From contig CAZECJ010000001.1 in the NCBI GenBank assembly GCA_964510645.1, positions 6,628 to 70,627 on the forward strand: a stretch of DNA of 64,000 nt, written 5' to 3'. Shown piece by piece: positions 1 through 64,000 of this stretch. Source of the DNA: an uncultured Verrucomicrobiota bacterium (GTDB lineage: Bacteria; Verrucomicrobiota; Kiritimatiellia; CAIQIC01; Lenti-01). The notes below the pieces were generated by a model, which saw only the letters and a program-made list of their open reading frames with translations, searched no databases and was not told the DNA's origin. Both the position numbers and the translations under genes were made by a program. The first letter of the stretch is position 1. Each line of letters begins with the position of its first letter.

Positions 1-1
1 G

Positions 2-367
2 ATCTACGACACGATGCAGTTCCTGAAGTGCGACGTGGTGACCTACTGCATCGGCCAGGCGGCCAGCATGGGCGCCGTGCTCCTGACGGCCGGCAGCAAG
101 GGCAAGCGCCACGCGCTGCCCGGCGCGCGCATCATGATCCACCAGCCCTGGGGCGGCGCCCAGGGCACCGCCAGCGACATCCACATCCAGGCCCAGGAAA
201 TCCTGCGCCTGAAGGAGCATCTCAACGGCATCCTCGCCAAGCATACCGGCAAGTCGATCAAGGAAATCGCCAAGGACACCGACCGCGATTTCTTCATGTC
301 GGCCGACGAAGCCGCGAAGTACGGCCTGGTGGACGACGTGCTCGGCGCGGCTCCCGCGAAGGCGTAG
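2..367 (+). CDS. clpP: ATP-dependent Clp protease proteolytic subunit ClpP, C-terminal ~120 aa (5' end lies outside the window)
   Basis: The translation [28 protein letters not shown]...[10 protein letters not shown] matches the ClpP family as I remember it. The catalytic Ser context is GQAASMG and the His context is MIHQP. clpX starts 4 nt downstream. Confidence 0.95.
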
Positions 368-371
368 CGCC

Positions 372-1684
<1,313 letters not shown>

Positions 1685-1688
<4 letters not shown>

Positions 1689-3289
1689 GCCGCTTCCGGA
1701 GGCCATCCCAAGACCTGCGCGCTCCGGTGCGCAGGTTTTTTGCTTTGGCGGCGGTCGGTCTGTGCGCGGCGGCCGGCGAGGCCCGCGTGGTCGACGTCGC
1801 GATCCTGAACACCACCGATCTGCACGGCGCGCTCTGCCAGTCTCCCGGCGTCTACGCCGAGCGCAACGACGGATCCCTGCTTCAATGCGCCACGATCGTC
1901 CAGCGCGTCCGCGCGGAGAAGCCGAACGCGCTGCTGGTCGATTGCGGCGACGTCATCCAGGGCACGGCGGTCAGCTATCTGACGCGCGGGGCCGTCATGG
2001 CGACGGCGATGAACGCCATGGGCTACGACGCGTACGTGCTCGGAAACCACGAGTTCGACTGGGGCGTCGACGCGCTCGCCGATTTCATGGGGAAGATGCA
2101 GGCCGTTCCGCTCGTCGCGGACCTGCAGGCGGGTCCGGAAGCCCCCGAAGCTTTTCGCCGCGTGCTGCCGTTCGTCGTCAAGGAAATCGACGGCATCCGG
2201 GTGGCCATCGTGGGCCTGACCACGCCGAACATCCCGAACTGGACGCGGGGTCTCGAAACGCGGGGGCTCGGTTTCTTGGACTCGCGCCTCGCGCTCGAGC
2301 ACACCCTGCCGCTGGTCCGGAAGGAGCGGCCACAGGTCATGATCCTGCTGGTCCACCAGGGGCTTCTGGCGAAGGACGATGCGGCCAACCAGCTCAACGC
2401 CATCGGCCGCCGGTTCGGCGAATTCGACCTGGTGCTCGGCGGCCATCTGCATGCGGTGGCGACGCGCACCCAGCTCGGCAAGGTGACCTATGCCCAGGCC
2501 GGTTCCGGCGCCATCGGCGTCTTGCGGGTCGATCTGGCCTTCGACACCGTGCAAAACGCCGTGACGGAGAAGAAAATCGAATTTCTGCCTGTTGCCCCGG
2601 ATATTCCGGAAGATGCCGGGATCTACGCGCAGGTGGCCGACGATCTGGCGCGCGCGGACCAATGGCTGGGCGTCGCGATCGGCAAAACCAAGACCGACCT
2701 GACCGCTTCGATCGCCTTGCCGGGCCTGTGTCCGGTCCAGCAGCTGATCTGCAAAGCCATCGCGGCAACAACGAAAGCCGAAGCCGTGCTGCACGATCTG
2801 CTGTCGCCCCACGGCATTCCCGCCGGCGACGTCCGCGTGGCCGATGTCTGGAAGATCGTGCCCTACGAGAACACGGCCGGCATTCTGTGGCTCACCCCCG
2901 GGGAGATCCGGAACATCTTGGAAGAGGGCACGGCCTATCTGGGCACGGAGCGCTATTTCGGGGCCTGGGGCCTGCGCTACGAGTTGCATCCCAAGGCGCC
3001 CCTCGGCCGGCGCATCCGCAAGCTGCGCGCGGCCGACGGCACCCCCATCAACGGCAAGAAGCGGATTCCGGTCGCGTTCAACAGCTACCACCTCTCCGGC
3101 GGCGGCGGACGTTTTCCCGCGATCGCGCAAGCCGCCGCCGACCCCCGCACCCGCCTGCAGACGTTCGACGAACCCGTTCGCGACATGGTGGTGGACTTCG
3201 TTCGCCGCCACCGCTCGATTTTCATTCCCGAAGGCACCAACGCGGTCGTCGTCCTCAAGGAACCCCGCGCCTGGCACCGCCGGAAGTAG
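1685..3289 (+). CDS. secreted bifunctional metallophosphatase / 5'-nucleotidase family protein
   Basis: 534 aa. Calcineurin-like phosphoesterase motifs are present ([23 protein letters not shown]) with a 5'-nucleotidase-type C-terminal half. The N-terminus ([18 protein letters not shown]) looks like a signal peptide, possibly Tat-type. The ATG overlaps the clpX stop (ATGA). Confidence 0.85.
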
Positions 3290-3351
3290 CCGCCGCCCCG
3301 GCGGGGAATCGCTTGCCCTCCGAAGCCTTGACGAAGGAGGGCGGCTCGAGA

Positions 3352-3424
3352 TTTTTCCACGCCGTGGAAAACGTTTTTCCACACTGTGGAAAAATCGGGC
3401 AAAGTTTTTACGTTCCGTGGAAAA
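3352..3424. repeat. REP-like palindromic repeat locus A (3 units)
   Basis: Units are TTTTTCCACGCCGTGGAAAA (3352..3371), TTTTTCCACACTGTGGAAAAA (3374..3394) and TTTTTACGTTCCGTGGAAAA (3405..3424). Each has 8-bp inverted arms around a 3-4 nt centre. The same unit family occurs at 14738, 50173 and 57482. Confidence 0.85.
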
Positions 3425-3571
3425 CGGGAATCAATGTTTGCAAACAATGATAATCCGAATCGCGATGGGTCCCGCGTCCCACGTCCGAAGGGCGGGGGGC
3501 ATCTTGGGCTTCCCAAGGGCGGGGATTTTCCGTAAGGTGTCTAATCGAGTCTTTTTAGCGAGGAAACAGGC

Positions 3572-4561
3572 ATGAAGGTATTGGTGACGGGCGGAACGGG
3601 ATTCACGGGCAGCCATTTGACGCGGCGGATGCTGGACCGCGGCTACGAGGTCGTCGTTTTGGACAACCAGAAGGGGTTGTTCGACGACGAATTCAAGGCC
3701 CGCGGCGCGAAGATCATCTACGGCACCGTGACGGACCCGAAGGCGCTGGAAGAAGCTCTGGACGGCGTGGAGGTGGTGCACCACCTCGCGGCGGCGTTCC
3801 GCAAGATCAACATGGCCGACAAGGTCTATACCGAGATCAACCAGGGCGGCTTCCGCAGCCTGCTGGAACTGGCGCAGAAGAAGGGCGTGCGCAAGGTGGT
3901 CTATTGCAGCACGCAGGGCGTGCACGGCAATATCGACCATCCGCCCGGCGACGAAAATTCGCCGATCAAGCCCGAGGATTATTACCAGTTTTCCAAGCAC
4001 CAAGGCGAACTCGTGGCGGCGGAATTCATGGCGCAGGGCATGGACATCACCATCCTGCGTCCGACGGCGCTCTACGGCCCGGGCGATCCGGGGCGGTTCC
4101 TGATGATGTACAAGTGGGTGGAGAAGGGCTTCTTCCCGTTCTTCGGCGACGGCAAGGTGTTCTACCATCCGGTGTACGTCGAAAACTTCGTGGATGCGCA
4201 CGAGCTGGCGGCGGAGAAGCCGGCGGCGAAGGGGCAGACCTACATCATCGCGGACGCGAAGTACTATTACATCAAGGACATCGTGGCGATGATCGCCCAG
4301 GCGATGAACCGGCCATGCAAGTTCGTGCATCTGCCGTTCCTGCCGCTGTATTGGGTGAGCGCGGTGGTGGAATTCCTCTACAAGCCCTTGCCGTGGGATC
4401 CGCCGCTGTTCCGGCGGCGCGCGGACTGGTACCGCCAGAACCGGGCGTTCAAGATCGACAAGGCGCGGCGCGATCTGGGCTACGAGCCGAAGGTCGGGCT
4501 GCTCGAAGGCCTCAAGATCACGGGCGACTGGTACCGCGCCAACGGCTATCTGAAGAAGTAG
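3572..4561 (+). CDS. NAD-dependent epimerase/dehydratase family protein (SDR)
   Basis: 329 aa. The N-terminal Rossmann motif is MKVLVTGGTGFTGSHL, and a YxxxK-type region (YQFSK) is typical of sugar-nucleotide epimerases. Confidence 0.9.
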   Translation: MKVLVTGGTGFTGSHLTRRMLDRGYEVVVLDNQKGLFDDEFKARGAKIIYGTVTDPKALEEALDGVEVVHHLAAAFRKINMADKVYTEINQGGFRSLLELAQKKGVRKVVYCSTQGVHGNIDHPPGDENSPIKPEDYYQFSKHQGELVAAEFMAQGMDITILRPTALYGPGDPGRFLMMYKWVEKGFFPFFGDGKVFYHPVYVENFVDAHELAAEKPAAKGQTYIIADAKYYYIKDIVAMIAQAMNRPCKFVHLPFLPLYWVSAVVEFLYKPLPWDPPLFRRRADWYRQNRAFKIDKARRDLGYEPKVGLLEGLKITGDWYRANGYLKK

Positions 4562-4567
4562 CCTCCC

Positions 4568-6439
4568 ATGTGCGGCATTTGCGGATTCAATTGGCGGGAC
4601 CCCGAGCTGGCGAAGCGGATGACGGACGTCATCGCGCACCGCGGTCCGGACCAGGACGGCGTCTGGTGCGACGAGCACGTTTCGCTGGGGCATCGGCGCC
4701 TGAGCATCATCGACCTGTCCGAGGCCGGCCGCCAGCCGATGCGCAACGAGGACGGCGCGGTCCAGGTCGTGTTCAACGGCGAGATCTACAACTTCGCCGA
4801 GATCCGCAAGGACCTCGAGGCGAAGGGGCACGTCTTCACGAGCCATTCCGACACCGAGGTGATCATCCACGGCTACGAGGAGTGGGGCTTCGACGTCGTC
4901 CACAAGTTCATCGGGATGTTCGGCATCGCGCTGTGGGATTCGAAGAAGAAGCGCCTGTGGCTGGTGCGCGACCGCATCGGCATCAAGCCGATGTATTACT
5001 ATCATAAGAACGGCCGCTTTCTGTTCGGGTCCGAGATCAAGTGTATCCTGGAAGATCCGCAGGTGGCGCGCCAGGTGAACCACGCGGCGCTGTACGCGTA
5101 TCTGGGCTTCGAATTCGTGCCGGCGCCGGAAACGGCGTTCGCGGACATCCATAAAATTCCCGCTGGCCACTGGGCGGTGCTGGAAAACGGCCAGCTGCGC
5201 GTCGAGGAATACTGGGACCTGAAAATGCCCGAGCGGGGCGTGGTGCGCTCCGAGGGCGAAATGGTCGAGCGCATCCGCGCGCTGATCGACGACGCGGTGC
5301 GGCTGAGGCTGATTTCCGACGTGCCCCTGGGCGCGTTCCTGTCCGGCGGCCTCGATTCGAGCACGATCGTGGCGATGATGCGCAAGCACAATCCGGGCAA
5401 GCTGCAGACCTTCACGATCGGCTACGAGGACGCGACGTTCAGCGAAACCGAGTACGCCAAGGTCGTGGCGGACCATTTCGGCACCGAGCACCGCGTGCTG
5501 ATCATCGACAAGATGGACGAGGCGTCGATCGAGAAATCCATCTGGCATCTCGACGAGCCGATGACGGACCTGTCGTCGATCCCGCTGATGTTCATCTGCC
5601 AGAAGGCCAAGCAGTACGTCACCGTGTGCCTGAGCGGCGAGGGCGGCGACGAAGTGTTCATCGGCTACGACCGCTTCAAGGCGGCGAAGATCGCGTCGTT
5701 CCTGAATTTCCTGCCGAAGTGGGTGCGGCACGATCTGGTGGGCAAGTGGGCCAAGGGGCTGGAAGACCGCCCCGAGAAAAAAGGCCCGATCAACATGTTC
5801 AAGCGGTTCATCGAGGGCTCGCTCCTGCCCGAAGAGGCGATGCACCTGCGCTGGCAGTACTTCATGGATCCGCGGCTGGAGCAGCATCTGTTCGCCGATG
5901 CCTACAAGGCCCAGGTGCCGTTCGACCCGTTCGCGCGGGTGCGCGCGTACAACGCGAAGTGCACCTCGAAGGACAAGGTGAACCAGCAGGCCTACCTGGA
6001 CACGCGGTTCATGATGAGCGACAGCGTGCTGATGAAGGCCGACAAGATGAGCATGGCCTCGGCGCTGGAGATCCGCGTGCCGCTGCTGGACCACCGGCTG
6101 GTGGAATACCTCGGCACGGTGCCGGGCAACCAGAAGCTGCGCGGCATGACCACCAAGTACATCTTCCGCAAGGCGCTGGAAGGCATTTTGCCCAAGGAAA
6201 TCGTCTGGCGCGGCAAGCAGGGCTACAGCCTGCCGGTGAAGAACCTCCTGCGCACGCAGCTCAAGGATTTCATGGTCGCGCTGCTGCACGAATCGCCGCT
6301 CATCCGCGAGGATTTCGACGTGGCGTTCGTGGACCGGCTGATCGACGAGCACCTCTCGATGAAGCAGAACCACAACCACGTGCTGTGGGGCCTGATGAAC
6401 ATCGCCATCTGGCACCGGCGGTTCTTCCGGAACGGATGA
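4568..6439 (+). CDS. asnB: asparagine synthase (glutamine-hydrolysing) family amidotransferase
   Basis: 623 aa. It starts MCGICGF (N-terminal Cys nucleophile of class II GATase) and has the PP-loop SGGLDSS in the synthetase domain. Confidence 0.9.
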   Translation: MCGICGFNWRDPELAKRMTDVIAHRGPDQDGVWCDEHVSLGHRRLSIIDLSEAGRQPMRNEDGAVQVVFNGEIYNFAEIRKDLEAKGHVFTSHSDTEVIIHGYEEWGFDVVHKFIGMFGIALWDSKKKRLWLVRDRIGIKPMYYYHKNGRFLFGSEIKCILEDPQVARQVNHAALYAYLGFEFVPAPETAFADIHKIPAGHWAVLENGQLRVEEYWDLKMPERGVVRSEGEMVERIRALIDDAVRLRLISDVPLGAFLSGGLDSSTIVAMMRKHNPGKLQTFTIGYEDATFSETEYAKVVADHFGTEHRVLIIDKMDEASIEKSIWHLDEPMTDLSSIPLMFICQKAKQYVTVCLSGEGGDEVFIGYDRFKAAKIASFLNFLPKWVRHDLVGKWAKGLEDRPEKKGPINMFKRFIEGSLLPEEAMHLRWQYFMDPRLEQHLFADAYKAQVPFDPFARVRAYNAKCTSKDKVNQQAYLDTRFMMSDSVLMKADKMSMASALEIRVPLLDHRLVEYLGTVPGNQKLRGMTTKYIFRKALEGILPKEIVWRGKQGYSLPVKNLLRTQLKDFMVALLHESPLIREDFDVAFVDRLIDEHLSMKQNHNHVLWGLMNIAIWHRRFFRNG

Positions 6440-6578
6440 AGAAATGCAGGTGGACTCCCAAGCGGTTGATTTTCGACCTTCAAGCGGGCCCCGCCGCCTT
6501 GTGCGGTGGGGAAGCCAAACTTTGCCTCCAACGACGCAAGGTCGTTGGGGGGCGATCCACAGCCTTTGAGGAGCAACC

Positions 6579-7322
6579 ATGGCCGAATCCGCGGAATGCA
6601 AGGTCAAGGAGCTCACGAAGGGCTCCGCTTCCGGCGCCTACCGCGCGCTGATGTACGGCGATCTGGGACTCGGGAAGATCGTTTGGGCCGAGATCCTGTT
6701 CACGCTGATCGGCGGGCTGGGCGGGGCGCTGGGGCTGTTCCTGCGGATGAAGCTGTACCCGGCGCTGTTCAAGTCCTGCGGCCGCAAAGTCGTGTTCGGC
6801 AAGAACGTGACGCTCCGCCATCCGCACAAGATTGTCTTGGGCGACGGCGTGGTGCTGGACGACAACAGCGTGGTGGACGCGAAGGGCGCGGACAACGCGG
6901 GGATCGTGCTGCGCGACCGGGTCTACGTGGGCCGCAACACCATCGTCTATTGCAAGAACGGCGACGTCGAGATCGGCGAAAACGTGAGTTTTTCGGCCAA
7001 CTGCATCGTATTTTCCTCGAACCGGCTCGTCATGAAGAAGAACAGCGTGGTGGCGGCATTCGCGTACCTGCTGAGCGGCGGGGAGTACGATTTGAACGAT
7101 CCGACGCCGCTGGCCCTGCAGAAGGGCACCTGCACGAAGGGGCCGCTGGAGATCGGCGAAGACTGCTGGATCGGCGCGGGCGCCAAGGTGCTCGACGGCG
7201 CGAGCCTGGGCGACCACGTTGCGCTGGGGGCGGGCGCGGTGGCGAACAAGCCGATCCCCGCGAATGCCATCGCCGTGGGCGTGCCGGCGCGCGTGATCAA
7301 GACGCGGAAGACGGCGGAATGA
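6579..7322 (+). CDS. hexapeptide-repeat (left-handed beta-helix) acyl/acetyltransferase with N-terminal hydrophobic segment
   Basis: 247 aa. Repeated [LIV]-G-x-x-x-x hexapeptides are visible (VLGDGVVLDDNSVV, IGENVSFSANCIV, IGEDCWIGAGAKV, LGDHVALGAGAVV). The N-terminal TM-like stretch is ILFTLIGGLGGALGLFL. Confidence 0.8.
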   Translation: MAESAECKVKELTKGSASGAYRALMYGDLGLGKIVWAEILFTLIGGLGGALGLFLRMKLYPALFKSCGRKVVFGKNVTLRHPHKIVLGDGVVLDDNSVVDAKGADNAGIVLRDRVYVGRNTIVYCKNGDVEIGENVSFSANCIVFSSNRLVMKKNSVVAAFAYLLSGGEYDLNDPTPLALQKGTCTKGPLEIGEDCWIGAGAKVLDGASLGDHVALGAGAVANKPIPANAIAVGVPARVIKTRKTAE

Positions 7323-8266
7323 AGAAGCCCCTGGCCCTGCTGGCCAAGCTGGCGGTGATGGGCGGCCTGTTGGCCGTGCTGTACCGCAATGTCGATTTCG
7401 CCGAATTCCGCGCCGCGTTGGCGGGGCTCGAATGGGCGTGGATTCCGCTGGTCTATGCGCTGCTGCTGGCGAACACGGCGATCAATTCCTGGAAGTGGGG
7501 TCTGCTGCTGAAGGCCGACGGCATCGCAATCCCGCTGCGGTCGCTGATGTGTAGCCACCTGATCGGAACGTTTTTCAACTTGTTCCTGCCGTCGAGCATC
7601 GGCGGCGACGCGTACCGGGTGGTGGACGTGGGGCGGCGCGCGGGGGCGGGGGCGAAGAGCTTCGCCGCGGTGTTCGCCGAGCGGCTGATGGGCTTTTTGG
7701 CGCTGGCCATCTGGGGGCTGTTGTTTTCGGCCATCGGCTGGTCGCGGTTGCCGGACAAGCGGATCCTGTTCCTGCCGGTGATCGTGTTCGGGCTGATGGG
7801 CGGCATGGTGTTCGCGGTGGTGCAGCGGACGGGACTGGTGGCGGTGTGGCAGGCGTTCCGGCTGAACCGCCTGCACAAGCTCGATGCGTTCCTGCACCGC
7901 TTCCTCGATTCCCTGGCGGGCTACCACGCCGATCGCAAGCTGATCGCGGTGGTGTTCGGGCTCTCGCTGGCGTTCCAGATGCTCGCGATCACGACGATCT
8001 TCTGCATTTCGCGGGCGCTGCATTGGGACGCGTCGTTCGTGTATTTCTGCATCTTCGTGCCGCTGATCACGCTGGGCGAGGCGCTGCCGATCTCGATCTT
8101 CGGCATCGGGGTGCGCGACGGGCTGTACGTGTTTTTCTTCGCGCAGGCGGGGGCGGCGCGCGAAGCCGCGCTGGCGCTGGCGCTGGTCTACGTGCTGATC
8201 ACGATCGTCTATTCGCTGCTGGGGGGCGTGCTGTTCCTGCTGCGCAAGCCGCCTGCAAAAGCCTGA
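7319..8266 (+). CDS. flippase-like / lysylphosphatidylglycerol-synthase-TM-region (UPF0104) family membrane protein
   Basis: The real start is MKKPLALLAKLAV at 7319, where the ATG overlaps the upstream TGA. The protein is polytopic and carries the family-typical block FFNLFLPSSIGGDAYRV. The 6506 start in the ORF track is an out-of-context extension across the upstream gene. Confidence 0.8.
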   Translation: MKKPLALLAKLAVMGGLLAVLYRNVDFAEFRAALAGLEWAWIPLVYALLLANTAINSWKWGLLLKADGIAIPLRSLMCSHLIGTFFNLFLPSSIGGDAYRVVDVGRRAGAGAKSFAAVFAERLMGFLALAIWGLLFSAIGWSRLPDKRILFLPVIVFGLMGGMVFAVVQRTGLVAVWQAFRLNRLHKLDAFLHRFLDSLAGYHADRKLIAVVFGLSLAFQMLAITTIFCISRALHWDASFVYFCIFVPLITLGEALPISIFGIGVRDGLYVFFFAQAGAAREAALALALVYVLITIVYSLLGGVLFLLRKPPAKA

Positions 8267-8294
8267 CCTGCCGCGGCAACAAGGGCGGCGCGTT

Positions 8295-8561
8295 CTACGT
8301 TTTCCGGCGCAAAGACCAGACGGGCATGCCCAGCCCGATCAGGACTCCCGCGCAGCCGCCCGCCAGGATTTTATTCCGGAGGCCGTCCCGTTCGGCCGGC
8401 GAGAGGGAGGCGTCCGCCGGCGTCGGGCGACCGGTGAATGCGGAACCGACGCCGCTCAACCGGCCATCGATCGCTCCGCAGATCAAATACGCGGCGATCA
8501 TGCCCAGCAGTCCGATTCCCGCCATGGCGCCGAGCGTTTGGATGAGCCGTTTCTGCAGCAT
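8295..8561 (-). CDS. small hypothetical membrane protein (~88 aa, two predicted TM helices)
   Basis: An internal ATG at 8561 gives MLQKRLIQTLGAMAGIGLLGMIAAYLICG...GGCAGVLIGLGMPVW. The upstream part of the 145-aa ORF is Arg/Gly-rich and non-protein-like. I recognise no homology. Confidence 0.45.
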   Translation of the reverse strand: MLQKRLIQTLGAMAGIGLLGMIAAYLICGAIDGRLSGVGSAFTGRPTPADASLSPAERDGLRNKILAGGCAGVLIGLGMPVWSLRRKT

Positions 8562-8596
8562 GCGTTGGCCTGATTCCGATTCCGGGACAGCCGACC

Positions 8597-8989
8597 TTAC
8601 GGCGGAGGGGTGGAGGAAACCCACTGCGATTCCTGCACCAGACAAGCCTCGGACTGCGTGCCCAAGGGACCCATTTTCAAGATGTGGCGCATTTGCGAGC
8701 CGGGCGCGGCGCAGAGCAAATCCACGTCCCATTCGGCATTATCGTCCGGCGGAATGCAATCGGCCCAGATCCGGAACTCTTTTTCCGTGAGCTGGCCTTT
8801 GGCCAACCAGTAGCCCAGTTTGACGACCAGTTCCGCCTGCTTGGGCGCACCTCGCAGGCTGGCCAGGTTGAAAAGCGACGGCTTGGCCAGGAAGATGCGG
8901 AGGTTTTCCTTGATCCGCTGGGCGACGTCCACGGGATACCGGCCATTCAGAATGGCCCGCCGAATCGTCTGGATGTGCAGCGTCGGCAT
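8597..8989 (-). CDS. hypothetical protein, tandem paralog 1 (130 aa)
   Basis: It shares a ~85-aa C-terminal block with the adjacent gene (AELVVKLGYWLA..QLTEKEFR.WAD.IP.DDNA.WDVDLL.AAP.S.MRH.LKMGPLGTQ..ACLVQ). The composition is protein-like. Confidence 0.6.
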   Translation of the reverse strand: MPTLHIQTIRRAILNGRYPVDVAQRIKENLRIFLAKPSLFNLASLRGAPKQAELVVKLGYWLAKGQLTEKEFRIWADCIPPDDNAEWDVDLLCAAPGSQMRHILKMGPLGTQSEACLVQESQWVSSTPPP

Positions 8990-8996
8990 AGTTCAA

Positions 8997-9392
8997 TCAC
9001 GGCATGGGGCGATCCCATGCCGCATCCTGCACCAGACATGCGTCCGGCTGGGTGCCGAGGGGGCCCATTTTCAAGACGTGGCGCATCGGCGAGTCGGGCG
9101 CGGCGTGGAGCAAATCCACGTCCCAGCCGGCGTTGTCGTCCAGCGGAATTCGATCGGCCCAGGTGCGGAATTCTTTTTCCGTGAGTTGGTTCATGGCCAG
9201 CCAGTAGCCCAGCTTGACGACCAGTTCGGCCTGTTTCGCCGGTCCCCGCAGTTGTTGCGAATCGAACAATTCGGCCTCCACCCGGAAGACCGAGAGGGCG
9301 CTTTGGATCCGTTGGGCGATGTCCTCCGGGATTTTTCCCAGAGAAATCGCCCAATGTATAGGGCCGGAAATGGATATGCCGTATTTCATCAA
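8997..9392 (-). CDS. hypothetical protein, tandem paralog 2 (131 aa)
   Basis: See paralog 1. Only 7 nt separate the two genes. The N-terminal ~45 aa have diverged. Confidence 0.6.
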   Translation of the reverse strand: MMKYGISISGPIHWAISLGKIPEDIAQRIQSALSVFRVEAELFDSQQLRGPAKQAELVVKLGYWLAMNQLTEKEFRTWADRIPLDDNAGWDVDLLHAAPDSPMRHVLKMGPLGTQPDACLVQDAAWDRPMP

Positions 9393-9701
9393 TGCTTAAT
9401 CATTATCGCATGAAGATCTTGTTTCCCGACTGTGAGACAAGCCATACCACATCCGCGCAAGCGCTTGACATCATGGAAACAAGGTTTCGGGGGTAGTGGA
9501 AAACAGGAGGGGGGGGCGGGGGACGATCGGAATGGAGCTGGGACGCTCTCGTCCCGTGGGCAAGAGAGGGTTCAATATCCATTCATCAAGCGATTCCCAC
9601 CCCTCGCAGCTTTGTGCCGTGGGTGAAAGAAGTTGCGCTCGTCGCGCGCGAGGGTGGCCAGGCCTGATTCACCCGCCACGCGAGGGGGTGGGGGGCTCGC
9701 G

Positions 9702-10382
9702 CTATCGGCGGATTTCGTCGGCGACGAACTGGGCGGCGCGGGCGACGAGTTCGGTGGCGTCCGCGAGACCCAATTTCCGTTTGATGCCGGAGCGATACGA
9801 CTCGACGGTGCTGACGGCCAAACGGAGCTTGGCCGCGATGGCGCGGGTGCCCATCCCGTTCCCGAAAAACCGGAACACTTCCAGTTCGCGGTCGCTGAGC
9901 ACCTCCGCCGGCGAACTGGCCGCCGCCGTTCGTTTGCGGTCCGGAGCGACAAGCAGGCGGCTGACGATTTCCTCGCTCAGCGCCATGTGGCCGTCCAGCA
10001 CCTTGCGCAAGGCGGCGATCACGTGGCCGATCGGCTCGCGCTTCATGACGTAGCCGCGCGCCCCGGCGCGGACGGCGCGTTCGGCGTAGAGGTTTTCGTG
10101 GTGCATCGACAGCACCAGGACGGGGAGCTTGGCGTTCCGGGCATGGAGATCCTTGATCAGGTCCAGGCCGTTGCCCTCGTCCATGGTCAGATCCACGATC
10201 GCGACGTCGGGGCCGAGCTGGGCGGCGGCGGCGAGGCCGCCGCGCGCATCCGCCGCTTCGCCGCAAACGACGAGATCCGCCTGCTGGTTGATGACGCGGG
10301 CCAGGCCGTCGCGCAGGAGCGGGTGGTCGTCCACGATCAGGACCTTCCGTTTCCGGCCGATTGTCGCAGTTGGCGTTTTCAT
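9702..10382 (-). CDS. NarL/FixJ-family response regulator (REC + LuxR-type HTH)
   Basis: The start is MKTPTATIGRKRKVLIVDDHPLLRDGL at 10382. The receiver Asp context is VAIVDLTM. The C-terminal HTH is LSDRELEVFRFFGNGMGTRAIAAKLRLAVSTVESYRSGIKRKLG. The ATG overlaps the kinase stop (ATGA). Confidence 0.9.
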   Translation of the reverse strand: MKTPTATIGRKRKVLIVDDHPLLRDGLARVINQQADLVVCGEAADARGGLAAAAQLGPDVAIVDLTMDEGNGLDLIKDLHARNAKLPVLVLSMHHENLYAERAVRAGARGYVMKREPIGHVIAALRKVLDGHMALSEEIVSRLLVAPDRKRTAAASSPAEVLSDRELEVFRFFGNGMGTRAIAAKLRLAVSTVESYRSGIKRKLGLADATELVARAAQFVADEIRR

Positions 10383-13300
10383 TTTTTCCTCTTGGGGGCC
10401 GGGGCGGCGAGGGGGAGCCGGCAATTCACGGCGGTGCCTTGGTTGCGCGCGCTCTCGATTTCCAGCGTGGCGCCGATCATGCCGGCGCGGTAGCGCATGA
10501 TGTCCAGTCCCAGGCCGGCGTTTTTTTTCTTTTTCGCGGGGATTCCCTTGCCGGAGTCCCGCACGGACAGCAGGAGATTTCCGCGATGTTTCGCCAGGCG
10601 GACGTCGATGCGTTGGGCCTGGGCGTGCTTGGCGGCGTTGGTGACGGCCTCCTGGGCGATGCGGTACAACTGCCCCGCGACGCTCGCGTCGAGCGGCGGG
10701 ACGCTGGCCGGCCCGGCGTAGCGGCAGGCGATGCCGAAGAGTTCCTGGGTGCGGAACGCCAATTCCTGCAGGGCGGCGCCGAGTCCGCCCCGCCTCAGAT
10801 CCGCCAGCAGCAGCCCCTGCGCCAGCGCGTGCGATTGGTCGGCGGCCTTTTCGATCAGGCGGCCCAGTTTCCGGACGGCGGCGGCTTCGGGCTGGCGCCG
10901 GCGGGCCAGATCCTCGCGCACGGCGTCGGCCAGATAGCCGATGGCGGTGAGGGACTGGCCCAGGCTGTCGTGCAGGTCGCGGCCGATGCGCTGGCGCTCG
11001 GCTTCGGCCGCCTGCAGGATTTCCTCCTCCAAGCGCCGGCGTTCGGTGACGTCGCGGATCAGTCCGGCGGCGCGGATGGGACGGCCGCGGCCGTCCCGGA
11101 TCATGGAACCGGAAGATTCGATCCAGCGGATCGAGCCGTCTGGCCAGAGCAGGCGGTAGGTGACGGTCGCGGAGACGCCGTTTTTCATTCCCTTCCGGAA
11201 AGCCTGGACGACGCGGTCCCGGTCTTGGGGATGGATGTGCGCGAACCATCGGGCCGTATCTTTGTCGACGGGCCGTTTCCAGATTCGCTTGAAAGCGGGG
11301 CTGACGTAGAGCACGTTCTGCGTGCGGGCATCGATCAGCCAGAAGGCGTCTTGGACGTTTTCCGCCATCTGGCGGAATTGCTCCTCGCTCTGGGCCAGGG
11401 CTTCCCGGGAGGTTTCCAGTTCCGCCGTGCGTTCCTGGACGCGCCGCTCGAGCTTGTCGCGGGCTTCGCGCAGGGCCTGTTCGGCCCGCTTGCGGTCGGA
11501 CACGTCGCGGATGATGGCCCAGAGGCCGGTGGGCCGGCCCCGGGCGTCGCGGATGAGGCTGCCTTGCAATTCGACCGGCACGCGGGTGCCGTCCTTGCGG
11601 ACGTATTCCTTTTCGAACGGGTTGGAATAGCCGCGGCGGCGCATCTGGGCGACGGCCTTCTTCTCGACGGCCATCCACTCTTTCGGGGTGATGTCGGCGA
11701 GGTGCAGGCGGAGCACTTCCTTCCGGGAATAGCCGACGAGCTTTTCGAAGGCGGGATTGCAGTCGATGAGCCGCCCTTGCAGATCCAGGGCGGCGAAGGA
11801 ATCCCCCATGTTCTCGAAGAGCAGCCGGTACTTGGCTTCCGACTGCCGCAAGGCCGTTTCCGCGCGCTTGCGTTCGGCGATGCCGCGGATGGAAGCCCAC
11901 ATGCCGGCCGGCCGTCCGGCGTCGTCGCGGATCAGGATGGTGCGCAGCTCGACGGGGACGAGCGTGCCGTCCTTGCGGCGATACTCCTTCTCGTAGACGT
12001 CGGAATAGCCGCGCGCCAGGACTTGCTTTTCCAGGATTTGCGCTTCGAGGACCTGCCATTTGCGCGGCGTGAGCCGGCGGTAGTTCATCTTCCGGAGTTC
12101 CGCGGCGGAATAGCCGGTCAGTTTCCGGAAGGCCGGGTTGAAGTCCAGGATGCGGCCCCGCATGTCCGCCGTGGCAAACGCGTCGCGCATGGTCTCGTGC
12201 AGTTGCCGGTATTTGGTTTCCGACAACCGGAGCGCTTCTTCCGTCCGTTTCCGTTCCGTGACGTCGGTGTCGATGCCTTGGTAGCCCAGGAAAGTGCCGT
12301 CGGGGCCGAAGAGGGGGTTGGCGCTGCTGGAGACCCAAACCAGCCGGCCGTCCTGGGCGACGTTGCGGTTTTCAAAGCCGCTGATGGCTTCGCGGCGGGC
12401 CATCCGCGCCCGCCCGAATTTTTTGATCTCCTCGCGGTTTTCCTTGGGCAAAAGGTCGTAGAAATGCAGCCGGCCGGCGATTTCCTCGGGCCGGCGGCCC
12501 AGCACTTCTTCCACCATGGGGCTGACGTAGGTGATGAGGCCCTCCGGGTCCATCTGCCACACGTAGGAACGGCTGGCCTGGGTGCTGGCGGCAAAGCGGG
12601 CCTCGCTTTCGCGCAGGGCTTCTTCGGCGAGTTTCCGGTCGGTGACGTCGATTTCGATGCCGTCCCAGACGAGGTGGCCGTTGGGCAAGCGGCGCGGGGC
12701 GGACGACACGTAGATCCAGCGGATTTCGCCCGTCGGCATGCGGCAGCGGACCTCCGCGCGGAACGGGGTCAGGGTCGCGATCGCGCGGGCTTCGAGTTCG
12801 GCGACCCGGGCTTGGTCTTCCGGGACGATCTGGAGATAGAAGGTTTTTTGATGGCTCAGCGCTTCTTCTGCGGTGACGCCGTGCATCCGCTCGACGCCTT
12901 TGCTGACGGCGAGGAGCCGGCGCTCCCGGCCATCCACGCCGGTATCCATTTGATACACGAGTCCGCCGGGCAGGTTGTCGTTGAGCGTCCGCAGGCGCAG
13001 CTCGCTTTCCCGCAGGGCTTCCTGGGCCTGCTTGCGTTCGGTGACGTCGAAATCGACGCCGCGGTAGCCGAGCAGCGCGCCGTCCGCGTCCAGCAGGGGG
13101 ATGGCATTGGTGGAGACCCACCTCGTGCGGCCATCCTTGGCCACCATGGGATTCTCGAAATCGCGGAATTCGCCGTGCCGCCGCACGACCTCGATCGCGG
13201 CCGCCCTAAATGCTTCGCGGCCTTCGACGGGATGCAGGTCGTAGAAATGCAGGCGTCCGGCGATTTCGTCGGGCCGGTAGCCCAGCACGTCTTCCACGAC

Positions 13301-14686
13301 GGGGGTGACGAACATGTAGAGGCCGTCTGCATCCACCTCCCACACGAAGGCGCGGCTCTGCCGGGCGGTTTGGGCGAACCGGGCTTCGCTTTCCCGCAAC
13401 GCGTCTTCCGCGCGCTTGCGGTCGGTGACGTCGCGGACGCTGCCCCGGTAGCCGCGCAACGTGCCGGCGGGATCGAGCAGCGGCAGGGCGTTGGTGGTGA
13501 CCCAGATTTTGCGGCCGTCCCGGGTCATGCACGGATTTTCGAAATCGAGCAGGGGGGCGTTCTTCCGGAAGACGTCGAAGGCGGCGGCCTTGAAGGCTTC
13601 GCGGTCGCCGGGGGAGAACAGATCGTAGAAGTAGAGCTTGCCGACCACGTCCTCCGGGCGGTAGCCCAGCACGTCGGCCACCTCGGGGCTGACGAACGTG
13701 CAGCGCCCGTCCGCATCCATCTCGAAGACGATCGTGCGGCTCTGCCGGGCCAGTTGGGCGAAGCGGTCTTCGCTTGCGCGGAGAGCGGCCTCGGCTTGCA
13801 CGCGCTTGGAGACGTTGCGCGTGACGCCGTGCGCCTCGAGCCGGCCGGTCCGCTCGTTGCGCACGAGGCGGGCCACGACCTCGGAGGCCACGACGGATCC
13901 GTCCTTGCAGGGCTGGAGCATCTCGTAGGTGACGTAGGTCTCGGTGGTGATCTGCCCGGCCTGGAAGGCGGCGACGGATTGGCGCACGAATTGCTCGAGT
14001 TTTGCGTGCTCCTCCGGCGCCCAGGCGTCCTCGAGCGGCCGGGCGAGGATTTCCGCGGGCGTGTAGCCGCGCAGTTTCTCGACCGAGGGGCTGACGTAGG
14101 TGAAGCGCCGCGCCTCGACGTCCAGGATCCAGATCACGTCTTGCATGCCTTCCGTCAGCATGCGGTAGGTCTGCTCGCTCTCCCGCAGGGCGTCTTCGGC
14201 CCGCTGGCGGTCGGTGACGTCGCGGACGATGGCGACCAGTCGGCCGTCGGGCGCGCGCAAGTCGCCCTGGGCGGCGATGGAGATTTCGAACCAGCGCTCG
14301 CCGTCGGGCGCGGGCAGCGGATAGCGGCTGCCCCGGTGATGGCCGTGCGCCAGCGCGTCCGCGATCGCCCGGTTGACGATGCCGCGCGCCGGTTCGGGCA
14401 GCACGTCGTCCATCGTCCGGCCCAGGAACTGGTCCGGCGGCACGAAGAGCCGTTCGGGATTCGGGGCGTGGTAGTCGAGGATGCGGCCCGCGCGATCCAG
14501 CACGAACAGCAGATCGGGAAGCGCGTCGAGCGTGGCGTTCAGGCGGGCGACCGTTTCGAGCGGGGACGTCTCGTCCGGCCGGGGCGGCGGCGCACAGCCC
14601 GGAGCGGGGAGCGGCTTCGCCCCGTTTTCCCGGCCGCCTGATGTGTTCGCGCCCATGTCCGGACGGTCCGCCTTTCTGGCGCGCAT
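10379..14686 (-). CDS. soluble multi-PAS sensor histidine kinase (about 9 PAS modules + HisKA_3 + HATPase_c)
   Basis: 1435 aa. Nine PAS-like modules are separated by recurring linkers (D/E-R-K-R-A-E-x-A-L-R-E-S-E). The H-box is RIGRDLHDSLGQSL (HisKA_3 type). The ATPase G-boxes are DSGKGIP and GLGLDIM. No hydrophobic TM segment is seen. An alternative start is at 14656. Confidence 0.9.
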   Translation of the reverse strand: MRARKADRPDMGANTSGGRENGAKPLPAPGCAPPPRPDETSPLETVARLNATLDALPDLLFVLDRAGRILDYHAPNPERLFVPPDQFLGRTMDDVLPEPARGIVNRAIADALAHGHHRGSRYPLPAPDGERWFEISIAAQGDLRAPDGRLVAIVRDVTDRQRAEDALRESEQTYRMLTEGMQDVIWILDVEARRFTYVSPSVEKLRGYTPAEILARPLEDAWAPEEHAKLEQFVRQSVAAFQAGQITTETYVTYEMLQPCKDGSVVASEVVARLVRNERTGRLEAHGVTRNVSKRVQAEAALRASEDRFAQLARQSRTIVFEMDADGRCTFVSPEVADVLGYRPEDVVGKLYFYDLFSPGDREAFKAAAFDVFRKNAPLLDFENPCMTRDGRKIWVTTNALPLLDPAGTLRGYRGSVRDVTDRKRAEDALRESEARFAQTARQSRAFVWEVDADGLYMFVTPVVEDVLGYRPDEIAGRLHFYDLHPVEGREAFRAAAIEVVRRHGEFRDFENPMVAKDGRTRWVSTNAIPLLDADGALLGYRGVDFDVTERKQAQEALRESELRLRTLNDNLPGGLVYQMDTGVDGRERRLLAVSKGVERMHGVTAEEALSHQKTFYLQIVPEDQARVAELEARAIATLTPFRAEVRCRMPTGEIRWIYVSSAPRRLPNGHLVWDGIEIDVTDRKLAEEALRESEARFAASTQASRSYVWQMDPEGLITYVSPMVEEVLGRRPEEIAGRLHFYDLLPKENREEIKKFGRARMARREAISGFENRNVAQDGRLVWVSSSANPLFGPDGTFLGYQGIDTDVTERKRTEEALRLSETKYRQLHETMRDAFATADMRGRILDFNPAFRKLTGYSAAELRKMNYRRLTPRKWQVLEAQILEKQVLARGYSDVYEKEYRRKDGTLVPVELRTILIRDDAGRPAGMWASIRGIAERKRAETALRQSEAKYRLLFENMGDSFAALDLQGRLIDCNPAFEKLVGYSRKEVLRLHLADITPKEWMAVEKKAVAQMRRRGYSNPFEKEYVRKDGTRVPVELQGSLIRDARGRPTGLWAIIRDVSDRKRAEQALREARDKLERRVQERTAELETSREALAQSEEQFRQMAENVQDAFWLIDARTQNVLYVSPAFKRIWKRPVDKDTARWFAHIHPQDRDRVVQAFRKGMKNGVSATVTYRLLWPDGSIRWIESSGSMIRDGRGRPIRAAGLIRDVTERRRLEEEILQAAEAERQRIGRDLHDSLGQSLTAIGYLADAVREDLARRRQPEAAAVRKLGRLIEKAADQSHALAQGLLLADLRRGGLGAALQELAFRTQELFGIACRYAGPASVPPLDASVAGQLYRIAQEAVTNAAKHAQAQRIDVRLAKHRGNLLLSVRDSGKGIPAKKKKNAGLGLDIMRYRAGMIGATLEIESARNQGTAVNCRLPLAAPAPKRKK

Positions 14687-14737
14687 TCTACCGCGCCCCG
14701 GGCGGCGCCGTCAATCCGCGCGCCGCGCGAAATCCGA

Positions 14738-14780
14738 TTTTTACGTAGCGTGGAAAACTTTTTTCCACGCTACGTAAAAA
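14738..14780. repeat. REP-like locus B: 43-nt perfect palindrome (20-bp arms, 3-nt centre)
   Basis: TTTTTACGTAGCGTGGAAAA-CTT-TTTTCCACGCTACGTAAAAA. A near-identical copy (1 terminal mismatch) is at 57575..57617. It lies in the intergenic gap between two minus-strand genes. Confidence 0.9.
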
Positions 14781-14810
14781 CCGGTCCCGCCGCGGATCCC
14801 GCGGGGCGGG

Positions 14811-17513
14811 TCAGGGAGCGGCGAAGCGGTGGACGGTCCGGGTTTCGGCCGCGACGAACCACAGCTCTCGGCCGTCCGCGGCGAGGAAGGGGCCGGTCCA
14901 TTTCTTCGCTGCTTCCGCATCGGCGAAGGAGAAGACGCCGCGGAGTTCGCCGCGGATGCCGTGCACGGCCACTTGGTTGGCGTCGCGGGCGAAAATGCGC
15001 ACGCCGTCGAAGACCAGCGGGGCGAAGGGGCAGCAGTCGGTATAGATGCCGTGGAAGGGAACGTCGAAGGAGGAGACGGCGTTTCCGTCGGCATCGAACA
15101 CGTTGATGGATTCTCCCAGGTCTTGGCTGGAAGCCCGGATGGCGACGGAGCCGTCGGGGGCGACGGTGGCCAGGCCGGGCCGTTCCAGCCACTGGCCGTC
15201 CGAGCGGCGCGATATTTTCCGCAGCAAGCTGCCGGCGGCGTCGAACAGCAGAAGGTCGTGCATGCCCGCGATCCACACGTTCGTGCCGTTGGGCTGGAAG
15301 AAGCGCTGCTCGCCGAACAACCGGTCGGTGGGCGGCGTCGGCGACCAGCCGATCCGGGCGAAGTCGGATCCGAACTCCAGGTAATCCTTGGCGGGGAAAT
15401 CCAGCGCGACGAACACATGGCCGTTTGGGGCGAAGGCGAGATGGCTGACGCGGCTGATTTCCTTCAAATCCTCCGGCGCGGGCTGGCAACGGCCCAGCGG
15501 GTTGCCGGCGGCATCGAAGACGTGGATGGCCTTGGTGCGCTCGTCGGCCACGTAGACGCGGTCGCCGGGGCCGACGACGGCCAGGCCGGGGTCGGCCAGC
15601 GCGGCGGGATCGGCGGCGGGGCCGAGGACGAGGCTGGCGCGGTCCTGGGCGTCGAGCCGCATCAGGCTTTGGCCGTCGCAGGTCCACAAGTCGCCTTGGG
15701 GCGAGCGCTTGACGCCGTCGTACACGCGGAACAAGCTGCCGTCCGCGCGGCGGGGCGACGAGGCGCGGCGGATGGTGCCGTCGCCGTTGAGGCACAGCAG
15801 CGTTTCCTTCGCGTTGAAGTCGTAGAGGAGCAAGCCGCCGTCGGCGTCGGCGGCCAGATCGGTGGGATAGTTCGGCTCGCGGTCCCAGATCTTTTTAAAC
15901 TCCACCATGCGCTGGAATCGGCCGCGGTCGTCGAAAAACTGGATGGCATCGCGGGCATCGTCGAGAAGTGCGATTTCGTTGGTGCCATGGAAAACGACAT
16001 CGTCGGGACTGAGAAGTTCGTCGTCTCGGTCGGAGTAGCCTCTGCGATCATCGAGTTCCCATGACAAACGTCCGGACGAATCGAAACACAGCAAACCGTC
16101 GGCCATCGTATTTCGATAGACGTATCTTGCGAGTGCGGCGAATCGCCCGTCGGGCCGTCCGCAGATCGCTTCTGCCGCAGAACAAGCCGCCGTTGCGACG
16201 GGAACGGCGCTGCCGGTTTTGAAGTCCGCGCGATAGAAAAGCGTGGTTCCTCCAATGCCGCCCGACCCGCTGCCGAACACGCAGCATGCATCTCCGATCG
16301 CGGCGGGGCCGGCTATGGGCGGGTGGGGTTTGTCGCCGATCTGCGACAGCGGCAGTTCACGCAGGATTTCGCCCCGTTGCGACAAATATAGCAGGCTTGG
16401 TTGGCCGCGCGGATCCCGGAGCGCGCAGATGTTTCCGCCGGGATCGAAATCGAAGGCCTCGACGCCGGCGAAGGCGTTGGACCCTTCGCCGCCGGCCGCG
16501 GCGAGCGAAATCTCGCCGAGTTTTTCCAGCGCAGCGGTCGCCGGCGGCGGATGGGTGTCGGCGGCCGGCGAGGTCCACTGATATGGAGCGCGGCCGGTTT
16601 CGCGGACTTGCCACTTGCCGGCCTCGGCGGATTCGACGGTATACGAGACGCGTTGGCCGTCGCGGACGTGGTAGAGATCGAAGGTGCGGCCGGGACCGAC
16701 GCCGAGGACGGCGCCGTATTGCCGAACATGGTTGATGAGCGTGTCACCCCATTTTTCCTGACCGGGCATTTCATAGTCCTCGGGCAGCGACAACGCCCAG
16801 ACCGGCTGGCCGGCGGCATCGACCAGGGTGAAATCGCCGCCGCGCTTGGATTTGTCGTAGCGCCACCAGTGGACGAGCACGAGCGGCGTGCCGGGGAGCG
16901 GCCGGACGGCGAGGATCCAGCGGGTCATGTCGGGATCGGGCATGCGGGTTTTCGGTTGCAGCGTCGCGCGGCGTTCGCCGCTGGCCAGGTCGTAGACCCA
17001 CCATTCTTCGCCGTCGGCATATTGATTCGTGCTGTCCACCCGGACGACGAAGTTGGATTGCAGTCCGTCGAAGAACACGTCGAGCGCGAGAGGAACAGGC
17101 GGCGCATCCATGCCGCCGTGTTGGCGGGGATAGACATCTTGGGCGACGAGCGCGCCATCGGACGCGAGGACGACGACGGAGAAATCGCCGAGGCGGTCGT
17201 CGAAATCCTTGAGCGGAAAGCCATCCCATCCGTGGCTGTAGGCGCAGCCCGCCACGGCGCCGGAATCGGAAACGGCGGCGTTCCAGAGCGAGAACGGAAA
17301 GCGGTTAGTCCAGACGGTTTCGCCGTTGCGGGCCAGGCGGTAGTTCGCGGGCCCGCTGCCCATGACGTGGGACGGATCGACGAACAAGGCATATTCGCCC
17401 GAGGTGGACACATGCGAGGTGGGATGCAGGTATTCGATGCGCGCGTTGAAAGCGGTCGCGTGGCGGTTCAGCAGGCCGAGCAGGGCGGCGGCGAGAAGCA
17501 GGGCGTTTTTCAT
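14811..17513 (-). CDS. secreted beta-propeller repeat protein (NHL/YVTN-like blades), function unknown
   Basis: ATG at 17513 gives the signal peptide MKNALLLAAALLGLLNRHATA, and GGAG lies 5 nt upstream. Repeated blade-like motifs are present (GDRVYVADERTKAIHVFDAAGNPLG, IALLDDARDAIQFFDDRGRF, LLLYDFNAKETLLCLNGDG). The 17576 start in the track is TTG. Confidence 0.75.
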   Translation of the reverse strand: MKNALLLAAALLGLLNRHATAFNARIEYLHPTSHVSTSGEYALFVDPSHVMGSGPANYRLARNGETVWTNRFPFSLWNAAVSDSGAVAGCAYSHGWDGFPLKDFDDRLGDFSVVVLASDGALVAQDVYPRQHGGMDAPPVPLALDVFFDGLQSNFVVRVDSTNQYADGEEWWVYDLASGERRATLQPKTRMPDPDMTRWILAVRPLPGTPLVLVHWWRYDKSKRGGDFTLVDAAGQPVWALSLPEDYEMPGQEKWGDTLINHVRQYGAVLGVGPGRTFDLYHVRDGQRVSYTVESAEAGKWQVRETGRAPYQWTSPAADTHPPPATAALEKLGEISLAAAGGEGSNAFAGVEAFDFDPGGNICALRDPRGQPSLLYLSQRGEILRELPLSQIGDKPHPPIAGPAAIGDACCVFGSGSGGIGGTTLFYRADFKTGSAVPVATAACSAAEAICGRPDGRFAALARYVYRNTMADGLLCFDSSGRLSWELDDRRGYSDRDDELLSPDDVVFHGTNEIALLDDARDAIQFFDDRGRFQRMVEFKKIWDREPNYPTDLAADADGGLLLYDFNAKETLLCLNGDGTIRRASSPRRADGSLFRVYDGVKRSPQGDLWTCDGQSLMRLDAQDRASLVLGPAADPAALADPGLAVVGPGDRVYVADERTKAIHVFDAAGNPLGRCQPAPEDLKEISRVSHLAFAPNGHVFVALDFPAKDYLEFGSDFARIGWSPTPPTDRLFGEQRFFQPNGTNVWIAGMHDLLLFDAAGSLLRKISRRSDGQWLERPGLATVAPDGSVAIRASSQDLGESINVFDADGNAVSSFDVPFHGIYTDCCPFAPLVFDGVRIFARDANQVAVHGIRGELRGVFSFADAEAAKKWTGPFLAADGRELWFVAAETRTVHRFAAP

Positions 17514-17621
17514 GCGGCTCCGTGGGAGGGTGGTTCCACGCCGCAAGAGTTTAGCGGAACAAGTGGGCCGGGGCAAGCGCGGGAAGGCGGCCGGACATCC
17601 GCCGGCCGCGGGAGGGCGGGT

Positions 17622-18356
17622 CTATTCGCGGATGACGAAAAGTTTCTCGACCGTCCAGTAGAGGCCTTTGAGGAGGTAGCCGAGGGGGCCGAGGATCTTC
17701 GCGGGGCGCTGCTGGCTGAGGTAGAGATCGAGGACGGCGTAATCGACCCGGCCCTTGAGGGCCTTGATGCGCGCTTCCATGGAATCGACGTCGCCCTGAA
17801 CGCGGTTGAGTTCGGTTTCGATGGCAAGGACGTCTTTGACCTCGGTGGCTTGGTCGAGCAGCTTGCGCAGCCGGTCGCGCAGGACGATCCGGTTTTTCAG
17901 GCGCGCCTCGACGTCGACGTACTGTTCGGTGACGTCTTCGCTTTCGACGCTGCGGGATTGGACCTTGCCGAGGGCTTCCAGCGCGCCGATGGCGTTGGTG
18001 AAGGCCGAGGCCGGAATGCGCAGCTTGAGGGACGTGCCGCCGTAGCTGCTGTCGGAGCGGGATTCGAGGTAGCCGCCGTTCTGTTCCGCGAGGGCCACGG
18101 CGCGAAGGGCGGCGTTGGTGACGTTTGCCACTTCGACGGACAGCGAAGCCTTCCAGGCCAGCATGCGTTCGCGGACGGCGTCGCCGCCCGAGGCGGATTT
18201 GCTGGCGGGCGCGCGGTCGTAGAGCGCCCCGTCGGTTTCCACCATGGCGACTTCGATTTCGGACGCGGCCGCCGAGCGCATTTTCGGGGAGGCGCAGCCG
18301 GCGGCGAGGATCGCAAGGGGAAGAAGCGAGACCAAGGTGCGGGCGATCGCGTTCAT
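17622..18356 (-). CDS. DUF4349-family lipoprotein
   Basis: 244 aa. The lipobox is LAILAAGC. The block SLKLRIPASAFTNAIGALEALGKVQSRSVESEDVTEQYVDVEARLKN....RL..LL, a coiled region and a C-terminal TM match my memory of DUF4349. Confidence 0.78.
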   Translation of the reverse strand: MNAIARTLVSLLPLAILAAGCASPKMRSAAASEIEVAMVETDGALYDRAPASKSASGGDAVRERMLAWKASLSVEVANVTNAALRAVALAEQNGGYLESRSDSSYGGTSLKLRIPASAFTNAIGALEALGKVQSRSVESEDVTEQYVDVEARLKNRIVLRDRLRKLLDQATEVKDVLAIETELNRVQGDVDSMEARIKALKGRVDYAVLDLYLSQQRPAKILGPLGYLLKGLYWTVEKLFVIRE

Positions 18357-18373
18357 GGCGGACTCCTGGGATT

Positions 18374-19177
18374 TCAGAGCTGGTCGAGCAGGCGGTGGAT
18401 GCGGCCGGGGTCGAGGGGATTTTCCCAGTAGCCGTCGCGCTTGAAGTGCGAGCCGACGATGAAGGCGTCGGCGAGGGGCAGGTAGGTCTTGAGGTTGTCG
18501 GCGGTGAGGCCGGAGCCGACGAGGACGGGGATTTTCACCGCGGCATGGACGGCGCGGAGTTCGTCGGCCGACGCGGCCTCGCCGGTGGCGGCGCCGGTCA
18601 GGATGAGGCCGTCGGACAGGAAATACTCGGCGGCGTGCGCGGTCTGGACGATATCGACGTCGGCGGTGACGGCGTGGGCGGAGTGCTTTTTCTTGATGTC
18701 GGTGAAGACGGCGATGGACTCGGCGCCGAGGACCCTGCGGTAGCGCAGGAGGTCGCCGGCGCAGGAATCCATGTAGCCTTCGTCGGCGACGTGGCCGAAG
18801 ACGAAAGCTTCGGCCCGGATGAAGTCGGCGCCGGCGGCCAGCGCGGCGGCGAGGGCCTCGCGGTTGGCGCCGGCGAGGATCTGGAGGCCGAGGGGCAGTT
18901 GCGGCTGGGCGCGCTTGACTTCGCGGGCGACGACGGCCATGGCGGTCGCGATTTCCGGTCCGGGATGCTGCACGTAGGGGACGTCGTGCATGTTCTCGAC
19001 CATGAGGGCGTGGATGCCGCAGGCGCGGTAGGTCTCGGCTTCGGCGAGGGCTTGGTCGAGGATCGGCGCCATGCCGCCGGCGTGTTTCGGCGCGCCGGGC
19101 AGGGCGCGGACGTGGATCATGCCGACGATGGTTTTGGGCCGGTCGCCGAAAAGGCGGGTGAAGGCGGGCGTGCGCAT
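18374..19177 (-). CDS. BtpA/SgcQ-family TIM-barrel protein
   Basis: 267 aa. IVGMIHVRALPGAP...GIHALMVENMHDVPY is the characteristic BtpA-family N-terminal signature. Confidence 0.78.
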   Translation of the reverse strand: MRTPAFTRLFGDRPKTIVGMIHVRALPGAPKHAGGMAPILDQALAEAETYRACGIHALMVENMHDVPYVQHPGPEIATAMAVVAREVKRAQPQLPLGLQILAGANREALAAALAAGADFIRAEAFVFGHVADEGYMDSCAGDLLRYRRVLGAESIAVFTDIKKKHSAHAVTADVDIVQTAHAAEYFLSDGLILTGAATGEAASADELRAVHAAVKIPVLVGSGLTADNLKTYLPLADAFIVGSHFKRDGYWENPLDPGRIHRLLDQL

Positions 19178-19187
19178 GGGCCGGGGG

Positions 19188-20294
19188 TTAGTCCTGGGCT
19201 TCCGCCTTGGCTTTTTTCTTGGGCTTGGCGAGGGGCTTGGCTTCCCAGCCGGTGGAAACGGTGCCGTCGAGGATGCGGCGCTGGAGATCGACGATTTCCT
19301 TCTGCAGGCGCTCGGAGATCTTGTTTTCGAAATCGTGGAAGGGAGCGAGACCGACGCCGTGGTTGGCGAGGTTGCCGACGTAGCGGGTGCCTCCCCAGAA
19401 CTGGTTGTCGAGCGCGGCGGAGACGACCTGATTGACGGCGCGGTCCATGCGCTTGAGGCAGGAGGTCAGGAGGACGTCCTGCTGGTCGACGAGGGTGTTG
19501 TACTGGTCGGTGTCCACGCCGATGGCCCATTTGCCGCGTTCCTTGGCGGCGGCGATGCCGCCGTTGCCGGAGATGGAGCCGACGCCGAAAACCACGTCGG
19601 CCCCGGCGTCGAGCTGCTCGAAGGCGAGCGTCTTGCCGCCCTCGAAATCGTCGAAGGCACCGACGTAGCCGCCGAGGACGCGGACTTTCTTGTTCTTGAT
19701 CTTGTTGTAGTGCTCCGCGCCGTTGCGGAAGCCGACGATGAACTGGTTGACGCTGTCGACGTCCATGCCGCCGATGAAGGCGACGGCGGGGTCCTTGGGA
19801 TCCTGCAGGTCGGCCCAGGCGGCGGCGAGATAGCCGGCGGGGAAGGCGCATTCGTCCGTCTGGAAGGTGAGGGCCCAGACGTTGTGGGGGATTTCCTCGG
19901 AGTCGCCGTCGACGCAGGCGAAGAGCGTGCGGGGATACTCGGCGGCGACGTTCGCGATGGCGGGCGCCATGCGGTAGCCGACGCCGAGGATGAGGCGGTA
20001 GTCGCGCTCGGCGAGGGCCGCGAGCTTGCGCGCGAAATTGAGGGGAGAGACGGGTTCGACGAACTGGACGAAGAGGGGCGCGCCGGAGTACATCAGTTCT
20101 TCGAGGCCTTCGCGGCAATTCTGGCTGAAGGAATTGTCGCTGAAGGTGCCGCCGTCGGAGAGCATGGCGACGCGCATGGGGCCGCGGGGCCGGCTGGGCA
20201 GCTGGGCGGAGGCGGAAACCGCCAGCGCGGCGGCGATTCCAAGGCAGACGAGGCGGTTTTTCATGGCGGGACGTCCTGGCGAGATCGGTTTCAT
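19188..20294 (-). CDS. BMP-family (PnrA/Med-like) ABC-transporter substrate-binding lipoprotein
   Basis: 368 aa. Signal peptide [20 protein letters not shown] (alternative ATG at 20264). The conserved blocks are [16 protein letters not shown] and AIGVDTDQ. Confidence 0.85.
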
Positions 20295-20375
20295 GTCGTC
20301 GAGGCGGAATCATAGGCCGTCGGGGCGGCGAATGCACGGTTTTTTCGGGGGGGGCAAAAAAAATGCACAAGGGGG

Positions 20376-20404
20376 TTGCCAAGGGGCGGAGGGATTGGTA
20401 GGGT
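20376..20404 (+). promoter_or_regulatory. candidate sigma-70-type promoter of rpsL-rpsG with upstream A8 tract
   Basis: TTGCCA (20376..20381), 17 nt, TAGGGT (20399..20404). It lies ~55 nt upstream of the rpsL ATG. An A8 run at 20356..20363 sits where an UP element would be. This is a motif-level call only. Confidence 0.3.
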
Positions 20405-32400: not shown

Positions 32401-35400
32401 CCGGCACCGCCGACAAGAACCGCGCGCCCAAGCGCATCTTCAACTTCGACGACGGCGGCCAGACCGCGGAGAACGGGTTCTACCTGAACGACTGGATGGC
32501 CGATTGGCAGAACGCCGCCGTGCTTGAAGGCGACGCCGCCCTCGTGTCGGCGGCCTGGCCGCCGGTGGATCTGGATTCGGACGACGACGCCTCGACGGAC
32601 GTGGCCGAGCGCTCCGGCAATACCCTCGTGCTGCGTTCCGAGTCGCCCTACGTGCCGCGCGCGCTGAAGTTCGGCGGCCTCGGCAGCGTGCTGGCGACCG
32701 AAGACGTCGACGGGCTGGAAACGATGGTGTACGCCGTCAGCAACTGGACCGTCGAAGCCTGGGTCAAGCCCACGGCGAAGCCCACGATGACGACTCCGCT
32801 GGTCCGGCGCGCCACGCGGGACGGCGCGCTCGCCACCTTCGAGCTGCGGCTGGACACCAACCTGACGGTGTATGCGGGCTTCAACCGCGAGGACGACGGC
32901 CATTCCATCTATTACGTCCACAGCGGCGCCAAGAAGCTGCCGACGAACCAATGGACCCATCTGGCGGCGACCTATTCGGCGGACGACAACCGCCTGATCC
33001 TCTACGTCAACGGCGTCGAACAGATCCGCGGCACGGACGTCTCGGCCCGGCCCGTGGTCGATCGCACCGGCCGCTTGCAGCTGGGCGGCTTCGGCTTCAT
33101 GGGCGAACTGAAGGAAGTCCGCGTCTGGAACAAGGCGCGCTCCGCCGAAAACGTCTACGCCAACTTCGGCAAGACGCTTCTGTTCTCCGTGGCCGCGCTG
33201 GAAAACAGCTTCCGCGCCACCGGGGCGACCGGCAACCAGAGCTATCTGGGCCGCGTGACGGAAGCGATCGAGGATGGGTTCAACTACGACTACACGTCGA
33301 TCGGGGCCATCGGCGACGAATACCGCATCCTCAACTACGTCCAGGGACGCCTGACCCAGAAGTTCACCCTGGAAACGTGGATCCGCATGCAGCCGGGCGC
33401 GGCGGGCGGCCGCGCGGTGACGCGCCAGGTCGATCTGATGCTGGTGGATCAGGGCTCCGATTGGCGCGTCAACGAAGCCATCGTGATCGAGCCCAACGGC
33501 GCGCCGGCGGTGGAGTGGAACGGGCAGGTGAATATTGCCACGCCCATCTACGAGGAAGAGGAAATCCCGAATCCCGACACGTCCAAGACCAATACCATCA
33601 AGCGCAAGGTGCTCAACCGGCTGGAGTACGCCACGACCGTGGTGCCCCGCAAGCTGATCTCGGAAGTGGATATCCGCGACGGCCAATGGCACCATCTGGC
33701 CGCCGTGGGCGACAGCCAGCGCATCCGCCTCTACGTGGATGGCCAGCTCGAGACCGAAGCGCTGAGCTACTACGAGTTCAAGGCCCGCCCGAAACCGGAC
33801 TTCGAAACCCTCTATTGGCAATATCCCAACATCGGTTCGGCCCTGCGCATCAGCGACGGCACCCTCCAGGCCGATCTGGACGAGGTGATGTTCTGGAACG
33901 AAGACCGGTCCGAAGAGGAAATCCGGGACCACATGAACTACGGCCTGACCACCGAGGAAATCAAGAGCTGGCGCAAGCCGATCGAGCCGATTCCGGAAAA
34001 CGCCATCGACGACTATGCGGTCCGGCAAAAGGACATGGGCAACGCCTATCCGCGGGTGGATCTGGTGTCCTACATGTTCTTCGACGGCACGCCGCCGCTG
34101 CCGCAAGTGATGGATGCCGCCAACGAGCCGCTGCCGTACCGCATCCTGCCGGACGTGAACGGCGATGAAATCCTGCGCAATTCGCGCCCGCCGGTCTTCG
34201 TGGACCGCCTGCGCGCGCTCAAGGACGACCTCGTCGGCTACTTCGCCGCGGACGACGGCGGCGAGTCGGCCGAGAACTTCATGAAGCGCAACGATCTCGG
34301 CTACGCCGGCCTGCTGCAGGGCGACGCCCGGTTCGTGGCGGCCCCCGTCACGGTGGGCGACAGCGACCGCGACGGCCTGCCGGATTGGTGGGAAGAGGCC
34401 AACGACCTCGACGCCGGCGATCCCGACGGCGCCAACGGCGCCTATGGCGACGCGGACGGCGACGGCTTGACCAACATCGCCGAGTATCTCGCCGGCACCG
34501 ATCCCAACAACTGGGACACCTCCGGCAACGGCATCAGCGACTACAACTCCAGCGCCGGCGGGCTGACCTTCGGCGAGTTCTACATGGACGGCGACCAGAT
34601 CCCGGATGCGTGGGAACTGCTCTACGGCGACGTCTTGAGCCCGCTGGTCAACGATGCCAACACCGATCCGGACGGCGACGGGTGGAACAACCTCGCCGAA
34701 TACCTGGGGAGCGGATTCGAATATGTTACATCGAGCACGAGTGTGGATACCAACGCCGGATCGACAAACTATGTGCGTTGGTTCACGGCCGTAAACACCA
34801 CGAAACCGAACGATGCCCAATCGTTTCCGACTCCGGCCATTACCTTCATCTTCACAGGTGATTGTACGCCTTCTCCTGACGCGACCCTCGTCGTCCAGGC
34901 GTTTTCTGATTCCATGATGAGAAGGCCCGATGCGCTTCACAGCGTTTCAAATCGTTTTGTGAATGGCCTTACCGAGACGGTAAAACTGTGGAACGGCGGT
35001 ACTTCGTCGGGGATCGGCGACGGCCACGTGCGCCAAGGGAAAAACATCTTCATGGCGTTCATCGATGCCAATAAAGATGGCAAGTGGAACGCCGGCGAAT
35101 GGATGGGCTACAGCGAGAACGGCACGGAGAACATCCAGTGGGGTTCCGCGACCGTCCGCATCGCCCTGACCGACAAGCCGACCGGCTACATCCGCTTCTC
35201 GTGGGAGCAGCAGATGGACGCGATCGCCGCCGGCCTGTCCCAGGTGAACGGGACGACCTACATCGTCACCATCAATTCCGTGGGCACGGGCCTAAACATC
35301 TATTCGGCGACCCGCAGCCTGGAATCCATGGAACGGCCCTACATCACGGAAATGGATCTGAAGCAAGCCGGCGTGGCGCCTATGCAGAGCAGCTACCGGT

Positions 35401-37052
35401 GGTACATCGGGGCCGGGAACGGAGCCGTGTTCGCCTCGGGCACCAACTTCATCGATTACGCGACCACCTTGACTGCGCCGACGATTTTGACGCCGTCGAA
35501 CACCTTTGTCCATGCGCAGAATCGGTTGCGGATGACGCTGCCCGACGATGCGACGCAGGTGGCCATCCGGATCCTGCGCGGCACGAACCTTTGGTTGAGC
35601 ACCACCGTGCCCGCGCCGTACGTGAACAATGCCGGCGTGGCGGAAATGGATCTGCCGTGGCTGGCGGGATGGGGCACGTTCACCAACGGCAACTACTTCC
35701 TTCAGGTTGGCGCGATCAATCCGCGCTTCTCCGCCGGCGTGTTCTCGGGCTCGAATGCGGCGCCCTTCTCCGTGAATCTGCAGGAGTCTCCGGTGGGCGC
35801 CGGCACGATCAAGGGTACCATGGGCTACTTCGGGACCAATGCCGGTTACTGGGTGGTCGAGGCCTTTGAAGGCGCCGGGTTCGACCAGAAGCCCGTGGCC
35901 CGGACGCGGGCGGTCTCGGCCGGCTCCTACACCATGCGGCCCTACACGTTGCTGGGCCTGCGGGCGGGCACCTATTACGTGCGCAGCTATCTGGACAACA
36001 ACGGCAACTCCGTCCTGGACGAGGGCGAGGCCTGGGGCTTCACGAAGGGCACCGTCTCCAGCGTCAGCCTCCTTCGAAAGGGTTCCGCCGCGAAGACGCC
36101 GGGCGATTCCCAGTCGCCTTATGCGGTGGAATACTCCGTCCGCGCGATCGACGTCGATGCGCAAGGCGCCGCGACCGGAATGGATCTGATGTCCTACGAT
36201 TCGCTGGCTTACCGGAAGGCCGAAATGCACAGCGACAACGACGGATTGACGGATGAAGCCGAACTGGCGCTGGGCACCAGCCCCGTCCGTTGGGACACCG
36301 ACTTCGACGGGCTGAGCGACTACGCGGAAGTCATTGCCGGAACCGATCCGCTCGATGCCGATTCCGACGGCGACGGCATGCCGGATGGGTGGGAAGTCGC
36401 CAACAACCTGAATCCGAAGTGGGCCAACGACGCCGCGCTGGATTCCGACGGCGACGGCCTGTCCAACCTGCGGGAGTCCCAGAAGGGCACCCTGCCGCGC
36501 TTGGCCGACACGGATGGCGACGGCATGAACGACGGGTACGAGGTGACCCACGACCTCGATCCGCTGTCCGCCGCGGATGCCGCGCTGGATGCGGACGGCG
36601 ACGGCCTGACCAACCTGCAGGAACGCCAGCTCAACACCGATCCCAACCGCAGCGATACCGACGGCGACGGCTTGAGCGACGGCGACGAAGTGAGCCTGCA
36701 CCGGACCAATCCGCGCGCCCTCGATTCCGACGGCGATGGGTTCGGCGACGGCGAGGAAGTCGCCTTGGGCACGTACCCGGCCGATGCGGGCGACCATCCC
36801 ACCGGCAAGACCGCCACGTCCCAGTTCGTCCGGATTGCGGCGGCGAAGGGGACCGCCACGGTCGTCTACGTGGTGACGGACCTGACCGGTTCCCCGGTGG
36901 ACGTGATCATCCAGCAGAACGACAACCTGCCGACGCAAGCGGCGTGGACGACGGTCGTGACGCGGGCGATCTCCGCGGCGGGCGTCTATACCAACGTCAT
37001 CGCGGATCCCGACATGGATGGGCGGTTCAACCTGCGGATCCGGACCCGGTAA
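23454..37052 (+). CDS. giant modular secreted protein (~4,500 aa) with thrombospondin-type-3-like Ca-binding repeats, six LamG/ConA-like modules and an internal S8 subtilase
   Basis: The reading frame is uninterrupted for 13.6 kb with protein-like composition throughout. ATG 23454 has GGAGGA 9 nt upstream and overlaps the upstream stop. An alternative ATG at 23538 (GAGGGA upstream) gives a canonical signal peptide MQKSAKRNTWAAGSFLGLALLAAAVFAPAAQA. Domain evidence is in the sub-features below. Confidence 0.95.
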   Translation: MRSISALFGMNDDGQGMETQVKATRGTAMQKSAKRNTWAAGSFLGLALLAAAVFAPAAQAAFCADDWTGLATNYNEFAVLNAWGQMDTVTGKVDFESGYGPSEDADEDGLTNLQEFNGWSATVNGRLVWFTWNQSVSAATNWVNCGPDPENPDTDCDGISDFYEQRYTRTNPQIGDPDLDGIPEPGDTDGDGLWDAIEVFAGLDPCNSGWTLYDTNGLPAPGAQPTGQNPWMDPDGDGLDTAEELPSDAIIQTCATNYNFPTQYLTNDALAVWTSPLDYDTDDDRLIDSFERKFAGNNKFNPIVSEEDNATLAKDADLDSDGYVNFREQCMHPLLGNYWSSMTRTSPKRTPFDTFEIPRTVIRGIGVRYPKRPLDRMDGLYMPNYLNKANFDGAKAVTSFNLSDACPPPAGVLWGSPMATDAGASAKQNFVSVLADGTVVWTEVAAAERWTKPDKTDCDTDGMPDGWEGEHGLNPLLNDNVSGVLGDPDDDMLVNYQEYFGQDGYRIDLVTGTGDESNPWIARSVNFGTLSAFGLRAGQVGYGTRGEQAPSSYIPPYSTAYAPAIYPGFFDASLTVVATNTVYFFDTNTMTGSDIDVVVTNWSPVIGVPAFPDLNDMLELYANYDVLYGNFDMAVNAALPTNGAGAFQPFATSMAGFYYLERVGAEDGRYTPGIDALWQVIHTPGVFTPTVPAEPGPPPVDEVPGDIILSDPDGILLAAVTPIPDLAAGEDPAPSILDNVPLKYPMPGNDTDDDGWPDALEIQMDVRKGRQPTSPVQSHNPMAPRAARVVSDDGMTVTSGSLRQYFAPNFTVEAWVYVEPETGANSFDGTFIQGNVEVPDWGYKARTFDLGVKSINGFDSVPYIEMETLGGKVYRASAARSLPLGQWVHLAGVFGRDQNSLTLYVNGLIEQALQVVEEGACSLAATHTHNGSLIFGKTTTNSLNSFSNRLWIDEIRIWGVPRTSEEIADNRATLIDPVQMTDPATMLYEEENPLLGYFSFDDGGDTAEDLVRRAKCSLLGNLFPYDLTVPGNLDHEYLYHDQYYAINADSIGGAFQFDANNPAPVRGALDSVRGEFDTDSDGLPDSWEIVHQLNPFTPYTPDHNDISARYDPAWGEMSPIIVERTGFVYRTSMDAGITWHETNAPQVAVINGPEIIITPCPKCIIAYTLKDADGAVEESNMSWTLKVGQVTYIQDGQRWYVTDEGLPVKQVTYGGGSNINWIVDTLRDPDGDGLNNQYEYWSQTNPNRSDTDEDGRMDGEEDFDGDGLANRLEATIGCRPDLRDTDDDGETDSVEKSNRTSPIDSVSPPKSMALYLDGNPGSYLYAADRYAFRLRNWTVEAKVLPSDLNSLADGQGASIVRRSVQDATNDMMAANFDLRVVKAGTNLVPEVRYIYVDESEAGQIVSVRGNPANRSHRLTVAATNDPYPSDGLIHLAASYDDEIAELRLYINGALAGSKKFPELSRPLQSGKGSRSFVRIGEGFKGFVDDVRLWSVTRSESDVYNDINSSSLTATGLVARYALNDGGWPAMLVRGKVMAANLSAPPAVPNAGDRYLVAAGASGDWVGKTDRIAEFTGATWDFTEPAAGMRILNAATGDVLEWDGSAWAAPADPVIIRGVDFVGAPPIVNDRMDGVCWLDGGNVVTIDSGMQFTSPAPAQVFCEGADVGAVSAASGDFAWWNSRAEYYRYDGGAWLRWGPAIQWLAPVRLKADGVRADEADLLDDLGARVIGERFVVEAEAAIYTAMSEDGALAENYSVEPMNVNDRILLLAPDQAVKVWDGTALVTLAVASDPIGDLYVWVRNEGIAYKSGGPVGSRIWSRWSLIPSCEDSTVEEDWNAQWSHAAQRSGFGSFRMLEGVLLTGKDTDGDGLPDDWEIAYGLDPNDPTGLNGREGDPDGDGLSNYNEYLLGYDPQDSDTNDNGINDGEEDFDGDGLPNWYEQNITGSRLDLKDTDDDGLTDYDEAIGKGAAKRISSPIWSLDPPVRRSMNFLGNGRLTVEAQARHHLKSWTVMGWIKPSESLAGDSIIVRRTVQSSNLQFDGGDLVNYELGLHEVGPGFFAPYVRHVGVTTSGDGLATNVPVESLVSSVNDTNSVNETSGGHQAAGLIVADEWTHVAGTYDSEAHTMSLFINGELSVYRNDVFPPSGMSLGTDKKVLGDLTIGGGRKEANLVELPFAGWMDDVKVLDGAASQDQIQYEASKQISTTLQTINLAVDPEVRQLPIAEALQYEHTNNFVLVRFKAGSTDSTVAGVASTLGLNVAHSFKIAPIHRMQLAAGDDLAAKLKELRADPNVLYAEPDYVVRADRTPNDPMFIRQWGLQNASLPSADIGAVEAWNQATGSRDVIVAVIDTGVDYTHPDLADNMWVNAGEIPDNNLDDDGNGYVDDVHGWDFSTYDALLGLPANDPMDYNGHGTHVAGIIGAVGNNNQGVAGVNWKVKIMPISFLGYFGMGFTSDAILALEYAWQNGARLSNNSWGGGAYSQALHDAIQMAGAKGHLFVAAAGNSGTDNDLIPHYPSSYDIPYVVAVAASDMSDQLADFSCYGAASVDLAAPGAGILSTWPGSQYVSLDGTSMATPFVSGAAALLLSQDTMLDPLGVKRVLLQSVDALDSLADKVVSGGRLNLAKVVGGSPVLNFRFDDGGAWAEDFTVATDWNSALNGFSKPWFHAAVRDNALFSTNTFVPIFEDSDTDGMPDWWEEAMGLDPLSASGLNGAEGDPDGDGLTNFYEFLAGTNPYDSDTNHDAITDFNADSDGDGLSNGQEQQAGTLPGSEWLGDRVDPADTDDDGEKDAAEIAAGTDPLKATSPDRARAMRFSGSGQLVIPTEHAADASLPWTVEAWVKPVGTGTSGLVIRRAEKIQENGQPWVDYELGLASAIPYVSYAFRAEDGYVVVRLNAPASLPMNEWSHLAAVRDPGTMQTRLFVNGKCVATEADARLPATSLRGVFETTIGTGWIGEIDAVRVWSYARTGVEVQNARGVLLPEANLAGTADKNRAPKRIFNFDDGGQTAENGFYLNDWMADWQNAAVLEGDAALVSAAWPPVDLDSDDDASTDVAERSGNTLVLRSESPYVPRALKFGGLGSVLATEDVDGLETMVYAVSNWTVEAWVKPTAKPTMTTPLVRRATRDGALATFELRLDTNLTVYAGFNREDDGHSIYYVHSGAKKLPTNQWTHLAATYSADDNRLILYVNGVEQIRGTDVSARPVVDRTGRLQLGGFGFMGELKEVRVWNKARSAENVYANFGKTLLFSVAALENSFRATGATGNQSYLGRVTEAIEDGFNYDYTSIGAIGDEYRILNYVQGRLTQKFTLETWIRMQPGAAGGRAVTRQVDLMLVDQGSDWRVNEAIVIEPNGAPAVEWNGQVNIATPIYEEEEIPNPDTSKTNTIKRKVLNRLEYATTVVPRKLISEVDIRDGQWHHLAAVGDSQRIRLYVDGQLETEALSYYEFKARPKPDFETLYWQYPNIGSALRISDGTLQADLDEVMFWNEDRSEEEIRDHMNYGLTTEEIKSWRKPIEPIPENAIDDYAVRQKDMGNAYPRVDLVSYMFFDGTPPLPQVMDAANEPLPYRILPDVNGDEILRNSRPPVFVDRLRALKDDLVGYFAADDGGESAENFMKRNDLGYAGLLQGDARFVAAPVTVGDSDRDGLPDWWEEANDLDAGDPDGANGAYGDADGDGLTNIAEYLAGTDPNNWDTSGNGISDYNSSAGGLTFGEFYMDGDQIPDAWELLYGDVLSPLVNDANTDPDGDGWNNLAEYLGSGFEYVTSSTSVDTNAGSTNYVRWFTAVNTTKPNDAQSFPTPAITFIFTGDCTPSPDATLVVQAFSDSMMRRPDALHSVSNRFVNGLTETVKLWNGGTSSGIGDGHVRQGKNIFMAFIDANKDGKWNAGEWMGYSENGTENIQWGSATVRIALTDKPTGYIRFSWEQQMDAIAAGLSQVNGTTYIVTINSVGTGLNIYSATRSLESMERPYITEMDLKQAGVAPMQSSYRWYIGAGNGAVFASGTNFIDYATTLTAPTILTPSNTFVHAQNRLRMTLPDDATQVAIRILRGTNLWLSTTVPAPYVNNAGVAEMDLPWLAGWGTFTNGNYFLQVGAINPRFSAGVFSGSNAAPFSVNLQESPVGAGTIKGTMGYFGTNAGYWVVEAFEGAGFDQKPVARTRAVSAGSYTMRPYTLLGLRAGTYYVRSYLDNNGNSVLDEGEAWGFTKGTVSSVSLLRKGSAAKTPGDSQSPYAVEYSVRAIDVDAQGAATGMDLMSYDSLAYRKAEMHSDNDGLTDEAELALGTSPVRWDTDFDGLSDYAEVIAGTDPLDADSDGDGMPDGWEVANNLNPKWANDAALDSDGDGLSNLRESQKGTLPRLADTDGDGMNDGYEVTHDLDPLSAADAALDADGDGLTNLQERQLNTDPNRSDTDGDGLSDGDEVSLHRTNPRALDSDGDGFGDGEEVALGTYPADAGDHPTGKTATSQFVRIAAAKGTATVVYVVTDLTGSPVDVIIQQNDNLPTQAAWTTVVTRAISAAGVYTNVIADPDMDGRFNLRIRTR
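25800..33950 (+). other. six LamG / concanavalin-A-like jelly-roll modules within the giant ORF (approx. 25800..26400, 27370..27990, 29400..30050, 31860..32380, 32650..33180, 33290..33950)
   Basis: Each module has an N-terminal strand (N/S/K)-(W/F)-T-(V/L)-E-(A/T)-W-(V/I). A central block reads W-x-H-(L/V)-A-(A/G)-(V/T)...L-(Y/F)-(V/I)-N-G. The C-terminal strand is (D/E)-(E/D/A)-(V/I)-R-(V/I/L)-W-x-x-x-R-(S/T)-x-x-(E/D)-(V/I). This is the pattern I associate with Laminin_G_3-type domains. Boundaries are approximate. Confidence 0.75.
30145..31330 (+). other. internal peptidase-S8 (subtilisin) domain preceded by an I9-like prodomain, inside the giant ORF
   Basis: The prodomain-like block is FVLVRFKAGSTDS...LKELRADPNVLYAEPDYVVRA (about 30145..30360). 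The catalytic Asp is in VAVIDTGVDYTHPDL (Asp codon 30494..30496) and the His in HGTHVAGIIGA (~30681). The oxyanion Asn is in LSNNSWGG and the Ser in GTSMATPFVSGAAALL (Ser codon 31161..31163). Confidence 0.9.
36230..36790 (+). repeat. C-terminal array of ~9 thrombospondin-type-3-like Ca-binding loops (D-x-D-x-D-G-x-x-D/N) in the giant ORF
   Basis: SDNDGLTDEAE, DTDFDGLSDYAE, DSDGDGMPDGWE, DSDGDGLSNLRE, DTDGDGMNDGYE, DADGDGLTNLQE, DTDGDGLSDGDE, DSDGDGFGDGEE. Similar arrays lie at about 23760..24440, 24820..24960, 27130..27345, 29040..29340, 31500..31845 and 34360..34710. Confidence 0.85.
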
Positions 37053-37106
37053 AGATCCGGACGTCCCGGCGGGCCTGCCGAAGCCGGCAGGCTCCGCCGA
37101 ATGGCG

Positions 37107-37136
37107 TTGACGCGGCGCCTTCATAAAGTTTAGAGT
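37107..37136 (+). promoter_or_regulatory. candidate promoter for the downstream lipoprotein gene
   Basis: TTGACG (37107..37112), 18 nt, TAGAGT (37131..37136). An AAGGAG Shine-Dalgarno lies 10 nt before the ATG at 37174. It is preceded by a GC hairpin at 37068..37098 with no T-run. This is a motif-level call only. Confidence 0.3.
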
Positions 37137-37173
37137 CGAAAAATTAGGGCATCTAGCAAGGAGATCGGACAGG

Positions 37174-38151
37174 ATGAAACGGTTTGCTTTGATCGGCATT
37201 TGTGCGGCGGCGCTGGCGGCCGGTATTACGGGCTGCGAATGGAATACGGGCGACGATGCCACGAGCTGGAGCTCGGCCTATAACTGGGTCAATTTCAGCG
37301 GCACCTATCGCGGCGTGACGGGCGGCCTGCTGGTCACCGACTACACCAGCACGCCTTCGACTCCGGGCGTCACGAACTCGTTCCCGGTCTACGGCGAAGG
37401 CCAAGGCAGCTTCGCGGCCAACCAAACCACCTTCTCGGGTTCCGTGGACCACGGCAACGTCGTGCCGGGCTCCGTGATCATCACGCTGTACAATGCCGCG
37501 GGCGGAATCATCCGCAGTTTCGCGGACAACGGCAGCGGCGTCCTCGGCACCGGCCAAGGCAACATCCAATACGTCTCCGGCGCGTGGAATCTCGATCTGG
37601 CCACGGAATTTCCCACCGTGCCGGGTTATGTCCGTGCCAATTATTCCTATACCGTTTCCAATTCCGGTTCGGCCGGCAGCGGCGCGGAGTCGGGCGCCAC
37701 GCGCGTCAGCATCTATTCCTTCACCGCCAACCACAACGGCCAGCATCTGACCCTCGTCGACAACAACGGCGCCACGTTCTCCGGCAAGATCAGCCAGATC
37801 CGCTCGACGTCCGGCGCGGAAAACACCGACATCGGCCAAGTGGCCGGCGACGAGCAGTCCCAGCGGGCCAAGATCACCTATTACGAGAGCGAATTGCCGG
37901 CGGACGGCGATTCGATCATCGCCAACTTCGAATGCTCCGGCACCAGCGCGGCCTACATCCCGGTCAAGATCGTGGGCACCTTGGAAGGCACGGTCGCCGC
38001 CGGCATCTTCACCGGCCGCACGATGAACGGCACCTGGATCGAAGTGGGCGGCAAGACCGGCGACATCAACGCGACGACCGATCCCGTCGTGATCGTGACC
38101 TCGGACACGACGACGGATACCACCGCGACCGATACGACGGCCACGGATTAA
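37174..38151 (+). CDS. lipoprotein of unknown function (325 aa) with a Thr/Asp-rich C-terminal tail
   Basis: The signal peptide and lipobox are MKRFALIGICAAALAAGITGC. The composition is beta-rich (Gly/Ser/Thr/Asn). It ends in SDTTTDTTATDTTATD. A strong SD is present. Confidence 0.8.
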   Translation: MKRFALIGICAAALAAGITGCEWNTGDDATSWSSAYNWVNFSGTYRGVTGGLLVTDYTSTPSTPGVTNSFPVYGEGQGSFAANQTTFSGSVDHGNVVPGSVIITLYNAAGGIIRSFADNGSGVLGTGQGNIQYVSGAWNLDLATEFPTVPGYVRANYSYTVSNSGSAGSGAESGATRVSIYSFTANHNGQHLTLVDNNGATFSGKISQIRSTSGAENTDIGQVAGDEQSQRAKITYYESELPADGDSIIANFECSGTSAAYIPVKIVGTLEGTVAAGIFTGRTMNGTWIEVGGKTGDINATTDPVVIVTSDTTTDTTATDTTATD

Positions 38152-38170
38152 TCGTTTGTCCGGTCGTTCG

Positions 38171-38202
38171 GCGCCGCGGAAGTCTTCCGCGGCGCTTTTT
38201 TT
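38171..38202 (+). terminator. rho-independent terminator closing the giant-gene locus
   Basis: GCGCCGCGGAAG-t-CTTCCGCGGCGC is a near-perfect palindrome (38171..38195), followed by TTTTTTT (38196..38202). Confidence 0.85.
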
Positions 38203-38292
38203 GCCGTTTGAATCTTTGGGGCCCCCGCCGACCTCGTCGGGGGGAGCCGGAACGCGGGCATCTTGCCCGCCCGATCGGACCGAAAAATCGGG

Positions 38293-38742
38293 CTAAGGTT
38301 CCACGAAGGTGATGCCGGGGTTGTTGCGGTCGCTGTTCTCGGAGGTCCGCAGGGCGGGGTGCCGGCGCAGGAAGTCGCGCCCCTCGGGCAGGGCGCGGGC
38401 ATAGCGGTCGCCGGGAAGATAGCTGCGGATGCGGCCTTGTTCGAGTTGGCCCTGCAGCCATTGCCGCGCGGCGGCGCGGATCTTGCCGCCGCCGCCGGTG
38501 GCGGAGCCCCAGCCGTGGATGACGCGCACGACGCGCACGCCCTCGGCGCGTGCGCGGTCGAGCTGCGTTTCGAGGCGGCGCAGGGCTTCTGCGACCGTCG
38601 GCAGGCCGGCTTCGACGTCGAGGTCGCGCACCGGCGGGCCGGCGGCGCGGCCGGAAGGATCGGGGCGCTGCGCGGTTTCGCAGAACGGGCAGACGGCGGA
38701 GCCGGGCGCAATGGGTTCGCCGCAGACGTCGCAGGTCTTCAT
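38293..38742 (-). CDS. Smr (MutS2 C-terminal-like) domain protein with N-terminal zinc ribbon
   Basis: The start is MKTCDVCGEPIAPGSAVCPFC at 38742. The Smr block is DLDVEAGLPTVAEALRRLE...VRVVRVIHGWGS. The ATG overlaps the MATE gene stop. The 39480 start in the track is an artefactual extension. Confidence 0.8.
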   Translation of the reverse strand: MKTCDVCGEPIAPGSAVCPFCETAQRPDPSGRAAGPPVRDLDVEAGLPTVAEALRRLETQLDRARAEGVRVVRVIHGWGSATGGGGKIRAAARQWLQGQLEQGRIRSYLPGDRYARALPEGRDFLRRHPALRTSENSDRNNPGITFVEP

Positions 38743-40169
38743 GGGGCTGTCTGCGGCTGGAGCGCGAGGCGGCGCAGCGTGCGCAGCTGGAGGGACACGA
38801 GGGGCACGGAGATCAGGAAGGTCAGGGAATCCGAGGCGGGGGCGGCCGCATAGAGGCCCGGCAGGCCCCAGAATCTCGGAAAGATCAGCAGAAAGGGAAT
38901 GAACAGCAGGATCTGCCGGGACAGGGCGATGAGCGTGGCCTGCACGGGCTTGCCGATGGCTTGGAAGAATTGGCCGCCCATGATCGGGAACCCGATGATC
39001 GGGAAGGCGAGGGTAAAGATGCGCAAGGCGCGCACGCCGAGGGGGATCAGGTCCGAATCGGCGGCGACGAACAGGCGCAGGATGGGGACGGGGAAGAGCT
39101 GGCTGACGCTCCAGCCCACGACCATCAGGACCGTGGCGGACAGGGCGGAAATCCAGAACAGGTGCCGGACGCGGTCGTACTTGCGCGCGCCGTAGTTGTA
39201 GCCCATCAGCGGCTGGGCGCCCTGCGAGAGGCCGAAAACGGGCATGAAGATGATGCTCATGTAGGCCGTGAGGATGCCCATGACCGCGATGGCGTCGTCC
39301 CCGCCGTATCGGCCTAGGCCGCGGTTGAGGATCACGTTGAGCAAGCTGTTGGCGAAATTCATCGCGAAGGGCGCGAACCCGATGGCCAGCAGCGGCCAGA
39401 CGACGTGGCGCAGGTCGAGGCGCAGGTGGCGGCGGCGGAGGCGGGTGCCGGCCCCCGGCAGCAGGAAATAGCCGAAACACCAGGCGAAGGAGAGGCCTTG
39501 CGAGATCACGGTGGCCCAGGCGGCGCCGGCCATGCCCCAGCGGAACACGAAGATGAACAGCGGATCGAGGATCGTGTTGACGACCGCGCCGATCAGCATG
39601 GCCACCATCGAAATATGCGGATGTCCGTCCGACCGGATGAAATGCGACAAGCCGTGGCCGGTGGTGCTGAGGGCGATGCCGAAGAGAATGACGCGGGCGT
39701 AGGAGCGGGCATAGGGCAGGAGTTCCTTGCCGGCGCCCACGAGGCGCAGCAGGGGGTCGAGGTAGACCAAGGCGACGAGCGACGCCGCCAGCGGGACGAA
39801 GAACAGCAGTCCGAAGGCGTTTCCGAGGATCCGCTCGGCCTCTTCCCGCCGGCCTTCGCCCATGCGGATGGAAAAAAGCGTGTTGGCGCCCACGCCGACC
39901 AGGATCGAGAACGAAACCATGGCCATCATCAGCGGGAAGCTGATGGTGACGCCCGCGATGCCCTGCGGGCCGATGCCGTAGCCGATGAACATGCGGTCCA
40001 CGATGTTGTAGAGCGCGTTGACGAGCATCCCGACGATGGCCGGGATGGAAAACCGCAGCAGCAACCGGCCGACGCGGTCGGTTCCGATCGAATCGGTGGC
40101 ATTCGCTGGGGCGGGCGGGGGTTCGGATGTGCGTTCCATGTCCAAGGCGATCCAGAAATTGGAGGCCAT
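38739..40169 (-). CDS. MATE-family efflux transporter
   Basis: 476 aa, about 12 TM. It has the typical MATE N-terminus LLRFSIPAIVGMLVNALYNIVDRMFIG and an internal repeat of it. An alternative ATG is at 40139. Confidence 0.9.
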   Translation of the reverse strand: MASNFWIALDMERTSEPPPAPANATDSIGTDRVGRLLLRFSIPAIVGMLVNALYNIVDRMFIGYGIGPQGIAGVTISFPLMMAMVSFSILVGVGANTLFSIRMGEGRREEAERILGNAFGLLFFVPLAASLVALVYLDPLLRLVGAGKELLPYARSYARVILFGIALSTTGHGLSHFIRSDGHPHISMVAMLIGAVVNTILDPLFIFVFRWGMAGAAWATVISQGLSFAWCFGYFLLPGAGTRLRRRHLRLDLRHVVWPLLAIGFAPFAMNFANSLLNVILNRGLGRYGGDDAIAVMGILTAYMSIIFMPVFGLSQGAQPLMGYNYGARKYDRVRHLFWISALSATVLMVVGWSVSQLFPVPILRLFVAADSDLIPLGVRALRIFTLAFPIIGFPIMGGQFFQAIGKPVQATLIALSRQILLFIPFLLIFPRFWGLPGLYAAAPASDSLTFLISVPLVSLQLRTLRRLALQPQTAP

Positions 40170-40269
40170 CCTACGCCCCGGGCGCCGGAAGGGCGAGCGG
40201 GGATTTCATGGCGGCCGGGCTCGATTTTTGGCTGTTTTCCCGCATGAAACAGGGTAGGATGCGTCCGTA

Positions 40270-40788
40270 ATGACCGATTTCCAGACAGCGCACCAATTGT
40301 GGGCCCCTTGGCGCATGGAGTTCATCCGCGGGCCGAAGGAAGAGGGCTGCTTCCTGTGCCGGATCGCTCGCGACGGCCCGGCGAAGGACGCCGAGAATCT
40401 CGTGGTTTGCCACCGCAAGACGGGCTTGCTGCTCTTGAACCGTTATCCCTACAACGGCGGCCATCTGATGGCGGCGCCCCTGCGCCACGTGGGGACGCTG
40501 GGGGCCCTGGCCGCCGACGAGATGCGGGAACTGATGGAATTGACCTGCCTGGCGCAGCGCTTGCTGGAGAAGGTGATGCATCCCGACGGATTCAACGTCG
40601 GCCTCAACCAAGGTTCGGCGGCGGGGGCGGGCCTGAAAGACCATCTGCACATGCACGTCGTGCCCCGGTGGGAAGGCGATACGAACTTCATGCCGGTGCT
40701 GGGCCGCGTGCGGGTGATGCCGCAGGCGCTCGACGAGGTGCATGCGGCGCTGGCGGCGGAACTGGCCCGGGAAGGAGCCGGGGCGTAG
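40270..40788 (+). CDS. HIT-family nucleotide hydrolase/transferase
   Basis: 172 aa with the histidine triad HLHMHVVPRW and LNRYPYNGGHLM, typical of the HIT superfamily. Confidence 0.88.
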   Translation: MTDFQTAHQLWAPWRMEFIRGPKEEGCFLCRIARDGPAKDAENLVVCHRKTGLLLLNRYPYNGGHLMAAPLRHVGTLGALAADEMRELMELTCLAQRLLEKVMHPDGFNVGLNQGSAAGAGLKDHLHMHVVPRWEGDTNFMPVLGRVRVMPQALDEVHAALAAELAREGAGA

Positions 40789-40802
40789 GCCGCGAAATCG
40801 CC

Positions 40803-41777
40803 ATGGCGGAACGCACCATCCATTTCGACAACGCCCGCGAGGCGCAGGACGTGACCGGCCCGCGCGAGGAGTACCTGCCCGCGCTGGAGCAGGCGTTCGG
40901 CGTCTCGGCGGTCTCGCGCGACCTCTGGCTGAAGCTCGAAGGCGAACCCGCGCAGATGGCGGCGGCGGGCGCGTTCGTGGAGGGGCTGTTGCGGGCGCGG
41001 AACGCGGGCATGCTGCTGACCCGGCACGCGGTGGATTATGCGCGGCAGGCCTATGCGGAGGGCCGCGGCGCGGATTTGGAGCAATTGACCGGCATGCGGG
41101 TCGACGTCGCGCCCGGCCGCGCGCCGGTGTTTCCGCGCACGTTCGGCCAGGCGGCGTTCCTCGCCGCCATCCGCACGAGCGAACTGACGTTCGGCCTTGG
41201 CCCGGCCGGCACCGGCAAAACCTGGCTGGCGATGGCGATGGCCGTTTCGGCGCTGCTGAAGAACGAGGTTTCGCGCATCATCCTGACCCGGCCCGCCGTG
41301 GAAGCGGGCGAGGCGCTCGGGTTCCTGCCGGGCGATCTTCAGCAAAAAATCCTGCCGTATCTGCGGCCCCTGTACGACGCCCTGCACGAGATGATGCCGG
41401 CCGAGGACATGCCCGGCCTGGTCGAGCGCGGCGTGATCGAGGTCGCCCCGCTGGCCTACATGCGCGGCCGCACGCTGAACCGCGCCTTCGTCATCCTCGA
41501 CGAGGCGCAGAACTCGACGCGCGAGCAGATGCTGATGTTCCTGACCCGGCTGGGCTTCGGCTCCAAGGCGGTGGTAAACGGCGATCTGACCCAGGTGGAT
41601 CTGCCCGCCCACAAGATGCCGGGCCTGCTGGAAGCGGAATTTCTGCTGCGCAACGTGGCGGGCGTCGGCGTCGTGCGCCTGACGGGCGCGGACGTGGTCC
41701 GGCATCCGCTGGTGCAGCGGATCATCGAGGCCTACAAGGGCCGTGAAAAGGGCATCGGCAATGGGGGGGGCGGCTGA
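40803..41777 (+). CDS. phoH: PhoH-family ATPase (YbeZ-like)
   Basis: The start is MAERTIHFDN at 40803. Walker A is GPAGTGKTWLAMA, Walker B is VILDEAQN, and GDLTQVDLP is present. The 40299 start in the track is an extension through the HIT gene. Confidence 0.92.
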   Translation: MAERTIHFDNAREAQDVTGPREEYLPALEQAFGVSAVSRDLWLKLEGEPAQMAAAGAFVEGLLRARNAGMLLTRHAVDYARQAYAEGRGADLEQLTGMRVDVAPGRAPVFPRTFGQAAFLAAIRTSELTFGLGPAGTGKTWLAMAMAVSALLKNEVSRIILTRPAVEAGEALGFLPGDLQQKILPYLRPLYDALHEMMPAEDMPGLVERGVIEVAPLAYMRGRTLNRAFVILDEAQNSTREQMLMFLTRLGFGSKAVVNGDLTQVDLPAHKMPGLLEAEFLLRNVAGVGVVRLTGADVVRHPLVQRIIEAYKGREKGIGNGGGG

Positions 41778-44194
41778 TGGCCTTCCCGTTCGGCAAGAAA
41801 ACGAAAGGCGGTTGGGGCGTGCGGATCGTTCCCCCGCCGCGCCAGGGCCGCGGCTGGCCGATCGCGGGAAACCTGGGCCTGCTGCTGGCGCTGTGGCTGG
41901 CCGGCGTGGCGTCCATCCATCTGGGCGGTCCGCAGGGCTACGCCGGCTTGGCGGATGGCCAGCGCGCGCCGGCCACGGTCGTCGCCGCCGTCGATTTCGA
42001 CTGCATCAACGTGGCCGCGACGGAATTGCTCCGCCGGCAAGCCGCCGAAACCGTCGTGCCGGTTTTTACCATCCAGATGGGGCCCCTGCAGGCCGGATGG
42101 CGGGCCTTGGAAAAACTGGCGGACCGCGCCATCGCCCTCCGGCGCGAACTGGACGCGGCCGCGCCCAAGGGCGCCTCGGCGGCGCCCGGCGCCGGCGCCG
42201 CCGCGACGAAGACGCTGGAATCGGGATTGGCGGTCGCCGCCGATCTGCTGGGGCTTTCGGTCTCGGGCGACACGCTCGCGAATTTGTTTCCGCCCGGCAA
42301 GGAAATGGACGTGCTGGCCGCGCTGAAAGACAGCCTGTCCGGCGTCTGGATGAACGGCATCTTGTCGGAGGCGGATCGGGAGAGCGGGTTCCAGGGATTG
42401 TCGCAAAGCACGACCATCGACATTTTCCAGCCGTCGGATGACGCCGGGGAACGCGCCGTCCGCACCGTCCATCTGGAGAACCTGCCTTCGGTGGAGGCCG
42501 CGCTGGCGGCGTATCGGGAGGAAGCGAAAAAACGCCTGGCGAAGCTGGGCATCGAGGCGACCGACAAGGCGATCGAGGATATGGTCCGTCCGTCGCTCCG
42601 CCCCAATCTGGACTACGACGAGCGCACGACGCAGGAGCGCCGCGCGGCGATCCAGCGGATCATCGAACCGGTCGAAATGACGGTGCGGGAAGGCACGACG
42701 CTCATGGAGGAGGGCACCACGGTCGTCCCGCAGACGGTGGAGATGATCGACGCCTACAACCGCCGGGTGGCGGAGATGGAATCTCCCCGCGATCAGCGGA
42801 TGAAACGGCTCGGAGACGCCGCCTTGATGTGGATCGTGCTGGTGATGTGCGCGGGTTGGCTGAAGGGCACCCAGCCCGGCGTCTATGCGAACGTCCGCCG
42901 CAAACTGCTGCTGGTGCTGCTGGGTCTGCTGGCCATCGTTCTTGCGAGCCTGTACCGCTATGTTTCGGTCAATCTGAACTGGATTCCCCCGTGGCTGGTT
43001 CCCTTCGCCATTCCCCTCGCGCTGCCGGCCATGCTGGCGGTCTTGATCCTGGGGGCGCCGTCCGCCTTGGCGGTCGGACTCTGGAGCGCCTTGTCGTCGG
43101 CCCTGATCTTCGGCCGCAGCTTCGAGTTGCTGTTGCTGGGCCTGGGCGGTTCGGTGCTGGCGGTGGCGTTGCTGCGGAACGTGCGCAAGCGGTCGCAGGT
43201 CGTGCGCGCCGGCGTGGCCGTGGGCCTGTTCGAGGGCGCGCTGGCGCTGGCGCTGGCGGCGCTGGCCCAGCAGACGACGGCCACCTGGCTGACGCAAGTG
43301 GGCACCGGCCTGGCCGGCGCGTTCTTTTCGGCGATTCTGGCCTTGCTGCTGCTGCCGTTCCTGGAATGGCTGTTCCAGCACACGACCGGCATTTCGCTGC
43401 TCGAACTGACCGACATGAGCCACCCCCTGCTGCAGCGGCTGGCGCTCGAGGCGCCCGGCACCTACCACCACAGCCTGATGGCGGGGGCGATCGGCCAGGC
43501 CGCCGCCAACCGCATCGGCGCGGATGGCCTGCTCGTGCTGGTCTGCGCCTATTTCCACGACGTCGGCAAGCTCGCCAAACCGGAGTTCTTCTCCGAAAAC
43601 CAGCGCGGCGGGGAAAATCCGCACGACAGCCTGGCGCCGAGCATGAGCGCGCTGGTGATCCAGTCGCACGTGAAGGAAGGCTTCACGCTGGCCAAGCGCT
43701 ACAAGCTGCCGCGGCCCGTCTGCGACGGCATCCGCACGCACCACGGCACCACGCTGACTTCCTACTTCTACCAGGTCGCCCGCCGCGCGCTGAAGGATGC
43801 CGGCCTGGCCGAGGATGCCGGCCTCGAAAGCAGCTACCGCTACGACGGCCCCAAGCCCTGGACGCGCGAACAAGCCATCCTGATGCTGGCCGACACCGTC
43901 GAGGCCGCCTCCCGCTCGCTGGAAAAGGCCGCGCCCAACCGCATCGCCGAGATGGTCGAGACGTTGATGCGCGACAAGCTGCTCGACGGGCAGCTCGACC
44001 ACTGCCCGCTCACGCTCGCGGATCTCCACGAGATCCGGAGCGCATTCGTGTTCGCGCTGACGAACATCCTGCATGGAAGGAATCCCTATCCCCGTGAAAA
44101 TCCATCTGCTCAACCGGCAGCGGGCGCTGCGGGTCTGTCCGGCGGCGTTCCGGCGGCTGATCCGGACGCTGGCGGCGCAAGCGTTTCCCGCTGA
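41777..44194 (+). CDS. 7TM-HD (PgpH/YqfF-like) membrane phosphohydrolase
   Basis: 805 aa with an extracytoplasmic N-domain, 7 TM helices and a C-terminal HD domain (HSLMAGAIGQ...YFHDVGK). The start overlaps the phoH stop by 1 nt. Confidence 0.9.
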   Translation: MAFPFGKKTKGGWGVRIVPPPRQGRGWPIAGNLGLLLALWLAGVASIHLGGPQGYAGLADGQRAPATVVAAVDFDCINVAATELLRRQAAETVVPVFTIQMGPLQAGWRALEKLADRAIALRRELDAAAPKGASAAPGAGAAATKTLESGLAVAADLLGLSVSGDTLANLFPPGKEMDVLAALKDSLSGVWMNGILSEADRESGFQGLSQSTTIDIFQPSDDAGERAVRTVHLENLPSVEAALAAYREEAKKRLAKLGIEATDKAIEDMVRPSLRPNLDYDERTTQERRAAIQRIIEPVEMTVREGTTLMEEGTTVVPQTVEMIDAYNRRVAEMESPRDQRMKRLGDAALMWIVLVMCAGWLKGTQPGVYANVRRKLLLVLLGLLAIVLASLYRYVSVNLNWIPPWLVPFAIPLALPAMLAVLILGAPSALAVGLWSALSSALIFGRSFELLLLGLGGSVLAVALLRNVRKRSQVVRAGVAVGLFEGALALALAALAQQTTATWLTQVGTGLAGAFFSAILALLLLPFLEWLFQHTTGISLLELTDMSHPLLQRLALEAPGTYHHSLMAGAIGQAAANRIGADGLLVLVCAYFHDVGKLAKPEFFSENQRGGENPHDSLAPSMSALVIQSHVKEGFTLAKRYKLPRPVCDGIRTHHGTTLTSYFYQVARRALKDAGLAEDAGLESSYRYDGPKPWTREQAILMLADTVEAASRSLEKAAPNRIAEMVETLMRDKLLDGQLDHCPLTLADLHEIRSAFVFALTNILHGRNPYPRENPSAQPAAGAAGLSGGVPAADPDAGGASVSR

Positions 44195-44558
44195 GGCGCC
44201 CGCCCCCTTCGGCGAGCTGTCGGTCACGCTGACGGACGACGCCGCGATGCCCGCCTACAAGGCGGGCTGCTTCGGCATGCGCGTGCAGACCGACGTGGTG
44301 GCGCAGTCCTATGAAGCCGTTCCCGGCGTCTGCGCGGCGACGGCGGAGCTGATCCTGAACGCCGAGCGCGCCCGAGCCGAAGGCCGGACCCGCGCCGGCG
44401 GCCCCGCGCGCGAACTCGCGCTCTATCTCGCGCACGGCCTCGACCACCTGGCCGGTGCCGACGACGATACGCCCGCGCGCCGCCGCGCCATGCGCCGCCG
44501 CGAAACCGCGTGGCTGGCCGCCGCGCCGGCCGCTGTCCGGGGGATCCTGGCAAAATGA
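44073..44558 (+). CDS. ybeY: endoribonuclease YbeY (rRNA maturation factor), variant metal motif
   Basis: IHLLNRQRAL..., TDVVAQSYEA and LAHGLDHLAGADDD align with the YbeY family motif HGxLHLxGYDH. It is in the canonical position after phoH/pgpH. As called it overlaps the pgpH 3' end by 122 nt, so a later start (for example GTG near 44094) is possible. Confidence 0.82.
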   Translation: MEGIPIPVKIHLLNRQRALRVCPAAFRRLIRTLAAQAFPAEAPAPFGELSVTLTDDAAMPAYKAGCFGMRVQTDVVAQSYEAVPGVCAATAELILNAERARAEGRTRAGGPARELALYLAHGLDHLAGADDDTPARRRAMRRRETAWLAAAPAAVRGILAK

Positions 44559-45295
44559 TCCTCAAGGACGAGGCCATTGCGCTGCGGATGCATCCGTTCG
44601 GCAACACGTCGCGCATCGTCGTGTGGCTGTCGAAAACGCACGGCAAGCTGGCGACGCTGGTGAAGGGCAGCCAGCGGGATCGCAGCGGATTCCTGGGCCA
44701 GTACGACCTGTTCTATACCTGCGAAATCCTGTTCTATGCGCGCGAACAGCGCAACCTGCACGTCCTGAAGGAGTGCGCCCCGCTGGACGCGCGCGCGGCG
44801 TTCCGGTCGGATTGGCGCGCCTGCGCGGCGGCCTCCTACGCCGCGGGGGCGCTGGACCGCGCGCTGCCGTTCGGCCCCGCGCCGGCGGGCTTGCATCGCT
44901 TGCTGGCGGATACGCTGGACCGGCTGGCCGTCCGCACGCCGGGACCGGCCTTCCTGCCGCGCTTCGAACTGCTGCTGTTGCAGGAACTCGGCCTCGCGCC
45001 GGCGTGGGATGCCTGCGCGAAGTGCCGCGCGGATCTGCGCGGCGGCGCGGCGGCGCGCCTCGATGTGGCGCATGGCGCGCTCTGGTGCGAAGCCTGCGCC
45101 GCGGACCGGGGCCTGGCCGTTTCCGCCGCCGCGCTCGCCGCCATCCGGCAAATGCGCGGAGACATCCTGCCGGCTTCGCTGCCCGAACGCACGTTCCGAG
45201 AAGTGCGCGCGCTCATGGGCGGCCTGCTCGAGCACCAGGCCGACTTTTCGTCCCGCGCGCGCGACCTTGCTTTCCAGGTGCTGGCCGCCGGCTGA
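44555..45295 (+). CDS. recO: DNA repair protein RecO
   Basis: The start is MILKDEAIALRMHPFGNTSRIVVWLSKTHGKLATLVKG (RecO N-terminal OB fold). A C-terminal Cys pair motif is present (CAKC...CEAC). The ATG overlaps the ybeY stop (ATGA). Confidence 0.88.
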   Translation: MILKDEAIALRMHPFGNTSRIVVWLSKTHGKLATLVKGSQRDRSGFLGQYDLFYTCEILFYAREQRNLHVLKECAPLDARAAFRSDWRACAAASYAAGALDRALPFGPAPAGLHRLLADTLDRLAVRTPGPAFLPRFELLLLQELGLAPAWDACAKCRADLRGGAAARLDVAHGALWCEACAADRGLAVSAAALAAIRQMRGDILPASLPERTFREVRALMGGLLEHQADFSSRARDLAFQVLAAG

Positions 45296-45318
45296 GGGGA
45301 TTCCGCGGATCGTGCGGG

Positions 45319-45346
45319 TTGCAATTTCCCGGTGTTGGACTACAGT
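45319..45346 (+). promoter_or_regulatory. candidate promoter for the GH13 gene (would give a very short leader)
   Basis: TTGCAA (45319..45324), 16 nt, TACAGT (45341..45346). The ATG is at 45356. This is a motif-level call only. Confidence 0.25.
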
Positions 45347-45355
45347 CGGTGCCGC

Positions 45356-48300
45356 ATGAAACGGAACCTCGTTCTGTTCACCCTGTTCTGCATGTCCGGC
45401 TGGCCGGAGAAGGGCTTCGCGCAGTCGGGCCGTCCGGGCCTGGGGTCCATTCCGTATGCGGACGCGGCGGGGACCGGGGTGACGTTCCGGGTCTGGGCGC
45501 CCGGGGCGGCGAGCGTGAGCGTGGCCGGCTCGTTCAACGGCTGGAACACGGCGGCGAATCCGCTGGTCTTGGAAAGCGCAACGGCGGGAACGTGGTCGGC
45601 GGACGTGGCGGCGGCGCGGACGAATGCCAGCTACAAGTACGTGGTGAACGGTTCGCTGTGGCGGAGCGATCCGCGCAGCCGGATCATCCAGGCGGGGGAC
45701 AACAACAACGCGGTGGTCGTCGCGACCAACGCGTTCAATTGGAATGGCGATTCGGCAAGCATCACGAACGTGCGGGATCTGGTGATCTACGAGGCGCACG
45801 TGGGAACCTTCCCGGGGGCGGCGGGGACGTTCGCGGCGTTCACGAACCGCCTGGACGAGCTGGCGGCGCTGGGGGCGACGGCGATCGAGCTGATGCCGAT
45901 CAATGAATTTCCGAGCGCGACGAGCTGGGGCTACAACCCGGCGTATCCCTTCGCGGTGGAGCGGAACTACGGGACGCCGGACGACCTGCGCCGGTTGGTG
46001 CAGAGCGGCCACCGGCAGGGGCTGGTGTTCCTGCTGGACGTGGTGCACAACCATTGGGACGGCGATTCCTCGCTGTGGGAAATCGACGGGACGACGCCGG
46101 GGCCGTATTTCTTCGGGAACGATCCATACACCTACACCGCGTGGGGGCCGCGGCCCGACTATGGGCGCGCGGAGGTGCGGGAGTACATCAACGACACCTT
46201 CCGGACGTGGCTGGACGAATACCACGTCAGCGGCTTCCGCTGGGACGCGCCGAAGCACATCATCTATACCACCAACGACGTCTTCATCCCCGACGGCTTG
46301 GCGATGGCGACCAACGCGCTGCGCATGATGGCGACGGAGTATTCCGGCGTCTGGAACATCGCGGAAGACACCAAGGAGATCGGCGGCTTCGACCGCCACT
46401 GGGATCTGACGTTCGCGTCGGAACTCAAGGGCGTGCTGACGCAGGGTCCGGACGCAAACCGCGACATGGCGACGGTGGCGCGCAACGTGGCGGGGATGCC
46501 GGGACGGATCATCTTCACCGAGTCGCACGACACGACGGGCGACCTGAACGGCGGCGCGCGCCTGCCGACGGCGATCCAAGGCACCGCGCCGGAAGGCTAC
46601 TATGCGCGCAAGCGGTCGCAACTGGGCATGGCGCTGGTGATGACCTCGCCCGGGACTCCGATGGTCTGGCAGGGCCAGGAAGTGCTGGAGACCAACCAAT
46701 TCAGCGACACCCGGCCGATGGATTGGACCCGCACGAACAGCCAGGCCGGGAATTGGCGGCTCTACCGCGACCTGATCCGCCTGCGGCGCAATCTGGACGG
46801 CGTTTCGGCGGGGCTGCTGGGCGATTCCGCCAGCGTCTACCAGGTGGATAACGTGAACAAGCTGATCGCCTACAGCCGCTGGGACAGCGTCCAGACGGGA
46901 GCCGCGACGGTGGTCGTGGCGAATTTCGCGAACGCCGTGCGCAGCAATTTGACCGTGCAGTTTCCGGCGCCGGGCACCTGGTATGCGCTGTTCAACGGCG
47001 ATTCGACCGACTACGCCGCCGACTATGGCGGCGTCGGGAGTCTCGCGGTCGCGGCGTCGGGAGAGCCCGCGACGGGGGCGCTGACGATCGGCCCCTACAG
47101 CGCGCTGATCTTCTCGCAGATCCCGCGCACGGGCATGGTGTTGCGCGAAGCGCTGGCGACGGACCGGCCGGCGGGCAACGGCGATGGCGTGCTGGACCCG
47201 GGCGAAACGATCCGCGAGCAGCTCGTTCTGTGGAACAAGTCTTCGCTGGCCGCGACGGGTCTGGTCGCGACGCTTGTTTCCCTGTCGGCGGGCGTGGCCG
47301 TCGAGCAAGGCGTTTCGGCCTACGATCCGCTGGCGGCGGACGGGACGGGGACGAACCTCGCGGATTTCGCCTATCGCCTCGATCCGGACTTGGCCTGCGG
47401 CACCGTGCTGCAGTTCCGGGTGGAGACGGCTTTCAACGGCCAGACGTTGACCAACGTCTTCGACCGGGTCGTCGGTCGCTTCGTCGGCCAGCCGCCGACG
47501 ACCAACGCGTTCGGCATCGACGCGCCCACGCCGATCCTGGACAACGCCACGACCTATTCCGATCTGACGATCGCCGAGACGGGCGAGCCGGTGATCGAGG
47601 ACGTCGACGTGCGGATCCGGATCGACCATACCTACGACCGGGATCTGGTGCTGGCGCTGCGGCATCCGGACGGATCGGAAGTGCTGCTGGTGAACCGGCG
47701 CGGCCGCAACGAGAACGACTTCGGGACGGGCGCATGCGGATCCGCCGCGTACACCGTGCTGGACCAGTCCGCGCTCCTCTCCATCACCAACGGCACCGCG
47801 CCGTTCGCGGGGACCTACCGGCCGGAAAGCTCCCTGGATGCGTTCATCGGCAAGCCGCTGAACGGCACTTGGCGCCTGCGCATGTCGGACGTCGTCGATT
47901 CGGACGCAGGCACGAACCTGTGCTGGAGCCTCCAGGCCGTTTTCGAGCAGCAAAGCTGCGAATGCGCCGTCTTCAGCAACCGCCCGCCGACGGCCCGCGC
48001 CACCAACCTCTGGGTGTTCGGCCCCACGAATTTTGCGCTGGCGGGCGACGACGAGGATGGCCAGCCGCTGATCTTCGAGCTGCGCCACGCGCCCGCCCAC
48101 GGCATCTTCGCGCTGCGGTCGGCCACCAACGGCGAATCGACCTATGCGCCGGTGCATGGGTTCGTCGGCACGGACGCCGTCGATTTCGCCGTGTCGGACG
48201 GCTTGGCTACCAGCGCCGCCGCCACGGCGACCTTCGTCGTGCCGCCGCCGGCCGACGTCAACTCCAACGGCCTGCCGGACGACTGGGAAATGCGCTATTG

Positions 48301-48655
48301 GACGAATTTGGTTTCGGCTCTGCCGGACGGAGACGACGACGTCGATGGAGTGCCCAACCGCGCCGAATACGGGGCGAATACCGATCCGCGGGACGGCCGG
48401 TCGGCGTTGCGGCTGCTTCCGCTCGATCTCGGGGCGGCAATGACCCTGCGGTGGCCCTCCGTCGGCGGAACCCGCTACCGCGTGGAAGTCGATGCGGATT
48501 CCCAGCTGGAGTCGTTCCGGCCGCTGGACCGGCCGCTGGAGCAAGAAATCGATCCGGCCGCCTATGGAACGCCATCGGTCCAGACGTACGTCGACGGCGA
48601 GCTTTCGCCGACGAATCGTTCGCGCATCTTCCGGATCCGCGTGCTGAACGAATAG
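45356..48655 (+). CDS. secreted GH13 alpha-amylase-family enzyme (CBM48/E-set + catalytic domain) fused to a proprotein-convertase P-domain, an Ig/cadherin-like domain and a TSP3-like tail
   Basis: Signal peptide MKRNLVLFTLFCMSG. The E-set region is GVTFRVWAPGAASVSVAGSFNGWN. The four GH13 regions are DVVHNH, GFRWDAPKH, NIAEDTKE and FTESHDT. The P-domain block is DVDVRIRIDHTYDRDLVLALRHPDGSEVLLV...GTWRLRMSD.VDSDAGTNLCWSL. Confidence 0.88.
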   Translation: MKRNLVLFTLFCMSGWPEKGFAQSGRPGLGSIPYADAAGTGVTFRVWAPGAASVSVAGSFNGWNTAANPLVLESATAGTWSADVAAARTNASYKYVVNGSLWRSDPRSRIIQAGDNNNAVVVATNAFNWNGDSASITNVRDLVIYEAHVGTFPGAAGTFAAFTNRLDELAALGATAIELMPINEFPSATSWGYNPAYPFAVERNYGTPDDLRRLVQSGHRQGLVFLLDVVHNHWDGDSSLWEIDGTTPGPYFFGNDPYTYTAWGPRPDYGRAEVREYINDTFRTWLDEYHVSGFRWDAPKHIIYTTNDVFIPDGLAMATNALRMMATEYSGVWNIAEDTKEIGGFDRHWDLTFASELKGVLTQGPDANRDMATVARNVAGMPGRIIFTESHDTTGDLNGGARLPTAIQGTAPEGYYARKRSQLGMALVMTSPGTPMVWQGQEVLETNQFSDTRPMDWTRTNSQAGNWRLYRDLIRLRRNLDGVSAGLLGDSASVYQVDNVNKLIAYSRWDSVQTGAATVVVANFANAVRSNLTVQFPAPGTWYALFNGDSTDYAADYGGVGSLAVAASGEPATGALTIGPYSALIFSQIPRTGMVLREALATDRPAGNGDGVLDPGETIREQLVLWNKSSLAATGLVATLVSLSAGVAVEQGVSAYDPLAADGTGTNLADFAYRLDPDLACGTVLQFRVETAFNGQTLTNVFDRVVGRFVGQPPTTNAFGIDAPTPILDNATTYSDLTIAETGEPVIEDVDVRIRIDHTYDRDLVLALRHPDGSEVLLVNRRGRNENDFGTGACGSAAYTVLDQSALLSITNGTAPFAGTYRPESSLDAFIGKPLNGTWRLRMSDVVDSDAGTNLCWSLQAVFEQQSCECAVFSNRPPTARATNLWVFGPTNFALAGDDEDGQPLIFELRHAPAHGIFALRSATNGESTYAPVHGFVGTDAVDFAVSDGLATSAAATATFVVPPPADVNSNGLPDDWEMRYWTNLVSALPDGDDDVDGVPNRAEYGANTDPRDGRSALRLLPLDLGAAMTLRWPSVGGTRYRVEVDADSQLESFRPLDRPLEQEIDPAAYGTPSVQTYVDGELSPTNRSRIFRIRVLNE

Positions 48656-48698
48656 TTTTGGGATTGCCACCGGCGGCGGAAATCCTTTTGATGGCGGG

Positions 48699-51239
48699 AT
48701 GAAATCCATTCAGCCGCAAGCGGGTTCGACGGGGCGCACGGGGCGGGCGCAAGGCATGCTTCTCTTGGCGCTGTTCGCGGTGGCGGCGTTGCTGGTGTTC
48801 CATGCGCTGTGGGCGCCGGGAGCGGTGCTGATGAGCAGCGACGACAACGTGGGGCTGTTGCGCAACAGCCAGCGGATGCTGGAGGCGTCGGCGGTGCATC
48901 CGTGGATGGGGGAAACGCTGTGGGGCATGTCCACGATGAGCATGGTGCGGCCGGGCTACTTCCTGCTGAAGGCCGTTCCGGCGGCGGTCTTCATGAACCT
49001 CTACCACGGCCTGTGCCTGGCGCTCGCGGCTTGGTTGCTGGCGCTGTATTTGCGGGACAAGGGGCTGCGGACGGCCGCGTGCGCGTTCGGCGGGCTGGTG
49101 GCGTTCTGGGTGGGGACGAACCTCACGCTGACCTACGCGGGGCACGTGGGCAAGTACGGGACGATGGTGTTTTTGGCGCTGGCGGTTTTCGCGCTCGGGC
49201 GGTGGGGGAAAACGGGGCGCGCGGCGTGGGGCGTGGCGGCGGGCGCAGCGGCGGGCGCGATGTTCTTGGAACAAGCGGACGTGGCGCTGTTCTGCGCGCT
49301 GCTGCTGGTTCCCTTGGGCTTGTTCGAAGCGTCGCGCGCGGCGGGGGGCTGGACGCTCGCGGCGCTGGCGCGGAAATCGTGGGGCGCCTTGCTCGTGGCG
49401 GCGCTGCTGGCGGGCGGGGCTTCGCTGGCGGCGAAGGGATCGGGCGTGGAAGACGTGCCCGGAGGCGAGGACGCGGCGGCGAAATGGTCGTACCTCACGC
49501 AATGGAGCCAGCCGCCCGGCGAGAGCCTGGACTTCATCGCGCCGGGCTGGACCGGCTGGCGCAGCGGCGACGAAAAAGGCCCGTACTGGGGCCGGATGGG
49601 CCGGAGCGATGGCTACGAACAGACGCGCCAGGGCTTCATGAACTTCAAGCTGGAAAACGTCTACGTGGGCGCGATCCCCCTGCTGTTCGCGGTGCTGGGG
49701 CTGGCGACGGCGTTCGGGCGGCGGCGGGAAGAGGAGTCGCCGTCGGCCGCGATTTTCGTCTGGGGCGGACTCTGCCTCGTGGCGCTGCTGCTGGCGTTCG
49801 GGAAGTTCTTCCCGCTATACAAGCCGCTGAGCCTGCTGCCGGGATTTTCGAGCATCCGCAATCCGAACAAATTCATCCATTTCTTCCAGATGGCCTGGGG
49901 GGTGGCGGCGGCGTTCGGGCTGGACGCGGCGCTGCGGATGGAGGCGCGCGCGCTGCGGAAATGGATATGGGGCGCCGGCATCGCGGCCGGCGTTTTTCTG
50001 CTGTCGGGATTCGCGCTGTGGACCGATCTGGGCGCGGGCGCGGAGCGGCTGGCGTCGGCGGGCTGGGGCCAACTGGGCCGGGCCATCCAGTGGAACAAGG
50101 CGTTTTCGGTGACCTACGCGGGCCTCGCGCTCGCGGTCGGCGCGGGCATCCTGTGGCTGCTGTCGCGGGGAGTTTTCCACAGTGTGGAAAAACCTTTTCC
50201 ACAGCGTGGAAAAAGCGGCGGAATTTTTCCACCGCGTGGAAAAATGTTTTCCACGGTGTGGAAAAATTCGAGCGTGGCGTGGCTTCCGGCGCTCGTCGTC
50301 GTGTTCGACGCGACGGTGATTTTGGCGCCGCACTATATCCAGACGATGCCGAAAGGCTACGTGGCGGAGAACGATCTGGTGCGCTATTTGAAGCGCGAGG
50401 TCGGGCACAACCGGACGGCGATGGCCACGAAGGACGGCTTCTATAATTTCTGGCTGACCTATCTGTTTCCTTACCAGGGGATTCCGACGATCGAAGTGAC
50501 GCAGCTGCCGCGCCCGCCGGCGGACTACGTGGCGTTCTGGAATGCGGTGCAGGATCCGGTGCGGATGTGGAAGCTCGCGGCGGTAAGCCACGTGTTGGCG
50601 CATGGTCCGGTCGCGGCGCAACTCTTGGCAAATCCGGCTTGGGCGGCTCAGATGGAACTGGCGTGGGCTTATCAGCCGATGGACGACGGCCGGGGCGGGG
50701 TAGCCGTGCGCAGCGTGCCGGTGAACGCGAGCGCGCCGGAGGTGGTGCTGAAGATGAAGAAGATTCCGCCGCGCATCGCCGCCGTTTCCTCCTGGCGCGT
50801 GGCGGAGGACGCCGACGCGCTGAAAACGCTGGGCGATCCAGCGTTCGAGCCGTATGCATCGGTGCTGCTGGCGCCGGGGAGCGACGTGGGTGCGCCGCCG
50901 TCGGTGGATCCGGGCCCGCCGGCGGAAGTCGAGATCGCGAAGGCGATTCCAGGGCGCTACGAGTTCACGGTGAAAAACCACGGGCCGGTCGTGCTGCGCG
51001 TGGCGGAGAAGTTTGATCCGAACTGGACGGCGACGGTGGACGGAAAATCCGTGCCGGTGCTGCGGGTCGATTTCCTGTTCCAGGGCCTCGCGCTGGAGGA
51101 AGCCGGCACGCACGTGATCGCCATGCGGTATGCGCCGTCGTCCCTGCCGATCGCGCTGCAATGGATCGGAATCGCGGCCGGACTGGGGGCGGCCGTCGTG
51201 TTGGCGTGGCCCCGGCGCCGGAAAGCGGCGGCGGCGTGA
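48699..51239 (+). CDS. YfhO-like GT-C-fold membrane glycosyltransferase (846 aa) carrying an in-frame repeat insertion
   Basis: The N-terminal two thirds are polytopic. The C-terminal block FDPNWTATVDGKSVPVLRVDFLFQGLALEEAGTHVIAMRYAPSSL plus a final TM matches the YfhO-family ending as I remember it. Confidence 0.72.
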   Translation: MKSIQPQAGSTGRTGRAQGMLLLALFAVAALLVFHALWAPGAVLMSSDDNVGLLRNSQRMLEASAVHPWMGETLWGMSTMSMVRPGYFLLKAVPAAVFMNLYHGLCLALAAWLLALYLRDKGLRTAACAFGGLVAFWVGTNLTLTYAGHVGKYGTMVFLALAVFALGRWGKTGRAAWGVAAGAAAGAMFLEQADVALFCALLLVPLGLFEASRAAGGWTLAALARKSWGALLVAALLAGGASLAAKGSGVEDVPGGEDAAAKWSYLTQWSQPPGESLDFIAPGWTGWRSGDEKGPYWGRMGRSDGYEQTRQGFMNFKLENVYVGAIPLLFAVLGLATAFGRRREEESPSAAIFVWGGLCLVALLLAFGKFFPLYKPLSLLPGFSSIRNPNKFIHFFQMAWGVAAAFGLDAALRMEARALRKWIWGAGIAAGVFLLSGFALWTDLGAGAERLASAGWGQLGRAIQWNKAFSVTYAGLALAVGAGILWLLSRGVFHSVEKPFPQRGKSGGIFPPRGKMFSTVWKNSSVAWLPALVVVFDATVILAPHYIQTMPKGYVAENDLVRYLKREVGHNRTAMATKDGFYNFWLTYLFPYQGIPTIEVTQLPRPPADYVAFWNAVQDPVRMWKLAAVSHVLAHGPVAAQLLANPAWAAQMELAWAYQPMDDGRGGVAVRSVPVNASAPEVVLKMKKIPPRIAAVSSWRVAEDADALKTLGDPAFEPYASVLLAPGSDVGAPPSVDPGPPAEVEIAKAIPGRYEFTVKNHGPVVLRVAEKFDPNWTATVDGKSVPVLRVDFLFQGLALEEAGTHVIAMRYAPSSLPIALQWIGIAAGLGAAVVLAWPRRRKAAAA
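50173..50266. repeat. REP-like locus C: four palindromic units inside the YfhO-like CDS
   Basis: TTTTCCACAGTGTGGAAAAA (50173..50192), TTTTCCACAGCGTGGAAAAA (50195..50214), TTTTTCCACCGCGTGGAAAAA (50224..50244), TTTTCCACGGTGTGGAAAAA (50247..50266). They are translated in frame as VFHSVEKPFPQRGKSGGIFPPRGKMFSTVWKNS. Confidence 0.9.
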
Positions 51240-52270
51240 ACGGCGGAGGCGAAAGCGTTCCGGCGCTGTCGGTGGTGATCCCGACGATGGGCCGGGACAC
51301 CCTGATCCGCACGCTGGAATCGCTGGCGGCGGCGGAGGGCTTCGCGCAGATCGAGGTGATCGTGGCGGGCCGGGTGGCGGCTGCGGACGTGGCGGCGCGG
51401 CTCGGGGATTTCTGCGCGCGGCATGCGAACGCCCGCCACTTGGACATCCAGTTCGAGACGGGCGATTCGAGCCGCAAGAAAAACGAGGGCGCGGCGGCGG
51501 CGCGCGCGCCGCTGGTCGCGTTTCTGGACGACGACGTGGTGGTGGCGCCGGATTGGCCGAAGCGCATCGCGGAACCGTTCGCGGACGCGAAGGTCGGGTT
51601 GGCGAGCGGCCCGAGCCTGGTGCCGGACGACATCAACCGCATCGGCCGGCTGGCCGGTTTGGCGCTGTCGTCGCGCGCGGCGGGCTACGTGGCGGAGCGA
51701 TATCGGCGGAATCGGGACGCCGTCTATGCCGTCGATTGGGACCGGATCATCGGCTGCAATGCGGCATATCGGCAGGAGGCGTTCGCGCAAATGGGCGGGT
51801 TTCCGGCGGACTTCTATCCGGGCGAGGAGATGATCGCCGCGTTCCGGACGGAGCGGGCGGGCTGGAAGCTGGTGTTTATCCCGGCGGCCTGGGTGAAGCA
51901 CTATCCGCGCCAGTCGCTGGTGCGGTTCTGGCGGCAGATGTGGAGCTACGGGGCCACGCGCATCCGGCTGCTGCGGGGGGGGGTGTCGTTCAATCCGTTG
52001 CCGTTGGTTCCCGGATTGTGGGTCGCGGGAACGGCCCTGCTGGCCGCGCTGGCGCCGTTTTTCGGATGGGCGTCCGCGCTGTTGGCGGTCGACGTGGGGC
52101 TCTATGCCCTTCTGGCGCTGGGCGTGGCCGCGGAAACGGTTGCACGGACCCGGCGGGGGAGCGATGGGTGGCTGGTGGCCATGATTCCCTGGATGCATCT
52201 GGCCTACGGGCTGGCGGAATGGAAGGAGTTCTTCCGGCCGGGAGCGGATTTCAGCGAGAAGAAGGGGTGA
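51236..52270 (+). CDS. family-2 glycosyltransferase with C-terminal TM helices (GtrB/CsbB-like architecture)
   Basis: LSVVIPTMGRDTL marks the GT2 N-terminus. An acidic DDD motif (AFLDDDVVV) is present, and the C-terminal hydrophobic helices include LWVAGTALLAALAPFFGWASALLAVDVGLYALLALGV. GTG 51236 overlaps the upstream stop (GTGA). The ATG at 51161 would add an Arg/Gly-rich 25 aa and a 79-nt overlap. Confidence 0.82.
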   Translation: MNGGGESVPALSVVIPTMGRDTLIRTLESLAAAEGFAQIEVIVAGRVAAADVAARLGDFCARHANARHLDIQFETGDSSRKKNEGAAAARAPLVAFLDDDVVVAPDWPKRIAEPFADAKVGLASGPSLVPDDINRIGRLAGLALSSRAAGYVAERYRRNRDAVYAVDWDRIIGCNAAYRQEAFAQMGGFPADFYPGEEMIAAFRTERAGWKLVFIPAAWVKHYPRQSLVRFWRQMWSYGATRIRLLRGGVSFNPLPLVPGLWVAGTALLAALAPFFGWASALLAVDVGLYALLALGVAAETVARTRRGSDGWLVAMIPWMHLAYGLAEWKEFFRPGADFSEKKG

Positions 52271-52420
52271 AGAGGTCGCCTCGCTCCTGGTTTTCGGGCG
52301 GGAGGGTTGTTTGAATCCCGTCAATTTTTGATCGACGGCCTCCGGGGGTTTTGAGACAGTCGAATCCGTTGCAGTCCGCATGTGCGGCTTTGGGTTCAAC
52401 ATCAAGGACAGGTGCAGGAT

Positions 52421-53854
52421 ATGGCCAAGGATAAAGTGGTAGAACAGGACAAGCAACTCGGCTCCGCGCCCGCCGCCGCCGCCGCGGCGGAAGTGGTCGA
52501 AGAGGTGGTGGGATTGACGAGCTCGCGTCCGACCACCGACGCGAACGTCTGGATCCAGGTCATCGGGTCGGTGATCTGCACCATCCTTTTGTGCTCGGGT
52601 TTCCATTTTCTGAACAAGACCCAGGACGTCGCCATCCTGAAGTACATCAACGGGCTGGTCAACCAACGCGGGCCCATCCAATGGCTCGAACTGCTCAGCT
52701 TTTTCGTCATCGTGTTTTTCGTCTTCCAGAAAAACAAGATCCTCAAGAAGCAGATCCTGCACATCGCCGACGACACGGCGCAGCTCCACGGCGTCAACAT
52801 GGAAAGCGAAGAAGAGCTCCAGGGGCTCCGCAAGCGCATCCAGGAAACCGGCGGCGACAAGAAGAGCATCCTGCTGAGCCGCCTGGACCGGGCGCTGGGC
52901 TTGTGGGTGGCCACCAAGGATCTGGGCCGCGTCTCGGGCTGGATCGGCGCGGAAGCGTCGCGCGACAACGCCATGTCGGACATGACCTTCACGATCGCGC
53001 GCCTGATGATGTGGGTGATTCCGATCTTGGGCTTCATCGGCACGGTGCAGGGACTGGGCGCGGCCGTCGGCGGATTCGCCGACTTCCTGTCGGGTTCCGC
53101 GGAACTGTCGGCCATCAAGGGCGCCATCGCGCAGGTGACGATCAGCTTGGGCGTCGCGTTCGACACCACGTTCTTGGCGCTGATGCTGGTGACGTTCGTG
53201 CAGTTCCCGCTGACCTCGCTCATGCGCCGCGAAGGCTCGTTCATGGCGGAGGTCGACATCTATCTGGACGAACATTTCGTCCGCCGCCTGCCCTCGGCCG
53301 AGCAGCAGACGATCATGATCGAAAACCTCGAGGATTCGATCGAAGCCGCGTTCCGGCGCTACATTCCCGATCCGGACCGCTATGAAGAAGTCTTCATGGT
53401 GTCGATCGAGAAGGCCGGCGACGAACTGAAGAAGCAATTCGACGAGCTGACCCAACGGTACGTGGACGTGCGCAAGCTGGCCACCGACGACGAAGTCAAG
53501 GCCTTGGCCGCGGCGATGGAGCACGCGCATACGCGGGCGGCGGAGATGGCCGATCGGTACGCGAGCGCCGCCCGGGAAATCCAAAGCACGCTGGGCGAAA
53601 GCCTCCAGAAAGCGGCCGGCGCGGCGGGAATCGTCGAGCAGCAGATCGCGACGATCGTCGAACTGGGCGCGAAGATCCAGGAGCTGTTGAAGGTCGAACA
53701 GGCGCTGGAGCGCGCCATGGCGGGCATCGCCGGGGCGGAGGAATTCCAGAAGTCCTTCACGCAGCTGCGCGAGCATTTGACGACCACCGACGATTTTTGC
53801 CGCCGCCTGAGCAAGCCGCGGGTGATTACCCTGCACGAGGAAGTCGTTTCCTAG
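52421..53854 (+). CDS. MotA/TolQ/ExbB-family proton-channel protein with ~210-aa C-terminal helical extension
   Basis: The start is MAKDKVVEQ. TM helices are present, with the family signature WVIPILGFIGTVQGLGAAVGGF and ISLGVAFDTTFLALMLVTFVQF. After the last TM there is a long Ala/Glu/Lys/Gln-rich helical region. Confidence 0.8.
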   Translation: MAKDKVVEQDKQLGSAPAAAAAAEVVEEVVGLTSSRPTTDANVWIQVIGSVICTILLCSGFHFLNKTQDVAILKYINGLVNQRGPIQWLELLSFFVIVFFVFQKNKILKKQILHIADDTAQLHGVNMESEEELQGLRKRIQETGGDKKSILLSRLDRALGLWVATKDLGRVSGWIGAEASRDNAMSDMTFTIARLMMWVIPILGFIGTVQGLGAAVGGFADFLSGSAELSAIKGAIAQVTISLGVAFDTTFLALMLVTFVQFPLTSLMRREGSFMAEVDIYLDEHFVRRLPSAEQQTIMIENLEDSIEAAFRRYIPDPDRYEEVFMVSIEKAGDELKKQFDELTQRYVDVRKLATDDEVKALAAAMEHAHTRAAEMADRYASAAREIQSTLGESLQKAAGAAGIVEQQIATIVELGAKIQELLKVEQALERAMAGIAGAEEFQKSFTQLREHLTTTDDFCRRLSKPRVITLHEEVVS

Positions 53855-53878
53855 CGGAGGCGAGCGGAGGCCCCGGCC

Positions 53879-55879
53879 ATGCGGAACGGTTTCCGATTTC
53901 GGCTGTTTCCGGTGCTGTGTGCGGCGACCCTCGCTTGGGCCGCCGGCGCGCGGGGGCAGGCCATGTCCATCCGGTCGCTGGCCGAAGGATTGCAGGAGCC
54001 GACCGGCGCGGCGGTCCATCCCGCCACGGGCGACGTCTACGTGTCGGAAAAGGCGAGCGGCCGGATCCTCGTGCTGAAAAACGGCAAGCCGGAATCGGCG
54101 CTGGCCCCGGACTGGACGGTCTCGGAGGTCTTGCCCCGCTGGGCCATTTCGCAGCAGATGCCGATGGAAAAGTGGATGGAGGCCGCCCTCCAAAAGCCCG
54201 GGGCGATTTCGATTTCCACGAACGGGAAGCTGTTCGTGGCGGAGCAGATTCCCAACGGCCGCATCCTGGAATTCTCGGCGAACGAACAGGGGCAGTTCGC
54301 CGTCGCCAAGTGCGTGCCGGTGCCGTGGCTGGACCAGGAGTTCCAGTGGCGCGATCTGTATGTCGATCCCGGCGGGCGCCTGTATGTCGTCGGCGCGGAC
54401 GAAGTGGGGTCGGACTTCATGAAATTCGGTTCCGCCCTCATGCGGGAGCCGGACGGCAACTGGTGGGTGATCGACTTCGGCCCCTTCGCGAACTTCGGCG
54501 CGTTCGCGATTTCCGAGCGGCAAGACGTGATGTTGCTGGGCGACCGCAACAAAGGGGCGTTGTCGTGGTGGGAAGTGGATCGCCACATGATGCTGGGCGG
54601 CGCGCCGGAGGCGTCGGGCCGCTCGGAACTGTCCAGCCTGGCCCTCTATCCGGACGGAACCTTCATCCTCGGATTGCAGGACGCGCCCGGCAAGGCGAGC
54701 CTGATGCGGATGGAGCCCTTCACCGGCCAGCAGAAAATGCTGACGGAAGAGCTGAAGTCCGTCGGCGCCATCGCGATGGACCGGAAAAACGCCCGCTATC
54801 TGGTGACGGATCCCGCGGCGGGGCGCCTGCTGGAATGCACGCCCAATCCGGCGATGAAATTCAACGAGACGGTCATGCGGCAGATCGTCCGGTCCGCCGA
54901 GGGCATGATGGGCATGCCGTCGGAAGCGCCGGCCTTCCTGAACAATTTCTTCGACCGCCTGCAGGATGCCGCCAAGGAAATCCTGCCGGAAGATTCGACG
55001 CATTCGGTGGAATTCAACCTCAGCGACATCGCCGGCAAGATGCCCATCGTGGCCGGCCGGGTGCGGGCGGCCGTCGAGGTGGAAGGCGCGGAAGCCGATC
55101 CCATCGAGGAGGTGGAATTCTTCCTGCTGTTTCCCAGCAAGGTGGTGCTGACGGAAACGGCGGTCAGCCCCAGCCTGAGTTTCTTCTCCGCCAAGCGCAA
55201 GAGCGGCAAGATCGAGCAGACCAAGCCGATTTTCGAGGGCGACGTGGGCGTGTACCGCCTGTCCGGCACCAATATTTCCAAGGTCGCTTCGGCGCCGGGC
55301 GGATTGCACATCCCGGTGGTGGTTTGCGGGATCGAACAGGCCGATGGCGGCGTCTACGTGAACCTGTCCTTCCTCGGGGCCGGCATCTATGGGGACTACT
55401 ATCTCACCCTGTTCCAGGGCCCGCGCGAGCAGAAAGCCAAGCTGGTGGTCAAATCGACGGGCACGGAAAGCGGCAGCGTCACCTACGATGCTTCCTTCAT
55501 GGAAGAAGCCACCATCGAAGGCATGGACGGCGACAAGATCACGAAGGAGCAGTTCAGCAACCTGCTGATTTCCGGATTCGGCGGCGCCGGGGGCGGCGCC
55601 AACCGCTCCGTCGGCTGGCTCAAGCTCGGCCAGTTCCCCGCGAGCATGACGGTGGCGTTCGGCGATTCGTCGGGCGACGCCACGCTGACGGGCGCCCAGA
55701 CCGGCCTGAAGGAAATCGTCGATAAGAAGCGCGTGGAAATGAGCTTGGACTCGACGGCCGACATCGAGGAATTTTCGCCGAACGGCGCCGCGCCGGCCGT
55801 CGGCGGCGCCCCCGCCGCCGCAGAGCCCGCGCCTGAATCGCCGGCGCCCGCCGCGCCGACGGCCCCGGAGGAACCCTAG
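53879..55879 (+). CDS. secreted protein with an N-terminal beta-propeller-like domain, a C-terminal domain of unknown fold and a Pro/Ala-rich tail
   Basis: Signal peptide MRNGFRFRLFPVLCAATLAWAAGARGQA. Blade-like motifs are GDVYVSEKASGRILVLKNG, GKLFVAEQIPNGRILEF, GGRLYVVGADE and ARYLVTDPAAGRLLEC. It ends in PAVGGAPAAAEPAPESPAPAAPTAPEEP. GGAGG lies upstream of the ATG. Confidence 0.7.
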   Translation: MRNGFRFRLFPVLCAATLAWAAGARGQAMSIRSLAEGLQEPTGAAVHPATGDVYVSEKASGRILVLKNGKPESALAPDWTVSEVLPRWAISQQMPMEKWMEAALQKPGAISISTNGKLFVAEQIPNGRILEFSANEQGQFAVAKCVPVPWLDQEFQWRDLYVDPGGRLYVVGADEVGSDFMKFGSALMREPDGNWWVIDFGPFANFGAFAISERQDVMLLGDRNKGALSWWEVDRHMMLGGAPEASGRSELSSLALYPDGTFILGLQDAPGKASLMRMEPFTGQQKMLTEELKSVGAIAMDRKNARYLVTDPAAGRLLECTPNPAMKFNETVMRQIVRSAEGMMGMPSEAPAFLNNFFDRLQDAAKEILPEDSTHSVEFNLSDIAGKMPIVAGRVRAAVEVEGAEADPIEEVEFFLLFPSKVVLTETAVSPSLSFFSAKRKSGKIEQTKPIFEGDVGVYRLSGTNISKVASAPGGLHIPVVVCGIEQADGGVYVNLSFLGAGIYGDYYLTLFQGPREQKAKLVVKSTGTESGSVTYDASFMEEATIEGMDGDKITKEQFSNLLISGFGGAGGGANRSVGWLKLGQFPASMTVAFGDSSGDATLTGAQTGLKEIVDKKRVEMSLDSTADIEEFSPNGAAPAVGGAPAAAEPAPESPAPAAPTAPEEP

Positions 55880-55881
55880 CC

Positions 55882-56472
55882 ATGGGTAAGATGGCCGATT
55901 TTGATTCCTCCGGATTCCAGAACATCGTGCTGATGCTGATCGGCGTGCTGATGATGATGCTGGTCAGCAACGTGCTGACCATCATCAGCAATCCGGAGAA
56001 CATCAAGATCGGCGCCTTGGTGACGGGCTCCGTCTACGGCGAGGACGAGGAAAAAGACACCTTCATTCCCCCCAAGTTCCAGAACATGAAGCAGGATCCC
56101 ATCTACGTGGACGTGGAGCCCACCCGCTTGATTATCCATCCGGAACAACGGGTCATCGAAGCGCGGGACCTGGTCTTCGAGGGCAACGATTTCGAGCAGT
56201 TCCTGGACGACGTGGAGCGCGTGAAGTCCGTCCGCTACATCGTCCTGCTGCTGCGCCCCGGCAGCGCCACGTTCCAGCGCAAGCTGCGCCAGGTCATCCG
56301 CGACCGCGGCATCGACGTGGGCTTCGAGCCGTGGGATACCGGCCGGGAAATCATGGTGCTCGGCGCGCCGCCCCCGGCGGTCGCCCCGCCACCTGCCGCC
56401 GCCGAACCCGCTCCCGGCGGAGAAGCGGCCCCGGCGGCCACCGCCGAACCCAGCGCCGGGGAAGGGACGTAG
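55882..56472 (+). CDS. ExbD/TolR-like single-pass protein, paralog 1 (Asn at the TM Asp position, Pro/Ala-rich tail)
   Basis: The N-terminal TM SGFQNIVLMLIGVLMMMLV aligns with ExbD/TolR PFIDVMLVLL, but with N14 instead of D. The periplasmic block is VRYIVLLLRPGSATFQRKLRQVIRDRGIDV. The tail is PPPAVAPPPAAAEPAPGGEAAPAA. The start is 2 nt after the upstream stop. Confidence 0.6.
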   Translation: MGKMADFDSSGFQNIVLMLIGVLMMMLVSNVLTIISNPENIKIGALVTGSVYGEDEEKDTFIPPKFQNMKQDPIYVDVEPTRLIIHPEQRVIEARDLVFEGNDFEQFLDDVERVKSVRYIVLLLRPGSATFQRKLRQVIRDRGIDVGFEPWDTGREIMVLGAPPPAVAPPPAAAEPAPGGEAAPAATAEPSAGEGT

Positions 56473-56475
56473 GCC

Positions 56476-57102
56476 ATGGCATCCGGACCCGCAATGGATT
56501 TGAGCTCGTTCACGGACCTGATGACCTGCATCTTGGGCGTGCTGGTCTTGATCATTTTGCTGACGGGCATCGACGCGTCGCAGATCACGGTGCTGGTCGC
56601 CACGCCCAAGGAAATGCAGGGCGACGACAAGAGCCCCGTGTTTTTCGAATGCCGCAAGAACCAGCTGTTCCATATTTCGGTCGAGGAATTGAAGGCCGCC
56701 TGCGACGCCAAGACCCAAGAGCTGCAAGAGCGGGTGGCGGGCGACGAAACCGAGTTCCTGAAGCAGGCCGCCCAGACCATGCTGGAATTGAATGGCCAGA
56801 AACTGGACTACACCTACGCGCTGATGGGCAAATACGTCCTGATGCCGATCCCCGACGCCGAAGGCTACGCCTTCGAAAGCCAGTCGAAAGAAACCGCCGA
56901 CAAGTGGTATGGCTCGCGGCTGGCGAACATCGATCCGGCGACCCAGTTCATCTGCTTCCTCGTGCGGCCGGACAGCTACCGGGTTTTCCAGCGCGCCCGC
57001 AACATGGCCTGGATCCGGAACATCAACGTCGCCTGCGAGCTGCAGGACGAGAAAAACCCCATCATGATCGGCCCCGGCGGCGAACGCATGTTCATGCAGT
57101 AG
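56476..57102 (+). CDS. ExbD/TolR-like single-pass protein, paralog 2 (TM Asp retained)
   Basis: The TM segment is SSFTDLMTCILGVLVLIILL with D14 (codon 56515..56517). The periplasmic block TQFICFLVRPDSYRVFQRARNMAWIRNINV is paralogous to the upstream gene. Confidence 0.6.
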   Translation: MASGPAMDLSSFTDLMTCILGVLVLIILLTGIDASQITVLVATPKEMQGDDKSPVFFECRKNQLFHISVEELKAACDAKTQELQERVAGDETEFLKQAAQTMLELNGQKLDYTYALMGKYVLMPIPDAEGYAFESQSKETADKWYGSRLANIDPATQFICFLVRPDSYRVFQRARNMAWIRNINVACELQDEKNPIMIGPGGERMFMQ

Positions 57103-57125
57103 GCCGACCCGCTCCGGTTCCCGCC

Positions 57126-57431
57126 ATGTCCTCCTTCGTCTGCCAACGCTGCGGCGCCTGCTGCCGCTGGCCGGGCTCGGTGCTGCTGGAGGACGCCGAC
57201 GTCGCCGCGGCGGCCGCCGCGCTGGGGCTCGCCGAGGGGGAGTTCATCGAACGGCACGCGGCCCTCGCGCGGAACCGCGCGCAGCTGACGCTGAAAGAAC
57301 AGCCCGGCGGCGCCTGCGAATTCCTCGCCGCCGACGGCCGCTGCCGCATCTACGCCGCGCGGCCGAAGCAGTGCCGCGATTTTCCGCGCGCCTGGCGGGT
57401 CGACGGCTGCCCCGGCCTCGAACCCGGGTGA
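57126..57431 (+). CDS. YkgJ-family (UPF0153) cysteine-cluster protein
   Basis: 101 aa. It has MSSFVCQRCGACCRW (CxxCxxCC) and GACEFL..DGRCRIY.ARP.QCRDFP. The 56331 start in the track is an artefact. Confidence 0.8.
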   Translation: MSSFVCQRCGACCRWPGSVLLEDADVAAAAAALGLAEGEFIERHAALARNRAQLTLKEQPGGACEFLAADGRCRIYAARPKQCRDFPRAWRVDGCPGLEPG

Positions 57432-57481
57432 GGGGAATCGCGCTGGCCCGCCGCAGCCTGGGCGAAGGCGGGGCGCGCAGG

Positions 57482-57617
57482 TTTTTCCACGGCACGTAAA
57501 AACATGGCCGGATTTTTACGTAGCACGTAAAAACTTTGCGCGGAAATTACGTAGCACGTAAAAACTTCGGGGGATTTTTACGTAGCGTGGAAAACTTTTT
57601 TCCACGCTACGTAAAAC
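57482..57617. repeat. REP-like locus D: five palindromic units, including a second copy of the 43-nt palindrome
   Basis: TTTTTCCACGGCACGTAAAAA (57482..57502), TTTTTACGTAGCACGTAAAAA (57513..57533), AATTACGTAGCACGTAAAAA (57545..57564), then TTTTTACGTAGCGTGGAAAA-CTT-TTTTCCACGCTACGTAAAA (57575..57616). It lies between convergent genes. Confidence 0.9.
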
Positions 57618-57671
57618 CACCTGCGCCAGGGCTTCGGAGGGCAAGCGAGTTCCCGCGCCGGGGCCGGAAGA

Positions 57672-58703
57672 TCAGCCGGCGGCTTTGGAATCGTTCCACT
57701 CGTCGTCGGCGTCGTCGCCGCTCTTGACCTCGACGCGCTGCCCGCGGTTGAGGAGCCAGCGGAGGGCGCCGAAGGCCAGGCCCGGGATCACCAGCCCGAC
57801 CATCATGAGGTGGACGAAGCTGAAGTGGTAGGTCATGTTCGGCTGGCCGCGGTAGAGGTTCCAGAAGATCAGCAGGCAGCTGGTCCACACGGTCAGGAAG
57901 TTGGGCAGGCCGTCGCCGGAGTGCATCCAGTGCAGGCCGGGGGTGCGCAGCTTGGTGAGCGGGTAGAAGATGTTGGAGCCCATGTGGCCGAGCTGGTCTT
58001 CGACGACGTGCACGCCGTAGCAGGCGGCGATGGTGACGAAGCTCTGCCAGGCGGGCGTCCAGCCGGCCGCCAGCCAGACGCCGGCGCCGACCAGCGCGCC
58101 GAGCATGGCGCCGACGGTCAGCGAGTGCGACCACTCGCGGTGCCACGGCAGGAACTCGAGGTCGAGATCGCCGTTGTCCATGGGCTTGAGGCCGATGGTG
58201 GGGCCGTCGAAGATGTCCACCTTCATGCCGGCGTCGTAGGTCTGGATCACCTTGGCCTTGAGCTTGGCGCGGGCGATGGTGGGATAGCGCTTTTCGGTGC
58301 CTTCGACCGGCACCTGGCCGGTGTTGACCACGGGGCCGAACTTGACGAGGACTTCCATCTTTTCGTTGTCGATCTTGACGGAATACTGCTGCCAGAAGTC
58401 GGCGCCGAGGCGGATGGAGACGAGCTTGACGCGGACGTAGCGCTTCTCGTCCACGGCCAGGGCGACGGCGCGGGCGTATTCGTCGGCGACGTACTGCGGG
58501 TCGGGCTTGAGAGGGTCGGGGGTGATATAGACGTCGTGCTCGTAGAAGAAGCGGTAGAACTTGAAGTCGAGAGTGTCGGGCAGGATGCCGCAGGCGCCGC
58601 CGAGGACGAAGAAGAGCGGGTTGCCGTTGAGCGCCGCGTCGATGGCCCAAGGGCCGAAGGACGCCACCGCCACGCCGGACATGAAATGGGAAAAACCTTT
58701 CAT
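57672..58703 (-). CDS. YdjM/DUF457-like membrane-bound metal-dependent hydrolase with a ~170-aa soluble insertion
   Basis: MKGFSHFMSG..., GILPDTLD, WHREWSHSL and HVVEDQLGHMGSNIFYP resemble the conserved His/Asp motifs of the YdjM family. A non-hydrophobic insert lies between the second and third motifs. Confidence 0.65.
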   Translation of the reverse strand: MKGFSHFMSGVAVASFGPWAIDAALNGNPLFFVLGGACGILPDTLDFKFYRFFYEHDVYITPDPLKPDPQYVADEYARAVALAVDEKRYVRVKLVSIRLGADFWQQYSVKIDNEKMEVLVKFGPVVNTGQVPVEGTEKRYPTIARAKLKAKVIQTYDAGMKVDIFDGPTIGLKPMDNGDLDLEFLPWHREWSHSLTVGAMLGALVGAGVWLAAGWTPAWQSFVTIAACYGVHVVEDQLGHMGSNIFYPLTKLRTPGLHWMHSGDGLPNFLTVWTSCLLIFWNLYRGQPNMTYHFSFVHLMMVGLVIPGLAFGALRWLLNRGQRVEVKSGDDADDEWNDSKAAG

Positions 58704-58722
58704 TTGCTTGCTCCTTTCGGGG

Positions 58723-60057
58723 TCAGGTGAGGCCGAGCCAGCCGGTGATGGTTTCGCCGAAACCGGACATGTTGCAGGCGATGGGCAGCAGCAGGATGCC
58801 CAGGCAGTTGAGGCGCCGCGAGCCGAACAGCACGGGCAGCAGGCCGATGCCCGTCGCCACGGTCGCGATGAACATGCCCACCCAGCCGGTGACGGCGTAG
58901 ACCATGACGAGGATGATGGCCAGGGCGAAGGTCGAGACGTGGCGGTAGTTGAAGCGGTCGATGAACTTGAGCGTGAGCTTCGTCAGCGGCTCCATCATCA
59001 GGTAGGACAGGCCGGCGGCGATGGCGATGCTGCCGAGGACGAGATAGTAGTCGGCCGCGCCCGCGGGGGTGTAGAGGGCCTTGACCATCCAGGCGCCGCC
59101 GCCGCGGGTCAGGTTCAGCCCCGGCACGAACATCAGCATGAAGGCGCCGACGTAGTAGATGAACTTCGAGACGCCCTGGCCCATGATGAAAATGCGTTCG
59201 TCGCGCTGGGCGCACGCATGGCCGGCCAGCATGCCGCCCACGCCGCCGGTGACGACCGGGAAGTAGGCCGCGATGCCGCCGCCGAGGCCGCCCGACCAGA
59301 CGGAACGCAGGATCACGTCGCCGCTGATCGCCAGGCTCTTCGCGGTGCGCTGCCGGGGCACGTCGGCCGCCGAAATCATGTTGAGCAGGCACCACGGGAT
59401 CGCGAACAGGCCCACGAACGCGGGCATGATGTTCTGGAAGGCGACCTCGTGGTTCACCGGCGAGCGGGTGAGGAGGATGAAGCCCAGCAGGCCCGCGAGC
59501 ACGAAGGTGGCCAGGCCGGCGAGGAGGGTTTTCCACGCGTCGTAGAACTTGGCCCAGCCGGCGGGGCCGCGGTTGCCGCCCTTGGGCCATTCGGACATCA
59601 GCATGAACGTGATGATGACCCACAGCACCCAGTGCATGTGGCCCTTGAGCACGGCCTGCGAGACGGGCAGGTAGCGCGGGGCGAGGGGCGCCATGACGCA
59701 CACGAGGAAGAAGGCGCCGGCCAGGCCGCCGACGGCCGTGATCATCGTGCCTTCGAAACCGCGGCCGGCCATCAGGTACTTCTGGCCGGGCAGCACCGTG
59801 AACATGGCCGATTCGTCCGGCGTGCCCAGCAGCACCGCGGGAATGGTGTTGAGCATGGACCAGCCGACGATCATGGCGGTGAAGGCCGGCAGGTAGACGT
59901 CCGGGGAAATGGCGTGGGCCGAACCCTCGAGCGCGAGGATGCCGAGGACCATCGCGCCCATCACGTTGTAGATGTGCAGGCCAGGCAGGCAGGCCAGAAC
60001 GCTGGAAACCACCGTGCCGGCGGTCGCCGATAGCAATACGATCCAGAATGGGGACAT
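58723..60057 (-). CDS. polytopic membrane protein, TctA/DUF112-like
   Basis: 444 aa, about 10-12 TM. LACLPGLH and LLGTPDESAMFTVLPGQKYL resemble the two-fold repeated TctA-family motifs. The assignment is tentative. Confidence 0.6.
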   Translation of the reverse strand: MSPFWIVLLSATAGTVVSSVLACLPGLHIYNVMGAMVLGILALEGSAHAISPDVYLPAFTAMIVGWSMLNTIPAVLLGTPDESAMFTVLPGQKYLMAGRGFEGTMITAVGGLAGAFFLVCVMAPLAPRYLPVSQAVLKGHMHWVLWVIITFMLMSEWPKGGNRGPAGWAKFYDAWKTLLAGLATFVLAGLLGFILLTRSPVNHEVAFQNIMPAFVGLFAIPWCLLNMISAADVPRQRTAKSLAISGDVILRSVWSGGLGGGIAAYFPVVTGGVGGMLAGHACAQRDERIFIMGQGVSKFIYYVGAFMLMFVPGLNLTRGGGAWMVKALYTPAGAADYYLVLGSIAIAAGLSYLMMEPLTKLTLKFIDRFNYRHVSTFALAIILVMVYAVTGWVGMFIATVATGIGLLPVLFGSRRLNCLGILLLPIACNMSGFGETITGWLGLT

Positions 60058-60077
60058 GGGGTCGCCTCCCTGCGGGG

Positions 60078-61631
60078 TTACGGAATCACCAGGACGGAAT
60101 AGCCGGCGGCCGCCTTGATCTGCAGTTTGCCTTCGTATTCGCCGACTTCGCCGGTCGCGGCGACCTGCGCGCCCTCGCCGAGGGCGTTGAGCACGTCGAC
60201 GGGAATGATGGATTCCCAGAGGACCAGATCGATCGTGCCCGTGGTGTCGGTCAGCGCATAGGCCACGCCGCCGCGCAGGGCGCGCGGCGCGCCGAGCGTA
60301 CCCTTGACCACGCGGACCTGGCCCTTTTCGGCGGCCGTGATGGAGGAAACCGGAACGGCTTGCGCGGCGTCCACGGCCGGGGCGGAGGCGGGCACGTCGT
60401 CCACCAGCTTGACCTTGTAGCCGCTTTGCACCTTGAGCTGGGGCCGGTCTTGGTACGTCTCGACCACGCCTTCCATCTCGAACAGCGCGCCGGGGGTGGG
60501 CTTGACGGCGATCACGTCGTTCACGTTGGACCAGTAGGTCGCGCGCAGCGAAGCGTCGCCGTCCTTGAGCACCACCGCGTACGGCTGCTTGGTGCCTTCC
60601 TTGGGGGCGCTGACGGAGGCGACGCGTCCGCGGACGCGGATGGTCTGGCCGGCTTGCGCGGCGGTCACTTCGCCGACGGACAGGCTGTTGGCCTGCACGG
60701 AACGGCCGCGGGAGAAATCGCGCGGGGCGGGGGCCGGGGCTTCTTTTTCATAGGCCGCGGCGGCTTTCTGGGCCGGGGTGGAATCATCGGCGGCGGGGGG
60801 CGGGCCCTCGAGGATTTCGAGGTCCTGGCCGGCGGCGAGCTTGAGCTGGAGCTTGTCTTGGTAGGCCGCCACGGAAACGCGGGCGCGGACGTAGGCGCCG
60901 TTCAGCACGTCCTTGCCTTGGATCTGGTCGTATTCCGCCTGCCAGAAGTTGAGGGTCTGCTCGCCGGAGTCGTCCTTGAGCTTGAGGGCGTAGGGGCGCT
61001 TGGAATCCGCCGGCGGCGGAAACAGGTCCAGCACCTTCCCGGCCACCGTGACCGACGTGCCTTTCATGGCCGTCGTGATGTCCGCCAGCCGCACCGCGAC
61101 CGCCGGGGCGCGGGTCAAGCGGAACTCGTCCACGCTGAGCAGCCGCATCGAGGATTTGTCGTCGGCGATGTTCAGCCCGCCGGCGAAGTTGACCTGGTCG
61201 CCGGCCTTGGGCACGAGGTTTTTCTCGACCATTTCCTGGGCCTGCTTCTGGCTGATGAAGACCATGATCGTGCCGGTGCCGTCGGAGAAGTTGAAGCCCA
61301 TGCCGCCGCCGGTCCGGAACGTGCGCGCATCGCTGTCGACCACGCCCTCCACGCGGATCTGCGCGAAGTTCATCGTCGGCTTGACTTCGCCCAGCTTGAC
61401 GAGCGGGATTTCGCGGTGCTTGGCCATCAGGAAGAGGAGGAAAAGACCGACGGTCGACAGCAAGACGGCCGCCCAGCGGATGGCCACCAGGCTCATGCGC
61501 TTCTCCACCTTCGACCCGCAATAGGGGCATTTGGTCACGGCACCGACGAAGCGGCCGCATTTCGGGCAATTCATTTCCTCCGATTGGGTTTCGTGTCCGG
61601 GTAGCGCTTGCTGGTTGTCCGTCATGCTCAT
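60078..61631 (-). CDS. zinc-ribbon / single-TM / four tandem OB-fold-like domains protein
   Basis: The zinc ribbon is CPKCGRFVGAVTKCPYCG and the TM is LVAIRWAAVLLSTVGLFLLFLMA. Four ~100-aa repeats follow the pattern V.V.G.V...(Y/F)(A/N)..L.D..G......W.........G..V...G.V..Y....QLK. The ATG at 61625 has better SD spacing than 61631. Confidence 0.7.
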   Translation of the reverse strand: MSMTDNQQALPGHETQSEEMNCPKCGRFVGAVTKCPYCGSKVEKRMSLVAIRWAAVLLSTVGLFLLFLMAKHREIPLVKLGEVKPTMNFAQIRVEGVVDSDARTFRTGGGMGFNFSDGTGTIMVFISQKQAQEMVEKNLVPKAGDQVNFAGGLNIADDKSSMRLLSVDEFRLTRAPAVAVRLADITTAMKGTSVTVAGKVLDLFPPPADSKRPYALKLKDDSGEQTLNFWQAEYDQIQGKDVLNGAYVRARVSVAAYQDKLQLKLAAGQDLEILEGPPPAADDSTPAQKAAAAYEKEAPAPAPRDFSRGRSVQANSLSVGEVTAAQAGQTIRVRGRVASVSAPKEGTKQPYAVVLKDGDASLRATYWSNVNDVIAVKPTPGALFEMEGVVETYQDRPQLKVQSGYKVKLVDDVPASAPAVDAAQAVPVSSITAAEKGQVRVVKGTLGAPRALRGGVAYALTDTTGTIDLVLWESIIPVDVLNALGEGAQVAATGEVGEYEGKLQIKAAAGYSVLVIP

Positions 61632-62000
61632 TTCTCCTCAAGGACCCCGCCGCAGGGGATTCCGTGGATGTGCGGCAGGGGCGAATATAGCCTGAAGCCC
61701 GATCGGCACAAAGAACAAAACGGGAAAACCGCCGATTTCAAGTGGAGCGTTTTTTCGCCACTGCCCCGCGAGTTCAATCGGCCGCCGTCGTTGCGCGCAG
61801 CGCAACTCGAAACAAAAGAGATGTTCCCCCAGGGGGCGGTTTGCTACGATGCAAGATCAGTGAGCGAATCCGGAGAACCTAGTGCTTATGAGCCCAATTT
61901 GTCTGCCGAAGAACTGACCGGCACCCAAGAGCCGGGAAATATGCGGCGGCATCCTGTGCGGTGCTTTCCCGTTCCTGAAGGCGGAGAGGTCTCGGATGTC

Positions 62001-63497
62001 ATGGAAACAGAGCGGATTTTGCCGGATAACAAGGAGAGACGGTTGAAAATCGGATTTTTCATCATTGCCTACAATGCGGAAGCGCATATTGAACGCACCT
62101 TGGCTCGCATCCCTCCAGATGTTTGGGAGGAAGTAAGCCAGGTCTATATCGTGGATGACTGCAGCACGGACGAGACGGTCGCGCGTGCCCTGGCCATGAC
62201 AAGCCAGTACCCCAAGCTGAATGTCATTCGAAACCGGGTGAACCGCCGTTATGGCGGCAATCAAAAAACCGGATACCAATTCGCGATCGATCGGGATCTG
62301 GATGTCGTGGTGCTCTTGCACGCCGATGGCCAGTATGCGCCAGAGGTGATCCGGTCATTATACGCCCCCATTTTGGAGAACCAGGCCGACGTGGTCCTGG
62401 GTTCGCGCATGCTCCATCGCCAGGAAGCTATAAAAGGGGGGATGCCGCGATACAAGTATCTAGGCAACATCGTGCTGACGCATATTCAAAATGCCCTGAC
62501 GGGTCTCCGCTTGTCCGAGTTCCACACGGGCTATCGGGCTTACCGGGTCAGCTATTTGCGGGCGATTCCGTTCTGGGAGAATTCCGACGAGTGGCATTTC
62601 GACACGGAAATCCTCTTGCAGGCGTATGCCGCCCATGTCCGCGTGGTGGAGGTGCCGATCCCAACCTATTACGGGGAGGAAATTTGCCATGTGAACGGCT
62701 TGCTTTATGCCGCGAACTGCATTTTCACGTCCTTGGCGTTTTCCTTATATCGCCGCGGGTTGTTCTATGTCCGGAAGTTCGACGTGAACTTGGCGGGGCG
62801 GAAATATTTCAGCAAGTTGTCGGACCGCTATTCGAGCCATGCCATCATCAGTCGCGAACTGGACCAACGGGGATTGGCGGGAAAGAAAATATTGGAACTG
62901 GGCGTGGGCGACGCCACGCTCACGGAAAAAATGAGCCAAGCCGGAGGACTGGTGACCTGCGTCGAATGGGATGCCCTGTTTGCGGAGTTGGCTCGGCCCT
63001 TTGCGCAGGAGGTCATTATCGCCAATGCGGAAGAGCAGAATTTTCAGATGGAAAAAGGGAACGAGTACGACCTGATCGTCGCCGCCGACATCTTGGAACA
63101 TCTGGTCAAGCCCGAGATCGTGTTGTCCAAGCTCAAAGCCGCGCTTCGAAAGGGCGGGTTGTTGGTTGTGTCGTTGCCGAACGTCGCCAATCTATACGTG
63201 CGGCTGAATCTGCTTCTCGGTCGATTTCCCTATCACTCCAAAGGGCTGCTGGATCAAACCCATCTGCGCTTCTACACGCTCAAATCCATGCGAAAACTCA
63301 TGGAAAAGACCGGCTGGATCGTCGAGACGTCGACGGTGACCTCCATTCCCTTGGCCATCGTATTTCCCTTCCTCCAAAAAAGATCGTTTCGGTGGATGCT
63401 GAGCCTTTTGCATGGCCTTACGAGAGCGTTCCCGGGCCCCTTGGCCTATCAGGGAATCCTTTTGTGCAGAAATCCCAACGAGAGCGCGCTCCTATGA
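62001..63497 (+). CDS. bifunctional family-2 glycosyltransferase / class I SAM-dependent methyltransferase fusion
   Basis: The start is METERIL. The GT2 part has IGFFIIAYNAEAHIERTL, YIVDDCSTDET and LLHADGQYAPE. The methyltransferase part has ILELGVGDATLT (motif I) and DLIVAADILEHL. GC is visibly lower (about 43-53% on counted lines). Confidence 0.85.
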   Translation: METERILPDNKERRLKIGFFIIAYNAEAHIERTLARIPPDVWEEVSQVYIVDDCSTDETVARALAMTSQYPKLNVIRNRVNRRYGGNQKTGYQFAIDRDLDVVVLLHADGQYAPEVIRSLYAPILENQADVVLGSRMLHRQEAIKGGMPRYKYLGNIVLTHIQNALTGLRLSEFHTGYRAYRVSYLRAIPFWENSDEWHFDTEILLQAYAAHVRVVEVPIPTYYGEEICHVNGLLYAANCIFTSLAFSLYRRGLFYVRKFDVNLAGRKYFSKLSDRYSSHAIISRELDQRGLAGKKILELGVGDATLTEKMSQAGGLVTCVEWDALFAELARPFAQEVIIANAEEQNFQMEKGNEYDLIVAADILEHLVKPEIVLSKLKAALRKGGLLVVSLPNVANLYVRLNLLLGRFPYHSKGLLDQTHLRFYTLKSMRKLMEKTGWIVETSTVTSIPLAIVFPFLQKRSFRWMLSLLHGLTRAFPGPLAYQGILLCRNPNESALL

Positions 63498-63533
63498 GAT
63501 GGCGGCGTCGCTGCCGCGCCGGGGAAGGAGGCC

Positions 63534-64000
63534 TCAAACGGGGTGGATGGCGTCCGGCCCCGGAGTTGCAGCGGCTCGGGACCGGCGCAAGGCCGCTTTG
63601 CCTGAACAAGCCAGATACAGCATGGCGACCAGGACCGTTGACTCCGTCGGCAGGGCATAGCGCGAACTGTTGCTGAAGCCCAGCAACGACGACATGGCCA
63701 TGCCGCCGATCAGGATGACCGTCAGCAGGGCCATCAAGAGGGTGTCCGCCCAGACCGTCCGCCACCGGGGCAGGCGGGCTAGGCCGGCAAGGAAGAACGC
63801 CAGATGCACGCCAAGCCATACCAGTTTGTTGGGGAGCCACGCTCCCTGGAATGCGGTCAGCGCCCGGGCATCGGCAAAGCACTCCGGATACATGATTAGC
63901 GACACGCGCCAAAAATTGAAACAGGCCAGCAGAACGCTGGCGGCGTAGGGGCCGGGTGCCTGCTGGATCAAATGATGGTTGATCCGATCGATCAATTGGT
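63534..64000 (-). CDS. polytopic membrane protein, C-terminal part (5' end lies outside the window)
   Basis: The ORF is open to the window edge (the track start is an internal TTG). Several hydrophobic helices are present (LVWLGVHLAFFLAGLA, LLMALLTVILIGGMAMSSLL). I recognise no family. Confidence 0.45.
   Translation of the reverse strand, partial: QLIDRINHHLIQQAPGPYAASVLLACFNFWRVSLIMYPECFADARALTAFQGAWLPNKLVWLGVHLAFFLAGLARLPRWRTVWADTLLMALLTVILIGGMAMSSLLGFSNSSRYALPTESTVLVAMLYLACSGKAALRRSRAAATPGPDAIHPV

Follow-up and report, generated by a model that had tools for sequence, protein, structure and literature searches.

Known 5:2 ion-driven motors of the superfamily comprising MotAB, ExbBD, TolQR and ZorAB use both axle aspartates, and replacing Asp with Asn kills them, as in ZorB D26N (PMC11946911). 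A heterodimeric axle is predicted for AglRQS, the gliding motor of Myxococcus, as part of a 5:1:1 complex, AglR5:AglQ:AglS (PMC11761067). In the PVC superphylum, clusters were described in which one gene for a TPR protein, one tolQ-like gene, two heterologous tolR-like genes and a gene for a vWA transducer follow each other, with Asp on both partners of the vWA-fused pairs; in the same work, TonB and TolA were reported absent from Tichowtungia, another member of the Kiritimatiellota (Mol Biol Evol 2025, PMC12204202). In Synechocystis, the iron-stress-induced operon sll0477-0479 is annotated as "ExbB-like, HP, HP" and was called exbB/exbD3/exbD4 (PMC4195498, PMC8634477). Here, a four-gene cluster is described from the window (the whole stretch of 64,000 nt that was analyzed). 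The cluster probably encodes a divergent, uncharacterized 5:2 motor of this superfamily with a heterodimeric axle carrying a single Asp, a reading to which we assign a probability of about 0.6.

Results

Four ORFs on the + strand (g1 to g4) occupy positions 52421-57102 and are separated by only 24, 2 and 3 nt, as the initial annotation had it (Table 1). The start of g1 was placed at the ATG at 52421, backed by its close homologs, all of which begin with MAK; a GTG at 52382 is an alternative start further upstream.

Table 1. Position and description of the cluster genes and their neighbors in the window.
Feature	Coordinates	Strand	Length (aa)	Description
YfhO-like gene	48699..51239	+	846	Polytopic membrane protein with weak resemblance to YfhO (GT-C type); Pfam YfhO sub-threshold
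GT2 gene	51161..52270	+		Family-2 glycosyltransferase; Pfam Glyco_trans_2_3, Glyco_tranf_2_3 and Glycos_transf_2 all passed
g1	52421..53854	+	477	Predicted channel ("wheel") subunit, divergent MotA/ExbB/TolQ/ZorA fold
g2	53879..55879	+	666	Predicted secreted/periplasmic protein; NHL-type six-bladed beta-propeller at about residues 30-330
g3	55882..56472	+	196	Putative single-pass ExbD/TolR-like axle paralog; Asn14 (GFQNIV), no TM aspartate
g4	56476..57102	+	208	Putative single-pass ExbD/TolR-like axle paralog; TM Asp14 (SFTDLM) kept
CxxCxxCC gene	57126..57431	+	101	YkgJ-like, putative Zn/Fe-binding protein; Pfam PF03692, 46.9 bits

At 74 of 82 loci g3 and g4 were found immediately behind g1, with four phylum-level groups represented, and this argues for obligate co-function. 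The real unit is this g1-g3-g4 triad, conserved in Kiritimatiellia, Verrucomicrobiia, Lentisphaerota and Cyanobacteria, and g2, present at 20 of the 82 loci, is a lineage-specific accessory insertion. Across Kiritimatiellia, g1 is 64-98% and g4 69-98% identical. The annotation of the triad in public records goes no further than one "MotA/TolQ/ExbB family" protein and two hypothetical ones. A single NHL repeat in g2 was the only part of the four proteins to pass a curated family threshold; the Pfam and NCBIfam models for ExbB-ExbD and TolQ-TolR were among those that were not passed.

Four TM helices were predicted for g1 (about residues 43-67, 85-107, 195-220 and 238-262). Its match to Pfam MotA_ExbB (residues 169-256) was sub-threshold (E 0.005, 17 bits, cutoff 22.9); relatives with 25-45% identity passed the cutoff. 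When the AF2 model of g1 was used as a Foldseek query, the top-50 PDB matches were all ExbB, TolQ, ZorA, PomA or MotA, with a probability of 1.00 against ExbB, TolQ and ZorA. Alignment with hhalign to E. coli TolQ (E 7.5e-5) and ExbB (E 1.6e-4) placed g1 P201..G204..GTV208 in the same columns as the "P..G..GTV" motif of those proteins. Profile alignment and the predicted structure both place g1 as a remote protein of the MotA/ExbB/TolQ fold and a member of the motor superfamily.

The C-terminal tail of g1 (about residues 270-477, about 200 aa) is helical and was modeled as a single helix over residues 321-463, consistent with the helical extension of ~210 aa noticed initially. Among g1 relatives the tail measures between 187 and 351 aa, with both of its ends conserved; that of g1 terminates in the conserved motif LSKPRVITLHEE, and the KPR motif of the tail was found in 60 of 65 scorable sequences. 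The tail comes after the final TM helix and, as judged by its homologs ExbB, TolQ and ZorA, is cytoplasmic, like that of ZorA. In an NCBIfam search, the only named family matched by g1 relatives was antiphage_ZorA_2 (E 3.8e-13 to 5e-5), plus ZorA_1 for the tail, with every score below cutoff.

Similarity between g3 and g4 was detected by pairwise BLASTP (E 3e-4), and hhalign of the whole-family profiles aligned them over 149 columns, the TM helix included (probability 99.6%, E 3.5e-24). By these alignments they are true full-length paralogs, as had been proposed. The TM Asp of g4 was present at 76 of 76 loci, with D14 invariant in the g4 alignment. Among 77 g3 proteins, the corresponding residue was Ser in 38, Asn in 16, Cys in 13, Ala in four, Asp in four and Pro in two; N14 is invariant within the close clade. 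The Asp-versus-Asn difference that the initial annotation had read from this one pair thus reappears, at the level of aligned families, as a strict split between Asp (g4; 76/76) and non-Asp (g3; Asp in only 4/77). From one Asp-bearing and one Asp-less partner, conserved across phyla, a heteromeric or partly degenerate axle can be inferred, and the earlier suggestion of such a plug is reasonable in light of the channel plus two-paralog architecture found across phyla.

The assignment of g3 and g4 as ExbD-like is weak but mutually consistent. The periplasmic domain of g4, which contains an insertion of about 60 aa, was modeled with a pLDDT of around 90; the best PDB match of the g4 model in Foldseek was E. 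coli TolR (5by4), at E 0.19. A phmmer search with E. coli ExbD returned g4-like ORFs (E 5e-4), the g3 family aligned with ExbD over 69 columns (hhalign, E 4e-4), and cyanobacterial g3 orthologs matched Pfam ExbD and TIGR TolR weakly (E about 0.01). The g3 and g4 family profiles yielded no match to PDB sequences. These comparisons, though weak, point to the assignment originally made from sequence.

A secreted beta-propeller had been recognized between channel and plugs, which is borne out by the signal-peptide-like N-terminus of g2, as read from its sequence, and by its match to the Pfam NHL repeat (24.9 bits, cutoff 20), which recurs in 15 of 16 family members. The family profile matched six-bladed NHL propellers in the PDB, among them Pizza and the PknD sensor domain (E 1e-12). 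The C-terminal half of g2 is beta-rich and followed by a Pro/Ala tail. The similarity of this tail to that of g3, pointed out earlier for the AAAEPAP stretch, is real (41 nt, 73% identity), but the sequence is of low complexity. The tails are dispensable; that of g3 varies and is missing from the 163-aa orthologs.

Likeness of the locus to the Tol-Pal parts list had also been suggested. This comparison holds only in part: the channel and its two paralogous partners stand, but a TolA-like linker and TolB do not. In the cytoplasm, the g1 tail cannot serve as a TolA-like linker spanning the periplasm, and this candidate was rejected. So was g2 as TolB: its propeller is of the NHL type, has no detectable similarity to TolB and is restricted to the minority of loci given above. 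No genes for TonB, TolA, Pal or OmpA-like proteins were found in the cluster, in line with the initial annotation as regards TonB, Pal and OmpA-like domains, and no homologs of TolQ/R/A/B or ExbB/D elsewhere in the window. The cluster is neither an ordinary Tol-Pal nor an ordinary ExbBD-TonB locus, in agreement with the failure of g1 to g4 to pass any such curated model.

The YfhO-like and GT2 genes upstream of g1 are kept in the closest clade only (synteny of the YfhO-like gene at loci L001-L012 and L087) and are context rather than core. The CxxCxxCC gene begins 23 nt past g4, lies downstream of it in several Kiritimatiellia clades (L001-L012, L017, L019-L021, L031 and L087) and possibly belongs to the operon as its fifth gene. 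The seven-gene block from the YfhO-like to the CxxCxxCC gene is stable among relatives. In a sister clade of Kiritimatiellia, the order is g1-g3-g4-fabZ-lpxA-gspD-gspE-gspF, on a single strand and with overlapping stops, and the divergence of g1 parallels that of LpxA, FabZ and GspD (rho 0.55-0.83, best for GspD). The Kiritimatiellia triad has been inherited vertically together with envelope-biogenesis genes. No conserved neighbors were found for the cyanobacterial triads, whose chromosomal surroundings are heterogeneous and mostly housekeeping. Two plasmid copies in Cyanobacteria sit in defense islands: that on pANACY.03 of Anabaena cylindrica has type III-B CRISPR genes on one side and a gene for viperin on the other, and that on Microcystis p1 lies among methylase, SLATT, helicase, DUF559, HNH and GIY-YIG genes. 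In Richelia (L047), Cmr4 is encoded upstream of the triad.

Discussion

In the proposed motor, five copies of g1 would make up a proton-channel wheel within the inner membrane, with their C-terminal helices of roughly 200 aa assembling into a short ZorA-like bundle that points into the cytoplasm and may be the output or input arm. Inside the pore of g1, g3 and g4 would bring their N-terminal TM helices together to form a heterodimeric axle, giving a putative g1:g3:g4 stoichiometry of 5:1:1, for which the predicted Agl complex is a precedent (PMC11761067). Drive is presumably by protons, and with the protonatable Asp on g4 alone, one proton-binding site rather than two would power the conformational cycle. 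Because Asp-to-Asn mutants of known 5:2 motors are dead, a one-Asp axle might be a regulated or non-rotary device. In the periplasm, the ExbD/TolR-like domains of g3 and g4 would pair and, in the clade of this cluster, probably cooperate with the NHL propeller. The gene neighborhood suggests that proton-motive force is coupled to an envelope or outer-membrane process.

It is unlikely that the triad is instead a Zorya-like anti-phage module (abortive infection or sensing), whose tailed motor would detect envelope perturbation at phage entry and either signal via the cytoplasmic tail or depolarize the membrane. The sub-threshold ZorA family matches, weak matches to the PADLOC models for ZorA and ZorB, the resemblance of the long cytoplasmic helical tail to that of ZorA, and both the plasmid copies in defense islands and Cmr4 in Richelia would fit such a function. 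However, no effector is conserved alongside the triad, both g3 and g4 are devoid of the OmpA-like peptidoglycan-binding domain of ZorB, and chromosomal neighbors in Cyanobacteria are mostly housekeeping; in Kiritimatiellia, the triad behaves like a core locus, with stable synteny, high conservation and divergence parallel to that of its housekeeping neighbors.

Less likely still is a divergent Ton-type energizer, in which ExbB-ExbD-ExbD would power TonB-dependent or analogous uptake across the outer membrane, of iron for example, with the transducer encoded elsewhere. Cluster and window are free of TonB and TonB-dependent receptors, Tichowtungia reportedly has neither TonB nor TolA (PMC12204202), the second axle protein is devoid of Asp, and ExbB has no counterpart of the ZorA-like cytoplasmic tail of 190-350 aa. 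In favor of such an energizer are the best structural matches of g1, which are ExbB and TolQ, the names given in some records ("ExbB/TolQ" for relatives, "ExbD" for one g4 homolog), and the resemblance of sll0477-0479 to the triad in annotation pattern (compared by annotation alone). As for a motor energizing a trans-envelope apparatus for surface motility or secretion (an Agl-like or secretin machine), which we consider very improbable, AglRQS has the matching architecture of one TolQ-like and two different TolR-like proteins, and the sister-clade triad shares its strand with gspD-gspE-gspF and overlaps with them, GspD also being the protein whose divergence correlates best with that of g1. 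This adjacency is confined to one clade and may just be operon history; secretin or Glt-like genes are absent beside the cluster in the window and likewise from the triads of Cyanobacteria and Verrucomicrobiia.

As a putative divergent motor with a single-Asp axle, the triad resembles ZorAB in its MotA/ExbB-fold channel with a long cytoplasmic alpha-helical tail and in its single-pass partners with a TM Asp (ZorA features from PMC11946911). ZorA (8vvn) is among the Foldseek matches of g1, and type II ZorA is the nearest named sequence family, albeit sub-threshold. It differs from ZorAB in that g1 relatives score far below ZorA cutoffs, the tail is about 190-350 aa rather than about 500 aa, two distinct axle proteins take the place of the ZorB homodimer, ZorC/D/E/F/G effectors and the peptidoglycan-binding domain are lacking, and, in Kiritimatiellia, the genomic setting is a core one with vertical inheritance. 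ExbB-ExbD and TolQ-TolR are structurally closest to g1 and share its "P..G..GTV" TM motif as well as, with g3 and g4, the motif sF.D in the N-terminal TM helix and a periplasmic domain of the beta-alpha-beta type; here, however, the cluster is without TonB, TolA, TolB and Pal, g1 has an additional N-terminal TM helix besides its long tail, and two paralogs would make up the axle, of which one is Asp-less and the other has the insertion of about 60 aa. With AglRQS, the triad has in common a TolQ-like channel gene next to two different TolR-like genes; Glt partners are absent here, g1 carries a ZorA-like tail, and no specific sequence relationship was detectable. The described PVC clusters, from the same superphylum, likewise combine a tolQ-like gene with a non-identical tolR-like pair (compared by description only), but no TPR or vWA gene adjoins the cluster in the window, and whereas both partners of the vWA-fused pairs carry Asp, here g4 alone does.

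Results

Layout of the cluster and its surroundings

The cluster comprises the genes for a channel or 'wheel' subunit (g1), a secreted NHL propeller (g2), and two single-pass 'axle' paralogs (g3 and g4). They share one strand and, as the initial annotation had claimed, are tightly spaced, with gaps of 24, 2, and 3 nt. The ATG at 52421 was favored as the start of g1 over an upstream GTG at 52382, because MAK is found at the N-terminus of all close homologs in the alignment. A promoter and terminator scan yielded no signal above chance. The G+C content of the window is ~65%, and the best relatives in the databases come from Kiritimatiellia metagenome-assembled genomes, which places the organism in the Kiritimatiellota of the PVC superphylum.

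Positions of the cluster genes and of other genes in the window
Feature	Position	Strand	Description
g1	52421-53854	+	ORF, 477 aa
g2	53879-55879	+	ORF, 666 aa
g3	55882-56472	+	ORF, 196 aa
g4	56476-57102	+	ORF, 208 aa
YfhO-like and GT2 genes	48699-52270		846-aa YfhO-like (GT-C type) membrane protein and GT2 glycosyltransferase; overlapping genes, directly 5′ of the cluster
CxxCxxCC gene	57126-57431		YkgJ-like putative Zn/Fe-binding protein; 23 nt 3′ of g4
Giant ORF	23415-37052	+	4545 aa, signal-peptide-like start
Zinc-ribbon gene	60078-61631	-	517 aa

The YfhO-like and GT2 genes are kept with the cluster in the closest clade, and together they recall a system for periplasmic glycosylation from lipid-linked sugars. 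The CxxCxxCC gene, which may be a fifth operon member, is kept downstream of the g1-g3-g4 set (hereafter, the triad) in several Kiritimatiellia clades; in Lentisphaerota (loci L044 and L045), it is upstream and on the opposite strand. Elsewhere in the window, the giant ORF contains many thrombospondin-type-3-like, Asp-rich calcium-binding repeats, repeated LamG/concanavalin-like modules, and embedded subtilisin-like S8 protease motifs (DTG...HGTH...GTSMA); its very large product appears to be secreted or exposed at the surface. The zinc-ribbon protein combines this N-terminal motif with a TM segment and several OB-fold (tRNA_anti-codon type) domains, a mix that is unusual for a membrane-anchored protein.

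The channel subunit and its tail

The g1 product of the window scored below the threshold of Pfam MotA_ExbB (PF01618; E 0.005, 17.0 bits, cutoff 22.9) and matched nothing in NCBIfam. An exhaustive phmmer search with g1 retrieved 2350 cluster representatives at E≤1e-3, 790 of them at E≤1e-10, and more distant relatives linked by phmmer (E 1e-29 to 1e-78) reached 28-38 bits with MotA_ExbB, which is above the cutoff. An AF2 model built from a 21-sequence alignment had a pLDDT of 80-93 across residues 40-290. When this model was compared with the PDB using Foldseek, all 50 of the 50 best matches were ExbB, TolQ, ZorA, PomA, or MotA chains, those to ExbB, TolQ, and ZorA with a probability of 1.00 and a TM-score by target of 0.5-0.6; the TM and membrane-proximal part is thus of the ExbB/TolQ/MotA-type helical fold. 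P201, G204, G207, T208, and V209 are invariant in the family alignment, and hhalign of the family with E. coli TolQ and ExbB places P201..G204..G207-T208-V209 on the 'P..G..GTV' pore motif of these proteins. The hallmark of the superfamily is therefore present, namely, this pore motif together with an adjoining gene (g4) encoding an invariant TM aspartate (Asp14). Because its relatives pass MotA_ExbB, the model matches superfamily structures, and the pore motif is shared, g1 is a real yet highly divergent member of the MotA/ExbB/TolQ superfamily with a short ZorA-like cytoplasmic tail.

In the model, this tail follows the last TM helix as a single unbroken helix (residues 321-463). Two observations predict a cytoplasmic location for it, namely, that g1 is homologous to ExbB, TolQ, and ZorA and that the sequence has loops rich in K/R. 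The initial annotation had likened the cluster to Tol-Pal, with the tail as an extended TolA linker. A TolA-like periplasmic linker is ruled out by the cytoplasmic topology (model, Foldseek, and hhalign), and this part of the analogy has to be given up. Among 65 scorable family members, the tail varies between 187 and 351 aa in length, with insertions sitting mid-tail. The membrane-proximal motif FRRYIPDPDRYEEVF is conserved across the family, and the C-terminal motif (S/N)KPRxIT(L/F)xE is found in 60 of these 65 members. The sole named NCBIfam family matched by g1 relatives was anti-phage ZorA (E 3.8e-13 to 5e-5 with type 2; the tail matched type 1), with 22-49 bits falling far short of the cutoff of 100; the window g1 itself matched ZorA3 of PADLOC at E 0.006 only and gave no NCBIfam ZorA match.

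Distribution of the triad

One genome per GTDB species was scanned with the g1 alignment, and the best 80 of 588 confirmed relatives' loci plus two found by identity look-up were analyzed (82 in total). HMM searches of the locus ORFs revealed g1 directly followed by a g3-like and a g4-like gene in 74 of them; among the eight exceptions, three (L004, L042, and L078) are truncated at the g1 gene or shortly behind it, and five have one partner undetected or unclassified. The triad occurs in Kiritimatiellia, Verrucomicrobiia, Lentisphaerota, and many Cyanobacteria, including Richelia, Anabaena, Tolypothrix, Pleurocapsa, Waterburya, and a Synechocystis MAG. The RefSeq names of the cyanobacterial triad are 'MotA/TolQ/ExbB proton channel family protein', 'hypothetical protein', and 'hypothetical protein'.

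The two single-pass paralogs

Neither g3 nor g4 matched a Pfam or NCBIfam model, and no ExbD or TolR was found at E≤1. Their mutual similarity is modest pairwise (BLASTP, E 3e-4; narrow-profile hhalign, E 7e-5), and hhalign of the two families, with alignments of 69 and 73 members from four phylum-level groups, yielded a probability of 99.6% and E 3.5e-24 over 149 columns including the TM helix, g4 having an insertion of ~60 aa relative to g3. By virtue of this family-wide comparison, the paralogy proposed in the initial annotation is robust.

Regarding a possible relationship to ExbD or TolR, E. coli ExbD retrieved g4-like ORFs by phmmer (E 5e-4), the g3 family aligned with ExbD across the TM helix and the first strands (E 4e-4), and cyanobacterial g3 orthologs matched Pfam ExbD (PF02472) and TIGR TolR (TIGR02801) at E 0.009-0.013 and 16 bits (cutoff, 25.4), covering most of each model. 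The AF2 model of g4, with a pLDDT of ~90 in the periplasmic domain, had E. coli TolR (5by4) as its top Foldseek PDB match, albeit a weak one (E 0.19, probability 0.51, TM-score by target 0.45). Sequence searches of the PDB with the g3 and g4 profiles gave chance matches only (for g3, none), without ExbD or TolR among them. The N-terminal motifs (SFTDLMT in g4, PFLSILA in cyanobacterial g3, and GFQNIVL in the window g3, compared with PFIDVML in ExbD) are ExbD-like. The putative relationship to ExbD/TolR is thus weak, with every line agreeing in direction.

In all loci scored for g4 (76 of 76), the canonical TM residue is Asp. The corresponding residue of g3 is Ser (38), Asn (16), Cys (13), Ala (4), Asp (4), or Pro (2), i.e., Asp in 4 of 77 sequences. 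The N-in single TM helix with a conserved protonatable Asp that typifies ExbD/TolR is seen in g4 and not in g3. Thus, one paralog always carries the aspartate and the other almost never does. What had been noted for the window, Asp in g4 and Asn in g3, therefore extends to the family as a split between an Asp-containing and an Asp-less partner; Asn itself is confined to the clade of the window. The four Asp-keeping g3 proteins belong to a second, more divergent triad of Kiritimatiellia (L040, L041, L043, and L046), which shares ~29% identity with g1 and has the TM Asp on both axle paralogs (PFLD and SFCD). Three of the respective genomes (those of L041, L043, and L046) also encode the first triad (L030, L024, and L027, respectively). 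The presence of Asp on both partners in the second triad suggests that this was the ancestral state of the axle.

The Pro/Ala tail of g3 is variable and missing in 163-aa orthologs, and the sequence it has in common with that of g2 is of low complexity. A functional TonB-like spacer was ruled out for these tails, because they are variable, many orthologs do without them, and the DNA similarity is that of low-complexity sequence.

The NHL propeller

The N-terminus of g2 is signal-peptide-like. An NHL repeat scored above the Pfam threshold, as in 15 of 16 family members, and in the PDB the family profile picked up NHL propellers with six blades, among them the sensor domain of PknD (E 1e-12) and, at E 5e-21, the designed Pizza proteins. 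The C-terminal ~300 aa matched no Pfam family. The propeller had been read as TolB-like; it is of the NHL type and has no significant similarity to E. coli TolB (E 0.24), so that this reading is not upheld. g2 is present in only 20 of the 82 loci, all within the wider clade of the window, which rules it out as a core component and makes it a lineage-specific insertion between g1 and g3.

Genomic neighborhood of the triad

In the closest clade, the YfhO-like, GT2, g1, g2, g3, g4, and CxxCxxCC genes form a stable seven-gene block with varying flanks. In a sister clade of Kiritimatiellia (13 species; e.g., L036 7956-16827 and L038 7899-16745), the order is g1-g3-g4-fabZ-lpxA-gspD-gspE-gspF, on one strand and with overlapping stops and starts, which makes it one apparent operon in which the motor is joined to genes for making lipid A and for a secretin system. 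The median pairwise identity of g1 in this clade (57%) is on a par with those of LpxA (61%), FabZ (60%), and GspD (57%), and the pairwise divergences of g1 correlate with those of LpxA, FabZ, and GspD (Spearman rho 0.55-0.83), the pattern to be expected if core genes are passed on vertically together. Downstream of the triad in Verrucomicrobiia come the genes for a conserved 344-aa membrane protein without a Pfam match and for a ~630-aa protein rich in repeats, HEAT-like by eye; these could be clade-specific partners filling the role of g2. Two tandem copies of this gene pair follow the triad in L050 (10865-16138) and L054 (10859-16419), and in at least one Verrucomicrobiia locus (L050), lpxA lies ~5 kb downstream on the opposite strand.

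Among the cyanobacterial loci compared, no conserved neighbor of the triad was found; a conserved fourth gene upstream was ruled out, as the ORFs there belong to groups that are specific to single clades and unrelated to one another. Two plasmid-borne triads lie within clear defense islands. On pANACY.03 of Anabaena cylindrica PCC 7122 (L085 41-11580), the triad has type III-B CRISPR genes on one side and a viperin gene on the other, and Richelia (L047 1397-10272) has the same Cmr-linked arrangement. On plasmid p1 of Microcystis aeruginosa NIES-2481 (L086 521-14947), it is found amid genes for an N6-methylase, a nucleotidyltransferase/SLATT protein, a 1094-aa helicase-related protein, DUF559, NUDIX, HNH, and GIY-YIG proteins, and an integrase. 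Around chromosomal cyanobacterial triads, PADLOC recognized mostly generic kinases and one Cmr4. In the two Nostocales (L085 and L047), the triad is directly 3′, and on the same strand, of the type III-B (Cmr) module and a gene for a conserved 509/510-aa hypothetical protein (89% identity between Richelia and A. cylindrica), a layout that could be a CRISPR-associated accessory arrangement.

Discussion

A 5:2-type ion-driven motor is the best-supported reading of the triad. A g1 pentamer would surround a heterodimeric g3:g4 axle, to which g4 alone would supply the protonatable aspartate; the heterodimer is suggested by the fact that the paralogs are always encoded together and have complementary Asp status. 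The NHL propeller would act in the periplasm as a partner specific to the clade, and the g1 tail would serve as an arm for output or input on the cytoplasmic side. Torque generation in 5:2 motors (MotAB, ExbBD, TolQR, and ZorAB) is currently modeled with two identical axle helices, whose Asp residues alternate in proton binding. A fixed Asp/Asp-less axle across Kiritimatiellia, Verrucomicrobiia, Lentisphaerota, and Cyanobacteria amounts to an experiment by nature on the sufficiency of a single site and the motion it supports; if true, a natural one-Asp motor would be a test of the two-Asp alternating model. Genetically tractable cyanobacteria are among the carriers. Given that the D26N mutant of ZorAB is inactive (PMC11946911), a natural one-Asp axle would be expected either to step asymmetrically in its cycle or to move non-processively, like a switch. 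In ZorAB, the cytoplasmic tail relays the signal to effectors (PMC11946911). Through the tail of g1, the family ties housekeeping ExbB/TolQ motors to the ZorA defense motor, which bears on the origin of Zorya.

For the organism of the window, we favor a housekeeping, envelope-related role from genomic context and inheritance. Kiritimatiellota have been reported to lack TolA and TonB (Tichowtungia, in a survey of periplasmic force transducers; PMC12204202); together with the co-inheritance of the motor with lipid A and secretin genes, this makes the triad a candidate energizer of outer-membrane processes. The main rival is a Zorya-like role in defense or sensing, to which the ZorA affinity of g1 relatives and the defense-island settings of the plasmid copies point. 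However, the triad behaves as a core gene set in Kiritimatiellia, and none of the clades examined has a conserved neighbor resembling the Zorya effectors (ZorC/D, ZorE, or ZorF/G). ZorA has a long cytoplasmic coiled-coil tail, whereas that of g1 is shorter, and ZorB forms a homodimer with a peptidoglycan-binding domain, whereas g3 and g4 lack an OmpA-like domain; the PADLOC ZorB matches of the cluster were confined to the TM segment (E 0.017-0.044). The two branches of the triad family may also differ in role. A further rival, a Ton-like function in uptake, draws on sll0477-0479 of Synechocystis, an iron-stress-induced operon annotated as 'ExbB-like', 'HP', 'HP' (PMC4195498, PMC8634477), i.e., in the same pattern as the triad, a likeness of annotation. 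Kinship of the triad with sll0477-0479 or with Anabaena alr4587 (exbB2) is an unverified lead. To the comprehensive version of the favored motor reading, namely, that the triad is an unrecognized, phylum-spanning class of 5:2-type motor with an obligate single-Asp heterodimeric axle, a ZorA-like tailed wheel, and a housekeeping envelope function in PVC bacteria without TolA and TonB, and that the cyanobacterial branch was co-opted for, or derived from, phage defense, we tentatively assign a probability of about 0.35.

An ordinary Tol-Pal or ExbBD-TonB locus can be ruled out, as the initial annotation had anticipated. No curated model passed, and E. coli Tol/Exb queries matched nothing else in the 64-kb window. 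The cluster contains no gene with the features of the TolA that neighbors TolQR-like genes (SHLS TM helix, long domain II, and C-terminal domain III), and a phmmer search with E. coli TolA found no match in the window. TolB is likewise missing, no OmpA or Pal domain is present in any cluster protein (64-kb window searched), and no TonB transducer or TonB-dependent receptor is encoded in the cluster or the window. AglRQS, like the triad, combines one TolQ-like with two distinct TolR-like genes; near the triad, no Glt partner genes, the defining part of the Agl-Glt machine, turned up. Clusters described from PVC bacteria bring together a tolQ-like gene, two tolR-like genes that differ from each other, and vWA transducers (PMC12204202); no TPR or vWA gene adjoins the cluster of the window. 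A classification of MotAB relatives into FIT and GIT omits ZorAB and does not mention the triad family (PMC12505986). The MotA/ExbB type of 5:2 motor is familiar, and for a heteromeric axle the predicted AglR5:AglQ:AglS complex (PMC11761067) serves as a precedent. What appears to be undescribed, being missing from recent surveys, is the combination of a ZorA-like tailed wheel with a single-Asp ExbD-like heterodimer that has neither a peptidoglycan-binding nor a TonB/TolA partner; the same goes for its occurrence in both PVC bacteria and cyanobacteria and for the family itself.
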